Assembly (NCBI GenBank): GCA_027624625.1
Contig: JAQBWH010000001.1
Span: forward strand, 73,946 to 137,945
DNA from: Verrucomicrobiota bacterium
GTDB lineage: Bacteria; Verrucomicrobiota; Verrucomicrobiia; Chthoniobacterales; JACTMZ01
Direction of reading: 5' to 3'
DNA: 64,000 nucleotides
In this document: piece after piece, positions 1 to 64,000 of the stretch
Numbering within the stretch: position 1 is the stretch's first letter
How the letters are laid out: every line of letters starts with the position of its first letter
Notes under the pieces: generated by a model
The model's database searches: none
Told to the model about the DNA's origin: nothing
What the model saw: only the letters and a program-made list of their open reading frames with translations
Translations under genes and position numbers: made by a program

Positions 1-2830
<2,830 letters not shown>

Positions 2831-2833
2831 TTT

Positions 2834-4318
2834 ATGGGCAAGCCGACCGGTTTCAAAGAATTCACCCGCGAGATCCCCGCCGACCGCTCGCCGCTCGAGC
2901 GCATCCGCGATTGGGAGGAATTTCATGTCCACACCGCGGAGGAAAAACTCCGCGAGCAGGGTGCGCGCTGCATGGATTGCGGCACGCCGTTTTGCCAGAC
3001 CGGCATGATTCTCAACGGTGCGGCCAGCGGTTGTCCGATCAACAACCTCATTCCGGAATTCAACGACCTGGTCTACCGCGGTCTCTGGCGCGAAGCCCTC
3101 GACCGCCTGCACAAGACGAATAACTTTCCCGAATTCACCGGCCGCGTCTGCCCCGCACCCTGCGAAGGCGCCTGCGTGCTCGGGATCATCGAGCCGCCGG
3201 TCACGATCAAAAATATCGAATTTTCCATTATTGAGCGCGGCTTCGAGGAAGGTTGGGTCGTTCCGCATCCTCCGAAAAAGCGCACCGGCAAAAAAGTTGC
3301 CGTGGTCGGTTCCGGTCCCTCCGGCCTGGCCTGCGCCGACCAGCTGAACAAAGCGGGTCATCTGGTCACCGTCCTCGAGCGTGCCGATCGCATCGGCGGA
3401 CTCCTCACTTACGGCATCCCCAACATGAAGTTGGACAAGGACGACATCGTGCAGCGCCGGGTTGATATCCTCGCGGCGGAAGGCATCGAGTTCGTGACCA
3501 ACGCCGATGTCGGACAAAGCTATCCCGTGGAAAAGCTCCGCGAGGATTTCGATGCTGTTGTGCTTTGCTGCGGTGCCACCCAAGCGCGCGATCTCACTAT
3601 CGAAGGACGCGAACTTGACGGCATATACCCGGCCATGGAGTTCCTCAGCACGAACACCAAGTGTCTCCTCGACGGGACGGAAGTTCCGGCGCATCTCTCG
3701 GCCAAGGACCGCCATGTCGTGGTCATTGGCGGTGGCGACACCGGTACCGATTGTGTCGGCACGTCGATCCGCCACGGCTGCAAGAGCGTGGTCCAATTGG
3801 AAATCCTGCCCAAGCCGCCGGCCACCCGCGCGCCGAACAACCCGTGGCCCGAATGGCCGAAAATTTACCGCATGGACTACGGGCAGGAAGAAGCTGCCGC
3901 GCTCTACGGTGCCGACCCGCGGGTCTATTGCACCACGACGAAAAAGTTTGTCGGCGATGCGAACGGCCGGGTCAACGAATTGCACACCGTGCAGATCGAG
4001 TGGAAGCTCGACCCCCAGGGCCGTTACTCCCCGGTAGACGTGGCGGGCACGGAAAAAGTGATCCCCGGGCAACTCGTCCTCCTTGCCATGGGCTTCCTCG
4101 GACCCGAGAAGCCCCTGGTGGAAAAGCTCGGTCTCGCCATCGACGACCGCAGCAATGTGAAAGCCGACTACGGCAAGTTCTCCACCAGCGTGGGCGGAGT
4201 CTTTGCGGCCGGTGACATGCGCCGCGGTCAGAGCCTTGTCGTCTGGGCGATCAACGAAGGCCGTGCCGCGGCCCGCGAATGCGACCGCTTTTTGATGGGC
4301 GTGAGCAACCTGCCCTGA
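2834..4318 (+). CDS. gltD: Glutamate synthase small subunit (NADPH)
   Basis: 494 aa. Cys-rich Fe-S motif ([19 protein letters not shown]), Rossmann motifs ([27 protein letters not shown]). Sits immediately downstream of gltB. Confidence 0.95.
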
Positions 4319-4671
4319 CCCTGCGGGTTCATTCCTCCAACTCGTCGGTATCGCCACCCTTGCGGGGAGGGCACCATCCGTCGGCTCCTTGCGCTCGGCA
4401 CAGCCACGGCTACCCCGCCGGAGGCCAACCCGAGTTTCTCGCCCTGCGTGACGAGGTCGCCGCCCCCGGCGAAAAGAAAATGCCTCCTGCGGCAAGGTCC
4501 GTGAGCCACCGCGCTCAGCCGGAAGACGGGCAACGTGTTTCGTTCCAGCGGCAAAGCGGAGGTCAGGGTCAGCACGCGGGTGGAAGGATGACAGGACGCC
4601 CCTCGAAGCGACGATGGCCGCCCGGGACTTCGTTCTTGCCAGGCCCTCGCCATTCAGCCCAAATTTCAGTC

Positions 4672-4935
4672 ATGAGATTTGTCCTCCTTTTTCTTCTCAT
4701 CATTGTCACCCCGGGTCTGGCCCAAGACGCGGTGGACGTGGTCACCGCGGGTTCTCCGCAAAAAATCACGGCGATGGAAAAATGGGGACTGACCATGGAG
4801 CAGTATTTGCTCATCGACCCTTCGCGCCGACCCAGCGGCAACACTTTCAAATATTGGCGCGCCCGAGGCCGCGGACCCTACGGTAACTTGGTCGAGCGCA
4901 TCCCCGGCGGACCTCGCCGGCCGGTCAACCCCTGA
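4672..4935 (+). CDS. Small secreted hypothetical protein (87 aa)
   Basis: Internal ATG of ORF 4279..4935 gives a clean signal peptide (MRFVLLFLLIIVTPGLAQ). No recognisable domain. Confidence 0.4.
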   Translation: MRFVLLFLLIIVTPGLAQDAVDVVTAGSPQKITAMEKWGLTMEQYLLIDPSRRPSGNTFKYWRARGRGPYGNLVERIPGGPRRPVNP

Positions 4936-5037
4936 TCCCCACGCACCGATGTGCCCCGCCCTCCTTCGTCTCTTGTTGCTCTGCGCCGCTCCCGCCCTTG
5001 GCGGTTGCGCCGGCTTCACGTTCTGAATTGTCCGTTG

Positions 5038-5598
5038 ATGAGGCCAGCTCTTCGGGCGGCGCTTGGTTTGTCGGTCGTCTTATCGTTCGCCGCCTGCGAC
5101 CGTCCGCCGGAACCAGCGCCTCCGCCGGCCCCGCCTACCGCTTCCGACGCGGCCCGGCGATTTTTTCAGGGCTACCGCGGCGACTACCGCCAGGCCGACC
5201 CGGCCTTTCTCTCCCAAGCTCTCGCTGCAGCCCTCCAATCGGCGGCGGAAGGGGAGAAGGAATCGGCGGCGCGAGTCAAAGCGAGCGAGTTCCCGACGGA
5301 CAAACCTCTCCTGCTGGAAGGCGAAATCTTTGCCGGCCTGTATGAAGGCTTCACCAGTTTCGAAGTCGGTCCTGAGCGCACGGATGGCGGTCTTACTTTC
5401 GTGGAGGTCCGCTTCCGCAACGAGCCCTACAATGTCGCCTGGACCGATGAGGTCCTTCTGGTCGACGAAGAGGGTTGGAAGATCGACGACGTGCGCTACT
5501 CTGGGAAAAAAGTCGGCTTGCTCGGCTTGCGCGATATTTTGCAGGATTTCGAAAGTTCTTTGGCCGCCGAAGCGTCAACCCCCACCACCCCACTATGA
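5038..5598 (+). CDS. Putative lipoprotein, unknown function
   Basis: Internal ATG gives a signal peptide with a lipobox-like end (LSVVLSFAAC), followed by a Pro/Ala linker. Its stop overlaps the next start (ATGA at 5595-5598). Confidence 0.55.
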   Translation: MRPALRAALGLSVVLSFAACDRPPEPAPPPAPPTASDAARRFFQGYRGDYRQADPAFLSQALAAALQSAAEGEKESAARVKASEFPTDKPLLLEGEIFAGLYEGFTSFEVGPERTDGGLTFVEVRFRNEPYNVAWTDEVLLVDEEGWKIDDVRYSGKKVGLLGLRDILQDFESSLAAEASTPTTPL

Positions 5599-6059
5599 AA
5601 GTCACCCGCCCCATCCTCTTCCTTGCCCTCGTTGCCCTGGCCGCCTGCTCGCCCGAGCGCGAGGCCGTTCTTTCCTTGGCCCCAGTCCCCTTCGCCATGA
5701 AAACAGCCGAAGGAATCCTCCCTCGCCTGAGCACCGGACCGATCGAAGGCCCGTTCGCCGGGGAGGTGCAAAAAGCCGGAGCCCTGGCCTCCGCCACGGT
5801 TTACTACAGCCCGCTTGAACAAGGCGATAAAGTCATCTTCATGACTGCCTACTGGTTTCCCGAGGACCAGTTCGACGTTCTGCAAAATCCGGACTCTCCC
5901 CCGCTCTTCGGCTTCGAAGTGCTGCGGCAAGACGGGAAAGTGCTCAGCGTGGCCGGGCCCGTCGACTCCATCTTCGCTCCCGACACGCCCGACGGAAAAA
6001 ATCTCATCGACCTCTACGGCGCGCTTTACCTGCCGGAGACTTACCGCGCGGTCGAGTAA
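5595..6059 (+). CDS. Putative lipoprotein, unknown function
   Basis: Internal ATG gives MKVTRPILFLALVALAAC (lipobox). 4-nt overlap with the upstream lipoprotein gene. Confidence 0.55.
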   Translation: MKVTRPILFLALVALAACSPEREAVLSLAPVPFAMKTAEGILPRLSTGPIEGPFAGEVQKAGALASATVYYSPLEQGDKVIFMTAYWFPEDQFDVLQNPDSPPLFGFEVLRQDGKVLSVAGPVDSIFAPDTPDGKNLIDLYGALYLPETYRAVE

Positions 6060-6219
6060 CCACCACTTTTGGCGGGGCAAGGTCATGGCTACTGGGTTGC
6101 TTCCATGGCGATTCGGTTGGATTCATGGCGTGCGGGAAGAATAATCCCGGCCCAGGCGCTGGTCCGACAGCTAGGGCAGGGCCTCCCCGGACCTGCCGCG
6201 CTTCCGATTGATCCCGTCC

Positions 6220-6453
6220 TCAACCCCGCATCTCGGCCCACTCCACCATGCGCGCAATCACCTCGCTGCTCAGCAAGGCATGACCGACACCGGGCAGTGT
6301 GATCACATCCGCGTCCGGCAAAGCCTCGCGCAGCATTCTCCGTGCTTCGGGTTCCACAATGCGGTCTTCCTCAGCTTCGACAATGAGGACCCGGGCACTG
6401 CTCGGAAATCCTGCCAGCATGCCATCGCACCTTCCGAGCAAATCAAGATCCTG
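6220..6453 (-). pseudogene. 3' fragment (last ~78 codons) of an alpha/beta-hydrolase gene, paralogous to 7562..8329
   Basis: The translation DLDLLGRC..ARVLIVEAEEDRIVEPEARRMLREALPDADVITLPGVGHALLSSEVIARMVEW aligns without gaps to the C-terminus of the full-length hydrolase at 7562..8329. No N-terminal nucleophile region is present upstream. Confidence 0.55.
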
Positions 6454-6544
6454 TGGAATGTAAAAGAGAACCCAGCGAAGGGAAATGCGGCGAAAACCGC
6501 GCAAGACCGGCTTTTGTCGTTGACGCTGCCGGGGGCAGGGGGTA

Positions 6545-7531
6545 TTGCGACCTTTTATGCGACGTCGCGGAGCCATTCTTCACTGGGTGTTGTTCTGTTT
6601 CGCCACCGCCGGGACGGACTGGGCGAGGGCCGACACCGCATCGGTCGACGCGTCGTTGGCCGGTTGGCTCGACCAATGGCAGCTCAAATACCAGCCCGCT
6701 CCGGGGCCGGATTTGGCTAGCGAAGCCTGCGCGCCGACCACTGTGGTCAATGCCATGGTTTATCTGCAGAACCAATACCCGGAAATCTACGGCACCAATC
6801 TGGCCGGAACTAACCAGACCAATTATTGGGCCCAAACGGCGGTTCTTCTCGCAGGACCCAACTATATGAAGACAGACCCCCACGTGGGGACGGTGCCCGT
6901 CGTCAACTTGACGCTCGGTTTGCGGTCTTTTCTCTCGGCCCGCGGCTTTGCCTCCACCCGGGTCAGCGGAATGCTCCCGCAGGGAACCACCAACGGCCTT
7001 GTGAATGAGTTGATCGGCCCCCTGCCGTCCGACTACGTCGAGGGTCTCCCCACGTTTGATTACTTCGCCACCGCTCTGCGCGGCGGCAGCCCGGTGACCC
7101 TCCAGATCCTCTACGAAGGTCAATCCGTCGGCCACAACGTTCTCCTTACCCGGGTCGACTGGACCGGCAGCGGTGCTGGGGCAACCGGGAGGATGGAATT
7201 CATCGATCCCCTCGACCCCGCGCACTACGACACCAATGGTTTCCCGGTATCCCTCAAGGTGACCCCCGGGATGGTTTCCATCCTGCCCTCCATCTTCTTG
7301 ACCAACACCAATGGCGTGGTCGACACCTTGAGCAATGTCCTTGCCCTCGACTACCAGCAATACAAGGGAGAGCTGCCTTACGACGGCACCAACTATGAGC
7401 AAACGACCGCCCTCATCGGGGGAGCCACTATCATGCAGGTGCCTGAGCCGCGGGTCGTCCCGCTCGTCTTGCTCGCGATCGCGTCAATTATCTGGTTTCG
7501 CGTTTGGCGGCGGAACCGGACGGAGGGCTGA
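6545..7531 (+). CDS. PEP-CTERM-anchored secreted protein with a putative papain-like (C39-like) cysteine-peptidase domain
   Basis: N-terminal signal peptide. C-terminal VPEP + TM + RRNR tail (PEP-CTERM). Candidate catalytic Cys context (SEACAPTTVVNAMVYL) and His context (GHNVLLTRVDW). Confidence 0.7.
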   Translation: MRPFMRRRGAILHWVLFCFATAGTDWARADTASVDASLAGWLDQWQLKYQPAPGPDLASEACAPTTVVNAMVYLQNQYPEIYGTNLAGTNQTNYWAQTAVLLAGPNYMKTDPHVGTVPVVNLTLGLRSFLSARGFASTRVSGMLPQGTTNGLVNELIGPLPSDYVEGLPTFDYFATALRGGSPVTLQILYEGQSVGHNVLLTRVDWTGSGAGATGRMEFIDPLDPAHYDTNGFPVSLKVTPGMVSILPSIFLTNTNGVVDTLSNVLALDYQQYKGELPYDGTNYEQTTALIGGATIMQVPEPRVVPLVLLAIASIIWFRVWRRNRTEG

Positions 7532-7561
7532 CGCCTAGCTCAGCGGGGTCCCTGTGGCTCG

Positions 7562-8329
7562 TCAGGGCAGAATTTCAGACAGCCTGCGTCCCTCCGGGTC
7601 GATGATCTCCGTGTCCCGCCACGACTCGACCCAGTCGATCACGTTCGCCATCACGCCGTCGCTGAGCAAGGCATGACCGACACCCGGCAACGTAATCACG
7701 TCCGCCTGCGGTAAGGCCTCGCGCAGCATGGCCCGCGCCTGCGGTTCTACGATACGGTCCTCCTCCGCCTCGACAATAAGCACGCGGGCGCCAAGCGGAA
7801 ACCCGGCCGGCAAGCGGTGGCATCCGGCGAGCAAATCGAGATCCTCGCGCAGCCGAGCCCGGTTGGCTTCGTCCAGCGGACCGTCCAAGGGCCCCGGCGG
7901 GAGCAGATCGGCCGACTGCGGTTCGGCCACTTTGGCCGTGAAATTCCCGAGCATCTCACGGGCCCGGACTTCGTCCTCCAAGCTGCCGGCCATCCCCGCC
8001 AAAGCAGCCCGTAGGCGGCGGCCTTCGCGCCCCGGGGGAACAAAAGTGGCGAAACTGGCCAGCAGTACCACGCCATCGGCCTGGGCGAGGACGTTGGCCG
8101 GAACCATGTGCGGCCCGAGCGAGCGGCCGATGACCAGTCGACGCCCTGTGGTCATCGGTCCGGGCCACGCGGGAACGTGGGGCGGCAGGGCGCCGTAGCC
8201 TCGTTCGCCCGCGTGCCAGAGCCATCCCCGAGAGTCCGTCGCCTTTCTCCATGGCTCCCAAGTCCGTGCATCCCGTCCCCACCCGTGCATGGCAACCACT
8301 TGCAGTGGCGGTGGTTGGTTTGCAGTCAT
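7562..8329 (-). CDS. Alpha/beta-fold hydrolase
   Basis: Start chosen at MTANQPPPLQVVAMHGWG (typical HGWG N-terminus). GxSxG-type nucleophile elbow (IGRSLGPH). C-terminal PGVGHALL His motif. Confidence 0.75.
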   Translation of the reverse strand: MTANQPPPLQVVAMHGWGRDARTWEPWRKATDSRGWLWHAGERGYGALPPHVPAWPGPMTTGRRLVIGRSLGPHMVPANVLAQADGVVLLASFATFVPPGREGRRLRAALAGMAGSLEDEVRAREMLGNFTAKVAEPQSADLLPPGPLDGPLDEANRARLREDLDLLAGCHRLPAGFPLGARVLIVEAEEDRIVEPQARAMLREALPQADVITLPGVGHALLSDGVMANVIDWVESWRDTEIIDPEGRRLSEILP

Positions 8330-8450
8330 TAGGAGGCAGTTTAGAACAAAAGGTGACAAGAGTAGCGAAAGGAAAAACAATGAGCTGGGAGAAACGGGAA
8401 CTCGGGTTTACTGGTCTTGAAATATTCGCCCGGTCCACCATGGTCTTCTC

Positions 8451-9050
8451 ATGGCCAATCCCCCGATCCACCCCTACGAAGCTATCCCCAGGGTGGCACC
8501 CATCTCCACTGACCAACTGCGGCCTGAGTGGAAGGCAACGCTGGCTCGCATTCCCGGTGCCGGGCTCAAGGGTTCCGGTTTTCCGGGGTATGTGCTCGGG
8601 GAGCTGATGCGAAGCCCGGAACTTTTCGGTCCTTTTCTCGAGTGGTGGGTGACGGCCAAGAGCGCCATGGCCTTGAGCAATCGGGAGCAGGAGCTGGTCA
8701 TCCTGCGTATGGGCCGTCTTTACAGCAGTGATTACGTTTGGAAGCATCATCTTCTCACCGCGCGGGAGTTCGGGGCCAAGCCGGAGGAGATTGCCGCATT
8801 GCTCGAGGGTCGTTTCGATGACTTCTCCCCCCGGGAACGGGCCCTTCTCACCCTCGCCGAGGCCATGGTCTGTGACCGCTATGTTTCCTCCGAAATCTGG
8901 GAGGCCCACGGTGGCCAACTCAGCCCGCAGGAAATGGTGGATCTGATGAGCCTCGTTTCGCAATACGTGCTCTTTGCCCTGGTCAACAATGTGTTCCAAG
9001 TGCCCTTGGAGGCGCCGTTGCGGGATGCTCCCGGACTGGCCCAGGCTTGA
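8451..9050 (+). CDS. Carboxymuconolactone decarboxylase (AhpD-like) family protein
   Basis: 199 aa with CMD-family-like helices (LSNREQELVILRMGRLYSSDYVWKHH). Family assignment is by motif recognition only. Confidence 0.75.
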   Translation: MANPPIHPYEAIPRVAPISTDQLRPEWKATLARIPGAGLKGSGFPGYVLGELMRSPELFGPFLEWWVTAKSAMALSNREQELVILRMGRLYSSDYVWKHHLLTAREFGAKPEEIAALLEGRFDDFSPRERALLTLAEAMVCDRYVSSEIWEAHGGQLSPQEMVDLMSLVSQYVLFALVNNVFQVPLEAPLRDAPGLAQA

Positions 9051-9275
9051 GTCGGACCTGAAGGCTCTCTCCCATTTTAGCCGAGGCTGGGGAAGCGCGA
9101 TTTCGATATCTTTGCCCAGAGTGCCGGTCGCCCCTCTGGTCGAATCAGTTGCAAAGCTGCAGCGAGATTGGCGAAATTGGTCTTCAGCACCAACCCGGCG
9201 AGAACAAGCGGAAAATCCCGCGAGCCGTGGCTTTCAAGTTTGCCCGATGGTGGGCTATTGCTCTATGACAGCAAC

Positions 9276-10247
9276 GTGAACTTTCTCCTTCCTCCGGTTG
9301 TCGGGCTGCTTTTTGCGGCATTCAGCCTTTCCGTCCCTACCGCCGCGCAGGCCGATACGTTTGGCACGAGCGGTAATGAGTTCACCATCGACTTTGTTGG
9401 TATCGGCAATGCGGGCAATGCGGCTGATACGACCACCTATGGCGCGGTGGCTTACTCCTACCGTCTGGGTGCGCACGAAATTTCGCAGGACGCGATCGAC
9501 AAAGCCACGGCCAGCGGGATGACTGATGTGACGGCAGGGCCGTGGACCGGCGATCAACCGGCGGCCAGCCTCAATTGGTATGAGGCGGCGGCCTTCGTCA
9601 ATTTCCTGAACACCAGTTCGGGGAAGACGGCAGCCTACGATTTAACGTGGAGTGGCACCGCTTGGAGTATGGCGCTTTGGAGCAGCGAGCAGGCGTGGAC
9701 GGCGGGCGGAACCAATCTCTACCGCAACAAGAATGCCTACTATTTTCTGCCCAGCGAGAACGAGTGGTACAAGGCGGCTTATGACAACGCGGCCGGCTCG
9801 GCTTATTTTCCTTACCCGACGGGAAGCAGCACGGCGCCGATTGCGGTGGCCAGCGGGACCCAACCAGACTCCGCGGTTTACTTCCAGACGAACCAGATTT
9901 CGCCGGCGGAGGTGACCGCTGCCGGCGGCTTGAGTCCTTATGGCACGATGGGACAGGGCGGCAATGTGTGGGAGTGGACGGAGACCGCTCTGAGCGGCGA
10001 CAACAATTCTGCGACCAATGTGCGCACCATCCGCGGTGGCGGTTGGACCAGTCCCGAGGGCCAGTTGAGTTCCTCGTTCCGCAGTAGCAATGGTTTTCCG
10101 GACGGCGAACGCACCTGGGTCGGCTTCCGTGTCGCCAGTATCCCGGAACCCTCGACCTATGCGCTTCTTTTGGCGACCGGTGCCTTGTGGTGGGCGGCGA
10201 GAAAAGCGCGGTTTGGACGCGCCGTGCGCCGGAAGATTCCGCACTGA
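9276..10247 (+). CDS. SUMF1/FGE-sulfatase-domain protein with PEP-CTERM anchor
   Basis: GTG start gives the signal peptide VNFLLPPVVGLLFAAFSLSVPTAAQA; an alternative start is the ORF-track position 9168. FGE-domain motifs (GNVWEWT, IRGGGW, GFRVA). C-terminal IPEPSTYALLLATGALWWAARKARF. Confidence 0.8.
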   Translation: MNFLLPPVVGLLFAAFSLSVPTAAQADTFGTSGNEFTIDFVGIGNAGNAADTTTYGAVAYSYRLGAHEISQDAIDKATASGMTDVTAGPWTGDQPAASLNWYEAAAFVNFLNTSSGKTAAYDLTWSGTAWSMALWSSEQAWTAGGTNLYRNKNAYYFLPSENEWYKAAYDNAAGSAYFPYPTGSSTAPIAVASGTQPDSAVYFQTNQISPAEVTAAGGLSPYGTMGQGGNVWEWTETALSGDNNSATNVRTIRGGGWTSPEGQLSSSFRSSNGFPDGERTWVGFRVASIPEPSTYALLLATGALWWAARKARFGRAVRRKIPH

Positions 10248-10470
10248 AGCGAAGCGGCGAAGCATTTGGCCGCCGGGAGGACGGGGAGCCGGAAATAGGC
10301 TGAGTTTCACCCGACCCTGGCGCGAGCCGTGTCGAAAATGAAGATCCGAACCGACTCGAGAACGGGCCGGATTGGCGCGGCAAGCCTATCGCGGAAAAGG
10401 AGTGTGTTCCGGATGCGCCGAGCGGAAATGCTCTTGTCGGTCGGGGTGGGGAAGCGGATGGTCGTCAATC

Positions 10471-11661
10471 ATGGATGCGTTTTTTGTCGATCTCGGACGG
10501 CGGGTGCGGGGGCGATGGCAAGCGGTGGATTTTTCCCTCGCGGCCTTCCCCGGTATTGCGCGGACGGCTCTCGAGGAAAAACCCCCGGCGACGCAGGTGG
10601 AGCTTGCGGCTCTCACCCGCTCCTTTTTGCGCGACGATGAGCAGCCGTTTCAGACGGCCTCGGGGTTTGGCCAACCGGAGTTGGTCGTCTTCGATGATCC
10701 TCGGTTCTACATCCAGTTGCTGTTTTGGTTGGACGGAACCACGCAGATCCACCAGCACGAGTTCTCCGGATCCTTTCATGTGCTGGCAGGGTCGAGTCTG
10801 CACGCCGAGTTTGCCTTTACCAACGTGCAGCCGGTCACCGCGCATTTCCGGCTGGGTGATTTGCAACTGACCGGCACCGAGTTGCTCGAGACGGGGTGCA
10901 CCGTGCCGATCACGTCGGGCGCGGGCAGCATTCACTCGCTCTTTCACCTCGAAACCCCTTCGGTCACGGTGGTGGTGCGCACCCATTCGGACCCGGGGAC
11001 CGGACCGCAATTCACTTACCTGCCGCCGCATGTGGCGGTGGACCCGTTTTTTTCGGATGCGCTGACCACCCGGCGACTACAACTCCTCGACGTGCTCGAC
11101 CGGACGGGAGCGGAAGACTTTGCCGAGGTGGTCCGTACCATGGTGGCCTCACTCGATTACGAGCGGGGATTCTTCACTTTGCAAAACTGCCTTGTCGCCC
11201 TGCAAGAGCGGGGGGAATGGGAGGAAACGTGGGATGTTTTTGCCAAAAAGCACGGAGCGCTCGCCGCTTATGCCGCACCCACCTTGGAAGAAATCGTCTG
11301 GCGCGACCGGCTGGTCAGCTTGCGCAGTTCCATCGAGGACCCCGACCATCGTTTCTTTCTCGCCCTCCTGCTCAATGTCCCGCGGACCTCGGATCTTCTG
11401 CCTTTGGTCGCGGCGCGTTTTCCCGGGGATCCGGTCACCACGGTGCTGGGCTGGGCGGAGGAATTGAGCGAGTCCTCCGAAGAAGGCACCTGGATTCTCG
11501 ATGCGAAGTATCCGGATGAGGAAGCGGGCGAAGGCAGGGAAGCTCCGCTCGATCGCTTTCTCGGCACCTTGGCCCGTTGCCTCCGGAGCGAGGCCGGGGC
11601 AACCGATGCTGCCCGGCGCGAGGCGCTGGCGCAGTCGAGTCTGCGGGCTCTTGTGGCGTGA
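10471..11661 (+). CDS. Hypothetical protein with a cupin-like His motif
   Basis: ATG at 10471 (MDAFFVDL). Motifs QIHQHEFSGSFHVLAGS and GSIHSLFH resemble cupin metal-site motifs. Its stop TGA overlaps the GTG start of the downstream J-protein gene. Confidence 0.6.
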   Translation: MDAFFVDLGRRVRGRWQAVDFSLAAFPGIARTALEEKPPATQVELAALTRSFLRDDEQPFQTASGFGQPELVVFDDPRFYIQLLFWLDGTTQIHQHEFSGSFHVLAGSSLHAEFAFTNVQPVTAHFRLGDLQLTGTELLETGCTVPITSGAGSIHSLFHLETPSVTVVVRTHSDPGTGPQFTYLPPHVAVDPFFSDALTTRRLQLLDVLDRTGAEDFAEVVRTMVASLDYERGFFTLQNCLVALQERGEWEETWDVFAKKHGALAAYAAPTLEEIVWRDRLVSLRSSIEDPDHRFFLALLLNVPRTSDLLPLVAARFPGDPVTTVLGWAEELSESSEEGTWILDAKYPDEEAGEGREAPLDRFLGTLARCLRSEAGATDAARREALAQSSLRALVA

Positions 11662-12425
11662 GCGCGCCGAATCATTATGACACGCTCGGCCTCGACCGGC
11701 GTTGCACCACCGCACAAATCCGCGCGGCTTACCGCAGGTTGGTCAAACAACATCATCCGGACGTCAACCACACCGCGCCCGAAGCCACGCTGCGGGCCCA
11801 AGCGCTCAATACCGCGCACGCCACGCTGAGCGATCCTCTCCGGCGCGCGGACTATGATCGCGAGCTGGACGGGGACAACCCCGCCGGCGCAACGGTGCGG
11901 GGCGCAAGGCATCGTGACATTGCCCAGGATGTGATGCTGCGGATCGAAGAGTTTTTCCGCGGGACCACGCTGACCATCCGGGTCAACGATCCGGCCAACC
12001 CGCACGGCGCCGAAAGTTATGAACTTGAGGTTCCGCCGGACACAGCCCCGGGCACCAAATTCCGTCTCCCCCGGGCGGAGGAATTCTCCGGCAGCTGCGT
12101 CGTGGTGCGTTTGCGCGTCCTGCCCGGCGCCCGCTTCCGGGCGCGCGGATCCGACGTGCGCACCGACTTGCGGATCAGCGCCACGCGGGCGGCCAGCGGC
12201 GGCAGCGAGATGATCCCCGGGGCGAATGGACGCATGGTCCGCGTGACCATTCCGGCCGGAGTCACGCGCGGTGCGGTGCTGCGGGTGCCGGGCGAAGGCC
12301 TGCCCAAGCCACGCGGCGGCCGGGGCGATCTGCTGGTGCGCGTGACCTATCGGGTGGAAGTGAAAATCTCACGCGGGGCCAAGCGGCCCAGCGCATCCGG
12401 GCGACTGGGCTGGGGTCGGACGTGA
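11658..12425 (+). CDS. J-domain co-chaperone, CbpA/DnaJ type (J domain + DnaJ C-terminal domains, no zinc finger)
   Basis: GTG start at 11658 overlaps the upstream stop (GTGA). J domain NHYDTLGL...HHPDV with an HPD motif. DnaJ-CTD-like repeats (GTKFRLPRAE..., GAVLRVPGEGLPKPRGGRGDLLVRV). Confidence 0.8.
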   Translation: MSAPNHYDTLGLDRRCTTAQIRAAYRRLVKQHHPDVNHTAPEATLRAQALNTAHATLSDPLRRADYDRELDGDNPAGATVRGARHRDIAQDVMLRIEEFFRGTTLTIRVNDPANPHGAESYELEVPPDTAPGTKFRLPRAEEFSGSCVVVRLRVLPGARFRARGSDVRTDLRISATRAASGGSEMIPGANGRMVRVTIPAGVTRGAVLRVPGEGLPKPRGGRGDLLVRVTYRVEVKISRGAKRPSASGRLGWGRT

Positions 12426-12450
12426 CGGCCGAAGTTGAGGTTGCCATCGG

Positions 12451-12775
12451 TTGCGTCCCCGGGGCGTGAACACGCACGGATTGATTCGACAGACCGTGGA
12501 GCGGGTTCACGACGTGTTGGCCCATTTTCCCGAGGTCGGGGAAGCTACGCTTTCCCGGTTGCGGTCCCAGGGCACGGCGAAAGAAGACTTCGACATCGAT
12601 CTGGCGCTTTGCGGGCGAAGCGCTCGATTGGCGCGTGCTCGGCCGGATTGAGCACGAACTGGATGACCTGCTTCTGCCTTACGCTTCAACTTGCTTCGCC
12701 ACGCCACCCGAACTGATGTCCAACTGGCCGCTCACATTGCCAGGGTAGGAGTGTCTTTTTACCGGAGCGAGGGGC
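12451..12775 (+). pseudogene. Nucleotidyltransferase (MNT/Pol-beta-type) gene disrupted by two frameshifts
   Basis: The family motifs are spread over three frames: GTAKEDFDIDLAL (frame 1), FAGEALDWRVLGRIEHELDDLLLPY (frame 2), LLRHATRTDVQLAAHIARVGVSFY (frame 3). The usual G-S motif is also degenerate (SRLRSQG). Confidence 0.45.
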
Positions 12776-12878
12776 GACGACGGCTGGTTGAGGCGGCGGA
12801 GCGATGCGGGAGGCGTGCGGCGGACGCTATGACGACGCTTTACCCCGCGCACATTTGGACTTACAACCATTGGCTTCA

Positions 12879-12962
<84 letters not shown>

Positions 12963-12972
12963 AATTTTCACG

Positions 12973-13812
12973 GTGAAACTTTTCCAAGCCGCAGCGGAGG
13001 TGTTTGTGCCGGATGGTTGTCCGGCCGCCGCGGCCCTCGCGCGCACCACCCACTTGGGGATCGGGGCGCATCAAGACGATCTTGAATTCATGGCCTTCCA
13101 TGGGGTCGCGGAATGCTTCGGCAAAACCAAGCAATGGTTTTGCGGGGTGACCTGCACGGACGGGGCGGGCAGTTCGCGGAGCGGCGTGTACGCGGGATTA
13201 GGCGATGCGGAAATGGCGGATTTGCGTCGGGCGGAGCAACGGGCGGCGGCGGTGGCGGGTGATTATGGCGCGATGGCCCAACTTGCCTACACGAGCCCGG
13301 GGGCGAGGAACCCGGGGGATAAGCGGCTGCGGGAAGATTTGCGCGGAATACTCGAGGCGACCAAACCCGAGGTGGTCTACACCCACAACCTGGCCGACAA
13401 GCATCCGACGCATGTCGCCGTGGCTCGGGCCGCTATCGAGGCGTTGCGTTCGCTGCCTGCTGAAATCCGTCCGCAACGGGTCATCGGTTGCGAAGGATGG
13501 CGGGATTTGGATTGGCTGCCGGACGACGAGAAGGTGGTCATGGACGTCACGGGCCACGAGGCGCTGGCGGCGAAGTTATCCGCCTGCTTTGTCTCGCAGA
13601 TCGGCGGCGGCAAACGCTACGACCTTGCGGTGGCCGGCCGGCGGGCGGCGCATGCCACGTTTTCTGATCCGCACTGCCCAGACCGCGCGGCCCAGGTGAT
13701 TTTCGGGATGGATCTGACGCCGCTGATCAAGGATGCCGCGCTGGATCCGGGGGCTTATGTCGATGGGATGATTGAGAGGTTCCGACGAGCTGTTCGAACC
13801 AGCCACGGATGA
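12973..13812 (+). CDS. PIG-L/LmbE-family deacetylase
   Basis: Motifs LGIGAHQDDLEF and NLADKHPTHVAV (zinc-binding His/Asp pattern of the LmbE family). No ATG lies between the tRNA and the conserved region, so the in-frame GTG at 12973 is proposed. The start is uncertain. Confidence 0.7.
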   Translation: MKLFQAAAEVFVPDGCPAAAALARTTHLGIGAHQDDLEFMAFHGVAECFGKTKQWFCGVTCTDGAGSSRSGVYAGLGDAEMADLRRAEQRAAAVAGDYGAMAQLAYTSPGARNPGDKRLREDLRGILEATKPEVVYTHNLADKHPTHVAVARAAIEALRSLPAEIRPQRVIGCEGWRDLDWLPDDEKVVMDVTGHEALAAKLSACFVSQIGGGKRYDLAVAGRRAAHATFSDPHCPDRAAQVIFGMDLTPLIKDAALDPGAYVDGMIERFRRAVRTSHG

Positions 13813-13882
13813 AAGAGGATTTCGGAGGATAAGTCGCCGGCCGGGTGACCCCGGCCGGCAACAATTCATCATCGGCCTTGGA

Positions 13883-14272
13883 TCAGGACTCCCCCAGGTT
13901 CCACGCCATTCTTTTGAAGTCTACTTTGCGTCGGCCGAAGTTGATCAGCAGGCCGACCGGCAACCGGGTCGCGGCAAGTTCGTTGAGCAGTTGGGCTTCA
14001 TCTGCTGGGCGGTATTCATCAGCCACTTTGAGTTCAACCAGCACCAGATCGTTCACCAGTAGATCGGCGATGTAGAGACCAACGGGCGTTGATTTGTAAA
14101 GGACCTCCAAGCGCTTTTCCATTTCGGCTCTGAAGCCGCGGTTTTGCAGTTCAGCTGCCATGGCGTTGCGGTAGACGGCTTCCAGAAATCCGTATCCGAG
14201 GACGTGGTGCACCTCGAAGGCCGAGCCAATGATCGCTTCGGTGATCTCGCCGTGAGCCAGTTCTTTTGACAT
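13883..14272 (-). CDS. GxxExxY family protein
   Basis: The translation (HVLGYGFLEAVYRNAMAAEL...DLLVNDLVLVELK...LINFG) matches the GxxExxY family pattern. Start taken at MSKEL. Confidence 0.8.
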   Translation of the reverse strand: MSKELAHGEITEAIIGSAFEVHHVLGYGFLEAVYRNAMAAELQNRGFRAEMEKRLEVLYKSTPVGLYIADLLVNDLVLVELKVADEYRPADEAQLLNELAATRLPVGLLINFGRRKVDFKRMAWNLGES

Positions 14273-14453
14273 GACGCCTCCTCGCACGAGTGACGCTTGG
14301 ATGCAATCCGGCCCGCTGGTGGCAGGTCTTGAGTTTGGCTCGGGTCAACGAGCCAAACTCTTATCCAAGCCGTTTATCCTCTTTAATTTGAGCGCTTCGC
14401 TCAGCTCTTCGAACTGTCTGTCTCCGCTACGCTCCGGCTGTGGCCTAAAAACT

Positions 14454-14792
14454 TCAGGCGACGGCCGCGGTGGCGTCGGCGACCGTCTCGTAGACGCGGA
14501 ACATTTGGTCGAGGCCGGTCAGCTTGAAAAATTCGCTAATTTGCGGGCTGAGGTTGGCCACCGCGAGTTTGCCGCCGCGCATCGACAAAGCTTGCGAGGG
14601 GCGGATGAGGGAACGGATGCCTACACTGGCAATAAAATCGACTCCGCCCATGTCGACAACCAGGGCTTTGCTCGTTTCGTCCCCGGCAACTTCCATCGCC
14701 GCGGCGTGCAGGGCATCGGCGCTGGCCTGATTGAGACGGCCGGTCAGGACAAGGATGGGGATGCCGTTCTCGCTGCGGCGGACGATTTCCAT
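14454..14792 (-). CDS. STAS-domain protein (anti-sigma-factor-antagonist type, RsbV/SpoIIAA-like)
   Basis: 112 aa. Conserved phosphorylatable Ser context VVDMGGVDFIASVGIRSL. Its start overlaps the upstream STAS gene's stop by 1 nt. Confidence 0.85.
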   Translation of the reverse strand: MEIVRRSENGIPILVLTGRLNQASADALHAAAMEVAGDETSKALVVDMGGVDFIASVGIRSLIRPSQALSMRGGKLAVANLSPQISEFFKLTGLDQMFRVYETVADATAAVA

Positions 14793-15136
14793 CAGGAGGC
14801 TTTGGCGGCGGCCACGGCCGCCTCGCGGGTATCGTGGACCGCATAAGCGGTCATGAACTGCGCGATCTCAAAAAGTTCCTTCACTTGCGGTTGGAAACTG
14901 CACACCGAGAGACTGCCGCCGTCGCGCCCCATGCGGCGCCCGGCGAGGAAAAACTCACGGAAGCCGGCACTGCTCACGTATTCGAGGTCGGCCAGGTCGA
15001 TGACCAGGTGCTTGGCTTGCGTCCGGTCGAGCTCGGCGTGCAGGGCGGTTTTGAAGTCGTTGTAGGTGATGGTGTCGATGCGGCCGGAGGGACAGGCGAC
15101 AAGGACATGGCCGTCGGTGAGGAAGGAACATTGCAT
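14792..15136 (-). CDS. STAS-domain protein (second RsbV/SpoIIAA-like paralogue)
   Basis: Start at MQCSFLTDG. Ser context VIDLADLEYVSSAGFREF. Divergent from the histidine kinase gene, 89 bp away. Confidence 0.8.
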   Translation of the reverse strand: MQCSFLTDGHVLVACPSGRIDTITYNDFKTALHAELDRTQAKHLVIDLADLEYVSSAGFREFFLAGRRMGRDGGSLSVCSFQPQVKELFEIAQFMTAYAVHDTREAAVAAAKAS

Positions 15137-15225
15137 GAACTGAAAGATGCCCCTCCGCACCGAAGCCCGGCAAGAAATTTCCGCTTGGGCCGTTGCGGCG
15201 TTGCCGATCGGGCGGCGGGCGGGTT

Positions 15226-18021
15226 ATGGATGGGATGGCATTTATGCGGCGTCTCTTCGGACTGAACACTTTGGCGGGCAAACTCACCCTGTGGACTGCC
15301 TTGGCCGCGGGCGCCATTATGTCCGTGCTCATCCTTTTCGCCTACCGGGCCGCGCGGGCTGAGCTGATCGAAAGCACCAAGCAAAGCGCCTTGGCCGAGG
15401 TCGGGGTCCATGCGGTCGAAATCGACGCGATGGTCGGGCGGGTCGAGTCACTCGTCACCACCATGGCGGCCGTGCAGGGGTTGCGTGGCCCGGACCCGGA
15501 CCCGGATGTCATGCTCGAGCTGCGCCGGATCATGGACAGCTTTCCGGCCAACGAAGTTTTCGGGGCCTATTACACTTTCGAGAATGCGGATTTCCGCGAC
15601 CCGATGTCCATGCCGTGGATCGACCGGAACTCCTATCCTAAAGCGACGATCAACAAGAACGATTTCCACATCGACCAGCCGTCGACCATTTGGTATTGGG
15701 GCGCGAAAAAATCCGGCCAGCTGACCATCAGTGAGCCGTATTTCGACGGCGGCGGTTCGGACGTGACCATGCTCAGCGTCAATGCCCCGGTCTTTGGTCC
15801 GGAGGGGGAATTCTACGGCATTTCGGGTGTCGATATTTCGCTGGACGACATGCAGGAGTTGATTAAAGAGGTCGACATTGCCATGGCTGGAGAAATGGCC
15901 GGGCACGAGTCGGACTTTGCCTACCTGGTCAGCCCGGCGGGAAAGATCATCGCGCACCCCGATGGCGGCCTCATGATCGGCGAGGGAAATCCGGGAGCGA
16001 ATATTTCGCAACTTCCGGCCGGGGTATCAATTCAGGCGACGCCATCCGGCCAAACGACCTACCGCAAACCGGACGGAGCCGAGCGCATTGTTTATTGGGT
16101 CACCGCACCGCTCTCCGGCTGGAAGGTGGTGCTCGATGTGCCCTATGCCACCCTTCTTATTCCGGTGCGTGCCTTGGCTTGGCGGCTCGGCACGGTGGGC
16201 GGGATCGGCCTACTCGTTCTCCTTGGGGCGGTCGGTCTCATTGCCCACCGCGTGGCGGGTCCGCTGCGGCATCTCACCGTCGCGGCGGCGGAACTGGAGG
16301 CCGGGCAAATGACCGGCGGGAAGCTTACGCCCCTGTTGCAGCGCGGCGATGAGGTGGGTGATCTCGGGCGGGCCTTCACCCGCATGGCCGACGAGATCCG
16401 CCAGCGCGAGGCCAGCCTCGCTGCTTGGAACGCCAATTTGGAAAAAACGGTGGCCGAACGCACCTCCGACCTCAAGGACGCGGTCGAGGATGCGGAAGAA
16501 GCGCGCGCCCTGGCGCAGGAGGCGAGCAAGACGAAGAGCGCTTTCCTAGCCAACATGAGCCATGAGCTGCGCACCCCGATGAATGCGATCATCGGCTACG
16601 GCGAGATGTTGCTCGAGGAGGCGGAAGAAACCGGGGAGAAGTGGATGGAGTCCGACCTGCAAAAGATTCTCTCTTCGGCCAAGCACCTCCTGCAACTGAT
16701 CAACGACATCCTCGATCTTTCCAAGATCGAAGCGGGTCGCATGACGGTCTTCCTCGAACCGGTCGACATCGCGCAGGCCGCACGCGACGTGTCCTCCACG
16801 GTGGAACCGCTGGTGGCCAAGAATGGGAATGTCTTTGAACTCAAGTGCCCGGAGGACATCGGCACGATGCGCACCGACCTGACCAAGCTGCGCCAGACCC
16901 TCTTCAACCTCTTGAGCAACGCGTCCAAGTTCACCGAGAAGGGCCGGATCAGGCTGGAGATCACGCGCCGGGCCGACCAGATGGTTTCCTTCGCGGTGAG
17001 CGACACCGGCATCGGAATGACGCCGGAGCAAACGGGCAAACTTTTCGGAGAGTTCGTGCAGGCCGACGCCTCGACCACGCGCAAATACGGCGGCACCGGC
17101 CTCGGGTTGGCCATTAGCCGCAAGTTCTGCCGGTTGCTCGGCGGCGATATCACGGTCCAAAGCGTGCCCGGACAAGGCAGTGCCTTCACTGCGATCTTGC
17201 CGGCCGAAGGCAAGGAGCCGGCCCCGGAACCGGCGGCCGAAGAAGCGGCTGCACCGAAAGCTGCGCCCGAAACCCGGTCCCCGGCAACCCGCGGCACTTT
17301 GCTCGTGATCGACGATGATCCGGATTCACGGGATTTGCTCAAGCGTATGCTCGAGAAGGACGGGTATGCCGTGCTCACCGCGTCCGGTGGGGCGGAAGGC
17401 CTCGCGCTGGCCAAGGAGCACCAACCCGAACTGATCACCCTCGATGTCATGATGCCGAGCATGGATGGCTGGGCGGTGCTCTCCGCCCTCAAGGCCGACC
17501 CCGCAACGGCTGAAATCCCGGTGGTCATGATGACCATGGTCGACGACAAGCCGATGGGTTTCGCGCTGGGTGCCTCCGATTACCTGACCAAGCCGATCGA
17601 CAAGTCCCGGGTGTTACAGGTCGTGTCGCGGCGGGTCGCTCATCATGGGGATGATGTTCTCGTCGTCGAGGATGACCCCATGGCGGCTGATATCGTGCGG
17701 CGCACGCTCGAGGCGGACGGTCGCCCGTCGCGCCATGCCCGCAACGGCCTCGAGGCCCTGCGACTGGTTCATGAGTCGCGTCCCGCGCTCATCGTCCTTG
17801 ATTTGATGATGCCGGAGATGGATGGCTTCGCCTTCCTTGACGCCCTGCGTGCGGAGGGGCCGGATTTTGCCGCTATTCCCGTCGTGGTGCTGACGGCCAA
17901 AGATCTCACGGCGGATGAGCGCGGATTTTTGTCCGGCCGCGTGCAAGAGACCTTGCGCAAGGGGGCGGAGCAGCGCGAGAATCTGCTCGAAACAATCCGT
18001 CGCAATCTGAATCCTCTTTGA
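15226..18021 (+). CDS. Hybrid sensor histidine kinase: dCache - TM - HAMP - HisKA - HATPase_c - REC - REC
   Basis: Periplasmic Cache-like region between two TM segments. HAMP ([16 protein letters not shown]). H-box [16 protein letters not shown]-boxes ([15 protein letters not shown]). Two receiver domains (LLVIDDDP...[10 protein letters not shown] and VLVVEDDP...[10 protein letters not shown]). Confidence 0.9.
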
Positions 18022-18025
18022 ATCC

Positions 18026-18394
18026 ATGGCCAAAATTCTCATCGTCGAAGACAACGAAATGAACCGCGATATGCTCTCGCGCCGTTTGGAGCGGCGAGGC
18101 TTCGCCATCGTCATGGCCATGGACGGCCAGCAGGGCGTCGAGATGACACGGAGCGAAAGGCCCGACCTTATCCTCATGGACATGAGTCTGCCGGTCATGG
18201 ACGGCTGGGCGGCCACGCAGGCGATCAAGGCGGACCCCGAGTTGTCGAAGATCCCGGTCATAGCCCTGACCGCGCACGCCATGGCGGGCGACCGGGAAAA
18301 GGCGATGGCCGCGGGTTGCGACGACTACGATACCAAGCCGATCGAATTACCGCGCTTGCTCGAAAAAATCGCAAAGTTTCTGCCCGATGTCTGA
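18026..18394 (+). CDS. Single-domain response regulator (CheY-like receiver)
   Basis: 122 aa. ILIVEDNEMN...LILMDMSLPVMDG...TKP receiver signature. Starts 4 nt after the kinase stop. Confidence 0.9.
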   Translation: MAKILIVEDNEMNRDMLSRRLERRGFAIVMAMDGQQGVEMTRSERPDLILMDMSLPVMDGWAATQAIKADPELSKIPVIALTAHAMAGDREKAMAAGCDDYDTKPIELPRLLEKIAKFLPDV

Positions 18395-19859
18395 TCCTGC
18401 GGCATGCGGAGAGGAAGCGGTGGCCGCGTTGCGCCACGATCTACGCACGCCGCTCAACCAGATCATCGGATATTCCGAACTGGTCGCGGAGGATCTCGAG
18501 GGTGATGGGCATGCACGGACGCGGCAAGATCTGGAAAAGATCGGGCGGGCGGCCCGCGGGTTGGCTGACTTGATCACGCGGGAGATCCAGCCGGGGCGGA
18601 TAGCCTTGGTGGGGGAGCGGGCCGAAACGGCCAATGGAGAGTTCGCCGCCGGAGTGAACGATCACGGCGTTATTCCCGCCGCCGAACCGGTGGAAGCCGT
18701 CCCGCTGGCCGCCGAGACGGCGAAGATTCTCATTGTCGACGATCAGGAAGAGAATTGCACGGTGCTGCAGCGCCGCTTGGAAAAGGAAGGCCACACCTGT
18801 GCGGCGGTTTATGACGGAGCCACGGCCTTGGAGCGGCTGGCCGTGGAGGATTTCGATCTTGTCCTGCTCGACATCATGATGCCGGGGATCGACGGCCGCG
18901 AGGTCCTGCGCCGGATCAAGACAGACGAAAAACTGCGGCACGTTCCGGTCATCATGATTTCCGCTCTCGATCAGATCGAAAGTGTGGTCGCGTGCATCGA
19001 GCAGGGGGCGGAAGATTATCTGCCCAAACCGTTCAATCCCGTGCTCCTGCGGGCGCGGATCGGATCCTCGCTCGACCGCAAACGCCTGCGCGATGCCGAA
19101 CAGGCCGCCTTCGCCGCGCTGCAAGAAAGCCAGGCCAAGCTGGCCACGGAACTTTCCGAGGCGGCGGCTTACGTGCAAAGCGTGCTGCCTGCGCCGATCA
19201 AGGACGGCCCGGTCAGCGCCTCATGGCAATTCCTGCCGTCCTCCTCGCTCGGAGGCGATGCCTTCGGCTACGGGCCCGAAAAGGACGGCAAGTTCGGCAT
19301 CTGTCTGCTCGACGTCTGCGGACACGGGGTCGGCGCCGCCTTGCTCTCGATCAGTGTGCTTAACGTCATCCGGGCCGAATCCCTGCCCGGAGTGAATTTT
19401 TCCGATCCCGGCGAGGTGCTCACCGGGCTGAACAACGCGTTCCCCATGGAGAAACACGGCGAGATGTTTTTCACCGCGTGGTGCGGCATTTACGATCCAT
19501 CCACCCGCAGCATGCGCTTCGCGGGCGGGGGCCATCCGCCGTCCATTCTCGTGCGGGCTGACGGCACCACGGAAATCCTTGCGGCCAAGGGACCGGTCAT
19601 CGGCGCCATGCCGGGAATGAAGTTCGCCTCCGCCGAAGCGGTCATTCCGCCGGCCGCGCGGCTTTTCGTGTTTAGCGACGGGGCTTACGAGATCGTGCGG
19701 CACGACGGCTCGATGATGTCGCACGACGATCTGCGTGAACTGCTGGCCCGCGCGCCTCAGGAGAACGCGGCGGCCTGGACCATGGAGCAACTGCGCGCGC
19801 TCAACAGCCAACCGGTGTTTGACGACGACGTCTCGCTGGTGGAACTCTGTTTCCCGTGA
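18387..19859 (+). CDS. H-box/DHp segment - receiver - PP2C (SpoIIE/RsbU-type) serine phosphatase
   Basis: N-terminus LRHDLRTPLNQIIGYSELV is a HisKA-like H-box with no ATPase domain. REC follows (ILIVDDQEEN...LLDIMMPGIDG). C-terminal PP2C/SpoIIE motifs (GGDAFGY, LLDVCGHGVGAALLS, FVFSDG). 8-nt overlap with the upstream gene. Confidence 0.85.
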   Translation: MSDPAACGEEAVAALRHDLRTPLNQIIGYSELVAEDLEGDGHARTRQDLEKIGRAARGLADLITREIQPGRIALVGERAETANGEFAAGVNDHGVIPAAEPVEAVPLAAETAKILIVDDQEENCTVLQRRLEKEGHTCAAVYDGATALERLAVEDFDLVLLDIMMPGIDGREVLRRIKTDEKLRHVPVIMISALDQIESVVACIEQGAEDYLPKPFNPVLLRARIGSSLDRKRLRDAEQAAFAALQESQAKLATELSEAAAYVQSVLPAPIKDGPVSASWQFLPSSSLGGDAFGYGPEKDGKFGICLLDVCGHGVGAALLSISVLNVIRAESLPGVNFSDPGEVLTGLNNAFPMEKHGEMFFTAWCGIYDPSTRSMRFAGGGHPPSILVRADGTTEILAAKGPVIGAMPGMKFASAEAVIPPAARLFVFSDGAYEIVRHDGSMMSHDDLRELLARAPQENAAAWTMEQLRALNSQPVFDDDVSLVELCFP

Positions 19860-20269
19860 CCGCGACCGCCGATTTTGTCTCCGACCGCTCCGAGTTGACC
19901 AAGCTCGAGGGGTTTACCGAGGATTTCGCGCAGGGGGCCGGGCTGTCCGACAAAGATCTTTTCGCTTTGCAGATTATTGTGGAGGAGTTGGTCACCAACG
20001 TCATCGATTACGGAGGCGTTCCCGCCGGCGAGCACGCCGTGCGCGTGGATCTGTCCACGGAGGACGGCGAACTCCTCATCCGGATGACCGACCGTGGCGC
20101 GGAATACAATCCGCTCTTGCGTGAGGATCCTGACGTCACCCTGTCTGCCGAGGAACGTCCGATCGGCGGGCTTGGCGTGCACTTCTGCAAGAAGCTGACC
20201 GACGCGCAGAGTTACGCGCGGGTGGACGGGCAAAACGTGCTCACCCTGACCAAAAAACTCGCCGCATGA
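19856..20269 (+). CDS. RsbW/SpoIIAB-type serine protein kinase (anti-sigma regulatory factor, HATPase_c_2)
   Basis: 137 aa. N-box EELVTNVIDYG, DRGAEYNP, GGLGVHFCKKL. 4-nt overlaps with the genes on both sides. Confidence 0.8.
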   Translation: MTATADFVSDRSELTKLEGFTEDFAQGAGLSDKDLFALQIIVEELVTNVIDYGGVPAGEHAVRVDLSTEDGELLIRMTDRGAEYNPLLREDPDVTLSAEERPIGGLGVHFCKKLTDAQSYARVDGQNVLTLTKKLAA

Positions 20270-21558
20270 AAATGTCCCGCCGCGAGGAAAACGGTGTCCG
20301 CGTGGCATCTTTGGCCGGCCGGTTGGACGGCTTCGGGGCCAAGGAGGCGGAGCAGACGTTGGCAGGGGAGAATGTCACGACGCCGCTGGTGCTTGATTGC
20401 GCCGGGTTGTCGTATCTGAGCAGTGCCGGAGTGCGGTTCCTGCTTGGTTTGCAAAAGGCCGCGGCGGCGGCCGGGTTCCCCTTCGCCTTGGCCGGCCTGC
20501 AACCGTTCTGTGCCTCGGTCATGGAAATGTCCGGCCTCTCCGGAATGATTCCGGTTTATGCTTCGGTCGACGATGCCACGCGCGCCATGCAAGCAGGCGG
20601 TGCGGCGATCGGGGCCGGTGAATGCCACGAAACGGCGGCAGGGACGTTCGCCTTTCACACCGTGGGGAGCACCGCGGGAACGATCGATATCCTCGGCGAC
20701 ATCGCCAACGTGATCGAGTGCGCCATCACGTCGGAGTTGGTGGCGGGCAAACCCTTTTTCGAGACGGAATACTCGCTCGGGCTCGGCGCGCTGGGCGGTG
20801 CACCGGAAGATTATTTGCCGGTCATGGGCGAAGCCATGATGGCCGCCGGGACCATGGTCTGGCTGCCGACCGACGGCAACGACACGCCGGATTACATGAT
20901 CCCGCGCAAGGCTTCGACTGCCGTGGTCTTGCACACCGGTTTCAACGCCAGCATCCGCGGGGGGTTCAACGAGTTCGCCGAGTTCACCGCCGCACCCGGA
21001 CGTCCGGCCAGCGTGCGTGAAATCTATCGAGCCCTCTTCGATCTGGCCAAGGAGCGTCGTCCGGACTACCGCGGCGTTCTCGGCCTCGCCATGCGCGCTG
21101 AAATCCACGAGGCCTTCGGGGCCGGCCTGACCAAATCACCCCTGCTCTCCAACCGCCCGGCCAACGGCAAGATGATCACCGATCCGTCGAACTACGACGC
21201 GTGGTTCGAGTCGGACAAGACGCCGCGCCACCAAGGAACGACCGCGCTGATTTGCGGGGCGGGGGAGGATCTTACGGCCGATTTGTCCCGAATCGACCAG
21301 GAACTCCTGCGGCGGATGTTCTACATCAATCTCGCGAACAAAGCCTCGCAAGACGAGGTGCTGCACAACCACGCCGTCTTTTTCCGCCACGCCCCGCCCC
21401 CCGCCGGGACGCAGGACATGGATGTCGAGATGCGTCGGGTGGTTGAGGAAGGTGAGTTTGTCGATATGAGGCACCTGCTCGATCAGACTACGGTGACCTC
21501 GGCGCTGATTGCCGTGAATTATGTCCAAGAGGTGCGTGAAGACGCGATAAAAGGTTGA
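20266..21558 (+). CDS. STAS domain fused to a ~320-aa C-terminal domain of unknown function
   Basis: The first ~105 aa are a STAS domain (VLDCAGLSYLSSAGVRFL). For residues ~110-430 I recognise no family motif. 4-nt overlap with the kinase gene. Confidence 0.8.
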   Translation: MKMSRREENGVRVASLAGRLDGFGAKEAEQTLAGENVTTPLVLDCAGLSYLSSAGVRFLLGLQKAAAAAGFPFALAGLQPFCASVMEMSGLSGMIPVYASVDDATRAMQAGGAAIGAGECHETAAGTFAFHTVGSTAGTIDILGDIANVIECAITSELVAGKPFFETEYSLGLGALGGAPEDYLPVMGEAMMAAGTMVWLPTDGNDTPDYMIPRKASTAVVLHTGFNASIRGGFNEFAEFTAAPGRPASVREIYRALFDLAKERRPDYRGVLGLAMRAEIHEAFGAGLTKSPLLSNRPANGKMITDPSNYDAWFESDKTPRHQGTTALICGAGEDLTADLSRIDQELLRRMFYINLANKASQDEVLHNHAVFFRHAPPPAGTQDMDVEMRRVVEEGEFVDMRHLLDQTTVTSALIAVNYVQEVREDAIKG

Positions 21559-21774
21559 AACAAGCACGACGGAAGCGCGCTTCGTTTGGCGGAAACCAGC
21601 CGGGACCAGACCAAGTTCCATCCCGAAGAACATGACGAAGAGAGCCAGAGGCAAAGCACCTGTTTTGAGCAACTCGGATGGCATCCCGTCAAATTAGCCG
21701 AGCGACCAGGGAAGGCCGAGGCCGGAGCGTGCCCGTTGGCTTCGGCGCGCTCAGGCCGAGCGGACGCGCCGTGG

Positions 21775-22029
21775 TTAACAGTCCGCGCTTTCCAGCGCGG
21801 AATCAACGTGATCAGCGGCAACCTCCAGTTGCTCTTTCAGGTCGTGCAGGGCAGCCCAGGACTGTGCGATGTCCGGTCCCCATTCCCCCTCGAGCCCTTC
21901 GAGTTTGGCGTTGGGCGAGGGATGGCAGGCGAGGTTTTCCTCGATCAAGCACGCGATGGTCCGCAGGGCGGGTCCATGGTAGGGGAGGTGCAGTTCGAGA
22001 CGGTGCGAGACTTTCGTCGTCTGTGGCAT
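21775..22029 (-). CDS. Hypothetical small protein (84 aa)
   Basis: Internal ATG (MPQTTKVSHRLELHL...). Non-repetitive, acidic and helical-looking composition, in an otherwise empty gap. No family recognised. Confidence 0.3.
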   Translation of the reverse strand: MPQTTKVSHRLELHLPYHGPALRTIACLIEENLACHPSPNAKLEGLEGEWGPDIAQSWAALHDLKEQLEVAADHVDSALESADC

Positions 22030-22083
22030 AGGGGACAATCTTCCACCGAATCGGCAGCCGCGCAAGCCGCAGGACAAACTTTT

Positions 22084-22737
22084 TCAGCCTTCGGCCAGGG
22101 AGGCGAGGAGTTCGGGGGTGACCTCCGCAAGGCCGGGCACGGCTGCATTGGCTGCCCCGAGGGTGTCGAGCGGGTTGGTCGTGGCCACCGCCACGACCGG
22201 CATGCCGGCTCGCTGGGCGGCTTCGATGCCGACCAAGGCATCCTCGATGACGACACATTCGGCCGGGGCGAAACCAAGTTTTTCCGCGGCGAGGAGAAAG
22301 ATGGAGGGGTCCGGTTTGCCGTGCACGACGTCTTCGCCGGAAACGATCACGCGGAAAAAATCACGCAGGTTCATCAGGTCGAGGGGAAGATCCAGGTTGG
22401 CGCGTTCGGTCGACGATCCGATGGCGCAGGGGATCTCCCGGGCTCGGAGGGCCGCGAGGAGCTCGCGCACTCCGGGCAGCGGTTGCATGCCTTTTTCGCG
22501 CACGAGCGCGCGGTAGGTTTCTTCCTTTTCCCGGGCGAGCTCGGCCACTTCGCGGGGATCCCGGGTCCAACCGAGGTCGGGGATGATTACGTTGTTCTTC
22601 TTGCCGAAGCCACGCTTGAAGTGGTCGGGAGGAAGCGGGAGTCCGCGTCGAGCGGCGAGAATTTCCCAACTGCGCTCGTGGTGGCCCGAGGAGTCAACAA
22701 CGACCCCGTCCCAATCAAAGATGACGGCGGAGAGCAT
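22084..22737 (-). CDS. HAD-superfamily hydrolase (beta-phosphoglucomutase-like subfamily IA)
   Basis: Start [16 protein letters not shown] (DxDG motif I). GSS motif II. GKPDP and EDALVGIEAA motifs III/IV. Its ATG overlaps the ilvD stop by 1 nt. Confidence 0.85.
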   Translation of the reverse strand: MLSAVIFDWDGVVVDSSGHHERSWEILAARRGLPLPPDHFKRGFGKKNNVIIPDLGWTRDPREVAELAREKEETYRALVREKGMQPLPGVRELLAALRAREIPCAIGSSTERANLDLPLDLMNLRDFFRVIVSGEDVVHGKPDPSIFLLAAEKLGFAPAECVVIEDALVGIEAAQRAGMPVVAVATTNPLDTLGAANAAVPGLAEVTPELLASLAEG

Positions 22738-24446
22738 CAAAGCCCGGCATCGGTCACGGCCCCGGTCGAAGCGCTGGTGGCGCTGGCTGCGAATTTGGCC
22801 AGCACTCCGCGGCGGTAGCGCGGGGCGGGTTTTTTCCACTTGGCCTTGCGCCGTTTCATTTCGGCGGCCGGAATGTCGAGGGTGAGGCGGTGCTTGATCG
22901 CGTCGATTTCGATGGTGTCGCCGTTTTTGACCAAGGCAAGCGGCCCGCCATCGAAGGCTTCCGGAGTGATGTGGCCGACGACGAACCCGTGGGTGCCGCC
23001 GGAGAAACGTCCGTCGGTGACCAAGGCCACATCTTTGCCCAGGCCTTTGCCCATCACCGCGGAGGTGGGTCCGAGCATTTCGCGCATGCCGGGGCCGCCC
23101 TTGGGTCCCTCGTAGCGGATAACAATGACGTCACCCTTTTTCACCGAGCCTTTGAGGATGTTTTCGAGGGCGGCTTCTTCCGAGTCGAAGACCCGGGCTG
23201 TGCCGCGGAATTTTTCGCCTTCTTTGCCGGAAATTTTCGCCACGGCCCCGCCGGGTGCGAGGTTGCCGTAGAGGATGACGAGATGGCTGTCTTTCTTGAC
23301 CGGATCTTTGAGCGGCCGGATGACTTGCTGGCCTTTGGGGTAGGGTTGGAAAGGCGCGAGGTTCTGCTTGAGGGTCTTGCCGGTCACGGTGAGGCAGTCG
23401 CCGTGGAGCAGGCCGGCCGAGAGGAGTTGCTTCATGAGCGGAACGATGCCGCCGATGGCGACAAGTTCGGACATGAGATATTTGCCGCTTGGTTTGAGGT
23501 CGGCCAGCACCGGGACGCGGCGGCCGATCTTGGTGAAGTCGTCGATGTGCAATTTGACCTTGGCGGCGTGGGCCATGGCGAGGAGGTGGAGCACGGCATT
23601 GGTCGAACCGCCCAGCGCGATGATCAGGGTGATGGCATTTTCAAAGGACTCGCGGGTCAGAATGTCCGAGGGAACGATGCCCCGCTTGAGCAGGTTCACC
23701 ACCGCGGCGCCGGCGTCGCGCGCGTCGGTCTTCTTGTGCGCGGAGATGGCGACCTGCGCGGAGCTGTTGGGCAGGCTCATGCCCATGGCTTCGATCGCCG
23801 AGGCCATGGTGTTGGCCGTGTACATGCCGCCGCAAGATCCGGCGCCGGGAATGGCGCAGGATTCGATCTTCTGCAGTTGTTTGTCGTTGATCGTGCCGGC
23901 TGCGCGTTGGCCCACAGCCTCGAACACGGAGACCACGTCGAGGTTTTTGCCGTTGAGGCAGCCGGGAAGAATGGTGCCGCCGTAGACAAAGACCGCGGGG
24001 CGGTTGAGGCGGGAGATGGCCAGCATGCAGCCGGGCATGTTTTTATCGCATCCGCCGATGGCAACAAAGCCGTCGAAGCCTTCGCAACCGATGACCGTTT
24101 CGATCGAGTCGGCAATCACTTCGCGCGAGACGAGCGAGTATTTCATCCCCTCGGTCCCCATGGAAATGCCGTCCGAAATGGTGATGGTGTTGAAGATGGT
24201 GGCTTTGCCTCCGGCCGCGTTGGCCCCACCGGCAGCTTCGCGGGCGAGCACGTCGAGGTGCATGTTGCAAGGGGTGACCATGCTCCAGGTGGAGGCGATG
24301 GCTACCTGCGGCTTGGCGAAATCTTTGGCCTGGAACCCGACCGCATAGAGCATGGCGCGGCTCGGAGCGCGTTCGGGTCCGTCAAGGACCTGCGAGGAAT
24401 AACGGCGAAGGGGTGATTTGTTGATGCGGGCGGATTTTTTGCTCAC
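22737..24446 (-). CDS. ilvD: Dihydroxy-acid dehydratase
   Basis: 569 aa with ILVD/EDD signature regions ([21 protein letters not shown]-type segment [14 protein letters not shown]). Confidence 0.95.
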
Positions 24447-24493
24447 CCCGCGAAATTACATCGCGCCGGGCCGCGCGTTAAGCAGAAATCGGT

Positions 24494-26449
24494 TCAGCGT
24501 GCCCCGGGCGAGGAACGAATCAAGGCGATTTCCTCCTCGAGTTCGCTCCGTTGTTTCGCGCTCAAGCTCGGGGATTCCGCCGCGAGGCCCAGTTCCCGCA
24601 GGGCGGGGCGGGCCAGCCCTTGTTTGGCGTAGGATTGTCCGAGATAGAGCCGGTAAAATCCGGTGTCCCCGCCGCGCGCGGCGGTGAGGGCGACAAGGCG
24701 CTCGAGCAGTTCCGCTTCGGTCTGGAAGGCGCGGGCCGCATTGGCGGCGCGGGCGGCGAGCCACAGCGTGCCGGTGTCGCCGGGAGCCAAGGCGGCGGCT
24801 TTTTGCGCGGCGGCGTAGGCGTTGTCAGTCAGTCCGGCATGCAGGCATGCCTCGGCGCGCACCTCCCAGGCGAGGGGGAGCGACGGGTCGAGGTCCACGG
24901 CCCGCAAGCTTTCTGCCAGTGCGCCACGCACGTCGCCGAGCGAGACCAAGGTGCGGGCCCGGACCGCAGCCGCGGGCGCGGAGAGGTCTGAGTTGCGCAC
25001 CGCCGTTGCGGACAGTTCCCCCGACTCGGGAAGCGCGTTGGCGGCCAGCGCGGAGAGGGCGGCGTTGGCGAGGAAGGCGGAACGGTTGGCCCCGCCCCAC
25101 ATTTCGCGCGCCAGTTGTTGGGCCGGCTCGGTGGCGAATTCTGCGCCTTGCCGGGCACGGAGAAAAAGCACGCCCGCCGCATCTACGGCTGTCAATCGCC
25201 AGTCGGGAGATTCCCCGAGGTGGCGGGCGAGGGCTGCGTAGTCGGACTTCTCGCCGAGGAGCCAGACCGCGTCAAAGCGGGTTTGGCGGTCGCGGGCGCG
25301 CCAGAGGGAAGGTTCGCGTCCGAGCGGCTTTCCGTCGCCGGCATCGACCGAAGCGGGGAGCGGGCCGGCCAGGCGGGCCAAGGGCAAGCCACCCGGGTTG
25401 ATATAGACGAGCCCTTCAGCCGGGAGAGAAGGGCGGGTCAGTGTCGGTTGGATCGCGGCCGGGGTCATGGCCAAAGCATACCAGCGCGGCGCCGCCTCCA
25501 GCGCGGGGGACACGACGAGTCCGGCCACGGCAAGAATTACCGCGCCCTGCACCCACCAACGGAAAGCGAAACCGGTGTGCCGCCATTGGTCGACGGCCGC
25601 CGGCCAAGCGGGAATAAGCCAGAGGGCGAAGGGCCAGAGGAGAGCGGTTTGACCGAAGGCCGCAACGATCAGCAGCAAGGTAGGGGCAAGAACCGCGCCC
25701 TTGGAGTTGTGGCGCCACGCATCGGCTGCGGCGAAGGCGAGGATGGCGAGGGCGGCGAGCAGGGCGAGTACGGCGGCGGCGGAGAGTCCGCTTTGCGGGG
25801 ACCAGAGGAGAAAAATATTCGCTTCCGACCAGACACCAAGGCCTCGCGGGGTGAATTGTGTCGCGGCGAGGGCGAGGACGATGACGCCCGGAGCCCAACG
25901 ACGAGGCAGTCGAGACCAGCCATCGATGGTGAAAGCGGCGGCGAGGAGGAGTCCGCCGGGTGAGAGCCAGACCGAAAGCCACGCGGCGAGGGGGAGGCTG
26001 AGGGCGACGAGGAGCGGCGAGCGATGAAAAGTCGCTGTGCGCCAGAGAGACAAGAGCAGGACAGCGAGACCGAATCCGCTCCAACCGCTGGCTGGTCCCG
26101 AGAGGACCGCGGCAAGCAGAGCAGGGACCAGCGGGCCGAGTCCGCGCCAGGCCCGGCCGTGGAGTGGCCAAAACCATGCGAGCACGGCCAACCAGGCGAC
26201 GAAGACGTGGAGGTTTTGCCAGGCGCGCGGACCGGCCAAGGCAAAGGCGGTGGTGGCTGGCGCGGCCAAGAGGGTGAGTGGATTCCAGAACGAGGGACCG
26301 GAGAGCAGCCAGAGACCGGACTCTTCGGCCGCTGCGGCGCTGATCGCATCGGGGCCACGCAGGGCGATTAGCGCGCCGAGGACAAACAAGGCGCAAACGG
26401 CGAGGGCGACAAGGCGGCGCCAGTTGCTGCGGTTCTCCTGCTCGGCCAT
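24494..26449 (-). CDS. Polytopic membrane protein with C-terminal TPR repeats
   Basis: Start taken at MAEQENRSNW. About 10 hydrophobic segments are followed by TPR-like Ala-rich repeats (AWEVRAEACLHAGLTDNAYAAAQKAAALAP...). Confidence 0.7.
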   Translation of the reverse strand: MAEQENRSNWRRLVALAVCALFVLGALIALRGPDAISAAAAEESGLWLLSGPSFWNPLTLLAAPATTAFALAGPRAWQNLHVFVAWLAVLAWFWPLHGRAWRGLGPLVPALLAAVLSGPASGWSGFGLAVLLLSLWRTATFHRSPLLVALSLPLAAWLSVWLSPGGLLLAAAFTIDGWSRLPRRWAPGVIVLALAATQFTPRGLGVWSEANIFLLWSPQSGLSAAAVLALLAALAILAFAAADAWRHNSKGAVLAPTLLLIVAAFGQTALLWPFALWLIPAWPAAVDQWRHTGFAFRWWVQGAVILAVAGLVVSPALEAAPRWYALAMTPAAIQPTLTRPSLPAEGLVYINPGGLPLARLAGPLPASVDAGDGKPLGREPSLWRARDRQTRFDAVWLLGEKSDYAALARHLGESPDWRLTAVDAAGVLFLRARQGAEFATEPAQQLAREMWGGANRSAFLANAALSALAANALPESGELSATAVRNSDLSAPAAAVRARTLVSLGDVRGALAESLRAVDLDPSLPLAWEVRAEACLHAGLTDNAYAAAQKAAALAPGDTGTLWLAARAANAARAFQTEAELLERLVALTAARGGDTGFYRLYLGQSYAKQGLARPALRELGLAAESPSLSAKQRSELEEEIALIRSSPGAR

Positions 26450-26556
26450 CGGGTCTGGATCATTCGGACGGGGCGCGGGCTTGGCAAGGAGAAGCGGGTG
26501 GGTTGATCGGCCTTCGGTGCCTTGCATCACGCCACGGGCGCGATAAGTTCTCGTCC

Positions 26557-27087
26557 ATGCACGGTTATTCATTCACTTTGGTTCTCATGCTTTCATTTCT
26601 CGGCCTGACCCGCGAGGCGGACGCCTTGTCCGTGGGCGACGAGGCGCCGCGCGTCTCTTCACGTGACCAGAATGGCGCGGAAGTTCTGTTGGCGGACGTC
26701 TATAGCCGAGGCCCGACGCTCGTTTATTTTTATCCCAAGGCGGGAACGCCCGGTTGCACCGCGCAGGCCTGCTCCTTGCGCGATGCTTTTCCTGATTTTT
26801 CGGCCGATGGCATTCAAATTATCGGGGTGAGTGCGGATACGGTGGAGGCGCAAAAAAAATTCGCCGACGCGCAGCAGATCCCGTTCATTTTGTTGGCCGA
26901 CACGGACCTGTCGGTGACCAAGTCCTTCGGGGTCCCGACCATTCCCGTGCTCGGAGTGCCCAAGCGGCAGTCCTTTTTGGTCAAGGACGGCAAGATTGCT
27001 TGGATCGTGGAGAGTGCGAAGACCGGGGACCATGCCGCGGAAGTGCGGCAGGCGTTGCAGTCGCTTGGTACCGGGGAAAAATCTTGA
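26557..27087 (+). CDS. bcp: Secreted thiol peroxidase / peroxiredoxin, Bcp type
   Basis: Signal peptide (MHGYSFTLVLMLSFLGLTREADA), then the FYPKAGTPGCTAQAC peroxidatic-Cys motif. Confidence 0.85.
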   Translation: MHGYSFTLVLMLSFLGLTREADALSVGDEAPRVSSRDQNGAEVLLADVYSRGPTLVYFYPKAGTPGCTAQACSLRDAFPDFSADGIQIIGVSADTVEAQKKFADAQQIPFILLADTDLSVTKSFGVPTIPVLGVPKRQSFLVKDGKIAWIVESAKTGDHAAEVRQALQSLGTGEKS

Positions 27088-27128
27088 GCCTGCATCCGTG
27101 CGCGCTACAGTGCTCGTTCACCATGCGA

Positions 27129-27200
27129 GGGTTGGTAGCTCAATGGTAGAGCAGCGCCCTTTTAAGGCGTTGGTTGTGGGTTCGAGTCCCACCCGACCCA
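27129..27200 (+). tRNA. tRNA-Lys (anticodon TTT)
   Basis: Manual cloverleaf. Acceptor GGGTTGG/CCGACCC (one G-U pair), D-arm GCTC-AATGGTA-GAGC, anticodon stem GCGCC/GGCGT with loop CTTTTAA, T-arm GTGGG-TTCGAGT-CCCAC, discriminator A. 72 nt. Confidence 0.9.
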
Positions 27201-27347
27201 CTCGCTCTTCTGAACCTGTAAATCCTCGCGAACCGCCCGACTATTAGCTCCTCTGCTTCCAGCTTCCCTACTCATAGCAAGCTGGAGGTGGACGATTCCT
27301 AGCGGGTTTTAGGGCCCCATCCTCCCGCCTCTGGCAAGGGAGGCGTG

Positions 27348-28472
27348 TTACGGCTTCGCCTTAATCCGAATGAACGCTTTGCCAGGAGGTAGATTGCTTA
27401 AGGTCAAAGAGTGCGGGGCGTAAGTTGTCCAAGTCTGGAGATCTTCGCTCTTTTCAATGTCGTAGTTGAGGGTGAATGCTCCATTTGCATCTTTAGTAAG
27501 CACCAGTTCGCCTATCGCCATCGCTTGCATTTGGTTGGCCAGATAAAGCCCCACAACGGGAGAAACGGTTTCGGCAACATTAGGATTGGTCCCATAAGTA
27601 ATGCTTTCTTGGTAGTTAGTTAAACCATCCCCATCGTTATCCCCGACATCTTGAATGAAGTTGGCTCTTACAGCCTTATCGGTATCCATCGTCAATGTGA
27701 TCGAACTTGTTGTAGCTATGACGTCTCCGAACCAGTTACTAAACAAATAACCTGCATTCGGGGTAGCAGTTACTACAACGGATTCTCCAGCTTCATAAGT
27801 GTCTTTGTTAGGATCCGCTAATACAGTGCCTGTAGAGGTATCGCAGGTTGCTGTTAGCGTAGAAACAAAAATAACTTGCGACGCTGTTAGGCCAAAGGTT
27901 ATGTAAGTATCTGCGAAGCGGGTGGGCAGATAAACAGTCGCTAGGCTGGTGCAAGCAGTGAACGCATCACCCCCAATACTGATCACGCTGCTGGGGATAC
28001 TGATGCTGGTTAGGGAGTAGCATTCGACAAACGCTTGAACCCCAATACTGGTCACGTTGTTGGGGATGACCACGCCGGTTAGGGCGCTGCAACTACTGAA
28101 CGCCCAATCCCCAATACTGGTCACGCTTTCGGGCATGGTGATGCTGGCTAGGCTGGTGCAAGAAGTGAACGCATTTTGCCCAATTCTGGTCACGCTGTCG
28201 GGGATACTGATGCTGGTCACGGAGTTATTTTGTTTTCCATTGCCACTGCCAAAAATAGAAGGTTCATTGACCCCGCTGTCCAACCCCACCTGCTCCACCG
28301 AATACCCACCCAACACGCTTGGTATCGCCACCGCACCAGCTTCAGTTGAGGCTGTGATAGTCGCCACGCCATCCTCAACGATGTAAGTCCAATGCCCGTC
28401 GACTACTTCCTGCCCCATACTCCCCAGCGGGAATGCGGATAGAAGCAGAGCGGAGAGGACGAGCCTTTGCAT
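27348..28472 (-). CDS. Secreted BspA-type leucine-rich-repeat protein with an InlB-B-repeat-like segment and a calcium-binding DNDGDG motif
   Basis: Start MQRLVLSALLLSAFPLGSMG (signal peptide). About 5 tandem repeats of ~23 aa (IPxSVTSIGxxAFxxCxSLTSI). TATPNAGYLFSNWFGD. DNDGDGLTNYQE. GC is visibly lower than in the flanks. Confidence 0.8.
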   Translation of the reverse strand: MQRLVLSALLLSAFPLGSMGQEVVDGHWTYIVEDGVATITASTEAGAVAIPSVLGGYSVEQVGLDSGVNEPSIFGSGNGKQNNSVTSISIPDSVTRIGQNAFTSCTSLASITMPESVTSIGDWAFSSCSALTGVVIPNNVTSIGVQAFVECYSLTSISIPSSVISIGGDAFTACTSLATVYLPTRFADTYITFGLTASQVIFVSTLTATCDTSTGTVLADPNKDTYEAGESVVVTATPNAGYLFSNWFGDVIATTSSITLTMDTDKAVRANFIQDVGDNDGDGLTNYQESITYGTNPNVAETVSPVVGLYLANQMQAMAIGELVLTKDANGAFTLNYDIEKSEDLQTWTTYAPHSLTLSNLPPGKAFIRIKAKP

Positions 28473-28492
28473 ATAGTTATCTAAGCACCTCC

Positions 28493-28855
28493 GGGACCAA
28501 TGCGGGCACGGCGGTTTACGATAGCGCTGCCACGAATCCGGCCATAGTGGACATCGTTGGAGGCTTAAGCCCGTATGGAACGATGGGCCAAGGCGGCAAC
28601 GTGTTTGAGTGGAACGAGAGTGCTTTTGACGGGTCAAACAGCTCGTCGTCCGAGGGTCGCGCGATCCGCGGTGGCGGCTGGAGCGACGCCGAGGGCGAGT
28701 TGCGCTCCTCGGCCCGGAACTTCGGCGTCCCGTCGAGCGAGAGCTTCAACATCGGTTTTCGTGTCGCGAGTGTCCCTGAACCCTCGACCTACGTGCTGGT
28801 GTTGATGGGAGCAGGAGCGTTGTATCTTTGGAAGCGCCGGAAGAGTTCCCTTTGA
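28493..28855 (+). pseudogene. 3' fragment of a PEP-CTERM FGE-sulfatase-domain gene (paralogue of 9276..10247)
   Basis: The translation GGLSPYGTMGQGGNVFEWNE...IRGGGW...GFRVASVPEPSTYVLVLMGAGALYLWKRRK aligns to the last ~120 aa of 9276..10247. The N-terminal two-thirds are absent and the LRR gene start abuts at 28472. Confidence 0.65.
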
Positions 28856-29046
28856 TCTTTGGCCCTTTGCCCTTTTCCTGTGGTGAGGTGGAAAGCCCGC
28901 CACAGGCCAACCTCGCGCAAAGATTTCGCATCCTTACAGGTGGGCAAGGCAACCTTTGATTTCGTTAGTGGACCCGCAGGGAAGCATCGGTCTGTTTCGG
29001 GCACTTGCGTCTTGGGTCGGCGGCAGCCTTCCTGACGGGGGGAGGG

Positions 29047-29418
29047 CTAATGCTGCGCATCAAACCACTTCATTCGCAGTGCATGGACATGACGCCTTAC
29101 GGCTTGGTTGGCTTTGATTGTCGGCAGGAAGTCGGGGTCATGCGCGATCTGTGCTGGTAGCTCGGAGAGGTCGCTGTCGAGTTCCAAACAAGCCGCGGCG
29201 TCATTCATCGCCTTGAGGATGCGGCTGCCGTAGTTCGGCCCAACGAAGCACGAGGCCGGAGTCGGTTCACGCCGGCGGTCTGACTTGCTGCGGATGTTGC
29301 GGGCATACCAATCAAGCGCGGCCTCGGCTAACCTTCGCGGGCAACCTCGAGCGACATGGGTGGCCCCCATCTGGCGACTACACCCGAACGCATGGCCTAT
29401 TTGTTTACGCGTTAACAT
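29047..29418 (-). CDS. Hypothetical protein, possible N-terminal helix-turn-helix (phage small-terminase/Nu1-like flavour)
   Basis: 123 aa. The N-terminus MLTRKQIGHAFGCSRQMGATHVARGCP resembles HTH DNA-binding leaders of phage proteins. This is a weak assignment. Confidence 0.35.
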   Translation of the reverse strand: MLTRKQIGHAFGCSRQMGATHVARGCPRRLAEAALDWYARNIRSKSDRRREPTPASCFVGPNYGSRILKAMNDAAACLELDSDLSELPAQIAHDPDFLPTIKANQAVRRHVHALRMKWFDAQH

Positions 29419-29518
29419 CGACTAAAGGGCTTGGCGCGGCGGGTGAAGTATGCGGCCTTCAGTCCCGCCAGATTCCACAGAAGCAATGAACAAGCCCCTG
29501 ACCGTTCTGAACATGAGT

Positions 29519-29802
29519 ATGGAAACCCGGGGTCTCTGGTCGCCACTGGCTCTTTACGTGATCGGAGCAACCTTGGTCGTGCGCATCGCGAGTGTGCGTC
29601 TCTGCCTGACCAAGATAGTTCCAGATGCCAGAGTGGGCGCATTGATCCGTGCATGGTGCCCAAAGGGCTTGCCGCGGCCGTGCTCGCTTCTGCCGTAAAA
29701 ATAGCACCGAATTTTCCGATGGCCGCCGCCATCTCCAACCTTCTTTATACCATCCTTATCTACAGCATCCTTGGCACGGTGATCGCGATCCTCGCGGTCG
29801 AA
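29519..29802 (+). pseudogene. C-terminal fragment of a cation:proton antiporter (CPA1-like), frameshifted
   Basis: Two adjacent frames read LALYVIGATLVVRIASVRLCL...RVGALIRAW and then VPKGLAAAVLASAV...LLYTILIYSILGTVIAILAVE. This is typical of the last TM helices of Na+/H+ exchangers. There is no N-terminal part. Confidence 0.35.
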
Positions 29803-30018
29803 GCGACTGGGAGGCGGTCGGGTCCTCTCCGGATGGCTCTATCCATCCGCGAGAGGGCGCCTCTGACAAGGCGACTTGAGGCCTTCGGGCCTCAGTACGG
29901 TGTTTTTCCCGTCCGGCTTTTAGTCCGGAGAGGGCATTTGCCATCCGGAAAATTGCTGGCCCGATCTTGGACGACGATCTTGGATTCGGCGCGTTTTTAG
30001 ATTAGAAATTAGATTCCA

Positions 30019-31113
30019 ATGGAAGCAACCAATCGTCGCACCGCGCTTTACGAGCAGCAGAAGTCCGCGGGGGCGCGCTGCATCAATTTCGGAGGTTGGG
30101 AAATGCCCGTGCAATTCACCTCAATCATGGACGAACATCATGCTGTGCGCACAGCCTGCGGCGTCTTCGATATTTCGCACATGGGCGAGGTTTTTGTCTT
30201 GGGTCCGCAGGCTCTCGACTGGCTACAGGGGATGCTGGCCGGCGACCTCTCGAAGTGCCCGGCGGACGGTGCCCAATACACCTTTCTCCTCAACGAGCGC
30301 GGAGGCGTGATCGACGACCTCATTGTTTACCGCATTGCAGACGACAATTTCCTTCTTTTGGTCAATGCGGCGAAAATCGCAGAAGATGTTGCCTGGTTGC
30401 AGCGGCACGTGATCGACGGCGTGACCATTGACAACCGCAGCGACACGATGAGCGCGCTTGCCGTGCAAGGGCCGGATGCCCCCCGTATTTTTCGCGAAGT
30501 CTTCCAGTGTGAAATGCCGGTGCGAAACACCTTCGTGGCCATGGAAAAGTGCCGCGGCGCGGTCATCGCCGCCGGCACCGGCTACACCGGAGAGATCGGC
30601 TTCGAGCTTTTTTTCTCCAATGCCTTGGCCGGCGATGTCTGGGGTGCTGTCCTTCAGGCGGGGGCAAAACCCTGTGGCCTTGGTGCCCGCGACACATTGC
30701 GCCTCGAGATGTGTTACCCGCTCAACGGCTCTGACCTCTCGCCGGGTCGCACTCCGCTCGAAGCCGGACTCGGAATGTTTGTCGCCTTGGACAAGAGGGA
30801 ATTTATGGGCCGCGATGCTCTGCTTGCCCAGAAAGCGGCTGGTCTTACATCCAAGTTGGTCGGCCTGCGCATGACCGAAAAGAGTCCCCCGCCCCGTGCC
30901 CACTATCCGGTGCTGGTTGATGGTCAGGTGGTCGGTGAGACAACCAGCGGCGTGCTCTCCCCCAGCCTTAATGAGGGCATTGCCATGGCTTACTTGCCGC
31001 TGGAGTTGGCTAAGCCCGGCCAGATCGTCCAGATTGATATTCGTGGCCGCTGGTTTGCTGCCGTTGTTGCCAAGAAGCCCTTTTATCGTCCATCCTCGCC
31101 GCGCCCAGCGTAA
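30019..31113 (+). CDS. gcvT: Glycine cleavage system aminomethyltransferase (T protein)
   Basis: 364 aa. RRTALYEQQKSAGARCINFGGWEMPVQF and FDISHMG are hallmark GcvT segments. Followed by gcvH and gcvP. Confidence 0.95.
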   Translation: MEATNRRTALYEQQKSAGARCINFGGWEMPVQFTSIMDEHHAVRTACGVFDISHMGEVFVLGPQALDWLQGMLAGDLSKCPADGAQYTFLLNERGGVIDDLIVYRIADDNFLLLVNAAKIAEDVAWLQRHVIDGVTIDNRSDTMSALAVQGPDAPRIFREVFQCEMPVRNTFVAMEKCRGAVIAAGTGYTGEIGFELFFSNALAGDVWGAVLQAGAKPCGLGARDTLRLEMCYPLNGSDLSPGRTPLEAGLGMFVALDKREFMGRDALLAQKAAGLTSKLVGLRMTEKSPPPRAHYPVLVDGQVVGETTSGVLSPSLNEGIAMAYLPLELAKPGQIVQIDIRGRWFAAVVAKKPFYRPSSPRPA

Positions 31114-31134
31114 TATTAGTCGCCGATCAGAACC

Positions 31135-31512
31135 ATGAACGTCCCTCAAGATTTGAAGTATGCCGAAACCCACGAGTGGATCCGCGTCGAAGGCGACACC
31201 GGAGTGGTGGGCATCACCGATCACGCCCAAAACGAACTGACCGACATCGTTTATGTCGACCCACCGAAATTAGGGGCCACCGTCACTGCCGGGCAGGCCG
31301 CCGCGGTGGTCGAGTCCGTCAAAGCCGCCAGCGACATTTATTCGCCGGTTGATGGCGAAGTCATTGAGCTCAACGATTCCCTTTCTTCGCAACCGGCCTT
31401 GGTTAATACCTCACCTTACGACAGCGGCTGGCTCTACAAGGTCCGCCTGACCAATCCGTTGCAGCTCGAGGCGCTCAAATCTCCCGACGACTACCGCGCA
31501 CAAATTGGCTGA
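31135..31512 (+). CDS. gcvH: Glycine cleavage system H protein (lipoyl carrier)
   Basis: 125 aa. YAETHEWI and the lipoyl-lysine motif VESVKAASD. Confidence 0.95.
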
Positions 31513-31522
31513 CCGCCAAATC

Positions 31523-34348
31523 ATGAGTACAGCCGCCGCACCGCAGTCCCCTTTTGTCCGTCGTCACGTTGGTCCCAACGACGCGGAAATTGCCCACATG
31601 CTCGCAGCGGTCGGTTACCCGAGCCTCGACTCCTTGATCGACGCGACCGTCCCGGAAGTCATCCGCCGCCGCGAACCGCTCAACCTGCCGCCCGCGCTCG
31701 ACGAGCCCGCTGCGCTCGAGGAAATTCGCGGCCTCGCCTCGCAAAACAAGCTCCAGCCCTGCTACCTGGGGATGGGCTACCACAATTGTCATGTGCCGCC
31801 GGTCATCCTGCGAAACGTTCTGGAGAACCCGGGTTGGTATACGGCCTACACACCTTACCAAGCCGAACTCGCCCAGGGCCGCCTCGAGGCCCTGCTCAAT
31901 TTCCAGACTATGGTGGCCGACCTCACCGGCATGGAAATCTCCAATGCCTCGCTGCTCGATGAGTCGACCGCCGCCGCTGAGGCCATGGCCATGGCCCACG
32001 GGGTCAAGGGGGCGGGCGACAAGTTTTTTGTCGCGGACAATGTTCACCCGCAAACCATCTCCCTCCTGCAGACGCGCGCGGAACCGCTTGGTCTCAGCAT
32101 CGTCTCTGGTCCGTGGACCGACGCCCCGCTCGATGCCTCCTACTTCGGGGCGCTCGTCCAGTACCCCGGAACAGACGGCAAAATCGACGACTACGGCGAC
32201 CTTGCCGCCCGCATCCACGCCGCCGGCGGAACCTTTGTCGTGGCGACCGATCTTCTCGCCCTCACCTTGCTCAAGCCACCCGGGGATTTCGGCGCAGACA
32301 TCGTGGTCGGCAGCGCTCAACGCTTCGGTGTCCCGCTCGGCTACGGCGGCCCCCACGCCGCCTTTCTGGCAACCAAGGATGACCACAAGCGCCGGCTTCC
32401 GGGACGCCTCATCGGGCTCTCCAAAGATGCGGCAGGTAACCCGGCCCTGCGTCTCTCCCTGCAAACCCGCGAACAACACATCCGCCGCGACAAGGCGACG
32501 AGTAACATTTGCACCGCTCAGGTGCTGCTCGCTGTCATGGCATCGATGTACGCGGTTTATCACGGGCCCGAGGGGCTCAAAGCCATCGCGCAACGCATTC
32601 ACGACACCACGGCAACCCTCGCGGAGATTTTGCAACGGGCGGGACACACCGTGCATCACGAGAAGTTTTTCGACACTTTGCGGGTGACACCACGCGCTGC
32701 GCTCGACGTGGCAAAAGCCGGGCTCCTTTTCCGCGAATTTTCCGACGGCTCGCTCGGAATTGCCCTCGATGAAACCACTGATTTGGCCGCCCTCCAACGC
32801 ATCCTCGAAGTTTTTCGATGCCCGCGCGCGGTGGACATCCAGGCGCACGACTTTGCCCCGGCCATTGCCCGCACTTCTTCTTTTCTGACCCACCCGGTTT
32901 TCAATTCCTATCACACGGAAACACGGATGATGCGTTACCTGCGACGGTTGGAGGGACGCGATCTCGCGCTCAACCACAGCATGATTCCGCTCGGTTCGTG
33001 CACCATGAAGCTCAATGCCGCGGCGGAAATGATCCCGGTTACCTGGCCGGAATTCGGCAACTTGCATCCTTTCGCCCCGGTCGACCAAGCCAAGGGCTAT
33101 GGCAAACTCTTTCGTCAGCTCGATGCGTGGCTCGCTGAAATCACCGGCTTTGCCGCCGTCTCCCTGCAACCCAACGCCGGGTCCCAAGGCGAGTATACCG
33201 GACTGCTGGTCATTCGCGCCTACCACCTCTCGCGCGGTGACACCGAGCGCAATATTTGTCTCATTCCCACCTCGGCCCACGGCACCAATCCGGCCAGCGC
33301 GGTCATGGCCGGCATGACGGTTGTCCCCGTGGCCTGCGACGCGCTCGGCAACGTCGATGTCGCGGATCTTGGTCAAAAAATCAAACTGCACGGAGCCAAA
33401 CTCTCCGCGCTCATGGTGACCTATCCGTCGACCCACGGCGTCTTTGAGGAAAGCATTGGCGACATTTGCCATATGGTGCACGCCGCCGGCGGGCAGGTCT
33501 ACATGGACGGTGCCAATCTCAACGCCCAAGTTGCTCTCTGCCGTCCCGGAGATATCGGGGCGGACGTTTGCCATCTCAATTTGCACAAAACGTTCTGCAT
33601 TCCTCACGGAGGGGGCGGACCCGGGATGGGACCGATCGGTGTGGTCGCCCACCTTGCTCCTTTCCTGCCGGGGCACAGCATCATCAAGACCGGCGGAACC
33701 CAAGCGATTGGTGAGGTCTCCCAAGCCCCTTGGGGTAGTGCAAGTATTTTGCCGATCTCCTGGATGTATATCCGCATGATGGGCGCACCCGGGTTGGAGC
33801 ACGCTACCAAGGTGGCCATCCTCAACGCCAACTACATGGCGCAGCGCCTCGACCCCCATTTCCCCGTTCTTTACAAAGGCAAAAACGGGCGGGTGGCCCA
33901 CGAATGCATTCTCGATCTGCGCGAGTGGAAGCAACGTGCGGGCATCGAAGTCGAGGACGTGGCCAAGCGCCTCATGGACTACGGCTTCCACGCGCCCACC
34001 ATGAGTTGGCCCGTTGTCGGCACGTTGATGATCGAGCCGACCGAGAGTGAGTCGTTGGAAGAAATCGATCGCTTTTGCGATGCCATGATTGCCCTGCACG
34101 GAGAACTCGTCGCGGTGGAGGAAGGCCGCCTCGACAAGGCTGATAACCCTTTAAAAAACGCGCCGCACACCGCGGAATGTGTCATGGCCGATGAATGGCC
34201 TCATGCCTACTCACGCGAAGTCGCCGCCTTCCCGCTCCCCTGGCTGCGTGGGAACAAGTTCTGGCCGTCCGTCCGCCGGGTCGACAATGTCTACGGCGAC
34301 CGCAATCTTTTCTGCACCTGCGCGCCGGTCGAAGAAGTCGCCGCCTGA
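31523..34348 (+). CDS. gcvP: Glycine dehydrogenase (decarboxylating), single-chain P protein
   Basis: About 941 aa from the ATG at 31523 (the ORF-track start at 31505 is a TTG). Typical GcvP segments: [20 protein letters not shown], and [16 protein letters not shown] carrying the PLP lysine. Confidence 0.95.
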
Positions 34349-34405
34349 CCAGACATTTTGGCCCGCGACTCGATTGCGCTTTCCCCGCCCCGCTGGCCGC
34401 GCACT

Positions 34406-35515
34406 CTAACGCGTCTCCGGCGCTTGTAATCCCACCAGCCCACCCCCGTATCCCGTCATTTCCAAATAGCCGCGCGCCAAGATTGCTTGGGCGCCCCGCG
34501 TGCCCGTCGCCCGCACACTGCCCTCCCAATACGAAATCGGACGCAGCACCAACTCTTGGTCGTCGACCGCCGCCTTCACCGTGACTTCCAGGTCCTGCTT
34601 GGGGATGCGAATTTTCCATTCTATGGGATAGTTTCCCCCCGTTGCGCTGCTCCGCCACGTCCTCCCCGCCAAAAGCTCAAAGTCCTCGTTTTTCACCGCC
34701 GTACTCACGCCCAGGGCATCAATCCACGTCCCGTGTGAAAACGGATCGCGCCCTCCATCCTTCAGCCGGATTTGGAAAAGCATCAGCTCCGTGCCGTCCT
34801 CGAATTGCAAACTCAACCAGTCCCAACCCGTCTGGTTTTCCGTCAGTTGGTTGGTCGCCCACTCTTGATCGAACCATGACCAGCCAGTCACCGCCACCGC
34901 CCGGCCGTCGATCATCAGGCGCCCGGCCGTCTCCAGGCGGGTCAAGGAATAATAGTGCGAAGCTCGTCCCGCACCCTCGGACTTCTGACTCACCCCGTTC
35001 TCGCCGTGAAAAATCGGCGGCTTCTGCGGGGTAAGGCTGAGCTCCAAAGCAAAGGCGGCATCTCTCGCTTGCAAAAGAAATCCGCCGCCGTCCCGCAGAC
35101 GCAACTCCCAATCGTCAATCCATGCCACGCGGTCGCCCTCGCTAAAGCCCGCTTCGCCGAACGCCCCCCGGGAGACCTTTTGCCCATAATGGAAACGTTT
35201 GCCGGAAATCTCCGTCACCGCGAAGTGGGCCAGCTTGATCTCACCGACCGCAAAGCGCGTCTCTGCTTCGGTCTTTCGTTGTATGCCCTGACGGAAAAAC
35301 GTCAGCTGATACCCGTACTCCCGCTTATCGTCTCCGGTCAAATTCCCGGTGAAATACCACCACTCGGTTTTGAAGTCGGGGTGCGCATGGTGGTCCCTCG
35401 GAAACTCGTATGGCCAACCCGGCAGGGCCACAGCCCACTCGTCAGCAACCGCTTTCGGCGAGACAAACCCGGCTAACCCCGCGAGGAGAAGACTGCTAAT
35501 AAAGGAACGATTCAT
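34406..35515 (-). CDS. Secreted AttH/CrtC-like lipocalin-domain protein
   Basis: Start MNRSFISSLLLAGLAGFVSPKAVA (signal peptide). HPDFKTEWWYFTGNL is the characteristic AttH/hydroxyneurosporene-synthase N-terminal motif. Its start lies 20 nt inside the upstream gene. Confidence 0.7.
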   Translation of the reverse strand: MNRSFISSLLLAGLAGFVSPKAVADEWAVALPGWPYEFPRDHHAHPDFKTEWWYFTGNLTGDDKREYGYQLTFFRQGIQRKTEAETRFAVGEIKLAHFAVTEISGKRFHYGQKVSRGAFGEAGFSEGDRVAWIDDWELRLRDGGGFLLQARDAAFALELSLTPQKPPIFHGENGVSQKSEGAGRASHYYSLTRLETAGRLMIDGRAVAVTGWSWFDQEWATNQLTENQTGWDWLSLQFEDGTELMLFQIRLKDGGRDPFSHGTWIDALGVSTAVKNEDFELLAGRTWRSSATGGNYPIEWKIRIPKQDLEVTVKAAVDDQELVLRPISYWEGSVRATGTRGAQAILARGYLEMTGYGGGLVGLQAPETR

Positions 35516-36338
35516 TCGGTGCCTCGACCTGTTCGATTTTTTCCAGTTCCAGACTCGGCTCCATGGTTCCACCTTTGTCCTCGAAACGCGCCACCCCGGT
35601 GATCCTGACCCATCCCATCCGGGGGACCTCCACCGGCTCACCTACGACCTTGATCCCCAGCGGCCGAGCATCGGCGGCACAGCAAACAACAAACATGCGG
35701 ACCAGATCGAATCCACCCTTTTTCTCCCCCCGAGGTGGTATATACTGCCCGACAATCGAGACCCGTTGGTTTTCGAATTCTTCCCGCAAAGCTGGTTCCT
35801 GTGCGGCGAAGAGTAAATCGAGGGTCTCCACTTGGATCGCTCCATCCGGAGTGCGAGTGAAATATTCCACCCCTTCCTCTTGGTTCTCGGGCCACGATCC
35901 ATCCTCCCGGGCGACATTCTCGTCCCACGCCGGCGCATCCTGCCACGAGGCAGGGGTCCTTTGGGCAGAGGGCAGTTGCGTGATATCGGTGACCATTCCC
36001 CGGTTCATGACCATAGCCTCGCCGAATTGACCCGGGGAAATAAATGCCGCCACGGTCATCGGCAGCAAGAGAACAACAAAAGCAATGGCTGCACCCGCTG
36101 TCAGCCGGCTTCGCGGCTCGTCCGTGGCGGGAACATATCCACAGTCCTGGCAGACTGCGTCGGTCTCTTGCGTAGCCCACCACCAGAGAGCAGCCAGTGC
36201 GAGCAACCCCAACCCGGCTGCCGTGACATATTCGTGGAATTGCGGATGGAGATAGGAGGCAATGCGGCCGCTCAGACAAAAGTAGAGCAAGGTGGCGCCC
36301 CAGAGGAGCAGAGTGACCAGGGTGAGGAGACGTTTCAT
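35496..36338 (-). CDS. TIGR03943/DUF1980-like membrane protein (partner subunit of the DUF318 permease)
   Basis: Start MKRLLTLVTLLLWGATLLYF. Two to three N-terminal TM segments, then a soluble C-terminal domain ending VCCAADARPLGIKV. Lies 2 nt downstream of the permease gene. Family assignment rests on architecture and context. Confidence 0.6.
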   Translation of the reverse strand: MKRLLTLVTLLLWGATLLYFCLSGRIASYLHPQFHEYVTAAGLGLLALAALWWWATQETDAVCQDCGYVPATDEPRSRLTAGAAIAFVVLLLPMTVAAFISPGQFGEAMVMNRGMVTDITQLPSAQRTPASWQDAPAWDENVAREDGSWPENQEEGVEYFTRTPDGAIQVETLDLLFAAQEPALREEFENQRVSIVGQYIPPRGEKKGGFDLVRMFVVCCAADARPLGIKVVGEPVEVPRMGWVRITGVARFEDKGGTMEPSLELEKIEQVEAPNESFLY

Positions 36339-36340
36339 GA

Positions 36341-37255
36341 TCAGCGAAAATCCGGAATAGGCAGGAAAGCGCAAAGTCCAAAGACGAGGACAACCAGGCC
36401 CGCGATCAGAAAAACAATGAAGCGCTTGCGGAAGACAAGTGCATAAATAAAAACAAGCTTCAAATCCACGACCGGCCCGAAGCTCAAGAAGGCCAGCTTG
36501 GCGGCGGATGGAAACGCGGTAAAAGTTGCCGCGACGAAAGCGTCCGAGGTGCTGCACAAAGAAAGCACGGCGGCTAATGCCATCATGCTTCCCACAGAGG
36601 CCGCACGGTCCTCGGCCAATGGCATGATCAACTGCTGGTTCACGCTGGTGTTGAAGAGCGTGGCCACCGTGGCACCGAGCACAAAAAAGACGGTCACATC
36701 GAGAAAATCACCCGTCGAGGCGCGCACGGCCGCTGCCACCTTGTCTTCCCCGCTGCGTTCATCGTGGTGGTCATGGACGACTGGGGCCATGGCTAGGTCC
36801 GCCCGCAGAACCCAGGCCCTCTGCAGGAAATGCACGACGCTGGCCACCACTACAGCGATCACAAAGGACAGGGCCATGCGGCAAAGCATCATTTCCAGCG
36901 GTCCTTGGCCGCGAAAGGCCGCATATGTGCTGATGGCCACAATCGGGTTCACCACCGGGGCCGCCAACAGGTAGGCCATGGCACTGGAAAGAGGTAACCC
37001 TTTTTGTAAGAGGCGCCGAATGACCACGACAATCCCGCACTCGCACATGGGCAAGATCGCTCCGAGACACCCACCAAGCAGGATACCGCTTGCCGCATTG
37101 CGCGGGAGGAGACGAGCGAGGAGACGCGGGGGGAGAAATACATCGATGAGGCCACTCAGAACGACCCCGGCCAGAATGAAGGGAACGCCCTCGAGCACGA
37201 TGCTCAGAAACGCATAAGCAAAATCTGAACTACTAAACCAAAACCAGTGATCCAT
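36341..37255 (-). CDS. Predicted permease (DUF318 / ArsP-like, Cys-x-Cys motif)
   Basis: Start MDHWFWFSS. Polytopic. LEGVPFILAGVVLSGLIDVFLP and ILPMCECGIVVV are typical of this permease family. Confidence 0.8.
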   Translation of the reverse strand: MDHWFWFSSSDFAYAFLSIVLEGVPFILAGVVLSGLIDVFLPPRLLARLLPRNAASGILLGGCLGAILPMCECGIVVVIRRLLQKGLPLSSAMAYLLAAPVVNPIVAISTYAAFRGQGPLEMMLCRMALSFVIAVVVASVVHFLQRAWVLRADLAMAPVVHDHHDERSGEDKVAAAVRASTGDFLDVTVFFVLGATVATLFNTSVNQQLIMPLAEDRAASVGSMMALAAVLSLCSTSDAFVAATFTAFPSAAKLAFLSFGPVVDLKLVFIYALVFRKRFIVFLIAGLVVLVFGLCAFLPIPDFR

Positions 37256-37490
37256 CCGTCTGGAGAGTTGAAAGCAGATCGTCGGCAAAGGCAAACGGAC
37301 AGTGGGACGGCCATCGGAAAGTCTTGCCCGTCATGCGGACTCCGGCGCTGGTCCCGGCGATCAAAGTGCGACGCGCCAAGTGCTCATTCTCATGGCTGGC
37401 AAGTCTGTGGTTCACGATATCTTGATCAACTAGCCATGACTCTGGACCGTCCTGCTACAGCTCCACGGTTGAGCACTGCGCCCCGCAGGC

Positions 37491-37523
37491 AAAAAAAGAA
37501 GCGGCTCCCGAGGGAGCCGCTTC
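37491..37523 (-). terminator. Rho-independent terminator for the small peptide gene
   Basis: On the minus strand: GAAGCGGCTCCC-TCGG-GGAGCCGCTTC, a perfect GC-rich stem, followed by TTTTTTT. It lies 23 nt after the stop at 37547. Confidence 0.75.
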
Positions 37524-37546
37524 TGTGAGTTTCAGGAGGGTCCGAA

Positions 37547-37696
37547 CTAGCTCTGAGCAGGTGCCTCAGCCTCGGCCTTATCCTTGGCCTTCTCCCCACC
37601 CTCTCCGGTGCAGCTTCCAAAGCTGCCGGCGAATGTGGTGGTTGCGAAAGCGGCCGTGGCAAGCGCCGCGACCATAACAGTGAATAGGTTTTTCAT
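37547..37696 (-). CDS. Small secreted peptide (49 aa)
   Basis: Internal ATG gives MKNLFTVMVAALATAAFATTTFA (signal peptide), then GSFGSCTGEGGEKAKDKAEAEAPAQS. A canonical terminator follows. Confidence 0.45.
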   Translation of the reverse strand: MKNLFTVMVAALATAAFATTTFAGSFGSCTGEGGEKAKDKAEAEAPAQS

Positions 37697-37968
37697 CACA
37701 GATACAACGCTAACACGTCCTTGCTGGATGCACAACGGAAAGATTCGCTGAAAGGGGACCAATTCCGGGCCTGTGGGCAGAGCTAGCTTGGGCTCTGCAT
37801 GACGTCCGCTCTTCTCTTTTTGGCCTATCTGTGGGTGGCAAGACCGAAACCGGTAACCTCTTCCCTCGGTCAAGCTCATGGCGGGCCGGGGCGATCCTAA
37901 TTTGTCCGGTCAGAGGACTGATCTTGCCGGGTTGCATCGGTCAACCTCGGGGGCCGTTGACCCATCAG

Positions 37969-39369
37969 CTAACTTTGCCACCGACGCTGCTCCGGACCGA
38001 CATCGACCGGGTTGCCCGCTCGCAGAAAATTCTCCGCCAACGCCTCGTAAAGCGCCACCGGACAAACCCGCCGCGAGGCCTCATAGGCCACAATCGACGC
38101 CACCCCCAGCGGTATCGTGAACGCCACCGCCCCCGTCATTTCGATCAGAATGATGAATGCCGTCATGGGACTTTGCACCACGCCAGCGAAGTACGAGACC
38201 ACCCACAACAAAACGATCCCCTGCACCGACGCTCCGGTCACGGCCAGCCAGGGGGCGGTGAGATGTCCCAACCCCGCGCCGACCGAGAAAGACGGATCGA
38301 ACAACCCGCCCGGAATCCCGGTCAGCAGCACCATCATCGTCACGGCTGCGCGTTGCAGCGCATACCACGGACCGATCTTCTCCCGCACTGCCGCCATGCG
38401 CGCCACTTCCTCCGCCGGCAGCGTCGCCAGATACTGCGGACTGTCCTGCAAAATGAGCGCCCTCGCCTGATCGTAACCGGTGCCCAGTGCCGCACCGTTG
38501 GAACTCCAAACCACTCCCGCAGAGGCCAAGCCGAAGACCAGAGCTACCACCCAGAAACGCCGCCGGATCATCCGCGAGACATGCGGCACGACGACGAGAA
38601 GGGTCTTGGCAAAAAGGCCGCCAAGCAGGCCGCCGGCCAATCCGATGATCAGCACCGCAACCCACGGTCCGGGCGACATGAACTCCAGCGGGATGACCCG
38701 GTCATAATCGATCCGCCCGTAGAAAAAATAGTTTCCCAGAAAAACCACGCAGACCAAACACGCCACCATGACCGTGCGCACGATGGTGCCGAGGTTTTCC
38801 TTGTCGAACCGCCGGCCGATTTCTTCGAACGCGAAGACGATCCCGGCGATCGGCGCATTGAAGGCCGCCGCAATACCCGCCGCCCCTCCGCCCATGATCA
38901 GCCCGCGTTCCATCAAATGACGCGGAAACACCGTCCATTTGCTCACCAAGTGCATGAAGCACGCCCCGAGTTGCACGGACGGTCCTTCGCGCCCTATGGA
39001 GAGAAAGGAAAACATCCCCAATCCCAGAAGCAACGCCTTGCCGACCGCCACGCGCATGGACAGCAACCGGTCCCGCAATTCCCCCGGCCCCGCCTGCAAC
39101 ACCGCGATGGTCTGCGGGATCCCCGTGCCATCGGTCCAAGGGAACACGTGATCGCGCAGCCAAAGAATCAAGGCAAATCCCAGCGGCATGATGACGAACA
39201 CCGTCCACGGCGCCGCTTCCCAGACCACGCGCGACAGCTTGGTCGACTGCAGATCAAAGACCCCCAAAAGCAACGCCCCCAGCCCGGCCAAGACCGCGCC
39301 GATCAGCGCCGCCCCCAGCGCCCGCCAGTTGCTGTGCGTGGATTCGTTTTTCATCGGGAATGCGTTCAT
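37969..39369 (-). CDS. ClC-family chloride channel / H+-Cl- antiporter
   Basis: 466 aa. ClC signature segments GTGIPQ, GREGPSVQLGA and GIPGGLFDPS. Confidence 0.9.
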   Translation of the reverse strand: MNAFPMKNESTHSNWRALGAALIGAVLAGLGALLLGVFDLQSTKLSRVVWEAAPWTVFVIMPLGFALILWLRDHVFPWTDGTGIPQTIAVLQAGPGELRDRLLSMRVAVGKALLLGLGMFSFLSIGREGPSVQLGACFMHLVSKWTVFPRHLMERGLIMGGGAAGIAAAFNAPIAGIVFAFEEIGRRFDKENLGTIVRTVMVACLVCVVFLGNYFFYGRIDYDRVIPLEFMSPGPWVAVLIIGLAGGLLGGLFAKTLLVVVPHVSRMIRRRFWVVALVFGLASAGVVWSSNGAALGTGYDQARALILQDSPQYLATLPAEEVARMAAVREKIGPWYALQRAAVTMMVLLTGIPGGLFDPSFSVGAGLGHLTAPWLAVTGASVQGIVLLWVVSYFAGVVQSPMTAFIILIEMTGAVAFTIPLGVASIVAYEASRRVCPVALYEALAENFLRAGNPVDVGPEQRRWQS

Positions 39370-39500
39370 ATAACAACCTCAGCGCTTGCCGTCGATGGTC
39401 CGGCAACCTTCCGCCGCTACATCCTGGGATCGAGCGCACGATCCGCCTCTGCTTGGAGACACAATCCTCTTCAATCTTCCCTAATCCGTGGCCTGCCTTT

Positions 39501-40670
39501 TCACTCTGCCTTGGCCGCCGCCAGCGGCTGCGCCTTCAGCGTGATATCCTCCGGCGTGAAATCATTCTGCAGCGCAATAACCCGCATGCCGGGTTGGTCG
39601 AAGTCAATCGCCTTGAGGTCGACTGATTGAATGACCAAGCCATTGTAGGTCCGGACGTAAGTCTTCAGGTTCGTCCGGTCATGCGACACTGCCCACTCGG
39701 TGGTGTCGGTATTGACCAGTTTGGGCTTGCCGCCCGCGGAGAGAAACCCCTTGGTGTTGGCCGTCTGGTCGGCCGTGTTGGTCTGGATGGCACCGTTGAA
39801 GATGTCGAAGGTGTTGAGGATATGGAAACCGAGATTGACCGTCTCCTCGGCCGTGTCGCCCGGGGTGGCCCAATGCGAAAAGAGCGAGGCCCGAATGAAG
39901 CGCGAGGGCGGCGAGAGGTCGCCGGGCAGACCGATGGCACCGGAGCCCTGGCCGTAGTTCACCGCCGTAAATTGACCGAGCTTGCGCTCCAGCACGTTGA
40001 CCGGCGATAGGTCGACGTAGTTGCTCACGTTGATCTCCTGCCAATCGTAAGGCGGCGAATTGGTCAGGGTGCCGAGTGGGGCATCATGGATGTTGAGCCG
40101 GCCATCGATGTATTCAGCAATAACCACCTTGCCGCTGGCATCGCCGATCCACCAATGGACGGGTAGCACTTCCTTGAAGGGCACGAACTCCTGCTGCGCG
40201 ACATAGACATCGTTTTTCAGCGCGGCCACGGCTTCCTCCACCGTGGCACAATTGGCCAGCAGGTAGTTCGGCACCTCCCAGCTGGCGAGCGTCTTGTCGG
40301 CCGGGGCTGTGTCGGCTGCCTGGAATTCGGCATAGCCCGGCAGGTAGAGCATGCCGATGGCCAGCCCTTTCTCGTTTTGTCCATCGGCCACCACAGTGGG
40401 CAGGACATCGACATTCAGGCCAACGTAGCCGTATTTGGTCGTCCACTTCTTGCCAAGTTGCCCGACCGGGGCCGTGCCGGTGTATTCCGTACCCCGCGGA
40501 ACGATGAGCATCTTTGAGTTAAACGGATACCCAAACTCCATGGAGCGAAAATAAATTTGCGCTCCGTCGTTGGATTTGAGTTGGAAGGCCGTGCAGGCCG
40601 ATGCGGGATTGTGAATGCTCAGTGCCACGAGGGCAACCAAGCCAGCCAAGGAAGTCCGGAATCTTTGCAT
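39501..40670 (-). CDS. Secreted choloylglycine-hydrolase-family (linear amide C-N hydrolase, Ntn) protein, paralogue A
   Basis: The signal peptide ends ..NPASA|CTAF, so Cys becomes residue 1 (Ntn nucleophile). FRSMEFG (Arg/Asp pair), LTNSPPYDW (Asn), LPGDLSPPSRFIR. Confidence 0.85.
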   Translation of the reverse strand: MQRFRTSLAGLVALVALSIHNPASACTAFQLKSNDGAQIYFRSMEFGYPFNSKMLIVPRGTEYTGTAPVGQLGKKWTTKYGYVGLNVDVLPTVVADGQNEKGLAIGMLYLPGYAEFQAADTAPADKTLASWEVPNYLLANCATVEEAVAALKNDVYVAQQEFVPFKEVLPVHWWIGDASGKVVIAEYIDGRLNIHDAPLGTLTNSPPYDWQEINVSNYVDLSPVNVLERKLGQFTAVNYGQGSGAIGLPGDLSPPSRFIRASLFSHWATPGDTAEETVNLGFHILNTFDIFNGAIQTNTADQTANTKGFLSAGGKPKLVNTDTTEWAVSHDRTNLKTYVRTYNGLVIQSVDLKAIDFDQPGMRVIALQNDFTPEDITLKAQPLAAAKAE

Positions 40671-40756
40671 AATGCACAATTTTCCATGCCACGTCCGCGA
40701 GGAACAAGGCTAAATCTCTCTGTGCGCCACGGGCCCCAACCGGGGACGTCCGCCGC

Positions 40757-41923
40757 CTACTGCGCTTCGGCCGCGGCGAGCGGTTGCGACTTCGACGAGA
40801 TGTCCTGAGGCGCAAATTCGTTCTGCAGCTCGATGGTCCGTAAGCCCGGTTGTCCGAAGTCGATGGTTTTGTGATCGATCTTCTGGATGAGCGAGCCGCC
40901 GTAAGTCCGGATGTAGGATATCAAGTTCGTGCGGTCATGCGCCACGGCCCACTCGGTGATGTCGCTGTTGACCACCTTGGGTTTTCCCGAGGCGGATAGG
41001 GTTTTGGTCTCCGTCGTTCCATCAGCCTGCTTGCTTTGAATCGCGCCGTTGAAGATGTCGAACGAGTTCAGGACGTGGAAACCGACATTGACCGTCTCCG
41101 ACGCGGTATCGGCTGGAGTAGCCCAGTGCGAGTAAAGCGCCACCCGGACAAAACGGGATGGAGGCGTCATGTCGCCCGGCAGCCCGACTGCACCCGAACC
41201 TTGGCCGTAATTGATCGAAGTAAAATCACCCAGCTTTCGCTCTGCCCTATTGACCGGCGAAAGGTCGACATAATTGCTCACGTTGACTTGCTGCCACTCG
41301 TAGGGTGGCGAGTTGGTGAGGACACCGAGCGGAGCGTCGTGGATAGCCAATTTGCCGTCGACATATTCGGCAATGATCACCTTGCCGCTGGCGTCACCAA
41401 CCCACCAATGGAAGGGCATGACCATTTCGAAGCCCGCAAACTCCTGCTGGGCCACGTAGACGTCGTTGCGCAAAGCCGACGCCGCCTCCTCGACCGTGGC
41501 GCAGCTGGCCAGCAGGTAATTGGCCACCTCCCAACTGCCGATCGTCTTGTCCTGCGGTGCGCTCTCAGCCGGCAAGTATTCGGAAAAGCCCGGTAAATAA
41601 AGCACACCGACCACGAGCCCCTTCTCGTTCATTCCGTCAGCTACGGTGGAAGGCTCTTGTTCAACGTTCATTCCGACATAGCCGTGCTGCACGGCCCATT
41701 TTTTTCCGGCCCTCCCGCCTGGTGCGGTACCGGTGTATTCGGTGCCGCGCGGCACGATAAGAGCTTTTGAATCGAGCGCCTCGCCGAACTCCATCGAGCG
41801 CACATAAATCTGTGCACCGTCATTCGATTTAAGCTGGAAAGCCGTGCAAGCCAAGGCGGGATGGGAAACGCTCAGTGCCAAAACGGCGACCAAGCCAGTC
41901 AGGAGGGTCCGGAAATTTTCCAT
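40757..41923 (-). CDS. Secreted choloylglycine-hydrolase-family protein, paralogue B
   Basis: ..HPALA|CTAF. Closely similar to paralogue A along its whole length (VRSMEFG, LTNSPPYEW, LPGDMTPPSRFVR). Confidence 0.85.
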   Translation of the reverse strand: MENFRTLLTGLVAVLALSVSHPALACTAFQLKSNDGAQIYVRSMEFGEALDSKALIVPRGTEYTGTAPGGRAGKKWAVQHGYVGMNVEQEPSTVADGMNEKGLVVGVLYLPGFSEYLPAESAPQDKTIGSWEVANYLLASCATVEEAASALRNDVYVAQQEFAGFEMVMPFHWWVGDASGKVIIAEYVDGKLAIHDAPLGVLTNSPPYEWQQVNVSNYVDLSPVNRAERKLGDFTSINYGQGSGAVGLPGDMTPPSRFVRVALYSHWATPADTASETVNVGFHVLNSFDIFNGAIQSKQADGTTETKTLSASGKPKVVNSDITEWAVAHDRTNLISYIRTYGGSLIQKIDHKTIDFGQPGLRTIELQNEFAPQDISSKSQPLAAAEAQ

Positions 41924-42036
41924 AAGCGAGAATTTTCGGCACCGGATGCCGTCAGGACAAGGCAATATCCACGCAAAGCCGCGGGCACCTTTACGGCTTC
42001 AGGCTGCTCGTTGCGTTCTGTTTGCCAGCCGCCCAG

Positions 42037-43146
42037 CTACTTCACCTCGACCATGGCCGACGGCGTGAAACTGTCGTGGTCCTGCGGGCCCATTTCGACC
42101 GTGACCATCTTGTCGCCGGCGGCTTGGAGGGCTTGGGCGAGATCGATGACGCGCACATTCGGGTTCCCGTAGGTTTTGAAGTGGAAGTGCTTCTTGGCCA
42201 GGTCGCTGACCACCGTCCATGACGTGTAGTCGGGGAATTTCTCCGAGGTGCCGGCCGGCGGCATGGCGGCGCCGGGCGGGATGTCGAAGTTGTTGAGGAA
42301 ATGAAACATCGTGCCCACGGCCTCGGCGCTGGTGGCCTGCGGTAGGGCGTTTTGCAAATAGAACGCCATGCGCACGAAGCGGGACGGCGGAGTGAAGTCG
42401 CCGGGCAGACCGCGCGAGCCGCCACCCATGCCGAAGGGCGAGAGCTCGAGGTCACCGATTTTCTTGGCGGCAGGATAGGCCGCGGACATGTTGAGGTAGT
42501 TGTTGAGGTTGGTCAGCATCCACGGGAATTCCGGGGCATTGGTCAGCGCGCGCACCGGGTTCTCGTAGACCTCGAGTTTGCCGCCGCGCGGCTCGATGAC
42601 GATGCACGCACCCGAGGGGTCCTGCACTTTGATGTGCATATCGGGAACGATGCCGATGAGGTCGAGCACGACCGGCAACAGCGCGATCTTGTCGATGTTG
42701 GCCTTGACCTCGGCGACGTTGGCAAAATTGCCGAGAATCCAGGCCGTCACTTGGGCCGGCGCCATGCCTTTGGCCGCGTTTTCCGGCGTGGCTTCGGCGT
42801 ATTGCGCGTATCCGGGAAAGTAGAAGAGACCGACGTTCAGCCCTTGGTCGTTGGTGCCGTCGATGAGCATGTCATAGTGCGTCGCCGCGGTCGGCCCGAC
42901 AAAACCGTATTTCGACTTCCAGGAGAGACCGTTTTTTCCGCTCGGAGTCAGTCCAGTGAATTCAGACCCGGCCGGCCAGACGGCGAGCACGGAATTGAGC
43001 GGTTCACCGAATTCCAGCGTGCGCCCGACGGCCACACCGCCGTCCTTGGCGGTGAGCGCCCCCCCGGTGCAGGCGAGCGCGGGTTGGTTGGCAAAAAGCA
43101 TCGCTGCGAGAGCGACTACTGCGGGCAGAATGTTAGGTGTCTTCAT
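42037..43146 (-). CDS. Secreted choloylglycine-hydrolase-family protein, paralogue C
   Basis: Start MKTPNILPAVVALAAMLFANQPALA|CTGG. GRTLEFG, LTNAPEFPW, LPGDFTPPSRFVR. More diverged than A and B. Confidence 0.85.
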   Translation of the reverse strand: MKTPNILPAVVALAAMLFANQPALACTGGALTAKDGGVAVGRTLEFGEPLNSVLAVWPAGSEFTGLTPSGKNGLSWKSKYGFVGPTAATHYDMLIDGTNDQGLNVGLFYFPGYAQYAEATPENAAKGMAPAQVTAWILGNFANVAEVKANIDKIALLPVVLDLIGIVPDMHIKVQDPSGACIVIEPRGGKLEVYENPVRALTNAPEFPWMLTNLNNYLNMSAAYPAAKKIGDLELSPFGMGGGSRGLPGDFTPPSRFVRMAFYLQNALPQATSAEAVGTMFHFLNNFDIPPGAAMPPAGTSEKFPDYTSWTVVSDLAKKHFHFKTYGNPNVRVIDLAQALQAAGDKMVTVEMGPQDHDSFTPSAMVEVK

Positions 43147-43193
43147 TGAGGTATGTGTAGTGGGTCCGAAATAAGCGGAAAAAACGCCGTTGT

Positions 43194-44021
43194 CTATTCC
43201 GGAAACATCGGCGTGATATTGACCCGAAAGCCCCACTGCTGACCGGGCACGGGCGACTGCGCGTAATACTGCAGAGCCACGCCGATCTGCACCGGAATTT
43301 TGCCGATCTTGATCACTTGCGAATACGTGTTGTTGAACGAAATGGTCCAGTCTTGATCGGCCCCCTCGCTGATCCAGTTGTAGGACGATTCGCTGTCCAC
43401 CGCGATGGTCGTCGCCGTTTTGAAGGTGTGCGCGATGAAGGGCTGGAAATACGTCGCATTGTAATCGCCCGGCCCGGCCACGCGCCAGTTCTGCGTGACC
43501 AGCGAGCCGACGGTCCATCCGTTCTTCTGCCAGAGCGCGACACCGGATGGTCCGAGTGTCATGACATCGCCGCCGAGTTTGTTTTGCGTGGCCGTGGGCA
43601 GGATGGATGTCGGCCCGATGCCGCAAATAATGCCGAACGGGCCGGGTGCCGAGGGAGAAAGGAAGGTCTCGATCTCGAGGTCCCCCAACCCACTGACATA
43701 GCCGGGCCCATACACATTGCTCGTCGAGATAAAGGGCAAGACAGGGCGCACGATATAATTCCACTCGGGCGTGATGTGCAGCGGAATCACCGGTTGGAAG
43801 TTGAGCAGATAAAGCGTTCCATTGTTCTCACCCACCCCGAAGTTGAAGTTGTTTTGGAACTGCACGCTGATCAGATCCGCTACGGGATTCTGCAGTTTCA
43901 CGGCCAGAGCCGTGGCATCTGTCGGCGCAGCAGACGCCGTGCCGATGGGAACAGGCTCCGCAGCGAGCGCCGCCGTGGAAATGGAGAAAACAAGGAGCGC
44001 ACTGAGGAGGGGAGATTTCAT
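43194..44021 (-). CDS. Putative outer-membrane beta-barrel channel (MetA-pathway/phenol-degradation-like transporter family)
   Basis: Start MKSPLLSALLVFSISTAALA. Alternating amphipathic strands. LLNFQPVIPL motif and an aromatic-rich C-terminus. Family assignment is tentative. Confidence 0.55.
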   Translation of the reverse strand: MKSPLLSALLVFSISTAALAAEPVPIGTASAAPTDATALAVKLQNPVADLISVQFQNNFNFGVGENNGTLYLLNFQPVIPLHITPEWNYIVRPVLPFISTSNVYGPGYVSGLGDLEIETFLSPSAPGPFGIICGIGPTSILPTATQNKLGGDVMTLGPSGVALWQKNGWTVGSLVTQNWRVAGPGDYNATYFQPFIAHTFKTATTIAVDSESSYNWISEGADQDWTISFNNTYSQVIKIGKIPVQIGVALQYYAQSPVPGQQWGFRVNITPMFPE

Positions 44022-44227
44022 GCGGCGCAAATTTGTTCCACCCCCCGCAAATATGTAAATCCGGAATTGTCTCCCGAGGGATCGCGAGGGCATCTTGACA
44101 CAACTGGGGGTTTGACTCATTGGCTTCGCTGACCATAAAACCACCTTTAGAGCGCACCCAACGATGAAAGCGGTCTCACGGTCGAGGAGTTCTTCGTTCT
44201 GCTTGATTAGGCTCGCGCTAGCACTTA

Positions 44228-44288
44228 GGGGGGAACGGGTAGCCTGCCCGCCTTCAGACAGACAACACGGGCGGGACGCCGTGCCCCC
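44228..44288. repeat. REP-like palindromic element, copy 1 (imperfect)
   Basis: GGGGGAACGGGTAGCCTGCCCG-(17 nt, TTCAGA core)-CGGGCGGGACGCCGTGCCCCC. The arms are imperfect inverted repeats. Same layout and orientation as copy 2. Confidence 0.5.
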
Positions 44289-44438
44289 TAGTCACGCACG
44301 AAATAGCTCACCCAAAAGCGGGTTACCCTTAAAACATGTTTCCCTCTGCAAGAGCATGGAAAACACCATTTCTTCCGCATCGTTGTTGCTAAGGAATACA
44401 GTTTGCGGGGAAATCGGCGGCCCCTTAGAGTTTGTTTC

Positions 44439-44636
44439 ATGAGCGTGGAGCAAATCGAGCAGGAGGTATCCAAGCTGGAGCGCGACCAGTTCGCACGCTT
44501 CTCCGCATGGTTCGAGCAGTTCCGCGCCGATGCTTGGGACAAGCAAATCACCCGCGATGCGGAGGACGGTAAATTCGATGCCGTCTTCGCAGAGATCGAC
44601 GGGGAGTTGCAGCGCGGCGAGATCCGGCCGCTGTGA
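44439..44636 (+). CDS. Type II antitoxin (putative addiction-module component)
   Basis: 65 aa, acidic and helical (MSVEQIEQEVSKLERDQFARFSAWFEQF...). Its stop overlaps the GTG start of the toxin gene (GTGA). Confidence 0.6.
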   Translation: MSVEQIEQEVSKLERDQFARFSAWFEQFRADAWDKQITRDAEDGKFDAVFAEIDGELQRGEIRPL

Positions 44637-44863
44637 AGCACCTCGCACGGAAATCTTTTTGGGAGCACTACGACCGGCTGCCGAAAAAGACCAAGGCGCT
44701 GGCCGATAAAAATTTCGAACTCCTCAAACAGGATCCTCGGCACCCCTCACTCCAACTCAAAAAAGCCGGACGCCTTTGGTCGGCCCGGGTTGGCCGCGAC
44801 TTCCGCGCCTTGGCTTACGACTCGGCACAAGGACTCGTTTGGTTCTGGGATCGGCCCGCATGA
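44633..44863 (+). CDS. RelE/ParE-superfamily type II toxin, apparently frameshifted near the 3' end
   Basis: The pattern FWEHYDRLPKKTKALADKNFELLKQDPRHPSLQLKK..LWSARVGRDFRAL...LVWFW is typical of this family. The expected tail IGPHDEYERYLGSLGR is encoded in the +1 frame up to the TAG at 44898-44900. Confidence 0.7.
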   Translation: MKHLARKSFWEHYDRLPKKTKALADKNFELLKQDPRHPSLQLKKAGRLWSARVGRDFRALAYDSAQGLVWFWDRPA

Positions 44864-44912
44864 CGAATACGAACGCTACCTCGGCTCACTAGGTCGCTAG
44901 TTCGGCTTTTCA

Positions 44913-44972
44913 GGGGGAACGGGCGTCTCGCCCGTTTTCAGAGCGCCATCACGGGCGAGACGCCCGTGCCGC
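44913..44972. repeat. REP-like palindromic element, copy 2
   Basis: GGGGGAACGGGCGTCTCGCCCG-TTTTCAGAGCGCCATCA-CGGGCGAGACGCCCGTGCCGCC. The arms are near-perfect reverse complements and each arm is itself palindromic (ACGGGCGTCTCGCCCGT). Confidence 0.55.
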
Positions 44973-45042
44973 CAAAAGATCGGTCCGGCGCTACATCCAA
45001 CTCCGCGCTTCACCCCTGCCACGGACATGCTATGCGTCACCG

Positions 45043-46443
45043 ATGTCCAGATCCCCTCGCTTGGCTCTCCTGCTGGCTCTGGCATTTTGTCTCTTGGGCC
45101 ACGAGTGGTCCGCCGCGTTGGAGGGCGACTCCTCTTCCCCCCTGGTGGGGACAGCTGGCTCGCCCTCAAACCAAATGCAGCAGCCCGCTGCGGCGAGCGA
45201 GCCCTACCAAAACACGGACTTTGAACCCGACACGGTCCTGTCGCGCATTTCTTCAATGCTCAAAAAATCCGCCCAGCCATTGGACCTCGAATTCTTCGTC
45301 AACTACTTCGGCGTCTTTCAAGGCAACCCCATCGGCGGCCGGTCGCAGGATTTCGCTTACTCGCAATACCTGCCCTTTGGGTTCGAGTGGAAAGAGCCGC
45401 TCGGCTGGCGCGGCGGCGGCCTTCGGGTTTCCGCGGTCTCCGGCGCGGGCCGAAATCTCTCGGACTCCATCGGCAACGCGTTCACCGTCTCGCAGGCGTG
45501 GGATGGAAACACCCTCTTCCTCTACCAAGCCTACCTTGTGCAAAAAGCCTTCGACGACAAGCTCGAGATCGGCATCGGACGTGTGTCCGCTTCGCAATAC
45601 TTTGCCACGCTTCCCGCGTTCGATTTGCTCGTTTCCGGCGGACTCAATTCCGTGCCCATCGGCCTCGAACTCAACTCGACCTTCACCGGCAGCGCCTCGG
45701 CTTCGTGGTTCGCGGGGGCGCGTTGGCTGCCGATGAAGGAGACCGTTCTCACCGCGGGAGTTTTCCAGGCCCGTGCCGACCTCGGACAAACCGGACCCTA
45801 CAACGGCTTGGATTTCGGACTGGATCCGGACGATGGCACCTTCGGCGTGGTGGAAATCGCTTGGACTCCGCACTCGAAAGAATTCGCCTCCGTGCAGGAG
45901 GACCGGCAATTCACCCGCGGCCGACGTGAGCTCCACGGCAACGGAATCGGTTTTCCCGGCGTTTATAAACTCGGGGCCTATGTCTCGGACCAACCGCAGG
46001 TGTCCTACCCCGGCGGATGGGGCGGGAGCCCTTTCGGATTCTACGGGATGGGACAGCAAATGCTGTGGGAGCACAGCCCGGGTCAGACCAACACCTCGCA
46101 ATTCTCCATCTTCGGGGGCGTGGTCTGGTCACCACCGAGCGGCGTGACGCAAATGCCGGTGGACGGATTCGCCGGCACCGTCTGGCGCGGCCCGTGGAGC
46201 GCGCGTCCTCACGACCATTTATACACATCGTGGCAGATCGGCAGCTTCAGCGAGCCTTACGCGCAAAGTCAGGGGCAAAGTTCCGCCGGTGCCTTCGAGT
46301 CCGTGCTCAACGCGGGCTACGTCATCCAGATCACCAAGGAGTTCTCCGTGCAACCCGACATCCAATACATCATCCAGCCCGGCGGCTTCGGCCAATACGG
46401 TAACGCGCTCGTGCTCGGACTGCAGGTGACGATCGAGTTGTGA
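45043..46443 (+). CDS. Carbohydrate-selective porin, OprB family
   Basis: Signal peptide MSRSPRLALLLALAFCLLG. Segments typical of OprB-type porins (FFVNYFGVFQGNPIGG, LFLYQAYLVQKAFDDKLEIGIGR, and a C-terminal beta-strand ending in an aromatic/aliphatic residue). Confidence 0.75.
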   Translation: MSRSPRLALLLALAFCLLGHEWSAALEGDSSSPLVGTAGSPSNQMQQPAAASEPYQNTDFEPDTVLSRISSMLKKSAQPLDLEFFVNYFGVFQGNPIGGRSQDFAYSQYLPFGFEWKEPLGWRGGGLRVSAVSGAGRNLSDSIGNAFTVSQAWDGNTLFLYQAYLVQKAFDDKLEIGIGRVSASQYFATLPAFDLLVSGGLNSVPIGLELNSTFTGSASASWFAGARWLPMKETVLTAGVFQARADLGQTGPYNGLDFGLDPDDGTFGVVEIAWTPHSKEFASVQEDRQFTRGRRELHGNGIGFPGVYKLGAYVSDQPQVSYPGGWGGSPFGFYGMGQQMLWEHSPGQTNTSQFSIFGGVVWSPPSGVTQMPVDGFAGTVWRGPWSARPHDHLYTSWQIGSFSEPYAQSQGQSSAGAFESVLNAGYVIQITKEFSVQPDIQYIIQPGGFGQYGNALVLGLQVTIEL

Positions 46444-46458
46444 GCGCCTGGCGGGCGC

Positions 46459-46829
46459 TTAATTGCCCGCAGCCCCGGGTAGAATCTGTGTTCCGTCGAG
46501 TTGGTCGTCGTTGATCTTGGCTAGCAGCACCGTGACCACGCCCTTGATGGGCGCGAGTTTGTCGATTTGAATTGGGCGAAATTCATCGCGTCGATCGTGC
46601 GCAGGAAGTAAAGGTTGCGCACCTTGTCGTTCATCCAAGTGAAGAGCGTCACCTCGCTCGTGGTGCTACCCGGCTTTCCTCCTTCGGCCGAGTAACCGCT
46701 GTCTATCGAGAAATCATACGGCCGATCGAAGTTGCTCATGATGTGCCCGAGCGTGATCACGGCGTCCCGCGGCGAGTCGGCCTTGCTCACGTGTTGCGTG
46801 TAGTAGGCTGCTTTGACAACCCGGTTGCC
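46459..46829 (-). pseudogene. 3' fragment of a choloylglycine-hydrolase-family gene (paralogue of 48021..49169), with an internal 1-nt deletion
   Basis: VKAAYYTQHVSKADSPRDAVITLGHIMSNFDRPYDFSIDSGYSAEGGKPGSTTSEVTLFTWMNDKVRNLYFLRTIDAMNFAQF aligns to the C-terminal third of paralogue D. Compared with D (CAGTTCGAGATCGAC), the fragment reads CAATTCAAATCGAC, which shifts the frame. The remaining tail (VVTVLLAKINDDQLDGTQIL) continues in another frame. Confidence 0.7.
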
Positions 46830-47020
46830 CCGGTGTTCATGTGCACGGATACCTTCGATGGTGGCACTGAAGTGCCGGTGAGCTGGCAGCAAGCCTACGC
46901 CGAAAAAGTGACAGAACTTGGCGGCAGCATCGAAGTCAAAGAATACCCGAAGGACGACCATTTCTCCCTGCCGTACAGCTGCGCCCCCGACGTGCGCGAA
47001 TGGTTGAACAGGCTGTTCAG
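46818..47020 (+). pseudogene. Possible 3' fragment of an alpha/beta-hydrolase (S9/dienelactone-hydrolase-like) gene
   Basis: PVFMCTDTFDGGTEVPVSWQQAYAEKVTELGGSIEVKEYPKDDHFSLPY...VREWLNRLF resembles the C-terminal Asp/His region of such hydrolases. Nothing upstream matches an N-terminal part. Confidence 0.35.
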
Positions 47021-47031
47021 ACCCACCCCGC

Positions 47032-47451
47032 TCAGGGCAGTCGCGCAATCAAGACGCCGACCACTGGAGATCCATTCGGCGAATCGGACGTCCGCGAGTT
47101 CGCGAGACGAAACCGGTAGATTCGGGCATCCCCATCAAACCTGCAGGTGCCGCTGTCGGCATCCTCGAAATTAAGGTGCATGACTTCGTCGTTATCCAAG
47201 ATAATCCGCGACGAGCGGCCCGAACTCTTGCCGACATAGGTCCCCTCACGCCGGTCGGTGTAAAGACCGTTCTGTGACAGTGCAGCGAAGCGGTAACGCC
47301 CGCCCGGAAGAAACTGATAGGTGTTGGCGCTGTGCAGGTCGGTGAACTCAAGCTTAGTCCCCGCGAGATCGCGTGTTTTGCCCGCGGCATACGGTGCATC
47401 GATTGCACAACTTGCCAGAAGAGCGCAGATCAGAACGCAGAACATTCTCAT
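47032..47451 (-). CDS. Putative lipoprotein, unknown function
   Basis: The ATG at 47451 gives MRMFCVLICALLASC (lipobox). Confidence 0.55.
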   Translation of the reverse strand: MRMFCVLICALLASCAIDAPYAAGKTRDLAGTKLEFTDLHSANTYQFLPGGRYRFAALSQNGLYTDRREGTYVGKSSGRSSRIILDNDEVMHLNFEDADSGTCRFDGDARIYRFRLANSRTSDSPNGSPVVGVLIARLP

Positions 47452-47527
47452 CAGATCGGATGCCAACCCGCGTGGCTGTAGGGGGACAGTTCCCTTACGT
47501 TCCCCATACGGCTGAGACGCTCGATGC

Positions 47528-47953
47528 TTACCGACCGTCGACGGGCGTTTCTTGGTAGTGCAGTTCCCGCCATTTGCCGTCTTTCCTGACCCAGAGCGAC
47601 GCGACGAGGCAGTGCGAGGGCAACGGATTGCCTTGGTAAGTTCCCTTGAGTTCGAGCGTGTAGTTCACCAGCACGCAACTGTTGCTGACGACATTCACCG
47701 ACATGGGGCCTGCAGAATACTTCTCATATTTCAGTTCCGAAAGCGTCCGGATTTGATCCTTTACCCTCTGCTTTCCGGCGTAGGGAGTGATGGCCAGGTG
47801 GTCGGGTGTCATGAGCGCGCGGATGGTCTTGGCATCGTGCTTCTCAAAGGCCGCATTCAAGGCATCGGCAGCCGCTTTGACTTCTTTGGCCGGATCGGCG
47901 GCTTGCGCTAACGACGCGTGCAGCAGGAGGATGAGAGCAAGGAGATAACGCAT
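47528..47953 (-). CDS. Secreted NTF2-like (SnoaL/DUF4440-type) protein
   Basis: Signal peptide MRYLLALILLLHASLAQA. The layout (AADALNAAFEKHDAKTIRALMTPDH ... LWVRKDGKWRELHYQET) is typical of DUF4440/SnoaL-like domains. Confidence 0.7.
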   Translation of the reverse strand: MRYLLALILLLHASLAQAADPAKEVKAAADALNAAFEKHDAKTIRALMTPDHLAITPYAGKQRVKDQIRTLSELKYEKYSAGPMSVNVVSNSCVLVNYTLELKGTYQGNPLPSHCLVASLWVRKDGKWRELHYQETPVDGR

Positions 47954-48020
47954 GGGATGTTTTGTTTAGCGGGTGATGGAGAGGGTCAAAGCAGAAGGAA
48001 ATATCTTTCCGGCGCATTCG

Positions 48021-49169
48021 CTACTCAGCTTTGGCCGCACCGAGGAGCACCTGCGTTCCGTCGAGTTGGTCGTCGTTGATCTTGTCCAACGGAACACTGA
48101 CCACCTTTTTGATGGGCGCCAGCTTGTCGATCTCGAACTGGGCGAAGTTCAGCGCGTCGATCGTGCGCAGGAAGTAAAGATTACGCACCTTGTCGTTCAT
48201 CCAAGTGAACAGCGTCACTTCGCTGGTGGTCTCGCCCGGCTTTCCGCCTTCGGCCGAAAAACCTTTGTCGATCGAGAGATCGTAGGGACGGTCGAAGTTG
48301 TTGAGGATGTGACCGAGCGTGATCACCGCGTCTTCGGGTTTGTCAGCCTTGCGCACAAATTGGGTGTAGAAGGCCGCTTTGACAAAGCGGCCCATGGAGA
48401 TTTGCGAGGATGGAACGTTGGCCAAAGCGTTGCCGCTGTCCGGCGCGTTCACCTTGAGCTGGCCGAACTGACCCGTGTTCCTGTCGAGGTTGGTCAACTG
48501 CGCGTAGTTGTTCAGGTTTTTCAGGTGCCAGCCGAAGTCCGGGGCATTCGTCGCGACGCCCACCGGGTTGTCATGGATGTTCTGCTTGCCATCGAGGTAT
48601 TCGATCACGATGCCCGCGCCGGTCTTGTCGAAGAGGATGTAGTGCATGGGCAGCTCGATGTTCCCCACGAGAGGAACCTTGGGCAGCCAGACGCTGACAC
48701 TGCCGTTGGTGAGCGCCTCCTTGACCTCGGCGACGGATTTGAAGTTGCCGAGGAGATACAATGCGAGGTCCGTGGCCGCCAAAGCTTTCGCGGCCTCGGA
48801 CCCGGCACCGTCCGGCGATTGCGACCCAGGCATTTCGTTGGTGCAGAGCGAGAGCCCTTGGTCGTTGGCCGACTCCACCATCATATTCGGGCCGTCGCCG
48901 ACGCCGGAAGCGGCGCTCACGCCCAACACGGGATATTTCGTCTCGAAAGACAGGCCCGGCTGGTTACCCGGTGCCACCGAAACGACCTTGGTGCCTGCCG
49001 GGACATAGGACATCTCGAAGGGTAGCGGGACGGCATATTCCAAAGTCTTGCCGCTGTAGGCATTGCCTTGCTTGTCGGTGATCATCAGTGCCGTGCAAGC
49101 CCAAGTGCGCGGCGGAAGTATCAGGGCAGCAAGAGCGAGAAGAAGGGGTAGAATACGTGACTTATTCAT
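48021..49169 (-). CDS. Secreted choloylglycine-hydrolase-family protein, paralogue D
   Basis: MNKSRILPLLLALAALILPPRTWA|CTAL, so Cys follows the signal peptide. ATNAPDFGW. The C-terminal tail LGAAKAE resembles the tails of A and B. An alternative start is at 49178. Confidence 0.85.
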   Translation of the reverse strand: MNKSRILPLLLALAALILPPRTWACTALMITDKQGNAYSGKTLEYAVPLPFEMSYVPAGTKVVSVAPGNQPGLSFETKYPVLGVSAASGVGDGPNMMVESANDQGLSLCTNEMPGSQSPDGAGSEAAKALAATDLALYLLGNFKSVAEVKEALTNGSVSVWLPKVPLVGNIELPMHYILFDKTGAGIVIEYLDGKQNIHDNPVGVATNAPDFGWHLKNLNNYAQLTNLDRNTGQFGQLKVNAPDSGNALANVPSSQISMGRFVKAAFYTQFVRKADKPEDAVITLGHILNNFDRPYDLSIDKGFSAEGGKPGETTSEVTLFTWMNDKVRNLYFLRTIDALNFAQFEIDKLAPIKKVVSVPLDKINDDQLDGTQVLLGAAKAE

Positions 49170-49343
49170 AACAGTCATAAGGTTAATCCCCCCCTCCAGC
49201 TCTACAAGTCCCCTCTTTCACGATCATCGGCGAAGCAGCCGATGAGGCCGCCCAGTGTAGGGTCGATCCGGCGACCACGGTCGGCCAGAGTGACGAAGCC
49301 CAATACCAAGGCGATGACGGCTGGCACAAAGAGCGTGACGCCG

Positions 49344-49577
49344 TCAGTCACGGCATCGACGAGGCATCGGCTCGGTCACATTGACCACCGCAACCATGAC
49401 CAGCGCAGCATCCGCGGCGTTTCCTCCAGCCTGCAAGACATCGCGCCCGATCACGGCGGCGAGCGGTGTGTCGGACCGGCAACTTTGCGCAACTCCAGAA
49501 CCCGGAGCAGGATCTCCTCGATCAAATTGCTCGGGCACGAAGCGCCGGCGATGATCGAAGGGGATTGGTGTTGACAT
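49344..49577 (-). pseudogene. N-terminal fragment (~70 codons) of a gamma-glutamyltransferase-family gene
   Basis: HRRRFVPEQ..GSGVAQSCRSDTPLAAVIGRDVLQAGGNAADAALVMVAVVNVTEPM matches the conserved GGT N-terminus (RRS.V.A..GMVA.S.PLAA..G...L..GGNA.DAA......L.VVEP). The frame then stops and the other ~450 codons are absent. Confidence 0.45.
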
Positions 49578-49757
49578 GAAATTGGCACGATAAAGACGCC
49601 CCGTGGACAACCAAGTCCAAAAAGGGAGGTGGCGGAGCTCCCCCTTGGCCGGCCGCGAAGTGGTCACGGCAACCCGCCGACAGGCTTGGAATCACGAGGG
49701 GCCAGACACCCATGCCGCGGCATCAAAAAATCCTAAGTCGCTCCTGCCGGCCACGGC

Positions 49758-59158: not shown

Positions 59159-62100
59159 TCAGGCCTCCGCCGTCTCCAACTCCTCCGCCGCTTCGTTTCG
59201 CGGGGGCGCCTTCGCCGTGGAAAACTTGCCGGATGAGTCGGTGAATTTCACACCGACCAATTTACTCACCCCCTGTTCTTCCATCGTCACCCCGTAAAGC
59301 ACGTCGGCGCGGGCGATGGTGCGCTTGTTGTGCGTGATGACCAGAAATTGGCTTTGTTGCACGAAGCGGTCGAGCATGGCGAGGAAACGATTGATGTTCG
59401 ACTCGTCGAGCGGGGCATCCATTTCGTCGAGGATGCAAAACGGGCTAGGCTTCACCATGTAGATAGCGAAGAGGAGAGCCACCGCGGTCATGGTGCGCTC
59501 GCCACCGGAAAGCAGCGACACGCTCTGCAACTGTTTGCCCGGCGGCTTGGCGATGATCTCAATACCGCTTTCCAGCGGGTCCCCTTCGTTCATCAGGACC
59601 AAATCGGCTTTGCCGCCAGCGAATAACTCTTTGAAGGTTTCGCGAAAGTTATCGCGGATCTTCAGGAAAGTTTCGGCAAAGAGCACGGTGGTGGTCGCGT
59701 TGATCTTCTTGATCACCTCGAGCAATTCTTCCTTCGATTTGGTCAAGTCCGTGAACTGCTCATCAAGGAAAGTCTGGCGGTCGAGCAGGTCGTCGAATTC
59801 CTGGATGGCATCGATATTGACCGGTCCCATGGAGTCCAGCTTGTCGCGCAATTCATTGACGAAGGTTTCAATTTCCTCCCAATCAAGTTCGGCCGCGATC
59901 CACTCGACCTCAGCCTCCTTGGCTTTTCCGGTCGACTCAACCTCGGCTTCCACCACAAGGACTTCCCCACCCTCCGCTTCCTCCGTGGTTTCACCCTCGG
60001 TTGCTCTGGTTTTGCGCCGCTTGCGATGATCACGCACCGCACAGTGCAGCGCATAGCTGTCGAGTTCGGCCTCGCCGAGTTCGACATGATGCCGGCGACG
60101 AATGTCATCGGCCAAATTCTCCGCCTTGAGCCGCAACTCCGCGGCTTGCACCTCGAACTTGCCCTTCTGCTCCTGCATCTCGCCATGTTCGCGCCGTCGC
60201 TGGCGTAAAGTTTCATCGGCGCTTTGCACTTCGGCCTGCAGGCTGGAGCGTTCTTTTTGCAGCGCATCCAGATCAACCTGCTTGGCACCGAGTTCGGATT
60301 GCCGGGTGGTTGCTTCCTCGACCAGCACCTCGGTCTGCTTGAGCACGAACTTGATCCTTTCCTCCGCGATAGCCTTTTCCCCGTCGCGCTGCCGCACGGT
60401 TTCCTCAAGTTCCTCGATACGGCTGAGCATCGGCGTCCGCTGGGCCTGTAGACTTTGCTCGAGCTGACGCGCCGTGGCCAACTGGACCCGAAGTTCGTTG
60501 AACTGCTCGGCGGCCACCTCTTCCTCTCCAGCTTCACGCTGGGCTTGCTCCATGGCAGCGGCCGATTTGGTATTGAACTCCTCGACTTGCCGCCGTCCGC
60601 CCGCAATGCGGTCGGCGATCTCCTGCGCCTTTTGTTTGGCTGTCCCCAGTTCCAGCGCGGCACGTTCTCGCTCTTCCTGCAAAGCGCCCGAGCGGGTTTT
60701 CGCTTCCTGTAATTCTTTTTCCAGCAGGCTGTGGTTGGCGCGCAGCCCGGCCAGCTCGTTTTGTTTGCCACGCACGTCGGACCGGACTGTCTCGAGTGCT
60801 TCTTTTTGGACGTCGCGGCCGGACAGAACACCAAGCCGCGCCGTCTCATGCCGGGTCATTTCCCCCTGCACCACGGCGAGCTTCTGGCCGAGCGTGGCGA
60901 TTTCGTCACGACGCTGCAGGGCCGAAGTGACACCTTCGCCCGCCCGCCCACCGGTCACGATGCCGCTCGCATCGATCAATTCACCATGCTGCGTGGCGAA
61001 GGCGACCGAGGGATAACGTCCGCGCAGTTCCGCCGCCTGCTCGAGATTGGTGGCCAGCGCCACGCCGTGGAGCACACCACGAACCAAGCGTTGCACGTCC
61101 TCGCTGTCGCAACGCAATCGGTCGGCCGCCCAACCAAGCGACCCTTCGGGTGCTGTTCCAGATTCGGGAAAATGATGGCCATTGGGGCTGACCACGCTGG
61201 CCCGCCCGAGTTTGTGCTCATAGAGGGCTTCGAGAATTTCGCGCGCCGACGTTTTGTCGGTCAGCACAATGGTGTCACCCCGCGATCCCAAGGCCGCTTC
61301 GATGGCAGGCAGGAAGCCGGACTCCACCCGGAGCAAGCTGCCGAGCATGCCGCGCACGGCCGCTTTGAAATGCTCCGGTCGGTCCAAGCCGCGCAGCACA
61401 GCCTGCGCCCCGGGCGCCGCACCCTCGCCTTCCAGGTTGAGCTGTTCAAGGACCTCCAAACGCGATTGGAACTGGTCCAAGGTGCGCTGCGCCGCCGCCA
61501 TTTCCTGCTCGACGCGCTGGCGCTCGAGTTCGCCGCGCTCCAGATCGGCTTCGGCACGGTCGAGCGCTTGCTCGGCGGCCTGTAAAGCTTCGGTGCCGGA
61601 CGCGACTTGCACGGCGGTTTCTTCCCAGCGCTTGCCGGCAGTTGCCTGCCTCTCGAACAATTGACGCCCCTCGTTCTCCAGCGACTCAATCCGGTTCTGC
61701 GTGGCCTCACGCCGCGCCTCGAGTCCGGCCAACTCACCTTGCAGACGCAAAGATTCGTTTTCCACCCGCGAAACTTCGGCCCGCAAGGCCTCGAGCGAGT
61801 GCTGCGAGGATGCGCGGCGTCCGGCACTCTCGCGCAAGCGGGCCTGCAAGGCGTCGAGGGCGGCGGAACGTTCGGAAAGTTCCGCGGACACTTTCGTCAC
61901 CTGCACGTCCGTGCGTCCCATCTCCTCGCGTTGCACGCGCTGACGCTCGCGAGCGGCGGCGATTTCCTCATCGCAACGGGTGATATTCTGACCCAACTGC
62001 TCGCAGGTCTCCTCGTTGTGCGAGGCGCGGCTCTGCGCTTGCACCATCCGGTCGCGGATCAATTGCATCGCCTGACGGGAGTCCTCGACTTGATGCTCGA

Positions 62101-62935
62101 GGTCGGTCAGGCGAACCCGGTGGCCCGCCACCGCCGCTTCGCCGTTCTCCAGTGCCGTGGCGGTTTCGAGCCAGCGGGATTCGAGGGACTTCAGTTTGTC
62201 CTGTAACCCTTTCTGTGTGGAGGTGATCTGGTCGTGCTGGCGACGGACAAAATGAAGCTCGAGAACCTTGAGGTCGGTGGAAAGTGATTGGTAACGGCGC
62301 GCCTTGCCGGCTTGGCGCTGGAGTGAGCCGATCTGGCGTTTGACCTCCCGCATGATGTCGTTGACGCGGATGAGATTGACTTCGGTGTACTCGAGTTTGC
62401 GCAGCGCTTCGCGTTTCTGTGCCTTGAACTTGGTGATGCCCGCCGCTTCTTCGAACACCGCACGCCGGTCCTCCGGACGACTGCTCAGGATCAGGTCGAT
62501 CTTGCCCTGCTCCATGATCGAGTAACTGCTGCGCCCGATACCGGTATCCATAAACAATTCATGGATGTCCCGCAAACGGCAGGCCGTTTTGTTGAGCAAA
62601 TATTCGCCTTTGCCATCGCGGAAAATACGGCGCGTCACGCACACCTCTTCCCACTCGGTGCCGAGGTGCTCGGCACAACCGCCGAAAGTGAGCGAAACCT
62701 CCGCCATGCCGACCGCAGTCCGCGAGTCCGTACCGCTGAAGATGACATCGGCCATCTCGCCCCCGCGCAAAGCTTTGGCCGATTGTTCGCCCAGGCACCA
62801 GCGGATGGCGTCGAGAATGTTCGACTTACCGCAACCATTCGGGCCGACCACCGAAGTGATGCCCTCGTGAAATTCGAGGTGCGTCTTGTTGACGAAAGAT
62901 TTAAAACCTACCAGTTCAAGAGATTTGAGATACAT
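59159..62935 (-). CDS. smc: Chromosome segregation protein SMC
   Basis: Start MYLKSLELVGFKSF. Walker A GPNGCGKSN. Long coiled coils with a central hinge. C-terminal LSGGERTMTAVALLFA and Walker B FCILDEMDAPLD. Confidence 0.95.
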   Translation of the reverse strand: MYLKSLELVGFKSFVNKTHLEFHEGITSVVGPNGCGKSNILDAIRWCLGEQSAKALRGGEMADVIFSGTDSRTAVGMAEVSLTFGGCAEHLGTEWEEVCVTRRIFRDGKGEYLLNKTACRLRDIHELFMDTGIGRSSYSIMEQGKIDLILSSRPEDRRAVFEEAAGITKFKAQKREALRKLEYTEVNLIRVNDIMREVKRQIGSLQRQAGKARRYQSLSTDLKVLELHFVRRQHDQITSTQKGLQDKLKSLESRWLETATALENGEAAVAGHRVRLTDLEHQVEDSRQAMQLIRDRMVQAQSRASHNEETCEQLGQNITRCDEEIAAARERQRVQREEMGRTDVQVTKVSAELSERSAALDALQARLRESAGRRASSQHSLEALRAEVSRVENESLRLQGELAGLEARREATQNRIESLENEGRQLFERQATAGKRWEETAVQVASGTEALQAAEQALDRAEADLERGELERQRVEQEMAAAQRTLDQFQSRLEVLEQLNLEGEGAAPGAQAVLRGLDRPEHFKAAVRGMLGSLLRVESGFLPAIEAALGSRGDTIVLTDKTSAREILEALYEHKLGRASVVSPNGHHFPESGTAPEGSLGWAADRLRCDSEDVQRLVRGVLHGVALATNLEQAAELRGRYPSVAFATQHGELIDASGIVTGGRAGEGVTSALQRRDEIATLGQKLAVVQGEMTRHETARLGVLSGRDVQKEALETVRSDVRGKQNELAGLRANHSLLEKELQEAKTRSGALQEERERAALELGTAKQKAQEIADRIAGGRRQVEEFNTKSAAAMEQAQREAGEEEVAAEQFNELRVQLATARQLEQSLQAQRTPMLSRIEELEETVRQRDGEKAIAEERIKFVLKQTEVLVEEATTRQSELGAKQVDLDALQKERSSLQAEVQSADETLRQRRREHGEMQEQKGKFEVQAAELRLKAENLADDIRRRHHVELGEAELDSYALHCAVRDHRKRRKTRATEGETTEEAEGGEVLVVEAEVESTGKAKEAEVEWIAAELDWEEIETFVNELRDKLDSMGPVNIDAIQEFDDLLDRQTFLDEQFTDLTKSKEELLEVIKKINATTTVLFAETFLKIRDNFRETFKELFAGGKADLVLMNEGDPLESGIEIIAKPPGKQLQSVSLLSGGERTMTAVALLFAIYMVKPSPFCILDEMDAPLDESNINRFLAMLDRFVQQSQFLVITHNKRTIARADVLYGVTMEEQGVSKLVGVKFTDSSGKFSTAKAPPRNEAAEELETAEA

Positions 62936-63042
62936 GGGGAAAATGCTGCAAATTCCATTCTCTAGGCGCCATAATCGCGCTTGGCAACCCAACATACCAC
63001 TAATTGTGGTGCCAGTCGGGCCGCGCCACCTTATCTAGAGCT

Positions 63043-64000
63043 ATGCCCCCAAACGAGACAATTATCTCTTTTTCCGGCAAGACGGACCTCGATCTGTTAT
63101 TCGAGCTCCTCCGTTTTCCCAGCGTTTCGACCAAAGCCGACCACGCACCTCACATGCTGGCCTGCGCCCAATGGCTCCAAGCCCTTCTCCGAGAAAGTGG
63201 CTTCGAGACCGAGGTGTGCGTAACCGGCGGCCACCCCGCGATCTTGGCCCGGGGCCCTCATGTGCCGGGAAGGCCCACCGTGCTCATTTACGGGCATTAT
63301 GACGTCCAACCGGCGGAACCGCTCCATCTCTGGACCTCCCCGCCCTTCGAACCGGCCCTCCGCAACAAACGCGTCTTTGCCCGCGGCTCGACCGACAACA
63401 AGGGACAAATTCTCGCCCACATTCTCGGCGCCAGGCATTTGCTTCGGGAAGAAGGGACCCTGCCGGTCAACCTTATCTTCCTCATCGAGGGCGAGGAAGA
63501 GACGGGCAGCACGCATCTGGATGATTTCATCCGCGCGCGGCGCAACGATCTCCGGTGTGACGTCATCGCCATCTCGGACACCGGCATGGTGGCCGAAGGT
63601 TATCCCACCCTGACCCAAAGCCTGCGCGGCATTGCCGCAATGGAAGTCTTTTTGCGCGGTCCGGTCACTGACTTACACTCGGGAATTTTCGGTGGCGCGG
63701 TGGTCAATCCTGCCGCCGCGTTGGTCAAAATTCTCGCCGCGCTCCACGACCCCCGCGGTCGCGTCGCGGTGCCCGGCTTCTATGACGATGTGGAGAACAT
63801 CCCGGCGGCCGAGCGAGAAATGCTGGCCGCGCTCCCGGTGACTGAAGCCGATTACCAACGCGAGACCGGGGTTCTTCTGCTCGATGGCGAGGAGGGTTAC
63901 TCGAGTCTCGAGCGCATCGGCATCCGCCCCACGGCCGAGATCAATGGGCTGACCAGCGGCTACCAGGGCGAAGGAACCAAAACCGTCCTCCCTTCCACCG
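63043..64000 (+). CDS. M20-family metallopeptidase (dipeptidase/ArgE/DapE-like), 3' end outside the window
   Basis: Not in the ORF track because there is no stop before the window edge. My translation from the ATG at 63043 gives LIYGHYDVQP, RGSTDNKGQ and LIEGEEETGS, the M20 metal-ligand motifs. Confidence 0.85.
   Translation, partial: MPPNETIISFSGKTDLDLLFELLRFPSVSTKADHAPHMLACAQWLQALLRESGFETEVCVTGGHPAILARGPHVPGRPTVLIYGHYDVQPAEPLHLWTSPPFEPALRNKRVFARGSTDNKGQILAHILGARHLLREEGTLPVNLIFLIEGEEETGSTHLDDFIRARRNDLRCDVIAISDTGMVAEGYPTLTQSLRGIAAMEVFLRGPVTDLHSGIFGGAVVNPAAALVKILAALHDPRGRVAVPGFYDDVENIPAAEREMLAALPVTEADYQRETGVLLLDGEEGYSSLERIGIRPTAEINGLTSGYQGEGTKTVLPST

What the first reader, a model, noticed from the sequence alone, without database searches (positions are those of the whole stretch)
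10471..12425. Cupin-like protein of unknown function translationally coupled to a CbpA-type J-protein
The 396-aa upstream protein has His-rich motifs reminiscent of a cupin metal site (QIHQHEFSGSFHVLAGS ... GSIHSLFH) followed by a helical C-terminal half. Its TGA overlaps the GTG start of a J-domain protein (GTGA at 11658-11661). That protein has an intact HPD motif and DnaJ-type C-terminal substrate-binding domains but no zinc finger. The known cbpA partner, cbpM, lies downstream of cbpA and is small and MerR-like, so this arrangement is different. A dedicated J-protein coupled to one specific protein suggests a client/co-chaperone pair or an Hsp70-recruiting module.
Basis: partly seen in the sequence, partly recalled or inferred. 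Interest (0 to 1): 0.55.

Follow-up and report, generated by a model that had tools for sequence, protein, structure and literature searches.

The report
Cupin enzyme gene overlapping J-protein gene
Two real genes, an uncharacterised metal-binding cupin enzyme and a compact DnaJ-like co-chaperone, overlap by four bases in one lineage of Chthoniobacterales, but most relatives keep the two genes apart, so a dedicated chaperone-client pair is not supported.

Summary
A 396-aa ORF (10471-11661) ends in a TGA that overlaps the GTG start of a 255-aa J-protein (11658-12425). The J-protein has an intact HPD motif and a DnaJ C-terminal domain, with no zinc finger and no G/F region.

The upstream protein has no Pfam or NCBIfam match. 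It models confidently as helices, a cupin barrel, a helical domain and a short tail. The barrel is closest to the 3-His thiol dioxygenases, and H94, H96, H155 and H159 are invariant across the family. The family is large, about 1,900 clusters at 50% identity. In distant members the tail is a PqqD-like peptide-recognition element, and the gene sits in RiPP-type clusters.

The pairing is lineage-restricted. GTGA is invariant in one monophyletic clade, where the flanking genes turn over. A second lineage has the genes adjacent but not overlapping. About 60 other Chthoniobacterales loci carry the cupin gene without a J gene. Seventy-two J-ortholog loci lack the cupin gene, 48 of them with at least 1.2 kb of upstream sequence.

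Best reading: a putative peptide- or protein-oxidising iron enzyme and a general J co-chaperone were joined into one operon in this clade. A true functional pair remains possible (about 0.25).

The parts
10471..11661 (+). Gene A: 396-aa protein of an unnamed family (N-terminal helices, 3-His cupin barrel, helical domain, trimmed PqqD-like tail)
   Evidence: ORF and translation. No Pfam or NCBIfam hit. More than 1,800 homologues and 1,883 clusters at 50% identity. AF2 model pLDDT 87.
10678..11040 (+). Cupin beta-barrel (residues 70-190), closest in fold to the 3-His thiol dioxygenases
   Evidence: Strands 70-190 in the model. Foldseek against PDB gives CDO, MDO, ADO, PCO and ergothioneine dioxygenase at E 5e-7 to 3e-5. 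The cupin profile's best PDB sequence hits are the 3-mercaptopropionate dioxygenases 3uss and 6xb9, with IHQH aligned to VHDH (E 0.18, not significant alone).
10750..10758 (+). Cupin motif 1, H94-Q-H96: predicted metal ligands
   Evidence: Read directly from the sequence. Invariant in alignments A1, A2 and A6. Aligned to the HxH of MDO.
10933..10947 (+). Cupin motif 2, H155-S-L-F-H159: predicted third metal ligand (H155) plus an invariant H159
   Evidence: Read directly from the sequence. Invariant in A1, A2 and A6. The ligand assignment is inferred from the canonical G(X)2H(X)3N motif.
11059..11472 (+). All-helical domain (residues 197-334) with no detectable solved-structure relative
   Evidence: Models. 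Foldseek against PDB with the C-terminal half gives a best E of 0.73.
11488..11658 (+). C-terminal tail (residues about 340-396), homologous to the PqqD-like RRE tail of distant family members but lacking the middle helix
   Evidence: The tail profile of distant members hits the lasso-peptide RRE TfuB1 (6jx3_B, E 2.9e-6) and PqqD (3g2b, E 0.064). hhalign of the window-clade tail against that profile gives 95.5% probability, E 1.6e-8, with a gap over the middle helix. PqqD Pfam hits occur in 4 of 45 distant members.
11658..11661 (+). GTGA: the start codon of J overlaps the stop codon of A
   Evidence: Sequence. Identical GTGA junction in L002-L009 and L011. Zero-gap junctions in metagenome loci L117, L119, L122, L134, L137 and L140.
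11658..12425 (+). Gene J: 255-aa J-domain co-chaperone (J domain plus DnaJ C-terminal domains, no zinc finger, no G/F region)
   Evidence: Pfam DnaJ and DnaJ_C. All NCBIfam DnaJ, CbpA, HscB and DjlA models score far below their cut-offs. 3,107 homologues.
11670..11858 (+). J domain (residues 5-67) with HPD at 11754-11762
   Evidence: Pfam PF00226, E 1.5e-18. HPD read from the sequence.
11925..12350 (+). DnaJ C-terminal substrate-binding domains (residues 90-231)
   Evidence: Pfam PF01556, E 2.3e-19, covering positions 3-149 of 152.

Best explanation
A and J are two independently distributed Chthoniobacterales genes that were fused into a two-gene operon in one lineage.

Gene A belongs to a large unnamed family. 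It has a 3-His cupin barrel of the thiol-dioxygenase fold type, a helical domain and a PqqD-like tail. The family most likely consists of non-haem-iron, O2-dependent oxidases that act on a peptide or protein substrate. The Chthoniobacterales subfamily is an orphan version: it has a trimmed recognition tail and no neighbouring precursor gene.

Gene J is a compact J-domain plus DnaJ-CTD co-chaperone for DnaK. Its orthologues occur across the order in other gene contexts.

In the window's clade the TGA/GTG overlap makes co-transcription and termination-reinitiation coupling likely, so the two proteins are co-expressed. Comparative genomics does not show that either protein needs the other.

Shown here: gene structures, domains, fold, invariant His residues, distribution of the pairing, and the RiPP-type contexts of distant members. 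Inferred: iron and O2 chemistry, peptide substrate, translational coupling, DnaK partnership.
For: - **Gene structure and overlap:**
- **J domains:**
- **A fold:** AF2 pLDDT 87. Foldseek hits to CDO, MDO, ADO and PCO at E about 5e-7. Motif-level agreement with MDO (HxHxxxG). H94, H96, H155 and H159 are invariant across members only about 35-45% identical.
- **RRE tail:** TfuB1 at E 2.9e-6. Homology of the window tail.
- **RiPP-type contexts of distant members:**
  - An HprK-related-kinase-A-like gene, PqqD and NTP_transf_5 lie within a few kb upstream on the same strand in L082 and L165; in L169 only PqqD and NTP_transf_5 were identified.
  - A LanB dehydratase and halogenase cluster.
  - A cluster with a GG-leader precursor and a C39-ABC exporter.
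  - A cluster with a carbamoyltransferase, a 2OG oxygenase and a radical SAM enzyme.
  - Fusions to LCM, FkbM, JmjC and GT8 domains.
- **Pairing is lineage-restricted:** 11 of 81 A loci have J. 8 of 80 J loci have A. J has other recurrent neighbours.
Against: - Within the clade the A-J unit is more stable than its surroundings. The upstream FGE/PEP-CTERM gene and the downstream genes are replaced in L005, L007, L009 and L011, yet A-J keeps the 4-nt overlap.
- A second lineage (L045, 415-nt gap; L085, about 22-nt gap) also has A directly upstream of J. This could mean selection for the pair.
- The peptide-substrate inference for the window's own protein is weak. Its tail lacks one RRE helix and models as helices only. 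No precursor-like ORF is conserved next to it. Four of ten distant contexts were uninformative.
- Sequence similarity to thiol dioxygenases is below significance.
Confidence: 0.55

Rival explanations
1. A and J are a true functional pair in this clade. J is a dedicated co-chaperone. Either it recruits DnaK to fold, metallate or assemble A, or its C-terminal peptide-binding domains deliver extended polypeptide substrates to A. The second option would replace the trimmed recognition tail.
For: - The GTGA overlap is invariant in every clade junction that could be read, across clade members down to 82% (A) and 75% (J) identity.
- The flanks turn over while A-J stays together.
- A is also directly upstream of J in the separate L045/L085 lineage.
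- The window-clade tail is the shortest in the family and lacks the middle RRE helix.
Against: - About 60 loci with A orthologues (55-67% identical) have no J within 6 kb.
- 72 J-orthologue loci have no A, and 48 of them have at least 1.2 kb of upstream sequence.
- Distant A-family members pair with PqqD and RiPP genes, never with a J-protein.
- No A-J fusion appears among the 150 best family representatives.
- Overlapping genes are mechanically hard to separate, so persistence within a clade is weak evidence.
- In the J tree the two A-linked groups lie in one subtree, so a single ancestral juxtaposition suffices.
Confidence: 0.25
2. A is a small-molecule thiol dioxygenase, like CDO or 3-mercaptopropionate dioxygenase. 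The helical half serves only in oligomerisation or regulation. No peptide is involved, and J is an unrelated neighbour.
For: The best structural matches are thiol dioxygenases. The only PDB sequence-profile hits to the barrel are 3-mercaptopropionate dioxygenases, with the HxHxxxG motif aligned. The Chthoniobacterales subfamily has variable neighbours and no precursor gene.
Against: - No hit to the Pfam CDO_I or PCO_ADO models, even at E of 1 or less.
- The barrel is only about a third of the protein.
- The tail of the wider family is a PqqD-like RRE, and several members sit in RiPP clusters.
- The L170 precursor core (DGVGPGWGPDRGIEQQNP) has no cysteine, so thiol chemistry cannot be general for the family.
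Confidence: 0.15
3. A is a CbpM-like modulator. It binds the J domain and switches the co-chaperone off.
For: There is only the analogy of a co-transcribed partner gene, as in cbpA-cbpM. No tool result supports it directly.
Against: - A is 396 aa, lies upstream, and is a cupin, not a roughly 100-aa MerR-like protein.
- Its invariant His cluster points to catalysis.
- Most J orthologues lack A.
Confidence: 0.03

Closest known systems
cbpA-cbpM operon (E. coli class B J-protein and its modulator)
   Same: Both have a J-protein with HPD and DnaJ C-terminal domains, no zinc finger, co-transcribed with one partner gene.
   Different: Here the partner lies upstream, is 396 aa, and is a cupin rather than a MerR-like protein. 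J lacks the G/F-type linker and scores 52 bits against the 403-bit cut-off of the CbpA model. The downstream neighbours are a broken nucleotidyltransferase gene and tRNA-Leu.
3-His thiol dioxygenases (CDO, 3-mercaptopropionate dioxygenase, ADO/PCO, ergothioneine and mercaptosuccinate dioxygenases)
   Same: Same cupin barrel type; these are the best Foldseek hits. The HxHxxxG motif 1 aligns with MDO. There is no Glu at the canonical cupin position, so a 3-His site is likely. ADO and PCO act on protein N-termini, which is a precedent for a polypeptide substrate.
   Different: No significant sequence match. A has an extra N-terminal helical hairpin, a 140-aa helical domain and an RRE-like tail. 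At least one family member's cluster has a precursor without cysteine.
RiPP tailoring enzymes with a fused or partner PqqD-like recognition element (for example the lasso B1 protein TfuB1; cupin-like or JmjC hydroxylases such as PbsQ and BpmG in biphenomycin-type clusters, PMC12257519)
   Same: The tail of distant family members matches TfuB1 and PqqD. Family members lie in clusters with LanB, C39-ABC exporters, radical SAM enzymes and leader-type precursors.
   Different: No member has been characterised. The barrel resembles thiol dioxygenases rather than 2OG/JmjC enzymes. The window's subfamily has a trimmed tail and no RiPP neighbours.
HPr-rel-A system (HprK-related kinase A, PqqD-family chaperone and PF14907 nucleotidyltransferase cassettes; related enzymes tailor lasso peptides, PMC8498205)
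   Same: In Acidobacteriota, A-family genes follow HprK_rel_A-like, PqqD and NTP_transf_5 genes on the same strand in L082 and L165; in L169 only PqqD and NTP_transf_5 were identified.
   Different: The matches to the curated kinase and PqqD models are below their cut-offs. None of these genes is near A in the window or in other Chthoniobacterales loci.
HscB-HscA-IscU (a J-protein dedicated to one client)
   Different: HscB has its own client-binding domain and is co-conserved with IscU across bacteria. Here J has generic DnaJ C-terminal domains, and the pairing is not conserved.

Membership tests
Cupin superfamily | Small beta-barrel fold | tested here: met
   The AF2 model has strands at 70-190 with pLDDT about 90. 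193 Foldseek PDB matches at E of 1e-3 or better; the 50 best listed are all cupin-fold enzymes.
Cupin superfamily | Two His-containing motifs, G(X)5HXH... and G(X)2H(X)3N-like | tested here: met
   G89-TTQI-H94-Q-H96 and G152-SI-H155-SLF-H159 are read from the sequence. The His residues are invariant. The spacing is one residue shorter than canonical, and N is replaced by H159.
Thiol dioxygenases (Pfam CDO_I / PCO_ADO) | Match to the family's sequence models | tested here: not met
   No Pfam or NCBIfam hit at E of 1 or less. The PDB profile search gives MDO at E 0.18 only.
Thiol dioxygenases (Pfam CDO_I / PCO_ADO) | 3-His iron site with no Glu ligand | tested here: inconclusive
   HxH aligns to the MDO ligands, H155 is invariant, and no Glu sits at the canonical position. 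No model coordinates were available to check the geometry, and no metal analysis was done.
Thiol dioxygenases (Pfam CDO_I / PCO_ADO) | Thiol substrate | not testable with these tools
   The only hint is negative: the precursor in the L170 cluster has no Cys.
PqqD-like RiPP recognition element (RRE) | Sequence-profile match to known RREs | tested here: inconclusive
   Met for distant family members (TfuB1 E 2.9e-6, PqqD 0.064; PqqD Pfam in 4 of 45). The window's tail is homologous, but it lacks the middle helix and shows no beta-strands in the model.
RiPP biosynthetic cluster | Neighbouring precursor peptide and core or transport enzymes | tested here: not met
   Not met for the window. Its neighbours are an FGE/PEP-CTERM protein, J, a broken NTase gene, tRNA-Leu and PIG-L. 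No conserved small ORF lies beside A in 80 loci. Met in some distant members.
CbpA (curved DNA-binding protein, class B J-protein) | J domain with HPD plus DnaJ C-terminal domains and no zinc finger | tested here: met
   Pfam DnaJ and DnaJ_C only.
CbpA (curved DNA-binding protein, class B J-protein) | Score above the curated equivalog cut-off (NF007618) | tested here: not met
   52.2 bits against a cut-off of 403.
CbpA (curved DNA-binding protein, class B J-protein) | G/F-type linker after the J domain | tested here: not met
   The linker, residues 68-89 (RELDGDNPAGATVRGARHRDIAQ), has no Phe and few Gly.
CbpA (curved DNA-binding protein, class B J-protein) | Downstream cbpM partner | tested here: not met
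   Downstream lie a frameshifted nucleotidyltransferase gene and tRNA-Leu.
DnaJ (class A) | Zinc-finger domain and a score above the TIGR02349 cut-off | tested here: not met
   No DnaJ_CXXCXGXG hit. 111.8 bits against a cut-off of 377.
Conserved two-gene module (A with J) | Neighbourhood conserved across lineages that carry both families | tested here: not met
   11 of 81 A loci and 8 of 80 J loci carry the pair. All belong to the window clade or to L045/L085.

The most novel reading that the evidence does not exclude
In this clade the J-protein may be a built-in substrate-delivery factor for a polypeptide-oxidising cupin enzyme. Its DnaJ C-terminal domains would capture extended client segments and present them, with DnaK, to the 3-His iron site. 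This would take over the job of the degenerated PqqD-like recognition tail. It would link the Hsp70 system directly to an oxidative post-translational modification.
Probability: 0.1. Interest if true: 0.75.

Novelty: new variant of a known kind. Interest (0 to 1): 0.35.

Why it matters
The chaperone-client idea, which was the reason for flagging, is mostly deflated. The pairing is a clade-level operon, not a conserved module.

The useful outcome concerns the upstream gene. It marks a large, unnamed and uncharacterised enzyme family of about 1,900 clusters at 50% identity. The family is found in Verrucomicrobiota and Acidobacteriota, with at least one member labelled Burkholderiaceae. It joins a thiol-dioxygenase-like 3-His cupin to a PqqD-type peptide-recognition tail, and outside this order it sits in RiPP-type clusters.

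That gives a concrete, testable entry point into a possible new class of peptide-tailoring oxygenases. One example is the L170 cluster, which has a 55-aa GG-leader precursor.

If the minority reading is right, it would be the first case of a J-protein dedicated to a modifying enzyme.

Tried and rejected
- **Family and sequence searches on A:** Pfam and NCBIfam gave nothing. PDB sequence searches with the single sequence and the full-length profile gave nothing meaningful.
- **C-terminal half:** a fold search with this half alone found no match better than E 0.73.
- **RRE tail against one protein:** hhalign of the tail profile against the single PqqD protein of L082 found no match. The PDB profile search was the informative test instead.
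- **Conserved neighbours of A:** none were found across 80 Chthoniobacterales loci, among either large ORFs or small ORFs of 25-130 aa. The only recurring ORFs were alternative frames of A and J.
- **Regulatory and RNA scans, 10000-13000:** no promoter-like site. The two terminator-like hairpins lie inside A and number fewer than chance expects. Rfam found only tRNA-Leu.
- **JGI label:** some orthologues are labelled 'ribulose-5-phosphate 4-epimerase/fuculose-1-phosphate aldolase'. I rejected this because there is no Aldolase_II hit and the fold is a cupin.
- **Literature:** no paper links a J-domain protein to a cupin operon, or a thiol dioxygenase to an RRE.
- **CbpM-like modulator idea:** rejected on size, fold and position.
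Full report
**1. The observation**

- The window holds a 396-aa ORF on the + strand, from ATG 10471 to TGA 11659-11661. A 255-aa ORF starts at GTG 11658, so the two share GTGA at 11658-11661.
- Homologues called on other contigs have the same lengths at 100% coverage, which supports both starts.
- The downstream protein matches Pfam DnaJ (residues 5-67) and DnaJ_C (90-231). HPD is at residues 33-35. There is no zinc-finger hit, and the 22-residue linker is not G/F-rich.
- Every curated NCBIfam model scores far below its cut-off. This covers DnaJ, CbpA, HscB, DjlA and TopJ. CbpA scores 52 bits against 403.
- So J is a compact J-domain plus CTD co-chaperone. It is 'CbpA-type' only in lacking the zinc finger.

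**2. What the upstream protein is**

- It has no Pfam or NCBIfam match and no significant PDB sequence match.
- It belongs to a big family. More than 1,800 proteins were found in the 90% database, and 1,883 clusters at 50% identity in an exhaustive search.
- An AF2 model built from 39 homologues is confident (pLDDT 87, pTM 0.82). It shows four N-terminal helices, a beta-barrel at 70-190 and an all-helical C-terminal half.
- Foldseek against PDB returns cupins. The top ranks are filled by 3-His thiol dioxygenases: CDO, 3-mercaptopropionate dioxygenase, ADO, PCO, and the ergothioneine and mercaptosuccinate dioxygenases (E 5e-7 to 3e-5).
- A profile of the barrel alone finds 3-mercaptopropionate dioxygenases as its only dioxygenase hits in PDB sequences. 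The scores are not significant (E 0.18 and 1.5). The family's W..G..IHQHxFSG is laid on MDO's W..G..VHDHRVWG, which carries the metal-binding HxH.
- H94, H96, H155 and H159 are invariant among members only about 35-45% identical, as are W86, R170 and R285.
- I infer a 3-His metal site from H94, H96 and H155. This rests on motifs and alignment, not on measured geometry.

**3. The C-terminal half and the family's contexts**

- The helical domain (197-334) has no detectable solved-structure relative.
- A profile of the last 90 or so residues of distant members hits the lasso-peptide recognition protein TfuB1 (6jx3_B, E 2.9e-6) and then PqqD (3g2b and 5sxy). PqqD is also the only Pfam family hit repeatedly in those members, 4 of 45.
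- The window-clade tail is homologous to that profile (hhalign 95.5%, E 1.6e-8). It lacks the middle helix and models as helices only.
- Ten genomic contexts of distant members were read.
  - Three Acidobacteriota loci carry PqqD and a PF14907 nucleotidyltransferase upstream on the same strand. Two also have an HprK-related-kinase-A-like gene, and two have a MauE/AhpC-type redox protein.
  - One lies in a cluster with a LanB-type dehydratase, two metallo-beta-lactamase-fold proteins, a glycosyltransferase and a halogenase.
  - One lies beside a C39-peptidase ABC exporter and a 55-aa ORF with a typical double-glycine leader: MSETNEKDPATKKKKLNLTKEVIETLKDEDLDKVTGG followed by DGVGPGWGPDRGIEQQNP.
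  - One lies with a carbamoyltransferase, a methyltransferase, a 2OG oxygenase and a radical SAM gene.
  - Four were uninformative.
- Fusions to LCM and FkbM methyltransferases, to a JmjC domain and to a GT8 domain also occur.
- HPr-kinase homologues and nucleotidyltransferases are known lasso-peptide tailoring enzymes (PMC8498205). A cupin-like hydroxylase is known in a RiPP pathway (PMC12257519).
- Together this makes a peptide-tailoring oxygenase the best guess for the family. The L170 core peptide has no cysteine, so thiol dioxygenation cannot be the general chemistry.

**4. The pairing, tested from both sides**

- *From A:*
  - A scan of one genome per species returned 305 relatives. The best 80 were fetched, and all lie in or near Chthoniobacterales.
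  - J follows A with zero gap in L002-L011, a monophyletic clade with A at least 82% identical. J follows with a 415-nt gap in L045.
  - About 60 other loci have at least 1 kb of downstream sequence and have no J-domain gene next to A (one, L054, has an unrelated J-domain hit about 5 kb downstream). The closest outgroup with room, L013, is among them.
- *From J:*
  - A metagenome scan with a J alignment returned 80 orthologue loci, 54-90% identical to the window J.
  - Only 8 have A upstream. Seven belong to the window clade and one is L085, a relative of L045.
  - 72 loci lack A, and 48 of them have at least 1.2 kb of upstream sequence.
  - Elsewhere J recurs near a DEAD-box helicase (12 loci), an RRM RNA-binding protein (10 loci) and a 94-aa ORF placed about 19 nt upstream (9 loci).
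- In a neighbour-joining tree of J, the window clade and L045/L085 fall in one larger subtree. They are interleaved with unlinked L106, L087 and L100. One old juxtaposition with later losses, or two gains, are both possible. The tree has no support values.
- Inside the clade, the GTGA junction is identical in all nine genomes that could be read. The pair persists while both flanks are replaced in L005, L007, L009 and L011.
- That is some evidence for selection on the unit. However, two genes with overlapping stop and start codons are also simply hard to separate.

**5. Mechanism and verdict**

- The best-supported account is a lineage-specific operon. It co-expresses a putative non-haem-iron oxidase of the cupin-RRE family with a general J-domain co-chaperone. 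The mechanism is probably termination-reinitiation at GTGA.
- Nothing here shows a physical or functional dependence.
- A clade-specific functional link keeps a probability of roughly 0.25. The most interesting form of it is a J-protein delivering substrates to a modifying enzyme whose own recognition tail has decayed. I put that at about 0.1.

**6. Novelty and limits**

- The J-protein is an ordinary new member of its kind.
- The upstream family is not described in Pfam, NCBIfam or the searched literature. It combines known parts in an undescribed way, hence 'new variant of a known kind'. Interest is moderate to low for the flagged reason and somewhat higher for the enzyme family.
- Limits:
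  - no model coordinates were available to check the metal site;
  - whole genomes could not be scanned for unlinked copies;
  - multimer prediction was not possible.

Noticed in passing
window 12451-12790 (+): A small nucleotidyltransferase gene just downstream of J appears broken by two compensating frameshifts. Its N- and C-terminal parts read in one frame and the middle (GEALDWRVLGRIEHELDDLLLPY) in another. L002 has an intact homologue. This is either a pseudogene or a sequence error.
   Followed up: partly
window 12879-12962 (+): tRNA-Leu(CAA) lies between the A-J operon and the PIG-L deacetylase gene. The long ORFs listed across it (12679-13134 on the - strand, and the 5' part of 12691-13812 on the + strand) are therefore not genes as drawn.
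   Followed up: partly
window 9168-10247 (+): The gene upstream of A encodes an FGE-sulfatase-domain protein ending in a PEP-CTERM-like sorting signal (PEPSTYALLLATGALWWAARKARF). It is present upstream of A only in L003 and L004 among the clade's genomes.
   Followed up: partly
L089, L096, L101, L102, L104, L114, L116, L130, L132 (immediately upstream of J orthologues): In nine metagenome loci, an ORF of about 94 aa recurs near the J orthologue, in eight of them about 19 nt upstream on the same strand. An example sequence is MVAPTNIRNSSRMKKPIKLRQAQVWKQGEEYIRIVQLERLAVEYK.... It has no Pfam hit. It may be the usual operon partner of this J-protein in other lineages.
   Followed up: partly
L092-L146 (J-orthologue loci): J orthologues outside the window clade often lie near a divergently oriented DEAD-box RNA helicase and an RRM-type RNA-binding protein. 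L045 also has a DEAD-box helicase next to J. This may hint at an RNA- or cold-related regulon for this J-protein.
   Followed up: no
L170 380-7227: A compact RiPP-like cluster around a distant A homologue. It holds a 55-aa precursor with a double-glycine leader and a Cys-free core (DGVGPGWGPDRGIEQQNP), a 423-aa protein with no family, a metallo-beta-lactamase-fold protein, the A homologue, and a C39-peptidase ABC exporter.
   Followed up: partly
L010 2424-2651; L003 9968-10042: Extra partial copies of the 3' end of the J gene (residues 179-254 at 80% identity, and 231-255 at 96%) lie downstream of the intact J gene in two clade genomes. They look like remnants of local duplication or rearrangement.
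   Followed up: no
orthologues P0005, P0015, P0048: JGI labels some orthologues of A 'ribulose-5-phosphate 4-epimerase/fuculose-1-phosphate aldolase'. Nothing here supports that name: there is no Aldolase_II hit and the fold is a cupin.
   Followed up: yes
window 13883-15160 (-) and 15193-18021 (+): A PD-(D/E)XK-family protein and two tandem STAS-domain (anti-sigma antagonist-like) genes lie divergent from a 942-aa hybrid histidine kinase with two receiver domains. This block is syntenic in L002, L006, L008 and L140.
   Followed up: no

What the first reader, a model, noticed from the sequence alone, without database searches (positions are those of the whole stretch)
18387..19859. PP2C phosphatase carrying its own H-box (DHp without ATPase) ahead of the receiver domain
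The N-terminal ~70 aa read AALRHDLRTPLNQIIGYSELVAEDLE...IGRAARGLADLI. This is a HisKA-type dimerisation/phosphoacceptor helix pair, but no HATPase domain follows. Instead come a linker, a REC domain and a SpoIIE/PP2C domain. Together with the upstream hybrid kinase (two REC domains) and the stand-alone REC, this looks like an H1-D1-H2-D2 relay. H2 would be a DHp fragment playing the role of an Hpt domain, built into the final effector.
Basis: partly seen in the sequence, partly recalled or inferred. Interest (0 to 1): 0.55.

Follow-up and report, generated by a model that had tools for sequence, protein, structure and literature searches.

The report
Kinase-less His-box fused to receiver-phosphatase
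A Chthoniobacter signalling phosphatase carries, ahead of its receiver domain, the phospho-histidine helix pair of a sensor kinase without the ATP-binding half; this layout is widespread and unstudied, and the helix pair most likely passes phosphate between receiver domains.

Summary
ORF 18387..19859 (490 aa) has a HisKA/DHp helical hairpin (aa 10-64, 37.6 bits against a cutoff of 26.9) with an intact H-box (R16-H17-D18-L-R-T21-P22). It has no HATPase and no Hpt. A disordered ~45-aa tether, an intact REC, a 48-residue helix and an intact PP2C follow.

It sits in a translationally coupled operon: hybrid kinase (REC-REC), solo REC, DHp-REC-PP2C, RsbW-like kinase, STAS fusion.

The layout is not unique. 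Of 133 kinase-less REC-PP2C cluster representatives, 76 carry such a DHp. 41 of these carry it in tandem, usually with His kept in only one copy. 70 of 76 keep at least one His. An Arg before the His marks the family and never occurs in CA-linked DHps. A solo REC gene usually lies just upstream, and no DHp-bearing locus has an Hpt.

The relay idea (kinase, then REC, then DHp His17, then own REC D162, then PP2C) is the best-supported reading, but it is unproven. The same operon type also exists with neither DHp nor Hpt, and six relatives lost all His yet kept the REC Asp. A built-in REC phosphatase is the main rival.

Verdict: a new variant of a known kind, of moderate interest.

The parts
14454..14792 (-). 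Stand-alone STAS (anti-sigma antagonist-like) gene, divergent from the kinase operon
   Evidence: Pfam STAS 66.6 bits; NCBIfam ant_ant_sig 65 bits. Also present in L002.
14792..15160 (-). Second stand-alone STAS gene, in tandem with the first
   Evidence: Pfam STAS 49.7 bits.
15193..18021 (+). Hybrid sensor histidine kinase: dCache-HAMP-HisKA(aa 448-515)-HATPase(562-672)-REC(704-811)-REC(~825-935), no Hpt. The true start is probably the ATG near 15226.
   Evidence: Pfam. The NCBIfam best matches are TorS, HrmK and BarA-type hybrid kinases. The local Hpt HMM finds nothing.
18026..18394 (+). Stand-alone receiver (122 aa); candidate intermediate receiver (D1)
   Evidence: Pfam Response_reg 98 bits. 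Its best NCBIfam matches are the receiver regions of the hybrid kinases BarA, HrmK and TorS. A homologous solo REC gene lies in the operon upstream in 8 of 10 DHp+ lineages.
18387..19859 (+). DHp-REC-PP2C protein (490 aa), the finding itself. Its start overlaps the REC stop by 8 nt (ATGTCTGA).
18411..18584 (+). CA-less DHp/HisKA helical hairpin (aa 9-66). H-box R16-H17-D18-L-R-T21-P22; His17 codon at 18435-18437.
   Evidence: Pfam HisKA 37.6 bits. AF2 helices 9-36 and 40-66. Invariant H-box. 38% identical to the operon kinase's own DHp, E 1e-12.
18585..18722 (+). Variable, predicted-disordered tether (aa 67-112) between DHp and REC
   Evidence: pLDDT below 50 for aa 75-108. Identity 0.35 within the family. 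In 76 relatives the tether is never shorter than 24 aa and has a median of 43.
18726..19061 (+). Receiver domain (aa 114-225) with D118, D119, D162 (acceptor; codon 18870-18872), S192 and K214
   Evidence: Pfam 103 bits. These residues are invariant. The best NCBIfam matches are the terminal regulators PleD, RssB, RpaB and PhoB.
19038..19181 (+). Long helix (aa 218-265) joining REC alpha5 to the phosphatase
   Evidence: AF2 H218-265. It is the most conserved region in the family, at 0.89 identity. The analogous crossing linker controls PPM phosphatases (PMC12143880).
19284..19850 (+). SpoIIE/PP2C (PPM) phosphatase domain (aa 300-488) with D291, D309, G312-H-G, D431 and D479-481
   Evidence: Pfam 134 bits. 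These residues are invariant. The closest solved structure is P. aeruginosa RssB, 3eq2/3f7a.
19856..20269 (+). RsbW/SpoIIAB-like serine kinase (HATPase_c_2); its start overlaps the PP2C stop (GTGA)
   Evidence: Pfam HATPase_c_2 72.8 bits.
20266..21558 (+). STAS domain (aa 6-104, with the YLSSAG serine motif) fused to a 320-aa conserved domain of unknown fold. Likely PP2C substrate and pathway output.
   Evidence: Pfam STAS 49.8 bits. S52, S53, A54 and G55 are invariant. The C-terminal domain has no family or PDB hit.

Best explanation
The N-terminal hairpin is a kinase-derived DHp that has lost its ATP-binding partner and works as a tethered histidine phosphotransfer site (H2). The proposed sequence is as follows. 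The Cache-sensing hybrid kinase autophosphorylates (H1). Phosphate moves to an intermediate receiver, most likely the conserved stand-alone REC and possibly also the kinase's own REC domains (D1). It then moves to His17 of the DHp, which dimerises into a four-helix bundle. From there, across the flexible ~45-residue tether, it reaches D162 of the protein's own receiver (D2). Phospho-REC orders the long 218-265 helix and switches on the PP2C dimer. The PP2C dephosphorylates a STAS protein that the neighbouring RsbW-like kinase phosphorylates, which flips a partner switch.

Shown: the domains, their intact catalytic residues, their conservation, the gene order, the family-wide pattern and the absence of Hpt. 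Inferred: every phosphotransfer step, its direction, the dimerisation and the identity of the STAS substrate. Because His-Asp transfer is reversible, the same site could also drain phosphate from the receiver.
For: - The H-box is invariant at 68-89% identity, and the DHp is as conserved as REC and PP2C while the linker drifts.
- Across 50%-identity cluster representatives, 76 of 133 CA-less REC-PP2C proteins carry the DHp, and 70 of those 76 keep a His at the acceptor position. H+1 is D or E in 75 of 86 domains, and H+4 is T, S or N in 80 of 86. A pure scaffold would not need this.
- 41 relatives carry tandem DHps. Only 10 keep both His and 29 keep exactly one. This is what an intramolecular four-helix bundle with a single active His, the geometry of an Hpt, would predict.
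- The family has its own signature. Arg precedes the His in 68 of 86 (representatives) and 14 of 16 (loci) CA-less domains, but in 0 of 43 CA-linked DHps.
- There is no Hpt in the protein, the operon or the window. Hpt is present in 0 of 6 DHp+ loci against 9 of 15 DHp-less REC-PP2C loci with a neighbouring kinase, p=0.019.
- A 121-125-aa solo REC gene lies in the operon upstream in 8 of 10 DHp+ lineages against 6 of 21 DHp-less loci, p=0.018.
- L087 is plain kinase | solo REC | DHp-repeat-REC-cyclase. P0384 is a DHp-only gene placed after hybrid kinase | solo REC.
- The solo REC looks most like hybrid-kinase receivers (BarA, HrmK, TorS). The PP2C's REC looks most like terminal regulators (PleD, RssB, PhoB).
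- The tether is never shorter than 24 aa, which is long enough for the DHp to reach its own REC.
- There are precedents for a DHp-fold His passing phosphate between two receivers: ChpT (PMC3433190) and PhyT in a partner-switch stress pathway (PMC5898713). Hybrid kinases feed the REC-PP2C protein HsbR through HptB (PMC6482189). REC-linker-PPM activation is described in PMC12143880.
Against: - No biochemical test exists for any member.
- The same operon type (HK-REC-REC | REC | REC-PP2C) occurs with neither DHp nor Hpt in L003, L004, L092 and L093. Plain HK | REC | REC-PP2C occurs in L101 and L113. So an H2 is not obligatory for this wiring.
- The Hpt/DHp complementarity is confounded by operon type, and the loci are not phylogenetically independent.
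- Six DHp+ relatives lost every His yet keep the REC Asp. The fold therefore has some His-independent value.
- The phosphatase residue T21 (H+4) is as conserved as the His.
- Spo0B, ChpT and PhyT all retain a CA-like domain that is missing here.
- The DHp specificity positions (H+7 N, H+11 G, H+12 Y) are the same as in the operon kinase. The kinase itself could therefore serve every REC directly.
Confidence: 0.45

Rival explanations
1. Built-in receiver phosphatase. The DHp never carries phosphate forward. It docks on the protein's own phospho-REC, or on the solo REC, and catalyses its hydrolysis through the HisKA H-[E/D]-x-x-[T/N] motif. This would give the PP2C switch a fast reset and insulation from cross-talk, while the hybrid kinase phosphorylates D162 directly.
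For: - The motif H17-D18-L-R-T21 is intact and T21 is nearly invariant. H+4 is T, S or N in 80 of 86 family domains.
- Operons of the same type work without any H2 (L003, L004, L092, L093, L101, L113). Direct kinase-to-REC transfer is therefore plausible.
- Six relatives lost His but keep the fold and the REC Asp, and four of the five with an alignable His-less box keep T/N at +4.
- Isolated HisKA domains are regarded as carrying the phosphatase activity, and this was proposed for 'HisKA, no HATPase' proteins (PMC5847659 section 7).
- From my own knowledge: EnvZ domain A alone dephosphorylates OmpR~P (Zhu et al. 2000), and H+4 T/N is the phosphatase residue (Willett and Kirby 2012).
Against: - His and the H+1 acid, which are not needed for HisKA phosphatase activity, are as conserved as T21.
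- In tandem forms it is the His that defines the retained copy, while T/N at +4 is lost in most degenerate copies.
- The negative association with Hpt and the positive one with a solo REC are not predicted by a reset function.
Confidence: 0.25
2. Split kinase or kinase docking. The CA-less DHp pairs with the hybrid kinase, by DHp-DHp heterodimerisation or as a foreign substrate of its CA domain. His17 is then phosphorylated directly from ATP in trans and passes the phosphate to D162. The kinase's own REC domains and the solo REC are sinks or modulators.
For: - The DHp is 38% identical to the operon kinase's DHp (E 1e-12).
- CA-less DHps are most similar (45-57%) to the DHps of the kinases encoded beside such operons.
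- The genes are translationally coupled.
- Sensor kinases do communicate through their DHp domains, as in GacS/RetS (PMC5992135, listed; the detail is from my own knowledge).
- From my own knowledge: separated EnvZ CA and DHp domains reconstitute His phosphorylation (Park et al. 1998).
Against: - The tandem DHp-DHp relatives, with one degenerate copy, would form an internal bundle and could not heterodimerise, yet they belong to the same family.
- The window's DHp is not closest to its own kinase: that kinase ranks 9th of 68.
- Arg at H-1 never occurs in any CA-linked DHp (0 of 43), which suggests the site is no longer shaped for a CA domain.
- Orphan members lie far from any kinase (L083, L109).
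Confidence: 0.1
3. Structural dimerisation handle only. The four-helix bundle simply holds two chains together so that REC phosphorylation can align the linker helices and PP2C domains, as the N-terminal helical domain does in RsbU. The H-box is inherited baggage.
For: - PPM phosphatases of this class act as dimers joined by crossing linkers, and RsbU has an N-terminal four-helix-bundle dimerisation domain (PMC12143880).
- Six relatives lack any His.
Against: - Baggage would not stay invariant. The H-box is the most conserved part of the DHp, both at 68-89% identity and across 30-50% identity.
- The DHp is joined to REC by a disordered, variable tether rather than a helix, so it is poorly placed to align the domains.
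- Tandem forms would be monomeric bundles and so would not dimerise the chains.
Confidence: 0.1

Closest known systems
HptB-HsbR-HsbA pathway of Pseudomonas aeruginosa (and CrsR-CrsA of Shewanella)
   Same: Hybrid kinases feed a REC-PP2C regulator through a histidine phosphotransfer step. The PP2C and an RsbW-like kinase set the phosphorylation state of a STAS protein in a partner switch (PMC6482189). One relative, P0124, even has the HsbR-like C-terminal HATPase_c_2 fused on.
   Different: There H2 is a free Hpt protein. Here no Hpt exists, and a HisKA-type hairpin is fused to the regulator itself. The RsbW-like kinase is a separate gene, and one STAS is fused to an unknown 320-aa domain.
Spo0B, ChpT and PhyT: DHp-fold histidine phosphotransferases
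   Same: A kinase-derived helical hairpin with a conserved His shuttles phosphate from one receiver to another: Spo0F-Spo0B-Spo0A, CckA-ChpT-CtrA (PMC3433190), and Pak-SdrG-PhyT-PhyR in a partner-switch stress response (PMC5898713). The gene order solo REC then DHp then REC mirrors Spo0F, Spo0B, Spo0A.
   Different: Those proteins are free-standing and keep a degenerate CA-like domain. This one is a bare hairpin of about 60 aa with no CA remnant, fused in cis to the terminal regulator by a disordered tether. It scores as ordinary HisKA and carries a family-specific Arg before the His.
RsbK-RsbY of Bacillus cereus, and P. aeruginosa RssB (PDB 3eq2/3f7a)
   Same: All are REC-linker-PP2C response regulators controlling a stress partner switch, and RsbK is a hybrid kinase with a C-terminal REC (PMC4574943). 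RssB is the closest solved structure to aa 111-484 (phmmer E 3.7e-28, Foldseek E 5.6e-24).
   Different: Neither has any DHp, and RsbY is thought to be phosphorylated directly by RsbK (my own knowledge).
'HisKA, no HATPase' proteins (called 'possible incomplete histidine kinase' or 'phosphotransfer protein' in P2CS)
   Same: These have a HisKA domain with a conserved His and no ATPase. A phosphotransfer or phosphatase role has been proposed but not tested (PMC5847659 section 7; PMC4618731).
   Different: The described cases are sensor-domain-HisKA proteins of archaea or stand-alone HisKA proteins. The N-terminal DHp(-DHp)-tether-REC-output module, its Arg-His signature and its tandem one-His form have not been described in any paper I could find.
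Hybrid histidine kinases (DHp-CA-REC)
   Same: The DHp is of the hybrid-kinase type (xHELRTPLNxIIGY), and it sits in one chain with a REC that it could serve intramolecularly. The nearest DHps belong to the hybrid kinases of these same operons.
   Different: The CA domain is deleted, so the protein cannot autophosphorylate. The REC here is of the terminal, output-controlling type.

Membership tests
HisKA / DHp domain (Pfam PF00512) | Scores above the curated Pfam gathering threshold | tested here: met
   37.6 bits against a cutoff of 26.9, E 2.3e-9, for aa 10-64. The N-terminal fragment scanned alone gives 40.5 bits.
HisKA / DHp domain (Pfam PF00512) | H-box with the phospho-acceptor His followed by E/D, T/N at +4 and Pro at +5 | tested here: met
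   H17-D18-L19-R20-T21-P22. H17, D18 and P22 are invariant and T21 is conserved at 90% or more in 18 homologues.
HisKA / DHp domain (Pfam PF00512) | Two-helix hairpin that pairs into a four-helix bundle | tested here: inconclusive
   AF2 predicts helices 9-36 and 40-66 with pLDDT 70-82. Dimerisation could not be modelled with the tools available.
Functional histidine kinase | Catalytic ATP-binding (HATPase_c / CA) domain after the DHp | tested here: not met
   There is no HATPase_c hit at E<=1 in the protein. The DHp is followed by a disordered linker and then REC. The protein is therefore not a kinase.
Hpt domain (Pfam PF01627) | Match to the Hpt profile, including the HxxKG motif | tested here: not met
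   No Hpt hit at E<=10 for aa 1-111. A local HMM built from six Hpt domains of related loci finds nothing in any window ORF. The residues after the His are DLRTP, not xxKG.
Hpt domain (Pfam PF01627) | Accepts phosphate from one REC and donates it to another | not testable with these tools
   This needs in vitro phosphotransfer. Only indirect comparative support is available.
Spo0B/ChpT/PhyT-type phosphotransferase | DHp-like hairpin with a conserved phosphorylatable His | tested here: met
Spo0B/ChpT/PhyT-type phosphotransferase | C-terminal degenerate CA-like alpha/beta domain; free-standing protein | tested here: not met
   There is no such domain. The hairpin is fused to REC-PP2C.
REC-PP2C response regulator (RsbY / RssB-Pa / HsbR class) | Receiver with the acidic pair, acceptor Asp, Ser/Thr and Lys | tested here: met
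   D118, D119, D162, S192 and K214 are invariant. Pfam Response_reg scores 103 bits.
REC-PP2C response regulator (RsbY / RssB-Pa / HsbR class) | PPM/SpoIIE domain with metal-binding aspartates, joined to REC by a helical linker | tested here: met
   SpoIIE scores 134 bits. D291, D309, D431 and D479-481 are invariant. AF2 predicts a helix at 218-265. RssB (3eq2/3f7a) is the best structural match.
Partner-switching module (RsbW-like kinase + STAS + PP2C) | Neighbouring HATPase_c_2 serine kinase and STAS protein with the phosphorylatable serine motif | tested here: met
   HATPase_c_2 scores 72.8 bits at 19856..20269. There are three STAS genes (20266.., 14454.. and 14792..). YLSSAG is invariant in the fused one.
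Partner-switching module (RsbW-like kinase + STAS + PP2C) | An identified target, such as a sigma factor, held by the RsbW-like protein | tested here: not met
   No sigma factor is found among the flanking genes scanned between 9168 and 26572. The target is unknown.

The most novel reading that the evidence does not exclude
The Arg-His, CA-less DHp hairpin would be a widespread and unrecognised third kind of histidine phosphotransfer module, alongside Hpt domains and Spo0B/ChpT-type proteins. It would act as a dimeric bundle when single and as a single-chain, one-His bundle when tandem. Fused by a flexible tether to terminal receivers of PP2C phosphatases and class III cyclases, it would let an output protein carry its own H2, which a dedicated solo receiver then charges. 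This would turn ordinary kinases into four-step relays without any Hpt gene.
Probability: 0.35. Interest if true: 0.65.

Novelty: new variant of a known kind. Interest (0 to 1): 0.5.

Why it matters
Multistep phosphorelays are normally recognised in genomes by an Hpt domain or a Spo0B/ChpT homologue. If a bare HisKA hairpin fused to the final regulator does that job, many 'response regulator' or 'SpoIIE family phosphatase' annotations hide a complete extra relay step. More than half of the closest REC-PP2C clusters carry it, as do some receiver-cyclases. Censuses of phosphorelays would then undercount them.

The family also offers a very small, natural test system: a 60-residue DHp with no CA domain. 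It could be used to ask what makes a DHp a phosphotransferase rather than a phosphatase. The Arg-before-His signature and the tandem one-His forms give immediate mutational handles.

If the hairpin instead proves to be a built-in phosphatase, it would be a clear natural case of the HisKA phosphatase activity separated from kinase activity. Either result is informative, but the concept is an extension of known two-component logic rather than a new principle.

Tried and rejected
1. A profile search with 35 CA-less DHp segments (A3) was meant to list all architectures carrying this DHp. It returned only 63-121-aa hits. Most of those inspected are contig-end fragments or have frameshift-like tails, so it gave no architecture census. 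Only P0384 looked like a real stand-alone DHp gene, and its DNA could not be read.

2. Cluster look-ups for taxonomy gave almost no organism names. Breadth is therefore documented only for Chthoniobacterales/Spartobacteria/Verrucomicrobiota and one Desulfobacteraceae cluster. Truncated source names hint at other phyla.

3. I asked whether the DHp is a recent copy of its own operon's kinase DHp. It is not. The own kinase ranks 9th of 68, and the nearest DHps are those of kinases from related operons.

4. I compared DHp specificity positions and REC alpha1 residues among the four receivers. All are of the same type, so this does not tell which REC the DHp serves.

5. The AF2 monomer gives no coordinates here, so the His17-D162 distance and the dimer could not be examined.

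6. AF2 and Foldseek on the STAS fusion identified only the STAS part. The conserved core of the C-terminal domain was modelled below pLDDT 50. The weak hits to acetolactate decarboxylase and a PPC protein (rmsd above 7 A) were discarded.

7. I considered that the neighbouring RsbW-like GHKL kinase might phosphorylate His17. I set this aside because its STAS partners fully explain its presence, and most DHp+ loci show no such gene next to the DHp protein.

8. I considered that the DHp is a pseudogene remnant of a kinase. I rejected this because it is in frame, invariant and family-wide.
Full report
**Observation**

ORF 18387..19859 (+) encodes a 490-aa protein. Pfam places HisKA (PF00512) at aa 10-64 with 37.6 bits, above the gathering cutoff of 26.9 (E 2.3e-9). 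Response_reg lies at 114-225 and SpoIIE at 300-488. There is no HATPase_c. When the first 111 aa are scanned alone at E<=10, the only hit is HisKA, with no Hpt.

The H-box reads R16-H17-D18-L-R-T21-P22, and the His codon is at 18435-18437. AlphaFold2 (mean pLDDT 74.7) predicts the following:
- a helical hairpin (9-36 and 40-66);
- a disordered stretch (75-108, pLDDT below 50);
- a confident receiver;
- a single long helix at 218-265;
- the phosphatase.

The closest solved structure to aa 111-484 is the REC-PP2C protein RssB of P. aeruginosa, 3eq2/3f7a. The hairpin's nearest solved relatives are kinase DHps.

**It is under selection, not a remnant**

In 18 homologues of 68-89% identity (alignment A1), L15 R16 H17 D18 L19 R20 P22 N24 Q25 I26 I27 G28 Y29 are invariant. 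Mean identity to the window protein by region is:

| Region | Mean identity |
|---|---|
| DHp | 0.84 |
| REC | 0.86 |
| Long helix | 0.89 |
| PP2C | 0.78 |
| Tether | 0.35 |

. The receiver keeps D118, D119, D162, S192 and K214. The phosphatase keeps D291, D309, G312-H-G, D431 and D479-481. All three modules therefore look functional.

**The locus**

The organism is a Chthoniobacter (Verrucomicrobiota). Two genome contigs share 87-89% identity and the same gene order.

On the + strand five genes are packed tightly, and three of the four junctions overlap (8 nt ATGTCTGA, then GTGA, then ATGA; the kinase and the solo REC are 4 nt apart):
1. A dCache-HAMP-HisKA-HATPase-REC-REC hybrid kinase with no Hpt.
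2. A 122-aa receiver.
3. The DHp-REC-PP2C protein.
4. An RsbW-like HATPase_c_2 kinase.
5. A STAS domain fused to a 320-aa unknown domain.

Two further STAS genes lie divergently upstream. The flanking genes that could be assigned are unrelated: DnaJ, PIG-L, a PD-(D/E)XK nuclease, a HAD hydrolase and IlvD. No sigma factor is present. This is a partner-switching module driven by a two-component input.

**How common is the layout?**

An exhaustive HMMER search of 50%-identity cluster representatives gave 5,638 hits below 1e-30. I parsed the best 150 with a family HMM for the DHp. Of these, 133 are CA-less REC-PP2C proteins:
- 76 carry an N-terminal CA-less DHp, 35 as a single copy and 41 in tandem.
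- 70 of the 76 keep a His at the acceptor position in at least one copy.
- Among the tandem forms, 10 keep both His, 29 keep exactly one, and 2 keep none.

The residue before the His is Arg in 68 of 86 CA-less domains, and in 14 of 16 in fetched loci. In all 43 CA-linked DHps examined it is Ser or Ala. The CA-less hairpin is thus a distinct, old subfamily.

Its nearest relatives (45-57% identity) are the DHps of the hybrid kinases encoded beside such operons. The window's own kinase is not its nearest relative, ranking 9th of 68.

The same DHp(-DHp)-REC module also precedes class III cyclase domains in L081, L082 and L087. L087 has five DHp-like repeats. NCBI and JGI name these proteins 'response regulator', 'SpoIIE family protein phosphatase' or 'RsbU'. 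I found no paper describing the architecture.

**Comparative tests of the relay idea**

*Hpt complementarity.* Among DHp-less REC-PP2C loci with a neighbouring kinase, 9 of 15 encode an Hpt. It lies in the kinase (L005, L009, L010, L011, L012, L100), in a partially read REC-containing ORF (L007), or as a separate ORF (L006, L014). None of 6 DHp+ lineages does (Fisher p=0.019).

*Solo REC association.* A 121-125-aa solo REC gene lies in the operon upstream in 8 of 10 DHp+ lineages, against 6 of 21 DHp-less loci (p=0.018).

*Relay-like gene orders.* L087 reads plain kinase | solo REC | DHp-repeat-REC-cyclase. The HisKA-only gene P0384 follows hybrid kinase | solo REC on at least nine contigs.

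*Receiver types.* The window's solo REC resembles the receivers of BarA, HrmK and TorS-type hybrid kinases. The PP2C's receiver resembles terminal regulators.

*Tether length.* The tether between the last DHp and REC is never shorter than 24 aa and has a median of 43.

These facts fit a Spo0F/Spo0B/Spo0A-like chain in which the Spo0B-like element is fused to the final regulator. They also suggest that D1 is the solo REC.

**What argues against it**

- The two association tests are confounded. Loci fall into two operon types: kinase-REC-REC-Hpt with REC-PP2C, and kinase-REC-REC | solo REC | REC-PP2C. The DHp occurs only in the second type.
- Within that type, L003, L004, L092 and L093 have neither DHp nor Hpt. 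Two further loci, L101 and L113, read plain kinase | REC | REC-PP2C and also have neither. A second His is therefore not obligatory there.
- The loci are not phylogenetically independent.
- Six DHp+ representatives have lost every His yet keep the receiver Asp.
- T21, the residue linked to HisKA phosphatase activity, is as conserved as the His.
- The DHp shares the alpha1 positions H+7, H+11 and H+12 (N, G, Y) with the operon kinase. The kinase could therefore serve every receiver itself.

**Weighing the mechanisms**

A purely structural role is unlikely. The H-box is the best conserved part of the hairpin, and the hairpin is attached by a floppy tether rather than a helix.

Heterodimerisation with the kinase is hard to reconcile with the tandem forms, which should fold on themselves, and with the Arg-His signature that no CA-linked DHp shows.

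That leaves a catalytic His-Asp role. I favour phosphotransfer (H2, probably reversible) at about 0.45 for three reasons:
- His and the H+1 acid are retained.
- In tandem forms the His defines the surviving copy.
- The Hpt and solo REC associations point the same way.

A dedicated cis-acting receiver phosphatase is a serious rival at about 0.25. The two are not exclusive, because PhyT combines transfer with a second, regulatory role, sequestering PhyR (PMC5898713).

Downstream, phospho-REC most likely orders the 218-265 helix and activates a PP2C dimer, as shown for RsbU and inferred for REC-PPM proteins (PMC12143880). The PP2C would then dephosphorylate one or more of the three STAS proteins that the RsbW-like kinase phosphorylates. 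All of these steps are inferred.

**Comparison with what is known**

The wiring most resembles HptB-HsbR-HsbA, where hybrid kinases act through Hpt on a REC-PP2C regulator and STAS (PMC6482189). The chemistry most resembles Spo0B, ChpT and PhyT.

Membership tests give these results:
- It is a HisKA domain (score, H-box and hairpin all met).
- It is not a kinase (no CA domain).
- It is not an Hpt (profile not met).
- It is not a Spo0B/ChpT-type protein (no CA-like domain, not free-standing).
- It is a REC-PP2C regulator inside a partner-switch module (all sequence features met, target unknown).

'HisKA, no HATPase' proteins have been noted in censuses, with the same two untested hypotheses (PMC5847659 section 7; PMC4618731).

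**Verdict**

This is a real, conserved and widespread but unstudied variant. Novelty: a new variant of a known kind. Interest: about 0.5.

Noticed in passing
window 20266..21558 (+): The last gene of the operon fuses a STAS domain (aa 6-104) to a 320-aa domain that is strongly conserved (for example KPFFETEYSLGLG...WLPTDGNDTPDYMIPRKAST). The domain has no Pfam, NCBIfam or PDB match. Of the 120 best of 802 homologues, 115 carry STAS; the other five are shorter proteins of 210-371 aa. Most of the few named ones are from Chthoniobacterales or other Verrucomicrobiota. AF2 models its core below pLDDT 50, and Foldseek recognises only the STAS part. It may be the real output of the partner switch.
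   Followed up: partly
window 14454..14792 (-) and 14792..15160 (-): Two further stand-alone STAS genes sit in tandem, divergent from the kinase operon. The locus therefore has three STAS proteins for one RsbW-like kinase and one PP2C, and there is no sigma factor among the flanking genes scanned between 9168 and 26572.
   Followed up: partly
L081 6367-8004 (+) and 9728-12637 (-); L082 1403-2794; L087 8001-10502: The same CA-less DHp(-DHp)-REC module is fused to class III adenylate/guanylate cyclase domains. These genes often lie next to a DHp-REC-PP2C paralogue and behind the same solo REC. The L087 protein (P0251) has five DHp-like repeats, of which two keep the RHDLRTP box.
   Followed up: partly
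relatives P0121-P0270 and loci L081-L094: Arg immediately before the phospho-acceptor His marks the CA-less DHp family (68 of 86 and 14 of 16). It never occurs in the 43 CA-linked DHps examined, which have Ser or Ala. What the Arg does is unexplained.
   Followed up: partly
contigs carrying P0384 (no DNA available): A 117-aa HisKA-only gene with the LRHDLRTPLNQIIGY box follows a hybrid kinase and a 125-aa solo REC on at least nine contigs. It may be a free-standing version of the same DHp. A frameshifted gene call could not be excluded.
   Followed up: partly
window 17665..17997 (kinase REC2, aa ~825-935): The kinase's second receiver is atypical. Its conserved Lys is followed by Gly instead of Pro, and a Thr replaces the aromatic switch residue, although the acceptor Asp is present. 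It may be a regulatory receiver rather than a relay receiver.
   Followed up: no
relatives P0146, P0161, P0166, P0178, P0215, P0248: Six DHp-bearing REC-PP2C representatives have lost every acceptor His but keep the receiver Asp. Conversely, P0153 and P0189 keep a His but have lost the receiver Asp (to Ala and Asn).
   Followed up: partly
window 21586..22818 (+): A 410-aa ORF with no family hit and a low-complexity, Gly/Arg-rich translation overlaps a HAD hydrolase gene on the opposite strand (22084..22839). It is probably not a gene.
   Followed up: no

Follow-up and report, generated by a model that had tools for sequence, protein, structure and literature searches.

Surface proteins of the BspA-type LRR family have a patchy distribution and have spread laterally. 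Substrates of the PEP-CTERM/exosortase system were reportedly described by Haft et al. in 2006, and to our knowledge almost no mobile elements have been described in the Chthoniobacterales. BspA-type proteins, characterized by LRR_5 repeats, are a named family with members such as BspA of Tannerella forsythia (PMC2843621, PMC3925233). In Islander (PMC4383910), which catalogues tDNA islands mobilised by tyrosine integrases, a tDNA island is defined by a regenerated target together with a displaced fragment of it.

Here, we describe a patch of ca. 2.8 kb (27207–30033) in a 64-kb window, i.e., the whole stretch of DNA analyzed, which was taken from a metagenome-assembled contig of a freshwater Verrucomicrobia genome; its junctions were read from the contig itself. 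Like cryptic prophage remnants or islands that are decayed or anchored at recombination hot spots, the patch has lost its recombination module, carries truncated and frameshifted genes, varies from strain to strain, and sits at a synteny breakpoint. Unlike them, it contains debris from at least three unrelated sources (the relic of an element, an antiporter gene, and an apparently imported LRR gene), and one of its relic genes is still under purifying selection. We regard the patch as an ordinary decayed island at a recombination hot spot. It is probably a non-functional mosaic junction at a hypervariable locus, where illegitimate recombination or deletion took place several times independently, rather than one element or an active system.

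A variable junction between tRNA-Lys and gcvT

Two conserved blocks that lie apart in all relatives examined are brought together by the patch, the gene order of which is conserved in none of these relatives. The left block comprises ilvD, a gene for a TPR protein, a peroxiredoxin gene, and, as its final feature, tRNA-Lys(UUU) at 27129–27201 on the plus strand (ARAGORN; Rfam tRNA, 75.8 bits); the right block begins at gcvT. In three relatives with left flanks that are 93% (L081), 84% (L082), and 71% (L083) identical to the window, homology ends at 27206, 27205, and 27202, respectively, i.e., 1–5 nt past tRNA-Lys, and beyond this point each carries different DNA. The tRNA gene is an exact synteny breakpoint and a variable hot spot. 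On the other side, homology to 11 relatives (L001–L010 and L022) begins at ca. 30030–30034, corresponding to gcvT codon 5 (blastn starts at 30034–30046). The preceding stretch at 29867–30033 on the plus strand constitutes a replacement leader with the first four to five gcvT codons. An Rfam search returned the tRNA as its sole match, with no riboswitch or other family at 29867–30033, and promoter and terminator scans gave no signal beyond shuffled expectation.

The features recorded in the initial annotation, comprising tRNA-Lys, a GC trough, a BspA-type LRR surface protein gene in the low-GC region, a truncated PEP-CTERM gene with an FGE domain, a 123-aa ORF, and a frameshifted C-terminal piece of a Na+/H+ antiporter, are all real, and two of the boundaries given there need to be redrawn. 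GC in 400-nt windows falls to 0.458–0.460 at 27400–27999 and is back at ca. 0.61 by 28400; the 1-kb bin at 27001–28000 has the lowest GC of all 64 bins (0.514; at least 0.570 in the remaining bins). The drop placed at ca. 27250–28490 therefore exists, but the low-GC stretch is the LRR gene (27348–28492) and not the whole patch. Native composition, thought to resume at gcvTHP, is already reached from 28493 onward (GC 0.57–0.61), and the patch itself extends to ca. 30033, inside gcvT codons 1–5.

Directly downstream of the breakpoint lies an orphan spacer termed S1 (27207–27347, 141 nt) with a native-like GC of 0.58, which matches none of the relatives' loci compared. It contains two short hairpins; a hairpin at 27249–27265/27279–27295 and a CCTCCC...GGGAGG stem located past the LRR stop codon on the minus strand were noted. 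An integron-cassette origin of the ORF-sized LRR piece was considered and set aside on inspection of S1 by eye: apart from the two hairpins, no long imperfect palindrome of the attC type, with its GTTRRRY core, was seen.

A tRNA-Arg element in a sister genome and the related block in the window

Relatives of the window provide both empty and occupied states of a site upstream of gcvT. In L001, L002, L005, L006, and L008, tRNA-Arg(ACG) ends 15–35 nt before gcvT, representing the empty site. The last four of these share an upstream MFS/tRNA-Arg block with L009 (MAG M30B17), a sister genome in which this block ends at the tRNA-Arg 3' end and the tRNA-Arg|gcvT site is occupied by a 3.53-kb element. 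The element is bounded by an identical 45-nt direct repeat (6393–6437 and 9925–9969, spacing 3532 nt) that corresponds to the tRNA-Arg 3' part, with identity beginning in the anticodon loop and extending to the 3' end. Between the repeats lie a choice-of-anchor-R PEP-CTERM gene, orf122, and a tyrosine integrase gene (8606–9844; Pfam Phage_integrase, 8e-10; PHROG 1, 2e-21) whose product has no relative in IMG/VR. With its integrase, regenerated tRNA target, displaced 45-nt 3' fragment, and empty site, this arrangement fits the Islander definition of tDNA islands (PMC4383910). The element differs from such islands in its very small size, with only three to four genes, and in its cargo, a PEP-CTERM surface protein.

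The window shares with the interior of this element a block at 28772–29492 that encompasses the PEP-CTERM motif, the 3' UTR, orf123, and a 74-nt leader. Three blastn segments with 72–89% identity connect the two: 28772–28934 with L009 7232–7395 (81%), 28949–29013 with 7489–7553 (89%), and 29153–29492 with 8111–8453 (72%). The cargo heads differ, with an FGE-sulfatase domain in the window and choice-of-anchor R in L009. The suggestion that the region holds the eroded remnant of at least one integrated element is thus borne out by homology to an intact, integrase-bearing counterpart. In contrast to tDNA islands in working order, the window copy is a fossil from which the target tRNA, the integrase, and the two att copies are missing. 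A tblastn search of the whole window with the L009 integrase recovered no remnant (best E 3.4), no ORF in 27207–30033 is long enough, and the 64-kb window contains neither tRNA-Arg(ACG) nor a repeat of its 3' end. Having lost integrase, att copies, and tRNA-Arg, the relic would be unable to excise.

Judged by the shared DNA, the relic appears to belong to a tRNA-Arg element and not to a tRNA-Lys one. The window carries no att scar; by analogy with the sister genome, site-specific integration may formerly have taken place in this genome as well, and an ancestor of the strain presumably carried the complete element. Since the dS between orf123 and orf122 (ca. 1.8, saturated) exceeds that of gcvT (0.98), the two genomes may have acquired related elements independently rather than having inherited one copy.

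The block includes orf123 (29047–29418, minus strand), an intact gene for a small protein whose N-terminal segment is HTH-like. It shows 64% amino acid identity to orf122, which accompanies the integrase gene as its partner in L009. A dN/dS of 0.17 relative to orf122 indicates purifying selection, and the protein is identical in four contigs of the same population. The phage-Nu1-like HTH ascribed to this ORF could be traced only indirectly: residues 1–54 of orf122 match PHROG 57 (6e-5), which represents the N-terminus of the terminase small subunit, whereas orf123 itself gave no PHROGs match below E 0.1 and none in Pfam or NCBIfam. A single-sequence AlphaFold2 model reached a pLDDT of 63.8, with the HTH region below 50, and a Foldseek search of this low-confidence model against the PDB returned only unrelated helical bundles with E > 4. 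Members of this family are very scarce: in a metagenome scan, the only ones came from the population of the window itself (L101) and from L102, a 71% relative that has no adjoining integrase, and none occurs in IMG/VR. The product of orf123 may act as a recombination directionality or excision factor or as a regulator.

At its left end, the block overlaps the 3' remnant of an FGE-sulfatase/PEP-CTERM gene (28493–28855, plus strand, ca. 120 codons). The fragment covers only positions 151–254 of the 255-position FGE-sulfatase Pfam profile, i.e., the last ca. 40% of the domain, followed by a canonical sorting signal (VPEPS...hydrophobic...RRK) scoring above the cut-offs of both Pfam (PF07589, 29.6 bits vs 20.7) and TIGRFAM (TIGR02595, 26.3 vs 16), as in other PEP-CTERM/exosortase substrates. 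It shares 55% amino acid identity with a 359-aa paralogue in the window (9168–10247) and 44–49% with FGE genes of the freshwater contigs L084 and L092, and its composition is native (GC 0.611, GC3 0.725). The junction at 28492|28493 is sharp: the leader of the LRR gene meets the FGE sequence at codon ca. 21 of the listed ORF 28433–28855, where the residues SGT correspond to SGT 204–206 of the 310-aa L084 FGE protein and SGT 237–239 of the window paralogue. Equivalents of the first ca. 200 and ca. 230 residues of these two proteins are missing. Unlike PEP-CTERM substrates, the fragment has no N-terminal signal peptide and no complete passenger domain, so it would not be exported and represents a pseudogene.

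To the right, directly past the end of L009 homology at 29492, homology to an Na+/H+ antiporter starts at ca. 29498. This relic (29498–29866, plus strand) corresponds to the last ca. 120 codons of an exchanger gene. On Pfam evidence alone it is sub-threshold (PF00999, E 0.15, 11.3 bits vs a cut-off of 26.2), and its transmembrane domain is split over three frames rather than present at full length in one. An exhaustive phmmer search found P0260, a 432-aa Na_H_Exchanger protein (Pfam 1.2e-36), to which the frame-corrected relic aligns over residues 311–428 with 47% identity (E 7e-25). A word-indexed protein search with the frame-corrected peptide returned self-like ORFs only. Frameshifts are located at ca. 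29650 and ca. 29803, followed by a stop codon at 29864–29866; a strain variant, P0259, lacks the second frameshift.

The LRR gene and its homologues in freshwater contigs

The LRR gene (27348–28472, minus strand) is intact and encodes a 374-aa protein that aligns end to end with homologues of 364–411 aa. Four 69-nt LRR repeat units were identified, and its own 20-nt leader, which extends the segment to 28492, includes GGAGGTG. As in BspA-type proteins, LRR_5 (PF13306) scores well above the Pfam threshold (4e-31; 107.9 bits vs 27.7), and an N-terminal signal peptide predicts an extracellular location. The protein differs from these in combining LRR_5 with an InlB-B-like domain (Flg_new_2, 8.5e-13), a TSP3 repeat (TSP3_bac, 1e-5), and a conserved C-terminal domain of ca. 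70 aa. The gene is presumably expressed.

In composition and at the population level, the LRR gene is an outlier. With 0.502, its GC deviates significantly (z = -4.7) from the 0.616 ± 0.024 (minimum 0.562) of windows of the same size elsewhere. The z value of its tetranucleotide distance is +8.4, and its GC3 of 0.533 compares with 0.66–0.80 in eight neighboring genes. Among 15 billion proteins, no other sequence is 90% identical, the 90% cluster having MDA1202772.1 as its single member; in contrast, the peroxiredoxin encoded next to the patch belongs to a 96%-identical cluster with 256 members. Similarly, the stretch from orf123 to gcvT recurs at ≥99% identity in nine contigs from several assemblies. 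Alternative alleles lie leftward of 28749 (L094/L101 type) and of 29596 (L093 type). Exact-product look-ups with the LRR protein or with the FGE fragment, in an index without the window's own contig, returned no other contig.

The closest DNA matches are LRR genes on freshwater contigs of ca. 50% GC (L084–88 and L092), with 75–78% identity and a GC3 that the window gene matches. This homology runs from the stop codon, where it ends, to 20 nt upstream of the ATG. Together with the composition, this homology suggests that the LRR gene is a separate horizontal import from a freshwater lineage of ca. 50% GC. Within this apparent source lineage, LRR genes occur in two-gene modules with FGE-sulfatase/PEP-CTERM genes, a further difference from BspA-type proteins. 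These LRR_5/FGE modules are tightly conserved and often tandemly repeated in uncultured freshwater bacteria of ca. 50% GC: the LRR gene is followed after 9–12 nt by the FGE/PEP-CTERM gene, with a near-identical GGG[GA]GTTT..ATG junction directly past the TAG stop codon. Rather speculatively, the arrangement could point to a hitherto uncharacterized surface system, with an FGE-like protein anchored by exosortase as the partner of secreted BspA-like adhesins.

In the window, LRR and FGE sequences are instead arranged head to head. An inversion within an LRR-to-FGE module was rejected as the source of this layout: the two parts are 19 GC3 points apart, none of the minus-strand frames of the spacer past the LRR stop codon contains an FGE-like N-terminus, and no single inversion yields the observed order. 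One could still speculate, with rather little confidence, that the adjacency is no accident and that the patch is a broken and recombined module copy, i.e., swappable cargo on a mini tRNA-Arg element, with the PEP-CTERM tail and 3' UTR as a handle by which surface-protein heads are exchanged. The differing FGE-sulfatase and choice-of-anchor-R heads, a third allele on population contigs that diverges exactly at the PEP-CTERM motif, and the four assemblies that break there would fit such head exchange.

Origin of the patch

The initial annotation had interpreted the region as a remnant left at tRNA-Lys as the integration site. A single island that integrated site-specifically there and then decayed would agree with the patch starting 1–5 nt past the tRNA 3' end, with the differing DNA of three relatives at this position, and with tRNA genes being usual tyrosine-integrase targets (PMC4383910). 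However, the tRNA-Lys 3' end is not repeated anywhere in the 64-kb window even with 3–4 mismatches allowed, there is neither an integrase remnant nor a displaced fragment beside the intact tRNA, and comparison of relatives yields an empty state at tRNA-Arg|gcvT but no common one at tRNA-Lys. In addition, the only part with a mobile-element homologue derives its att site from tRNA-Arg(ACG) next to gcvT, and GC is heterogeneous (0.50 in the LRR gene vs 0.57–0.61 in the rest). We consequently consider this origin improbable. An old, vertically inherited arrangement, in which low GC is intrinsic to LRR_5 genes with their S/T/N/I-rich repeats, appears equally hard to sustain. An LRR_5 gene in another Chthoniobacterales MAG (L066) lies 13 GC and ca. 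23 GC3 points under its neighbors (GC3 0.41 vs 0.63–0.67), which makes low GC alone weaker evidence for recent import, and the LRR genes of L084 are 3–8 GC points under theirs. Vertical descent conflicts, however, with the different DNA past tRNA-Lys in the 93%-identical L081, the single-member protein cluster, the truncation of the adjoining FGE gene, and the DNA identity, including the 20-nt leader, that ties the gene to contigs of ca. 50% GC with alike GC3.

De Bruijn assemblers need shared k-mers to join sequences, which bears on whether the LRR segment could be an assembly or binning artefact, with a piece of a co-occurring ca. 50% GC organism spliced in. The missing 90%-identical match despite abundantly sampled flanks, the composition shared with the homologue-bearing contigs, and the nearby ends (28749–28783) of four population contigs from four assemblies could be read in this way. 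Yet both LRR junctions fall at gene edges without a shared repeat (overlap of 0–3 nt at 28492|28493), S1 is not from the low-GC lineage, and the population contigs break not at the LRR junction itself but 260–290 nt farther right, where the PEP-CTERM motif lies. An artefact is thus very unlikely.

Under the favored reading of a mosaic junction, the segment boundaries, homologies, composition, and empty and occupied sites in relatives would translate into four layers, the order of which we infer. The first would be the relic of a small tyrosine-integrase element, copies of which integrate in relatives in the 3' part of tRNA-Arg(ACG) upstream of gcvT; it would have kept the tail of the FGE-sulfatase/PEP-CTERM cargo gene, the 3' UTR, and orf123. 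A second layer would have placed the 3' quarter of an Na+/H+ antiporter gene, which still gains frameshifts, at the expected position of the integrase. Third, an ORF-sized segment, consisting of the LRR adhesin-type ORF and its 20-nt leader, would have been acquired from the ca. 50% GC freshwater source, an insertion by which the FGE gene presumably lost its 5' 60%, along with all sequence as far as what is now the tRNA-Lys flank. In the fourth layer, gcvT would have had its leader and first codons replaced by new ones.

Taken alone, the patch represents routine genome plasticity, resolved unusually cleanly in this freshwater Verrucomicrobia genome. It illustrates that an apparent tRNA-Lys island can be the relic of an element targeting another tRNA that was later rearranged beside tRNA-Lys. 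Island calls based on tRNA adjacency and GC should therefore be treated with caution. L009, in turn, provides freshwater Chthoniobacterales with an apparently complete element that targets tRNA-Arg(ACG), measures only 3.5 kb, which is very small, and has an exosortase-sorted surface protein as cargo. The LRR_5/FGE-sulfatase-PEP-CTERM module of uncultured freshwater bacteria may merit its own study, and the intact LRR gene of the adhesin type, an apparent import, is a candidate for a surface trait specific to this strain.

Flanks of the patch between tRNA-Lys and gcvT

The window derives from a freshwater Chthoniobacterales (Verrucomicrobiota) MAG whose GcvT is 80–85% identical to that of the closest genomes. 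Between tRNA-Lys(ttt) (27129-27201, plus strand; ARAGORN, Rfam 75.8 bits) and gcvT lies a patch of accessory sequence at 27207-30033. On its left, three relatives, L081, L082 and L083, align with the window at 93%, 84% and 71% DNA identity and carry the peroxiredoxin neighbor at 96%, 89% and 78% amino acid identity, respectively. Their alignments end at 27206, 27205 and 27202, 1–5 nt past the tRNA-Lys 3' end, and the DNA behind this breakpoint differs: unrelated DNA in L081, cstA in L082, and a PhdYeFM/PIN pair with secretion genes in L083. On the right, homology to eleven relatives starts at 30034-30046, in gcvT codon 5–6, and continues past gcvTHP. The two blocks are adjacent in no relative examined, and the patch is therefore a junction of blocks that normally lie apart rather than a conserved gene order, in keeping with the initial annotation, which had proposed eroded integrated elements beside tRNA-Lys. 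The tRNA-Lys 3' flank is itself a hot spot that collects accessory genes in this clade; the antitoxin/toxin pair that opens the DNA directly after tRNA-Lys in L083 (2621-3294) is another sign. At the opposite edge, the gcvT leader and the first 4–5 codons (MEATN; 29867-30033) are unrelated to those of 11/11 relatives, and neither a glycine riboswitch nor a member of any other Rfam family was detected upstream of gcvT in this interval.

A tRNA-Arg element and its relic

The empty site is seen in five relatives (L001, L002, L005, L006 and L008), in which tRNA-Arg(acg) ends 15–35 nt before gcvT. The MFS-transporter/tRNA-Arg block upstream of gcvT is also present in L009, the sister MAG M30B17, where it halts at the tRNA-Arg 3' end and is followed by a 3.53-kb insert (L009 6393-9969) that separates tRNA-Arg from gcvT. 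The insert ends in an exact 45-nt direct repeat (6393-6437 and 9925-9969) spanning the tRNA-Arg anticodon loop to the 3' end, and the distal copy retains the native downstream sequence of the empty sites. Encoded are a choice-of-anchor-R PEP-CTERM protein, the 122-aa orf122 and a 412-aa tyrosine integrase (Pfam Phage_integrase, 8e-10; PHROG 1, 2e-21). The layout is that of a textbook tDNA island, in which, as outlined for Islander (PMC4383910), a regenerated target and a displaced fragment mark the ends. The element looks complete and is among the smallest tDNA islands; no relatives of its integrase or of the 122-aa HTH protein were found in IMG/VR.

Three segments of the patch match this element by blastn: 28772-28934 (L009 7232-7395, 81%; PEP-CTERM motif onward and 3' UTR), 28949-29013 (7489-7553, 89%) and 29153-29492 (8111-8453, 72%; the 123-aa orf123 with its leader). 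Homology begins exactly at the PEP-CTERM motif, upstream of which the two proteins have unrelated heads, FGE-sulfatase for the window versus choice-of-anchor R for L009. The window ORF, on the plus strand and ending at 28855, covers FGE-sulfatase profile positions 151-254 of 255 before the motif (Pfam) and has a 359-aa, 55% identical paralogue at 9168-10247, which confirms the truncated PEP-CTERM gene noted initially. Homology stops at 29492, where L009 runs into the integrase and the window, from about 29498, into an antiporter relic. The window holds no trace of the L009 integrase (tblastn E > 3), no copies of tRNA-Arg or tRNA-Lys 3' ends, and no tRNA-Arg (ARAGORN).

Within the relic, orf123 (29047-29418, minus strand) is intact and its protein, 64% identical to orf122, is identical across four population contigs. 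A dN/dS of 0.17 indicates that it is still under purifying selection relative to orf122. Because its dS of about 1.8 exceeds the gcvT dS of 0.98, the two genes need not descend from a single ancestral insertion. The phage Nu1-like HTH ascribed to this ORF in the initial annotation comes down to a weak match of orf122 to the N-terminal HTH of small terminases (PHROG 57, 6e-5); Pfam, NCBIfam and Foldseek with a low-confidence structure model returned no family or fold for orf123, and any function is presumptive.

The antiporter relic reads from about 29498 to a stop at 29864-29866, with one frameshift near 29650 and another near 29803. First searches were weak (Pfam E 0.15; no antiporter match in a word-indexed search). 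An exhaustive HMMER search found P0260, a 432-aa protein (Na_H_Exchanger, 1e-36), to whose residues 311-428 the frame-corrected relic aligns at 47% identity (E 7e-25), in agreement with the frameshifted C-terminal antiporter piece noted initially. Across 29800-29866, the variant P0259 lacks the second frameshift and reads to the native C-terminus (…AVERLGGGRVLSGWLYPSARGRL); the pseudogene therefore decays differently between strains.

The imported LRR gene

The drop in base composition after tRNA-Lys is real and confined to a single gene. In 400-nt windows, GC falls from 0.58–0.72 upstream to 0.458–0.460 across 27400-27999 and returns to ~0.61 by 28400; among 64 one-kb bins, 27001-28000 is lowest at 0.514, the remainder being at least 0.570. 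This trough is the LRR gene itself (27348-28472, minus strand), which encodes 374 aa, includes four 69-nt repeat units and is BspA-type as claimed (Pfam LRR_5, 4e-31, with Flg_new_2 and TSP3_bac). Its GC is 0.502 versus 0.616 ± 0.024 (minimum 0.562) in equal-sized windows elsewhere (z = −4.7), its strand-symmetrized tetranucleotide distance 0.562 versus 0.285 ± 0.033 (z = +8.4), and its GC3 0.533 versus 0.66–0.80 in eight neighboring genes. All sequence right of 28493 has native composition (0.57–0.61). Elsewhere in the window, GC reaches 0.67–0.72 at 25200-26400, inside a 692-aa TPR/membrane-protein gene (24494-26572, minus strand), with AT skew up to +0.34 to +0.52, the strongest within the scanned 22000-36000. 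Between 39636 and 49301 lie five paralogues of one protein family, 25–78% identical to an L002 gene (39636-40679, 40904-41932, 42172-43152, 46465-46862 and 48033-49301); the fourth, a fragment, results from a partial duplication (46481-46832 corresponds to about 48046-48400).

At 90% identity, the LRR protein (MDA1202772.1, on a 165-kb contig) clusters with no other sequence among about 15 billion proteins. Sampling of the population is otherwise good: a 96%-identical cluster comprising 256 members exists for the neighboring peroxiredoxin, and nine contigs, drawn from several assemblies, repeat the orf123-antiporter-gcvT stretch at ≥99% identity. The closest LRR homologues (58–68% protein, 75–78% DNA identity) sit on 48–50% GC contigs whose genes have the GC3 of the window LRR gene. 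DNA homology to them begins at the stop codon, reaches 20 nt beyond the ATG into the leader, GGAGGTG box included, and stops at 28492. FGE codons (G-T-N-A-G-T-A-V-Y) alignable with the paralogue occupy the plus strand starting at 28493. What was imported is thus a single ORF with its leader, joined by illegitimate recombination with 0–3 nt overlap; it is a separate and probably recent import. In a more distant Spartobacteria MAG, a gene for a 1225-aa LRR_5 protein lies directly downstream of gcvP (L066 9092-12769). Its GC of 0.454 and GC3 of 0.414, far below the GC3 of its neighbors (0.63–0.67), show that low GC is partly a family trait and that a second lineage likewise has a compositionally outlying LRR_5 gene beside its gcv operon.

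On ~48–50% GC freshwater contigs, LRR_5/Flg_new_2 genes join FGE-sulfatase/PEP-CTERM genes in tight modules that are often repeated in tandem (L084 2494-6334, L092 288-2528, L103 3441-10079). The LRR stop, a near-identical 9–12-nt spacer (TAG GGG[GA]GTTT.. ATG) and the FGE start follow one another, and the stop of the PEP-CTERM gene in turn overlaps the next LRR gene by 1 nt. Judged by this layout, the modules look like an uncharacterized surface-protein operon family. Conservation of the module and its spacer across L084-88, L092 and L103, the contigs that resemble the source, suggests that the LRR/FGE adjacency in the patch may be functionally meaningful, a speculative and rather unlikely proposition.

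A probable scar of several events

The patch is best read as the scar of several events. Both the recombination module and the target would have been lost from a small tRNA-Arg element, whose remnant would have become joined to part of an antiporter gene and to a new leader for gcvT. A foreign LRR gene would have replaced the cargo gene's 5' portion, and the resulting composite now adjoins the tRNA-Lys flank; we infer the order of these steps. The element remnant proposed initially thus holds for a tRNA-Arg element and is not supported for tRNA-Lys as target: a true tRNA-Lys island is very unlikely, as att sites and an integrase are absent and the composition of the patch is heterogeneous. An assembly chimera is equally hard to credit, since the junctions lack a shared repeat and fall at gene edges. 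We also consider highly improbable an old, vertically inherited arrangement in which the LRR gene is intrinsically low in GC; the 93%-identical relative L081 and the uniqueness of the gene both contradict it.

Four contigs from different assemblies break at 28749-28783, the exact start of the PEP-CTERM motif and of L009 homology. Left of 28749, an alternative 12 nt (GCGAGCACAACG) is common to two of these four contigs, which come from two different assemblies (L094 1-12, L101 1879-1890), and this allele still codes for an FGE-like C-terminus. Inside the antiporter relic, a further contig (L093 1-219) carries 219 nt unrelated to the window left of 29596 and is 99% identical downstream; it is either chimeric or marks a second junction specific to a strain. 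Together with the P0259 variant, the breaks and this divergence indicate that the locus is still changing.

Decayed tDNA islands at recombination hot spots are features of a known kind, and the patch is one of them. New are one particular tRNA-Arg(ACG) element, very small and with PEP-CTERM cargo, in freshwater Chthoniobacterales, the difference between the tRNA that adjoins the relic today and the tRNA used by the element, and the conserved LRR_5-to-FGE-sulfatase/PEP-CTERM module.

Follow-up and report, generated by a model that had tools for sequence, protein, structure and literature searches.

The window that we have analysed, i.e. the whole stretch of 64,000 nucleotides, holds a cluster of four intact hydrolase genes of the choloylglycine-hydrolase family (CBAH, PF02275), a hydrolase pseudogene and a gene for an outer-membrane barrel. 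The host is a freshwater or soil Verrucomicrobium of the order Chthoniobacterales. The gene calls of the cluster are solid, and most of them are ordinary.

Four of the genes are co-oriented on the minus strand and follow one another: the barrel gene (43194-44021; 275 aa, start MKSP), CGH-3 (42037-43146; 369 aa, paralogue group B), CGH-2 (40757-41923; 388 aa, group A) and CGH-1 (39501-40670; 389 aa, group A); an earlier note on this DNA had claimed such a set of four, and all of them are present where it had placed them. The gaps that separate them, from the barrel gene to CGH-1, are 47, 113 and 86 nt long, with no terminator-like hairpin found in any of the three, and a co-oriented gene for a CLC-type chloride/proton channel (37969-39369, minus strand; PF00654, E = 9e-68) starts 131 nt after CGH-1. 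The fourth intact hydrolase gene, CGH-4 (48021-49178, minus strand; 382-385 aa, group C), has its 5' boundary at 49169 if the second Met is the start; directly downstream of it, and co-oriented, is located the gene for a SnoaL-like/DUF4440 exported protein of 141 aa (47528-47953, minus strand; PF14534, E = 1e-10; PF13474, E = 3e-9), and a predicted lipoprotein of 144 aa with no Pfam match is encoded at 47032-47466 on the same strand. An OprB-family porin gene (45043-46443) is divergent, on the plus strand, and matches PF04966 with 132.7 bits (gathering cut-off 22.9; E = 2.9e-38).

The pseudogene (46462-46829, minus strand) is what is left of the 3' part of a paralogue of the CGH-4 type (aa 264-382, one frameshift): blastn aligns 352 nt of it (46469-46819) with the 3' end of CGH-4 at 81.5% identity and with one gap, its tblastn matches are split between two frames, and it covers HMM positions 255-379. 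A fourth full copy, a fragment near 46459-46829 and a neighbouring OprB-type porin had all been described in the earlier note and are real; the five-copy expansion that it had claimed has to be corrected to four intact genes and one pseudogene.

All of the intact hydrolases match PF02275 with 143-225 bits (cut-off 20.4), the E values being 2e-66 for CGH-3, 2e-59 for CGH-2, 3e-59 for CGH-1 and approximately 1.7e-41 for CGH-4, so that their assignment to the choloylglycine-hydrolase family stands. In a tree, they fall into three orthogroups (A, B and C) that are conserved across relatives. CGH-2 is a lineage-specific duplicate of CGH-1, with which it is 70% identical, and orthologues of CGH-1 occur in four relative loci (L001, L002, L004 and L006); the pseudogene remnant recurs in L006 and L007. 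Every intact hydrolase copy is under purifying selection, with dN/dS values of at most 0.29 (CGH-3, 0.13-0.29; CGH-1, 0.13-0.17; CGH-4, 0.16-0.20; CGH-2 against CGH-1, 0.14), and the values for the barrel gene are 0.11-0.21.

The N-terminal cysteine, the active site and the nearest relatives

Each hydrolase has a predicted Sec-type signal-peptidase-I site directly before a cysteine. The signal peptides of the three tandem copies end, as had been claimed, in ASA/CTAF, ALA/CTAF and ALA/CTGG (the slash marks the predicted cut), and that of the fourth copy ends in TWA/CTAL; cleavage by signal peptidase I would make the cysteine residue 1 of the mature protein. The same region of 119 exported relatives follows a similar rule: Ala takes position -1 in 97 of the 119, one of Ala, Ser, Thr and Val takes position -3 in 100, and position -2 is commonly polar, charged or bulky.

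The active-site set of CGH-3 consists of Cys1, Arg17, Glu20, Phe21, Tyr82, Asn175 and Arg228, while CGH-4 has a variant set, Cys1, Lys17, Glu20, Tyr21, Glu82, Asn175 and Arg228, and five orthologues of CGH-4 all have the same variant residues; the GLPGD motif is missing from CGH-4. The earlier note had held that the Arg, Asp, Asn and Arg contexts of the catalytic site are all retained. This is so for Asn175, of the oxyanion hole, and Arg228, which are invariant in all copies and occur in 150 and 147, respectively, of the 150 nearest family representatives (50%-identity clusters), and also for the catalytic Arg at position 17/18 in CGH-1, CGH-2 and CGH-3, but not in CGH-4 and its five orthologues, where Lys takes its place. 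The claim fails for the Asp: all four copies have Glu at the place of the canonical Asp20/21 (RSMEF, RTLEF, KTLEY). The change is conservative, and since Glu20 is found in 140 of the 150 representatives, it is a feature of the clade and not a sign of decay. We know of no Glu20-type CBAH enzyme that has been assayed, and activity is assumed here.

Residue 82 is aromatic in penicillin V acylases (PVAs) and Asn in bile-salt hydrolases (BSHs), with an aromatic partner at position 21 (PMC8066178). CGH-1, CGH-2 and CGH-3 have the PVA-like pair Phe21/Tyr82, while Tyr21/Glu82 of CGH-4 corresponds to neither type. The best PDB sequence matches of CGH-3 are BsuPVA (2oqc) and BspPVA (3pva), and that of CGH-1 is CpBSH (2bjf, 151 bits). 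[quoted passage not shown] The scores of the window hydrolases stay far below the cut-offs of both equivalog models, with 111-211 bits against 600 for the PVA model (NF058572) and 138-203 bits against 350 for the BSH model (NF038245).

Three other accounts of these enzymes have to be weighed together. That they are quorum-quenching acylases of acyl-homoserine lactones (AHLs), like PaPVA, AtPVA and SlCGH1 of Shewanella loihica, we regard as quite unlikely: CBAH enzymes with this activity exist (bioRxiv 10.1101/788646; PMC8066178), the predicted location is periplasmic and the adjacent channel is of a type thought to carry hydrophobic molecules, but the window hydrolases score 104-166 bits against their best PDB matches (2oqc or 2bjf; the Gram-positive type, i.e. 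BsuPVA, BspPVA and CpBSH), against 37-89 bits for the Gram-negative cluster (PaPVA of Pectobacterium atrosepticum, 4wl2; AtPVA of Agrobacterium tumefaciens, 5j9r) and at most 34 bits for SlCGH1. Moreover, they align without gaps to BsuPVA across a region (approximately 180-230) that is absent from the Gram-negative cluster, which lacks a 13-19-aa tetramer-assembly motif, i.e. an indel (PMC8066178), and picocyanobacteria and Chromatiaceae have relatives of CGH-3, with 55-63% identity, in gene neighbourhoods unrelated to this one. By these alignments, the nearest relatives are the Gram-positive-type PVAs and the C. perfringens BSH, and not the AHL-acylase PVAs of Gram-negatives; this weakens the earlier note's appeal to AHL and penicillin V cleavage in Gram-negatives, a precedent that belongs to the PaPVA/AtPVA cluster.

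It is very unlikely that the enzymes act instead on components of their own envelope, e.g. N-acylated lipids, in a housekeeping or remodelling role. The analogy would be with Brucella abortus CGH, which has a putative signal sequence and without which the profile of outer-membrane proteins and the resistance to polymyxin are altered (PMC3234258), and the barrel, OprB and lipoprotein genes are envelope genes around the cluster; the effect in Brucella, however, comes with no defined substrate, the cluster has no linked gene for lipid biosynthesis, and close relatives have between 2 and 6 CBAH copies and differ in their paralogue content, a pattern that accessory catabolic functions show more typically. 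Still less credible, to the point of being nearly negligible, is a cysteine that is lipid-modified as in lipoproteins, or a set of dead pseudoenzymes. The position of the cysteine right after the signal peptide is a lipoprotein hallmark too, and the replacements of Asp20 in all copies and of Arg17 in CGH-4 could be read as loss of function; yet none of the four hydrolases matches the strict lipobox pattern ([LVI][ASTVI][GAS]C) or a PROSITE PS51257-like one, the strict pattern occurs in only 2 of the 119 exported relatives, and the neighbouring 144-aa ORF, with its LLAS/C lipobox, provides an internal contrast to the AxA/C sites of the hydrolases. The predicted N-terminal cysteine of the earlier note is therefore upheld, and the lipoprotein-type modification that it had named as a possible refutation finds no support in these patterns. 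Loss of activity, for its part, is opposed by the near-invariance of Cys, Asn175 and Arg228, by the prevalence of Glu20 itself and by dN/dS values of 0.11-0.29.

The outer-membrane barrel and its linkage to the hydrolase genes

Besides a signal peptide, the barrel protein has an N-terminal segment, LAxKLQNPVADLIS, that is conserved, this region being the best-conserved part of its family. Its AlphaFold2 model (pLDDT 86) has 12 strands and an N-terminal helix at residues 36-43, and the best Foldseek match is 4rl8 (TM-score 0.62, E = 4.5e-7, 16% identity), the COG4313 channel Pput2725 of Pseudomonas putida, with FapF nearly equal to it in fold score. Other COG4313/PF13557 channels are SphA, the sphingosine channel of P. 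aeruginosa, and TcpY. The barrel itself has no match in Pfam or NCBIfam, including PF13557, even at E = 10, while one of 15 members of its family matches PF13557 (E = 3e-8). The model thus supports the putative outer-membrane beta-barrel channel of the earlier note, and suggests a remote, uncurated relative of the COG4313/PF13557 channels; for Pput2725, the uptake of hydrophobic molecules has been proposed by its authors (PMC4493636).

Barrels that are at least 77% identical (the Chthoniobacterales type) have CBAH genes within 10 kb in 12 of 12 loci. In most lineages a group-B gene (CBAH-B) directly follows the barrel gene, at a distance of 41-47 nt in four and of 165 and 288 nt in two others; in L092, there is no barrel gene directly upstream. 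The surroundings are partly conserved as well: the CLC gene follows the last CBAH gene in L001, L002, L006-L008 and L092, the OprB porin is also found in L001, L004/L005, L006 and L007, and the SnoaL-like/DUF4440 gene in L006 and L007.

The pair is conserved within one order, and inherited synteny alone could account for this. Adjacency with no functional coupling, with the barrel being a small general-purpose channel or one member of a different outer-membrane pair and the CBAH enzymes acting on amides that arrive e.g. via OprB or by diffusion, is a possibility to be taken seriously, though we find it somewhat unlikely. It agrees with what is seen away from the close relatives: CBAH is missing within 10 kb from all 76 loci in which the barrel is 38-49% identical, their neighbours are diverse (sulfatase CxPxR-motif, SYLF-like and amidohydrolase-like proteins), and approximately 25 of the 76 hold instead another uncharacterised family of outer-membrane proteins, also found between CBAH genes in L001 and L004. 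Conversely, the barrel is missing from 25 of the 26 evaluable metagenome CBAH loci and also from the CBAH loci of Thiocapsa sp. KS1, Cyanobium gracile and the metagenome contig L091; in other phyla, homologues of CGH-3 occur as single copies without a barrel, and in L004/L005, 6.8 kb of unrelated genes part the barrel from CBAH-B. The co-conservation of the hydrolases with the outer-membrane gene therefore holds among the close barrels and fails among the distant ones, and on the CBAH side it is seen in one of 26 loci. Against mere inheritance stand three observations: the 41-47-nt gap persists despite a dS of 0.45-0.8 between lineages; in L010 and L012, the gene after the barrel is still a CBAH gene although its sequence is divergent; and in the unrelated contig L093, a CBAH gene precedes a 37%-identical barrel gene, an independent pair in reversed order.

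Proposed function and comparison with known systems

The reading that we prefer, at about even odds, is that of a lineage-specific Chthoniobacterales set of periplasmic CBAH-family Cys-Ntn amidases, possibly supplied by a channel. Each hydrolase would be exported via its Sec signal peptide and cut by signal peptidase I before the cysteine, whose thiol, together with the free alpha-amine of Cys1, would attack a non-peptide C-N bond, with the support of Arg17 (Lys in CGH-4), Glu20 in place of Asp, the backbone NH of residue 82, Asn175 and Arg228. Three old paralogue lineages are retained under purifying selection and differ in their pocket residues, and the differences (Phe21/Tyr82 in groups A and B; Lys17, Tyr21 and Glu82 in group C) fit different substrate ranges. 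The barrel, with which the first hydrolase gene after it, in most clade members that of group B, may be co-transcribed, probably gives amphipathic or hydrophobic amides of the N-acyl or aryl-acyl type entry to the periplasm, and the hydrolases would there split them into acid and amine. Neither a gene for an inner-membrane transporter nor one for downstream catabolism is linked to the cluster.

A stronger form, in which the COG4313-like channel and the three diverged periplasmic amidases make up a single module dedicated to the uptake and deacylation of N-acyl or aryl-acyl amides from the environment, in Chthoniobacterales of freshwater and soil, strikes us as doubtful. Such a module would include a Glu20 clade without a characterised member and an active-site variant with Lys17 and Glu82; if real, it would be the first CBAH system coupled to a channel, and would offer a route to the substrates that "penicillin V acylase-like" enzymes have in nature.

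With BsuPVA (YxeI of Bacillus subtilis, 2oqc), the PVA of Lysinibacillus sphaericus (3pva) and CpBSH of Clostridium perfringens (2bjf), the amidases of the window share family, fold and the residues Cys1, Arg17, Asn175 and Arg228, and CGH-1, CGH-2 and CGH-3 also share the Phe21/Tyr82 pair of the Gram-positive PVAs. They differ from these cytoplasmic enzymes in their predicted Sec export, in having Glu20 and not Asp20, in the C-terminal tails of CGH-1 and CGH-2, which are approximately 50 aa longer, and in occurring as several paralogues beside an outer-membrane channel in an environmental Verrucomicrobium. PaPVA, AtPVA and Brucella abortus CGH belong to the same family, expose Cys1 on removal of the signal peptide and likewise have a periplasmic or extracellular location; the PaPVA/AtPVA cluster, however, uses a Trp/Trp aromatic pair (PMC8066178), and a linked outer-membrane channel is not mentioned for these three enzymes in the literature surveyed. 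The barrel, in turn, has in common with the COG4313 channels the 12 predicted strands, a length of approximately 250-270 residues and an N-terminal segment before strand 1, and differs from them in its lack of a PF13557 match and its low identity to 4rl8.

Finally, gut bacteria carry multiple BSH paralogues, up to four per strain, of low mutual identity (PMC8066178), and so resemble the window in having several low-identity CBAH copies per genome. The host of the window, unlike these gut bacteria, lives in a habitat without bile, and its copies are set apart by lying within 10 kb of one another, by their predicted export and by orthogroups that are conserved across the clade.

Gene content and flanks of the locus

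The hydrolase locus opens with the gene of a 275-residue outer-membrane protein, hereafter the barrel (43194-44021, start MKSPLL), followed on the same, minus strand by three genes of the CBAH family of Cys-Ntn hydrolases, namely CGH-3 (42037-43146, 369 residues), CGH-2 (40757-41923, 388 residues) and CGH-1 (39501-40670, 389 residues), and then, after CGH-1, by the gene of a CLC chloride/proton channel (37969-39369); the spacings are 47, 113, 86 and 131 nt in turn. A fourth intact paralogue, CGH-4 (48021-49178, minus strand), has the gene of a SnoaL-like/DUF4440 exported protein directly downstream (47528-47953), and a glutamate-decarboxylase-type PLP enzyme gene (49758-51191) flanks the CBAH cluster. 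The reported barrel and hydrolase genes are all real, lie on the minus strand and were placed correctly in the earlier note; the four hydrolases match PF02275 (E = 2e-42 to 2e-66), and the porin gene (45043-46443, plus strand) is indeed of the OprB type. The additional hydrolase fragment is also real, as a 352-nt stretch at 46469-46819 that shares 81.5% identity with the 3' end of the CGH-4 gene, but it carries one frameshift, so the proposed five-copy expansion becomes four intact genes and one pseudogene. The observation itself is confirmed with corrections, and its interpretation is partly supported.

No terminator-like hairpin was found in the four intergenic gaps from the barrel to the CLC gene; an Rfam scan of the window between 37 and 52 kb gave no family at threshold. 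Neither a riboswitch nor any other known RNA was found ahead of the genes, the sole match being a sub-threshold sRNA (37476-37608). A sigma-70 promoter scan, the outcome of which is uninformative for Verrucomicrobia, gave zero sites. The window is part of a Chthoniobacterales (Verrucomicrobiota) genome. The metagenome-assembled genome GCA_027592505.1 has an identical barrel protein and the same gene order, and close homologues carry the labels Chthoniobacterales or Chthoniobacter.

Between the barrel and the OprB gene lies a toxin-antitoxin-like pair on the plus strand, made up of a 65-residue ORF (44439-44636) and an overlapping, ParE-like ORF of 88 residues (44633-44899), whose match to PF24732 (E = 6.5e-5) falls slightly short of the gathering score. 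Direct repeats of 52 nt with 77% identity (44229-44280 and 44913-44964) bracket the pair, and the downstream one (44913-44964) is located inside a hairpin with 23-nt arms (44913-44973). Since other toxin-antitoxin genes (HicB, PhdYeFM, VapBC) occur at the same place in relatives, this interval appears to be an insertion hotspot. On the strand opposite to the pseudogene and adjoining it is an apparent alpha/beta-hydrolase C-terminal remnant (46830-47048, plus strand, EVKEYPKDDHFSLPY); because an Abhydrolase_1 gene, intact or split, is located just upstream of the barrel in two compared loci (L001 and L002), the junction is probably a rearrangement scar.

In E. coli, a CLC channel and glutamate decarboxylase cooperate in acid resistance; for the CBAH cluster, the support for such a link consists of the synteny, within the clade, of the CLC and glutamate-decarboxylase-like flanks. 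A bicupin gene is located near the decarboxylase gene in L002. In Thiocapsa sp. KS1, which has a single CBAH gene, a SnoaL_3 protein gene (L089:3787-4188) is located 1.8 kb away from it; the presence of SnoaL-like genes near CBAH genes both there and in the window may be coincidence.

Export and active sites of the hydrolases

The signal peptides of the four hydrolases end in PASA, PALA, PALA and RTWA, directly before the cysteine, and a strict or PROSITE-like lipobox is matched in none of them. Among 119 exported relatives, 97 have Ala at position -1 and 100 have Ala, Ser, Thr or Val at position -3, while Phe, Gln, Asn, Asp or Glu is frequent at position -2, and a strict lipobox occurs in only 2; the adjoining 144-residue ORF (47032-47466), by contrast, has a classic LLAS/C lipobox. 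The earlier description of a signal peptide that stops right before the cysteine holds. As the window copies are free of a lipobox and the relatives follow the AxA rule, the reading of the hydrolases as lipoproteins is rejected. From these sequence patterns, cleavage by signal peptidase I, exposing Cys1, would be the expected route.

Alignment with solved structures and among the paralogues places Cys1, Asn175 and Arg228 in all four copies, and Arg17 in CGH-1, CGH-2 and CGH-3, with Lys at this position in CGH-4. The canonical Asp20/21, previously thought to be retained, is Glu in every copy. When 1.84 billion proteins were searched and the matches clustered at 50% identity, the same Glu was present in 140 of the top 150 representatives, and the Cys, Arg, Asn and Arg positions were near-invariant in this set; Glu20 is therefore not a sign of decay. 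The environmental clade of the nearest relatives is large (1227 cluster representatives at E <= 1e-30, whole profile). Relatives carry the label "choloylglycine hydrolase family protein" or the label "linear amide C-N hydrolase"; a search of the literature on Verrucomicrobial CBAH enzymes found nothing relevant.

A CBAH tree of all copies from the window and eight related lineages contains three orthogroups, A (CGH-1), B (CGH-3) and C (CGH-4), with CGH-2 as a group A duplicate that is limited to the window's own lineage; CGH-1 and CGH-2 are 70% identical, and every other pair is 27-35% identical. Some relatives have additional deep branches, and the copy number across relatives ranges from 2 to 6 per 20 kb. 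Orthologue dN/dS is in the range 0.11-0.29 for the barrel and for each of the hydrolases. Given these low values, the clade-wide Glu and the fixation of the variant residues in orthologues, the reading as pseudoenzymes or decay is rejected; all the hydrolase and barrel genes are maintained, the hydrolases with distinct, fixed pocket residues.

The residue at oxyanion position 82 is aromatic in penicillin V acylases (PVAs) and Asn in bile-salt hydrolases (BSHs) (PMC8066178). CGH-1, CGH-2 and CGH-3 carry Phe21 and Tyr82, a pair common to BspPVA and BsuPVA, and CGH-4 and its five orthologues carry Tyr21 and Glu82. With the NCBIfam equivalog models of PVA and BSH, the scores of all four copies are far under the cut-offs. 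With bit scores taken as a proxy for a full phylogeny, the best PDB matches of CGH-3 are BsuPVA (166 bits) and BspPVA (162 bits), and CpBSH is the best match of both CGH-1 (151 bits) and CGH-4 (104 bits). Superposition of an AF2 model of the mature CGH-3 protein (pTM 0.82) on BspPVA and BsuPVA gives TM 0.83-0.89. The hydrolases are Gram-positive-type, PVA-like CBAH proteins with acquired export signals.

The barrel and its linkage to the hydrolases

Neither Pfam nor NCBIfam gives a match to the barrel, even at E = 10, and its family profile found nothing among PDB sequences; the family itself counts 2460 matches across Verrucomicrobia, Rhizobiales, Planctomycetes and Acidobacteria, and PF13557 matches 1 of 15 members. 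In the AF2 model (pLDDT 86), 12 strands follow a short helix; this helix falls within LAxKLQNPVADLIS, the family's most conserved motif. The top PDB structure match is the COG4313 channel Pput2725 (TM 0.62, E = 4.5e-7), with the FapF channel as a close runner-up.

Where the barrel is at least 77% identical to that of the window, CBAH genes are located within 10 kb at 12/12 loci. In four lineages, the gap between the barrel and the group B gene is 41-47 nt; two more have gaps of 165 and 288 nt, and a further one has 944 nt. In L004/L005 the gap is 6.8 kb and contains genes for a kinase, a regulator, a fumarase, a malic enzyme and a porin; in L010 and L012, divergent CBAH types still come after the barrel. 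One group B gene (L092) is without a barrel directly upstream, with the contig end 1.4 kb away. In a predicted metagenome protein of 373 residues, P0062, barrel residues ~1-215 are followed directly by the C-terminal half of a CBAH (PF02275) protein; we have rejected it as a meaningful fusion, its most likely origin being a deletion or an assembly chimera that spans the adjacent genes.

Outside the clade, a general association fails from both sides. Barrels that are 38-49% identical have varied neighbours, with CBAH within 10 kb at none of 76 loci (1.3 Mb scanned). From the hydrolase side, homologues of CGH-3 (55-63% identity) occur in Thiocapsa, Cyanobium, Synechococcus and Synechocystis, among others, and at three examined loci (Thiocapsa sp. 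KS1, Cyanobium gracile and one further contig) the CBAH gene is single-copy with unrelated neighbours; a barrel is present at 7 of 80 metagenome CBAH loci, all seven with the Chthoniobacterales arrangement, and at only 1 of 26 loci with at least 1.5 kb either side of the CBAH gene(s). One exception to this lack of a general association, on an unrelated metagenome contig (L093, 4540-6626), has a CBAH gene 63% identical to CGH-3, then 153 nt, then a barrel 37% identical to that of the window, in reversed gene order; this pairing is independent of that in the window. The L093 pair is flanked by a 7TMR-DISM sensor kinase on one side and by a response regulator on the other, and is possibly under two-component control.

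The outer-membrane-channel linkage of the earlier note thus stands mostly within the clade and falls outside it. A coupling of barrel and hydrolases that is limited to this lineage is plausible; the adjacency may also be inherited synteny. A second, uncharacterised outer-membrane protein family, OMP2 (~257 residues, signal peptide, C-terminus GPIIGLSFEF, no Pfam match at E <= 1), is encoded between CBAH genes in close relatives (L001:12079-12852, L004:12975-13748) and is absent from the window; further members are found at L019:10815-11603, L027:10864-11709 and L079:10814-11572. Since OMP2 homologues lie within 10 kb of the barrel at ~25 of the 76 distant loci (Verrucomicrobia, Rhizobiales, Planctomycetes), often directly downstream, OMP2 rather than CBAH seems to be the widely conserved partner of the barrel.

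Proposed function and comparison with known systems

We propose that the barrel and the three downstream hydrolase genes would form a single transcript, that the barrel would let in amphipathic or hydrophobic amides, and that the hydrolases would act on these as periplasmic Cys-Ntn amidases, with Glu20 in the role of Asp20 and with specificities that differ among groups A, B and C. The proposal builds on the family, fold, export signal, conserved residues and purifying selection of the hydrolases, on the barrel fold and on synteny. The PVA-like Phe21/Tyr82 pair of groups A and B suggests a substrate whose acyl group is aromatic or else hydrophobic and bulky in some other way; the substrate of group C should be unlike theirs. 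Acyl-homoserine lactones (AHLs), for which the earlier note had cited cleavage by Gram-negative members as a precedent, are possible substrates, but similarity scores disfavour them: the Gram-negative periplasmic PVAs with AHL-acylase activity reach just 37-89 bits and SlCGH1 no more than 34 bits, against 104-166 bits for the best PDB matches. By analogy with Brucella CGH, a role in envelope maintenance would be a minor alternative to amide uptake and hydrolysis.

We know of no assayed member of the Glu20 clade. The family is very well known; the Glu20 clade as a distinct group, the Lys17/Glu82 variant and the clade-specific position behind a COG4313-like barrel are, to our knowledge, undescribed. 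A single locus brings together three conserved types of paralogue, of which one has a further altered active site, next to a channel whose fold is associated with the uptake of hydrophobic molecules. Should the coupling prove real, the locus would point to a scavenging route for amide-linked lipids or aromatic amides in abundant freshwater and soil Verrucomicrobia, and the hydrolases would be candidate acylases for biocatalysis or quorum quenching; if it is not real, the locus is a routine expansion of a well-known family.

For COG4313 channels, uptake of hydrophobic molecules was proposed by the authors of the Pput2725 structure, and the sphingosine channel SphA was named as a member of known function (PMC4493636); the modelled barrel resembles this family in fold, although its sequence did not place it there. 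The hydrolases resemble Brucella CGH, which has a putative signal sequence and for which a like processing was proposed, in the predicted removal of the signal that would expose Cys1 (PMC3234258).
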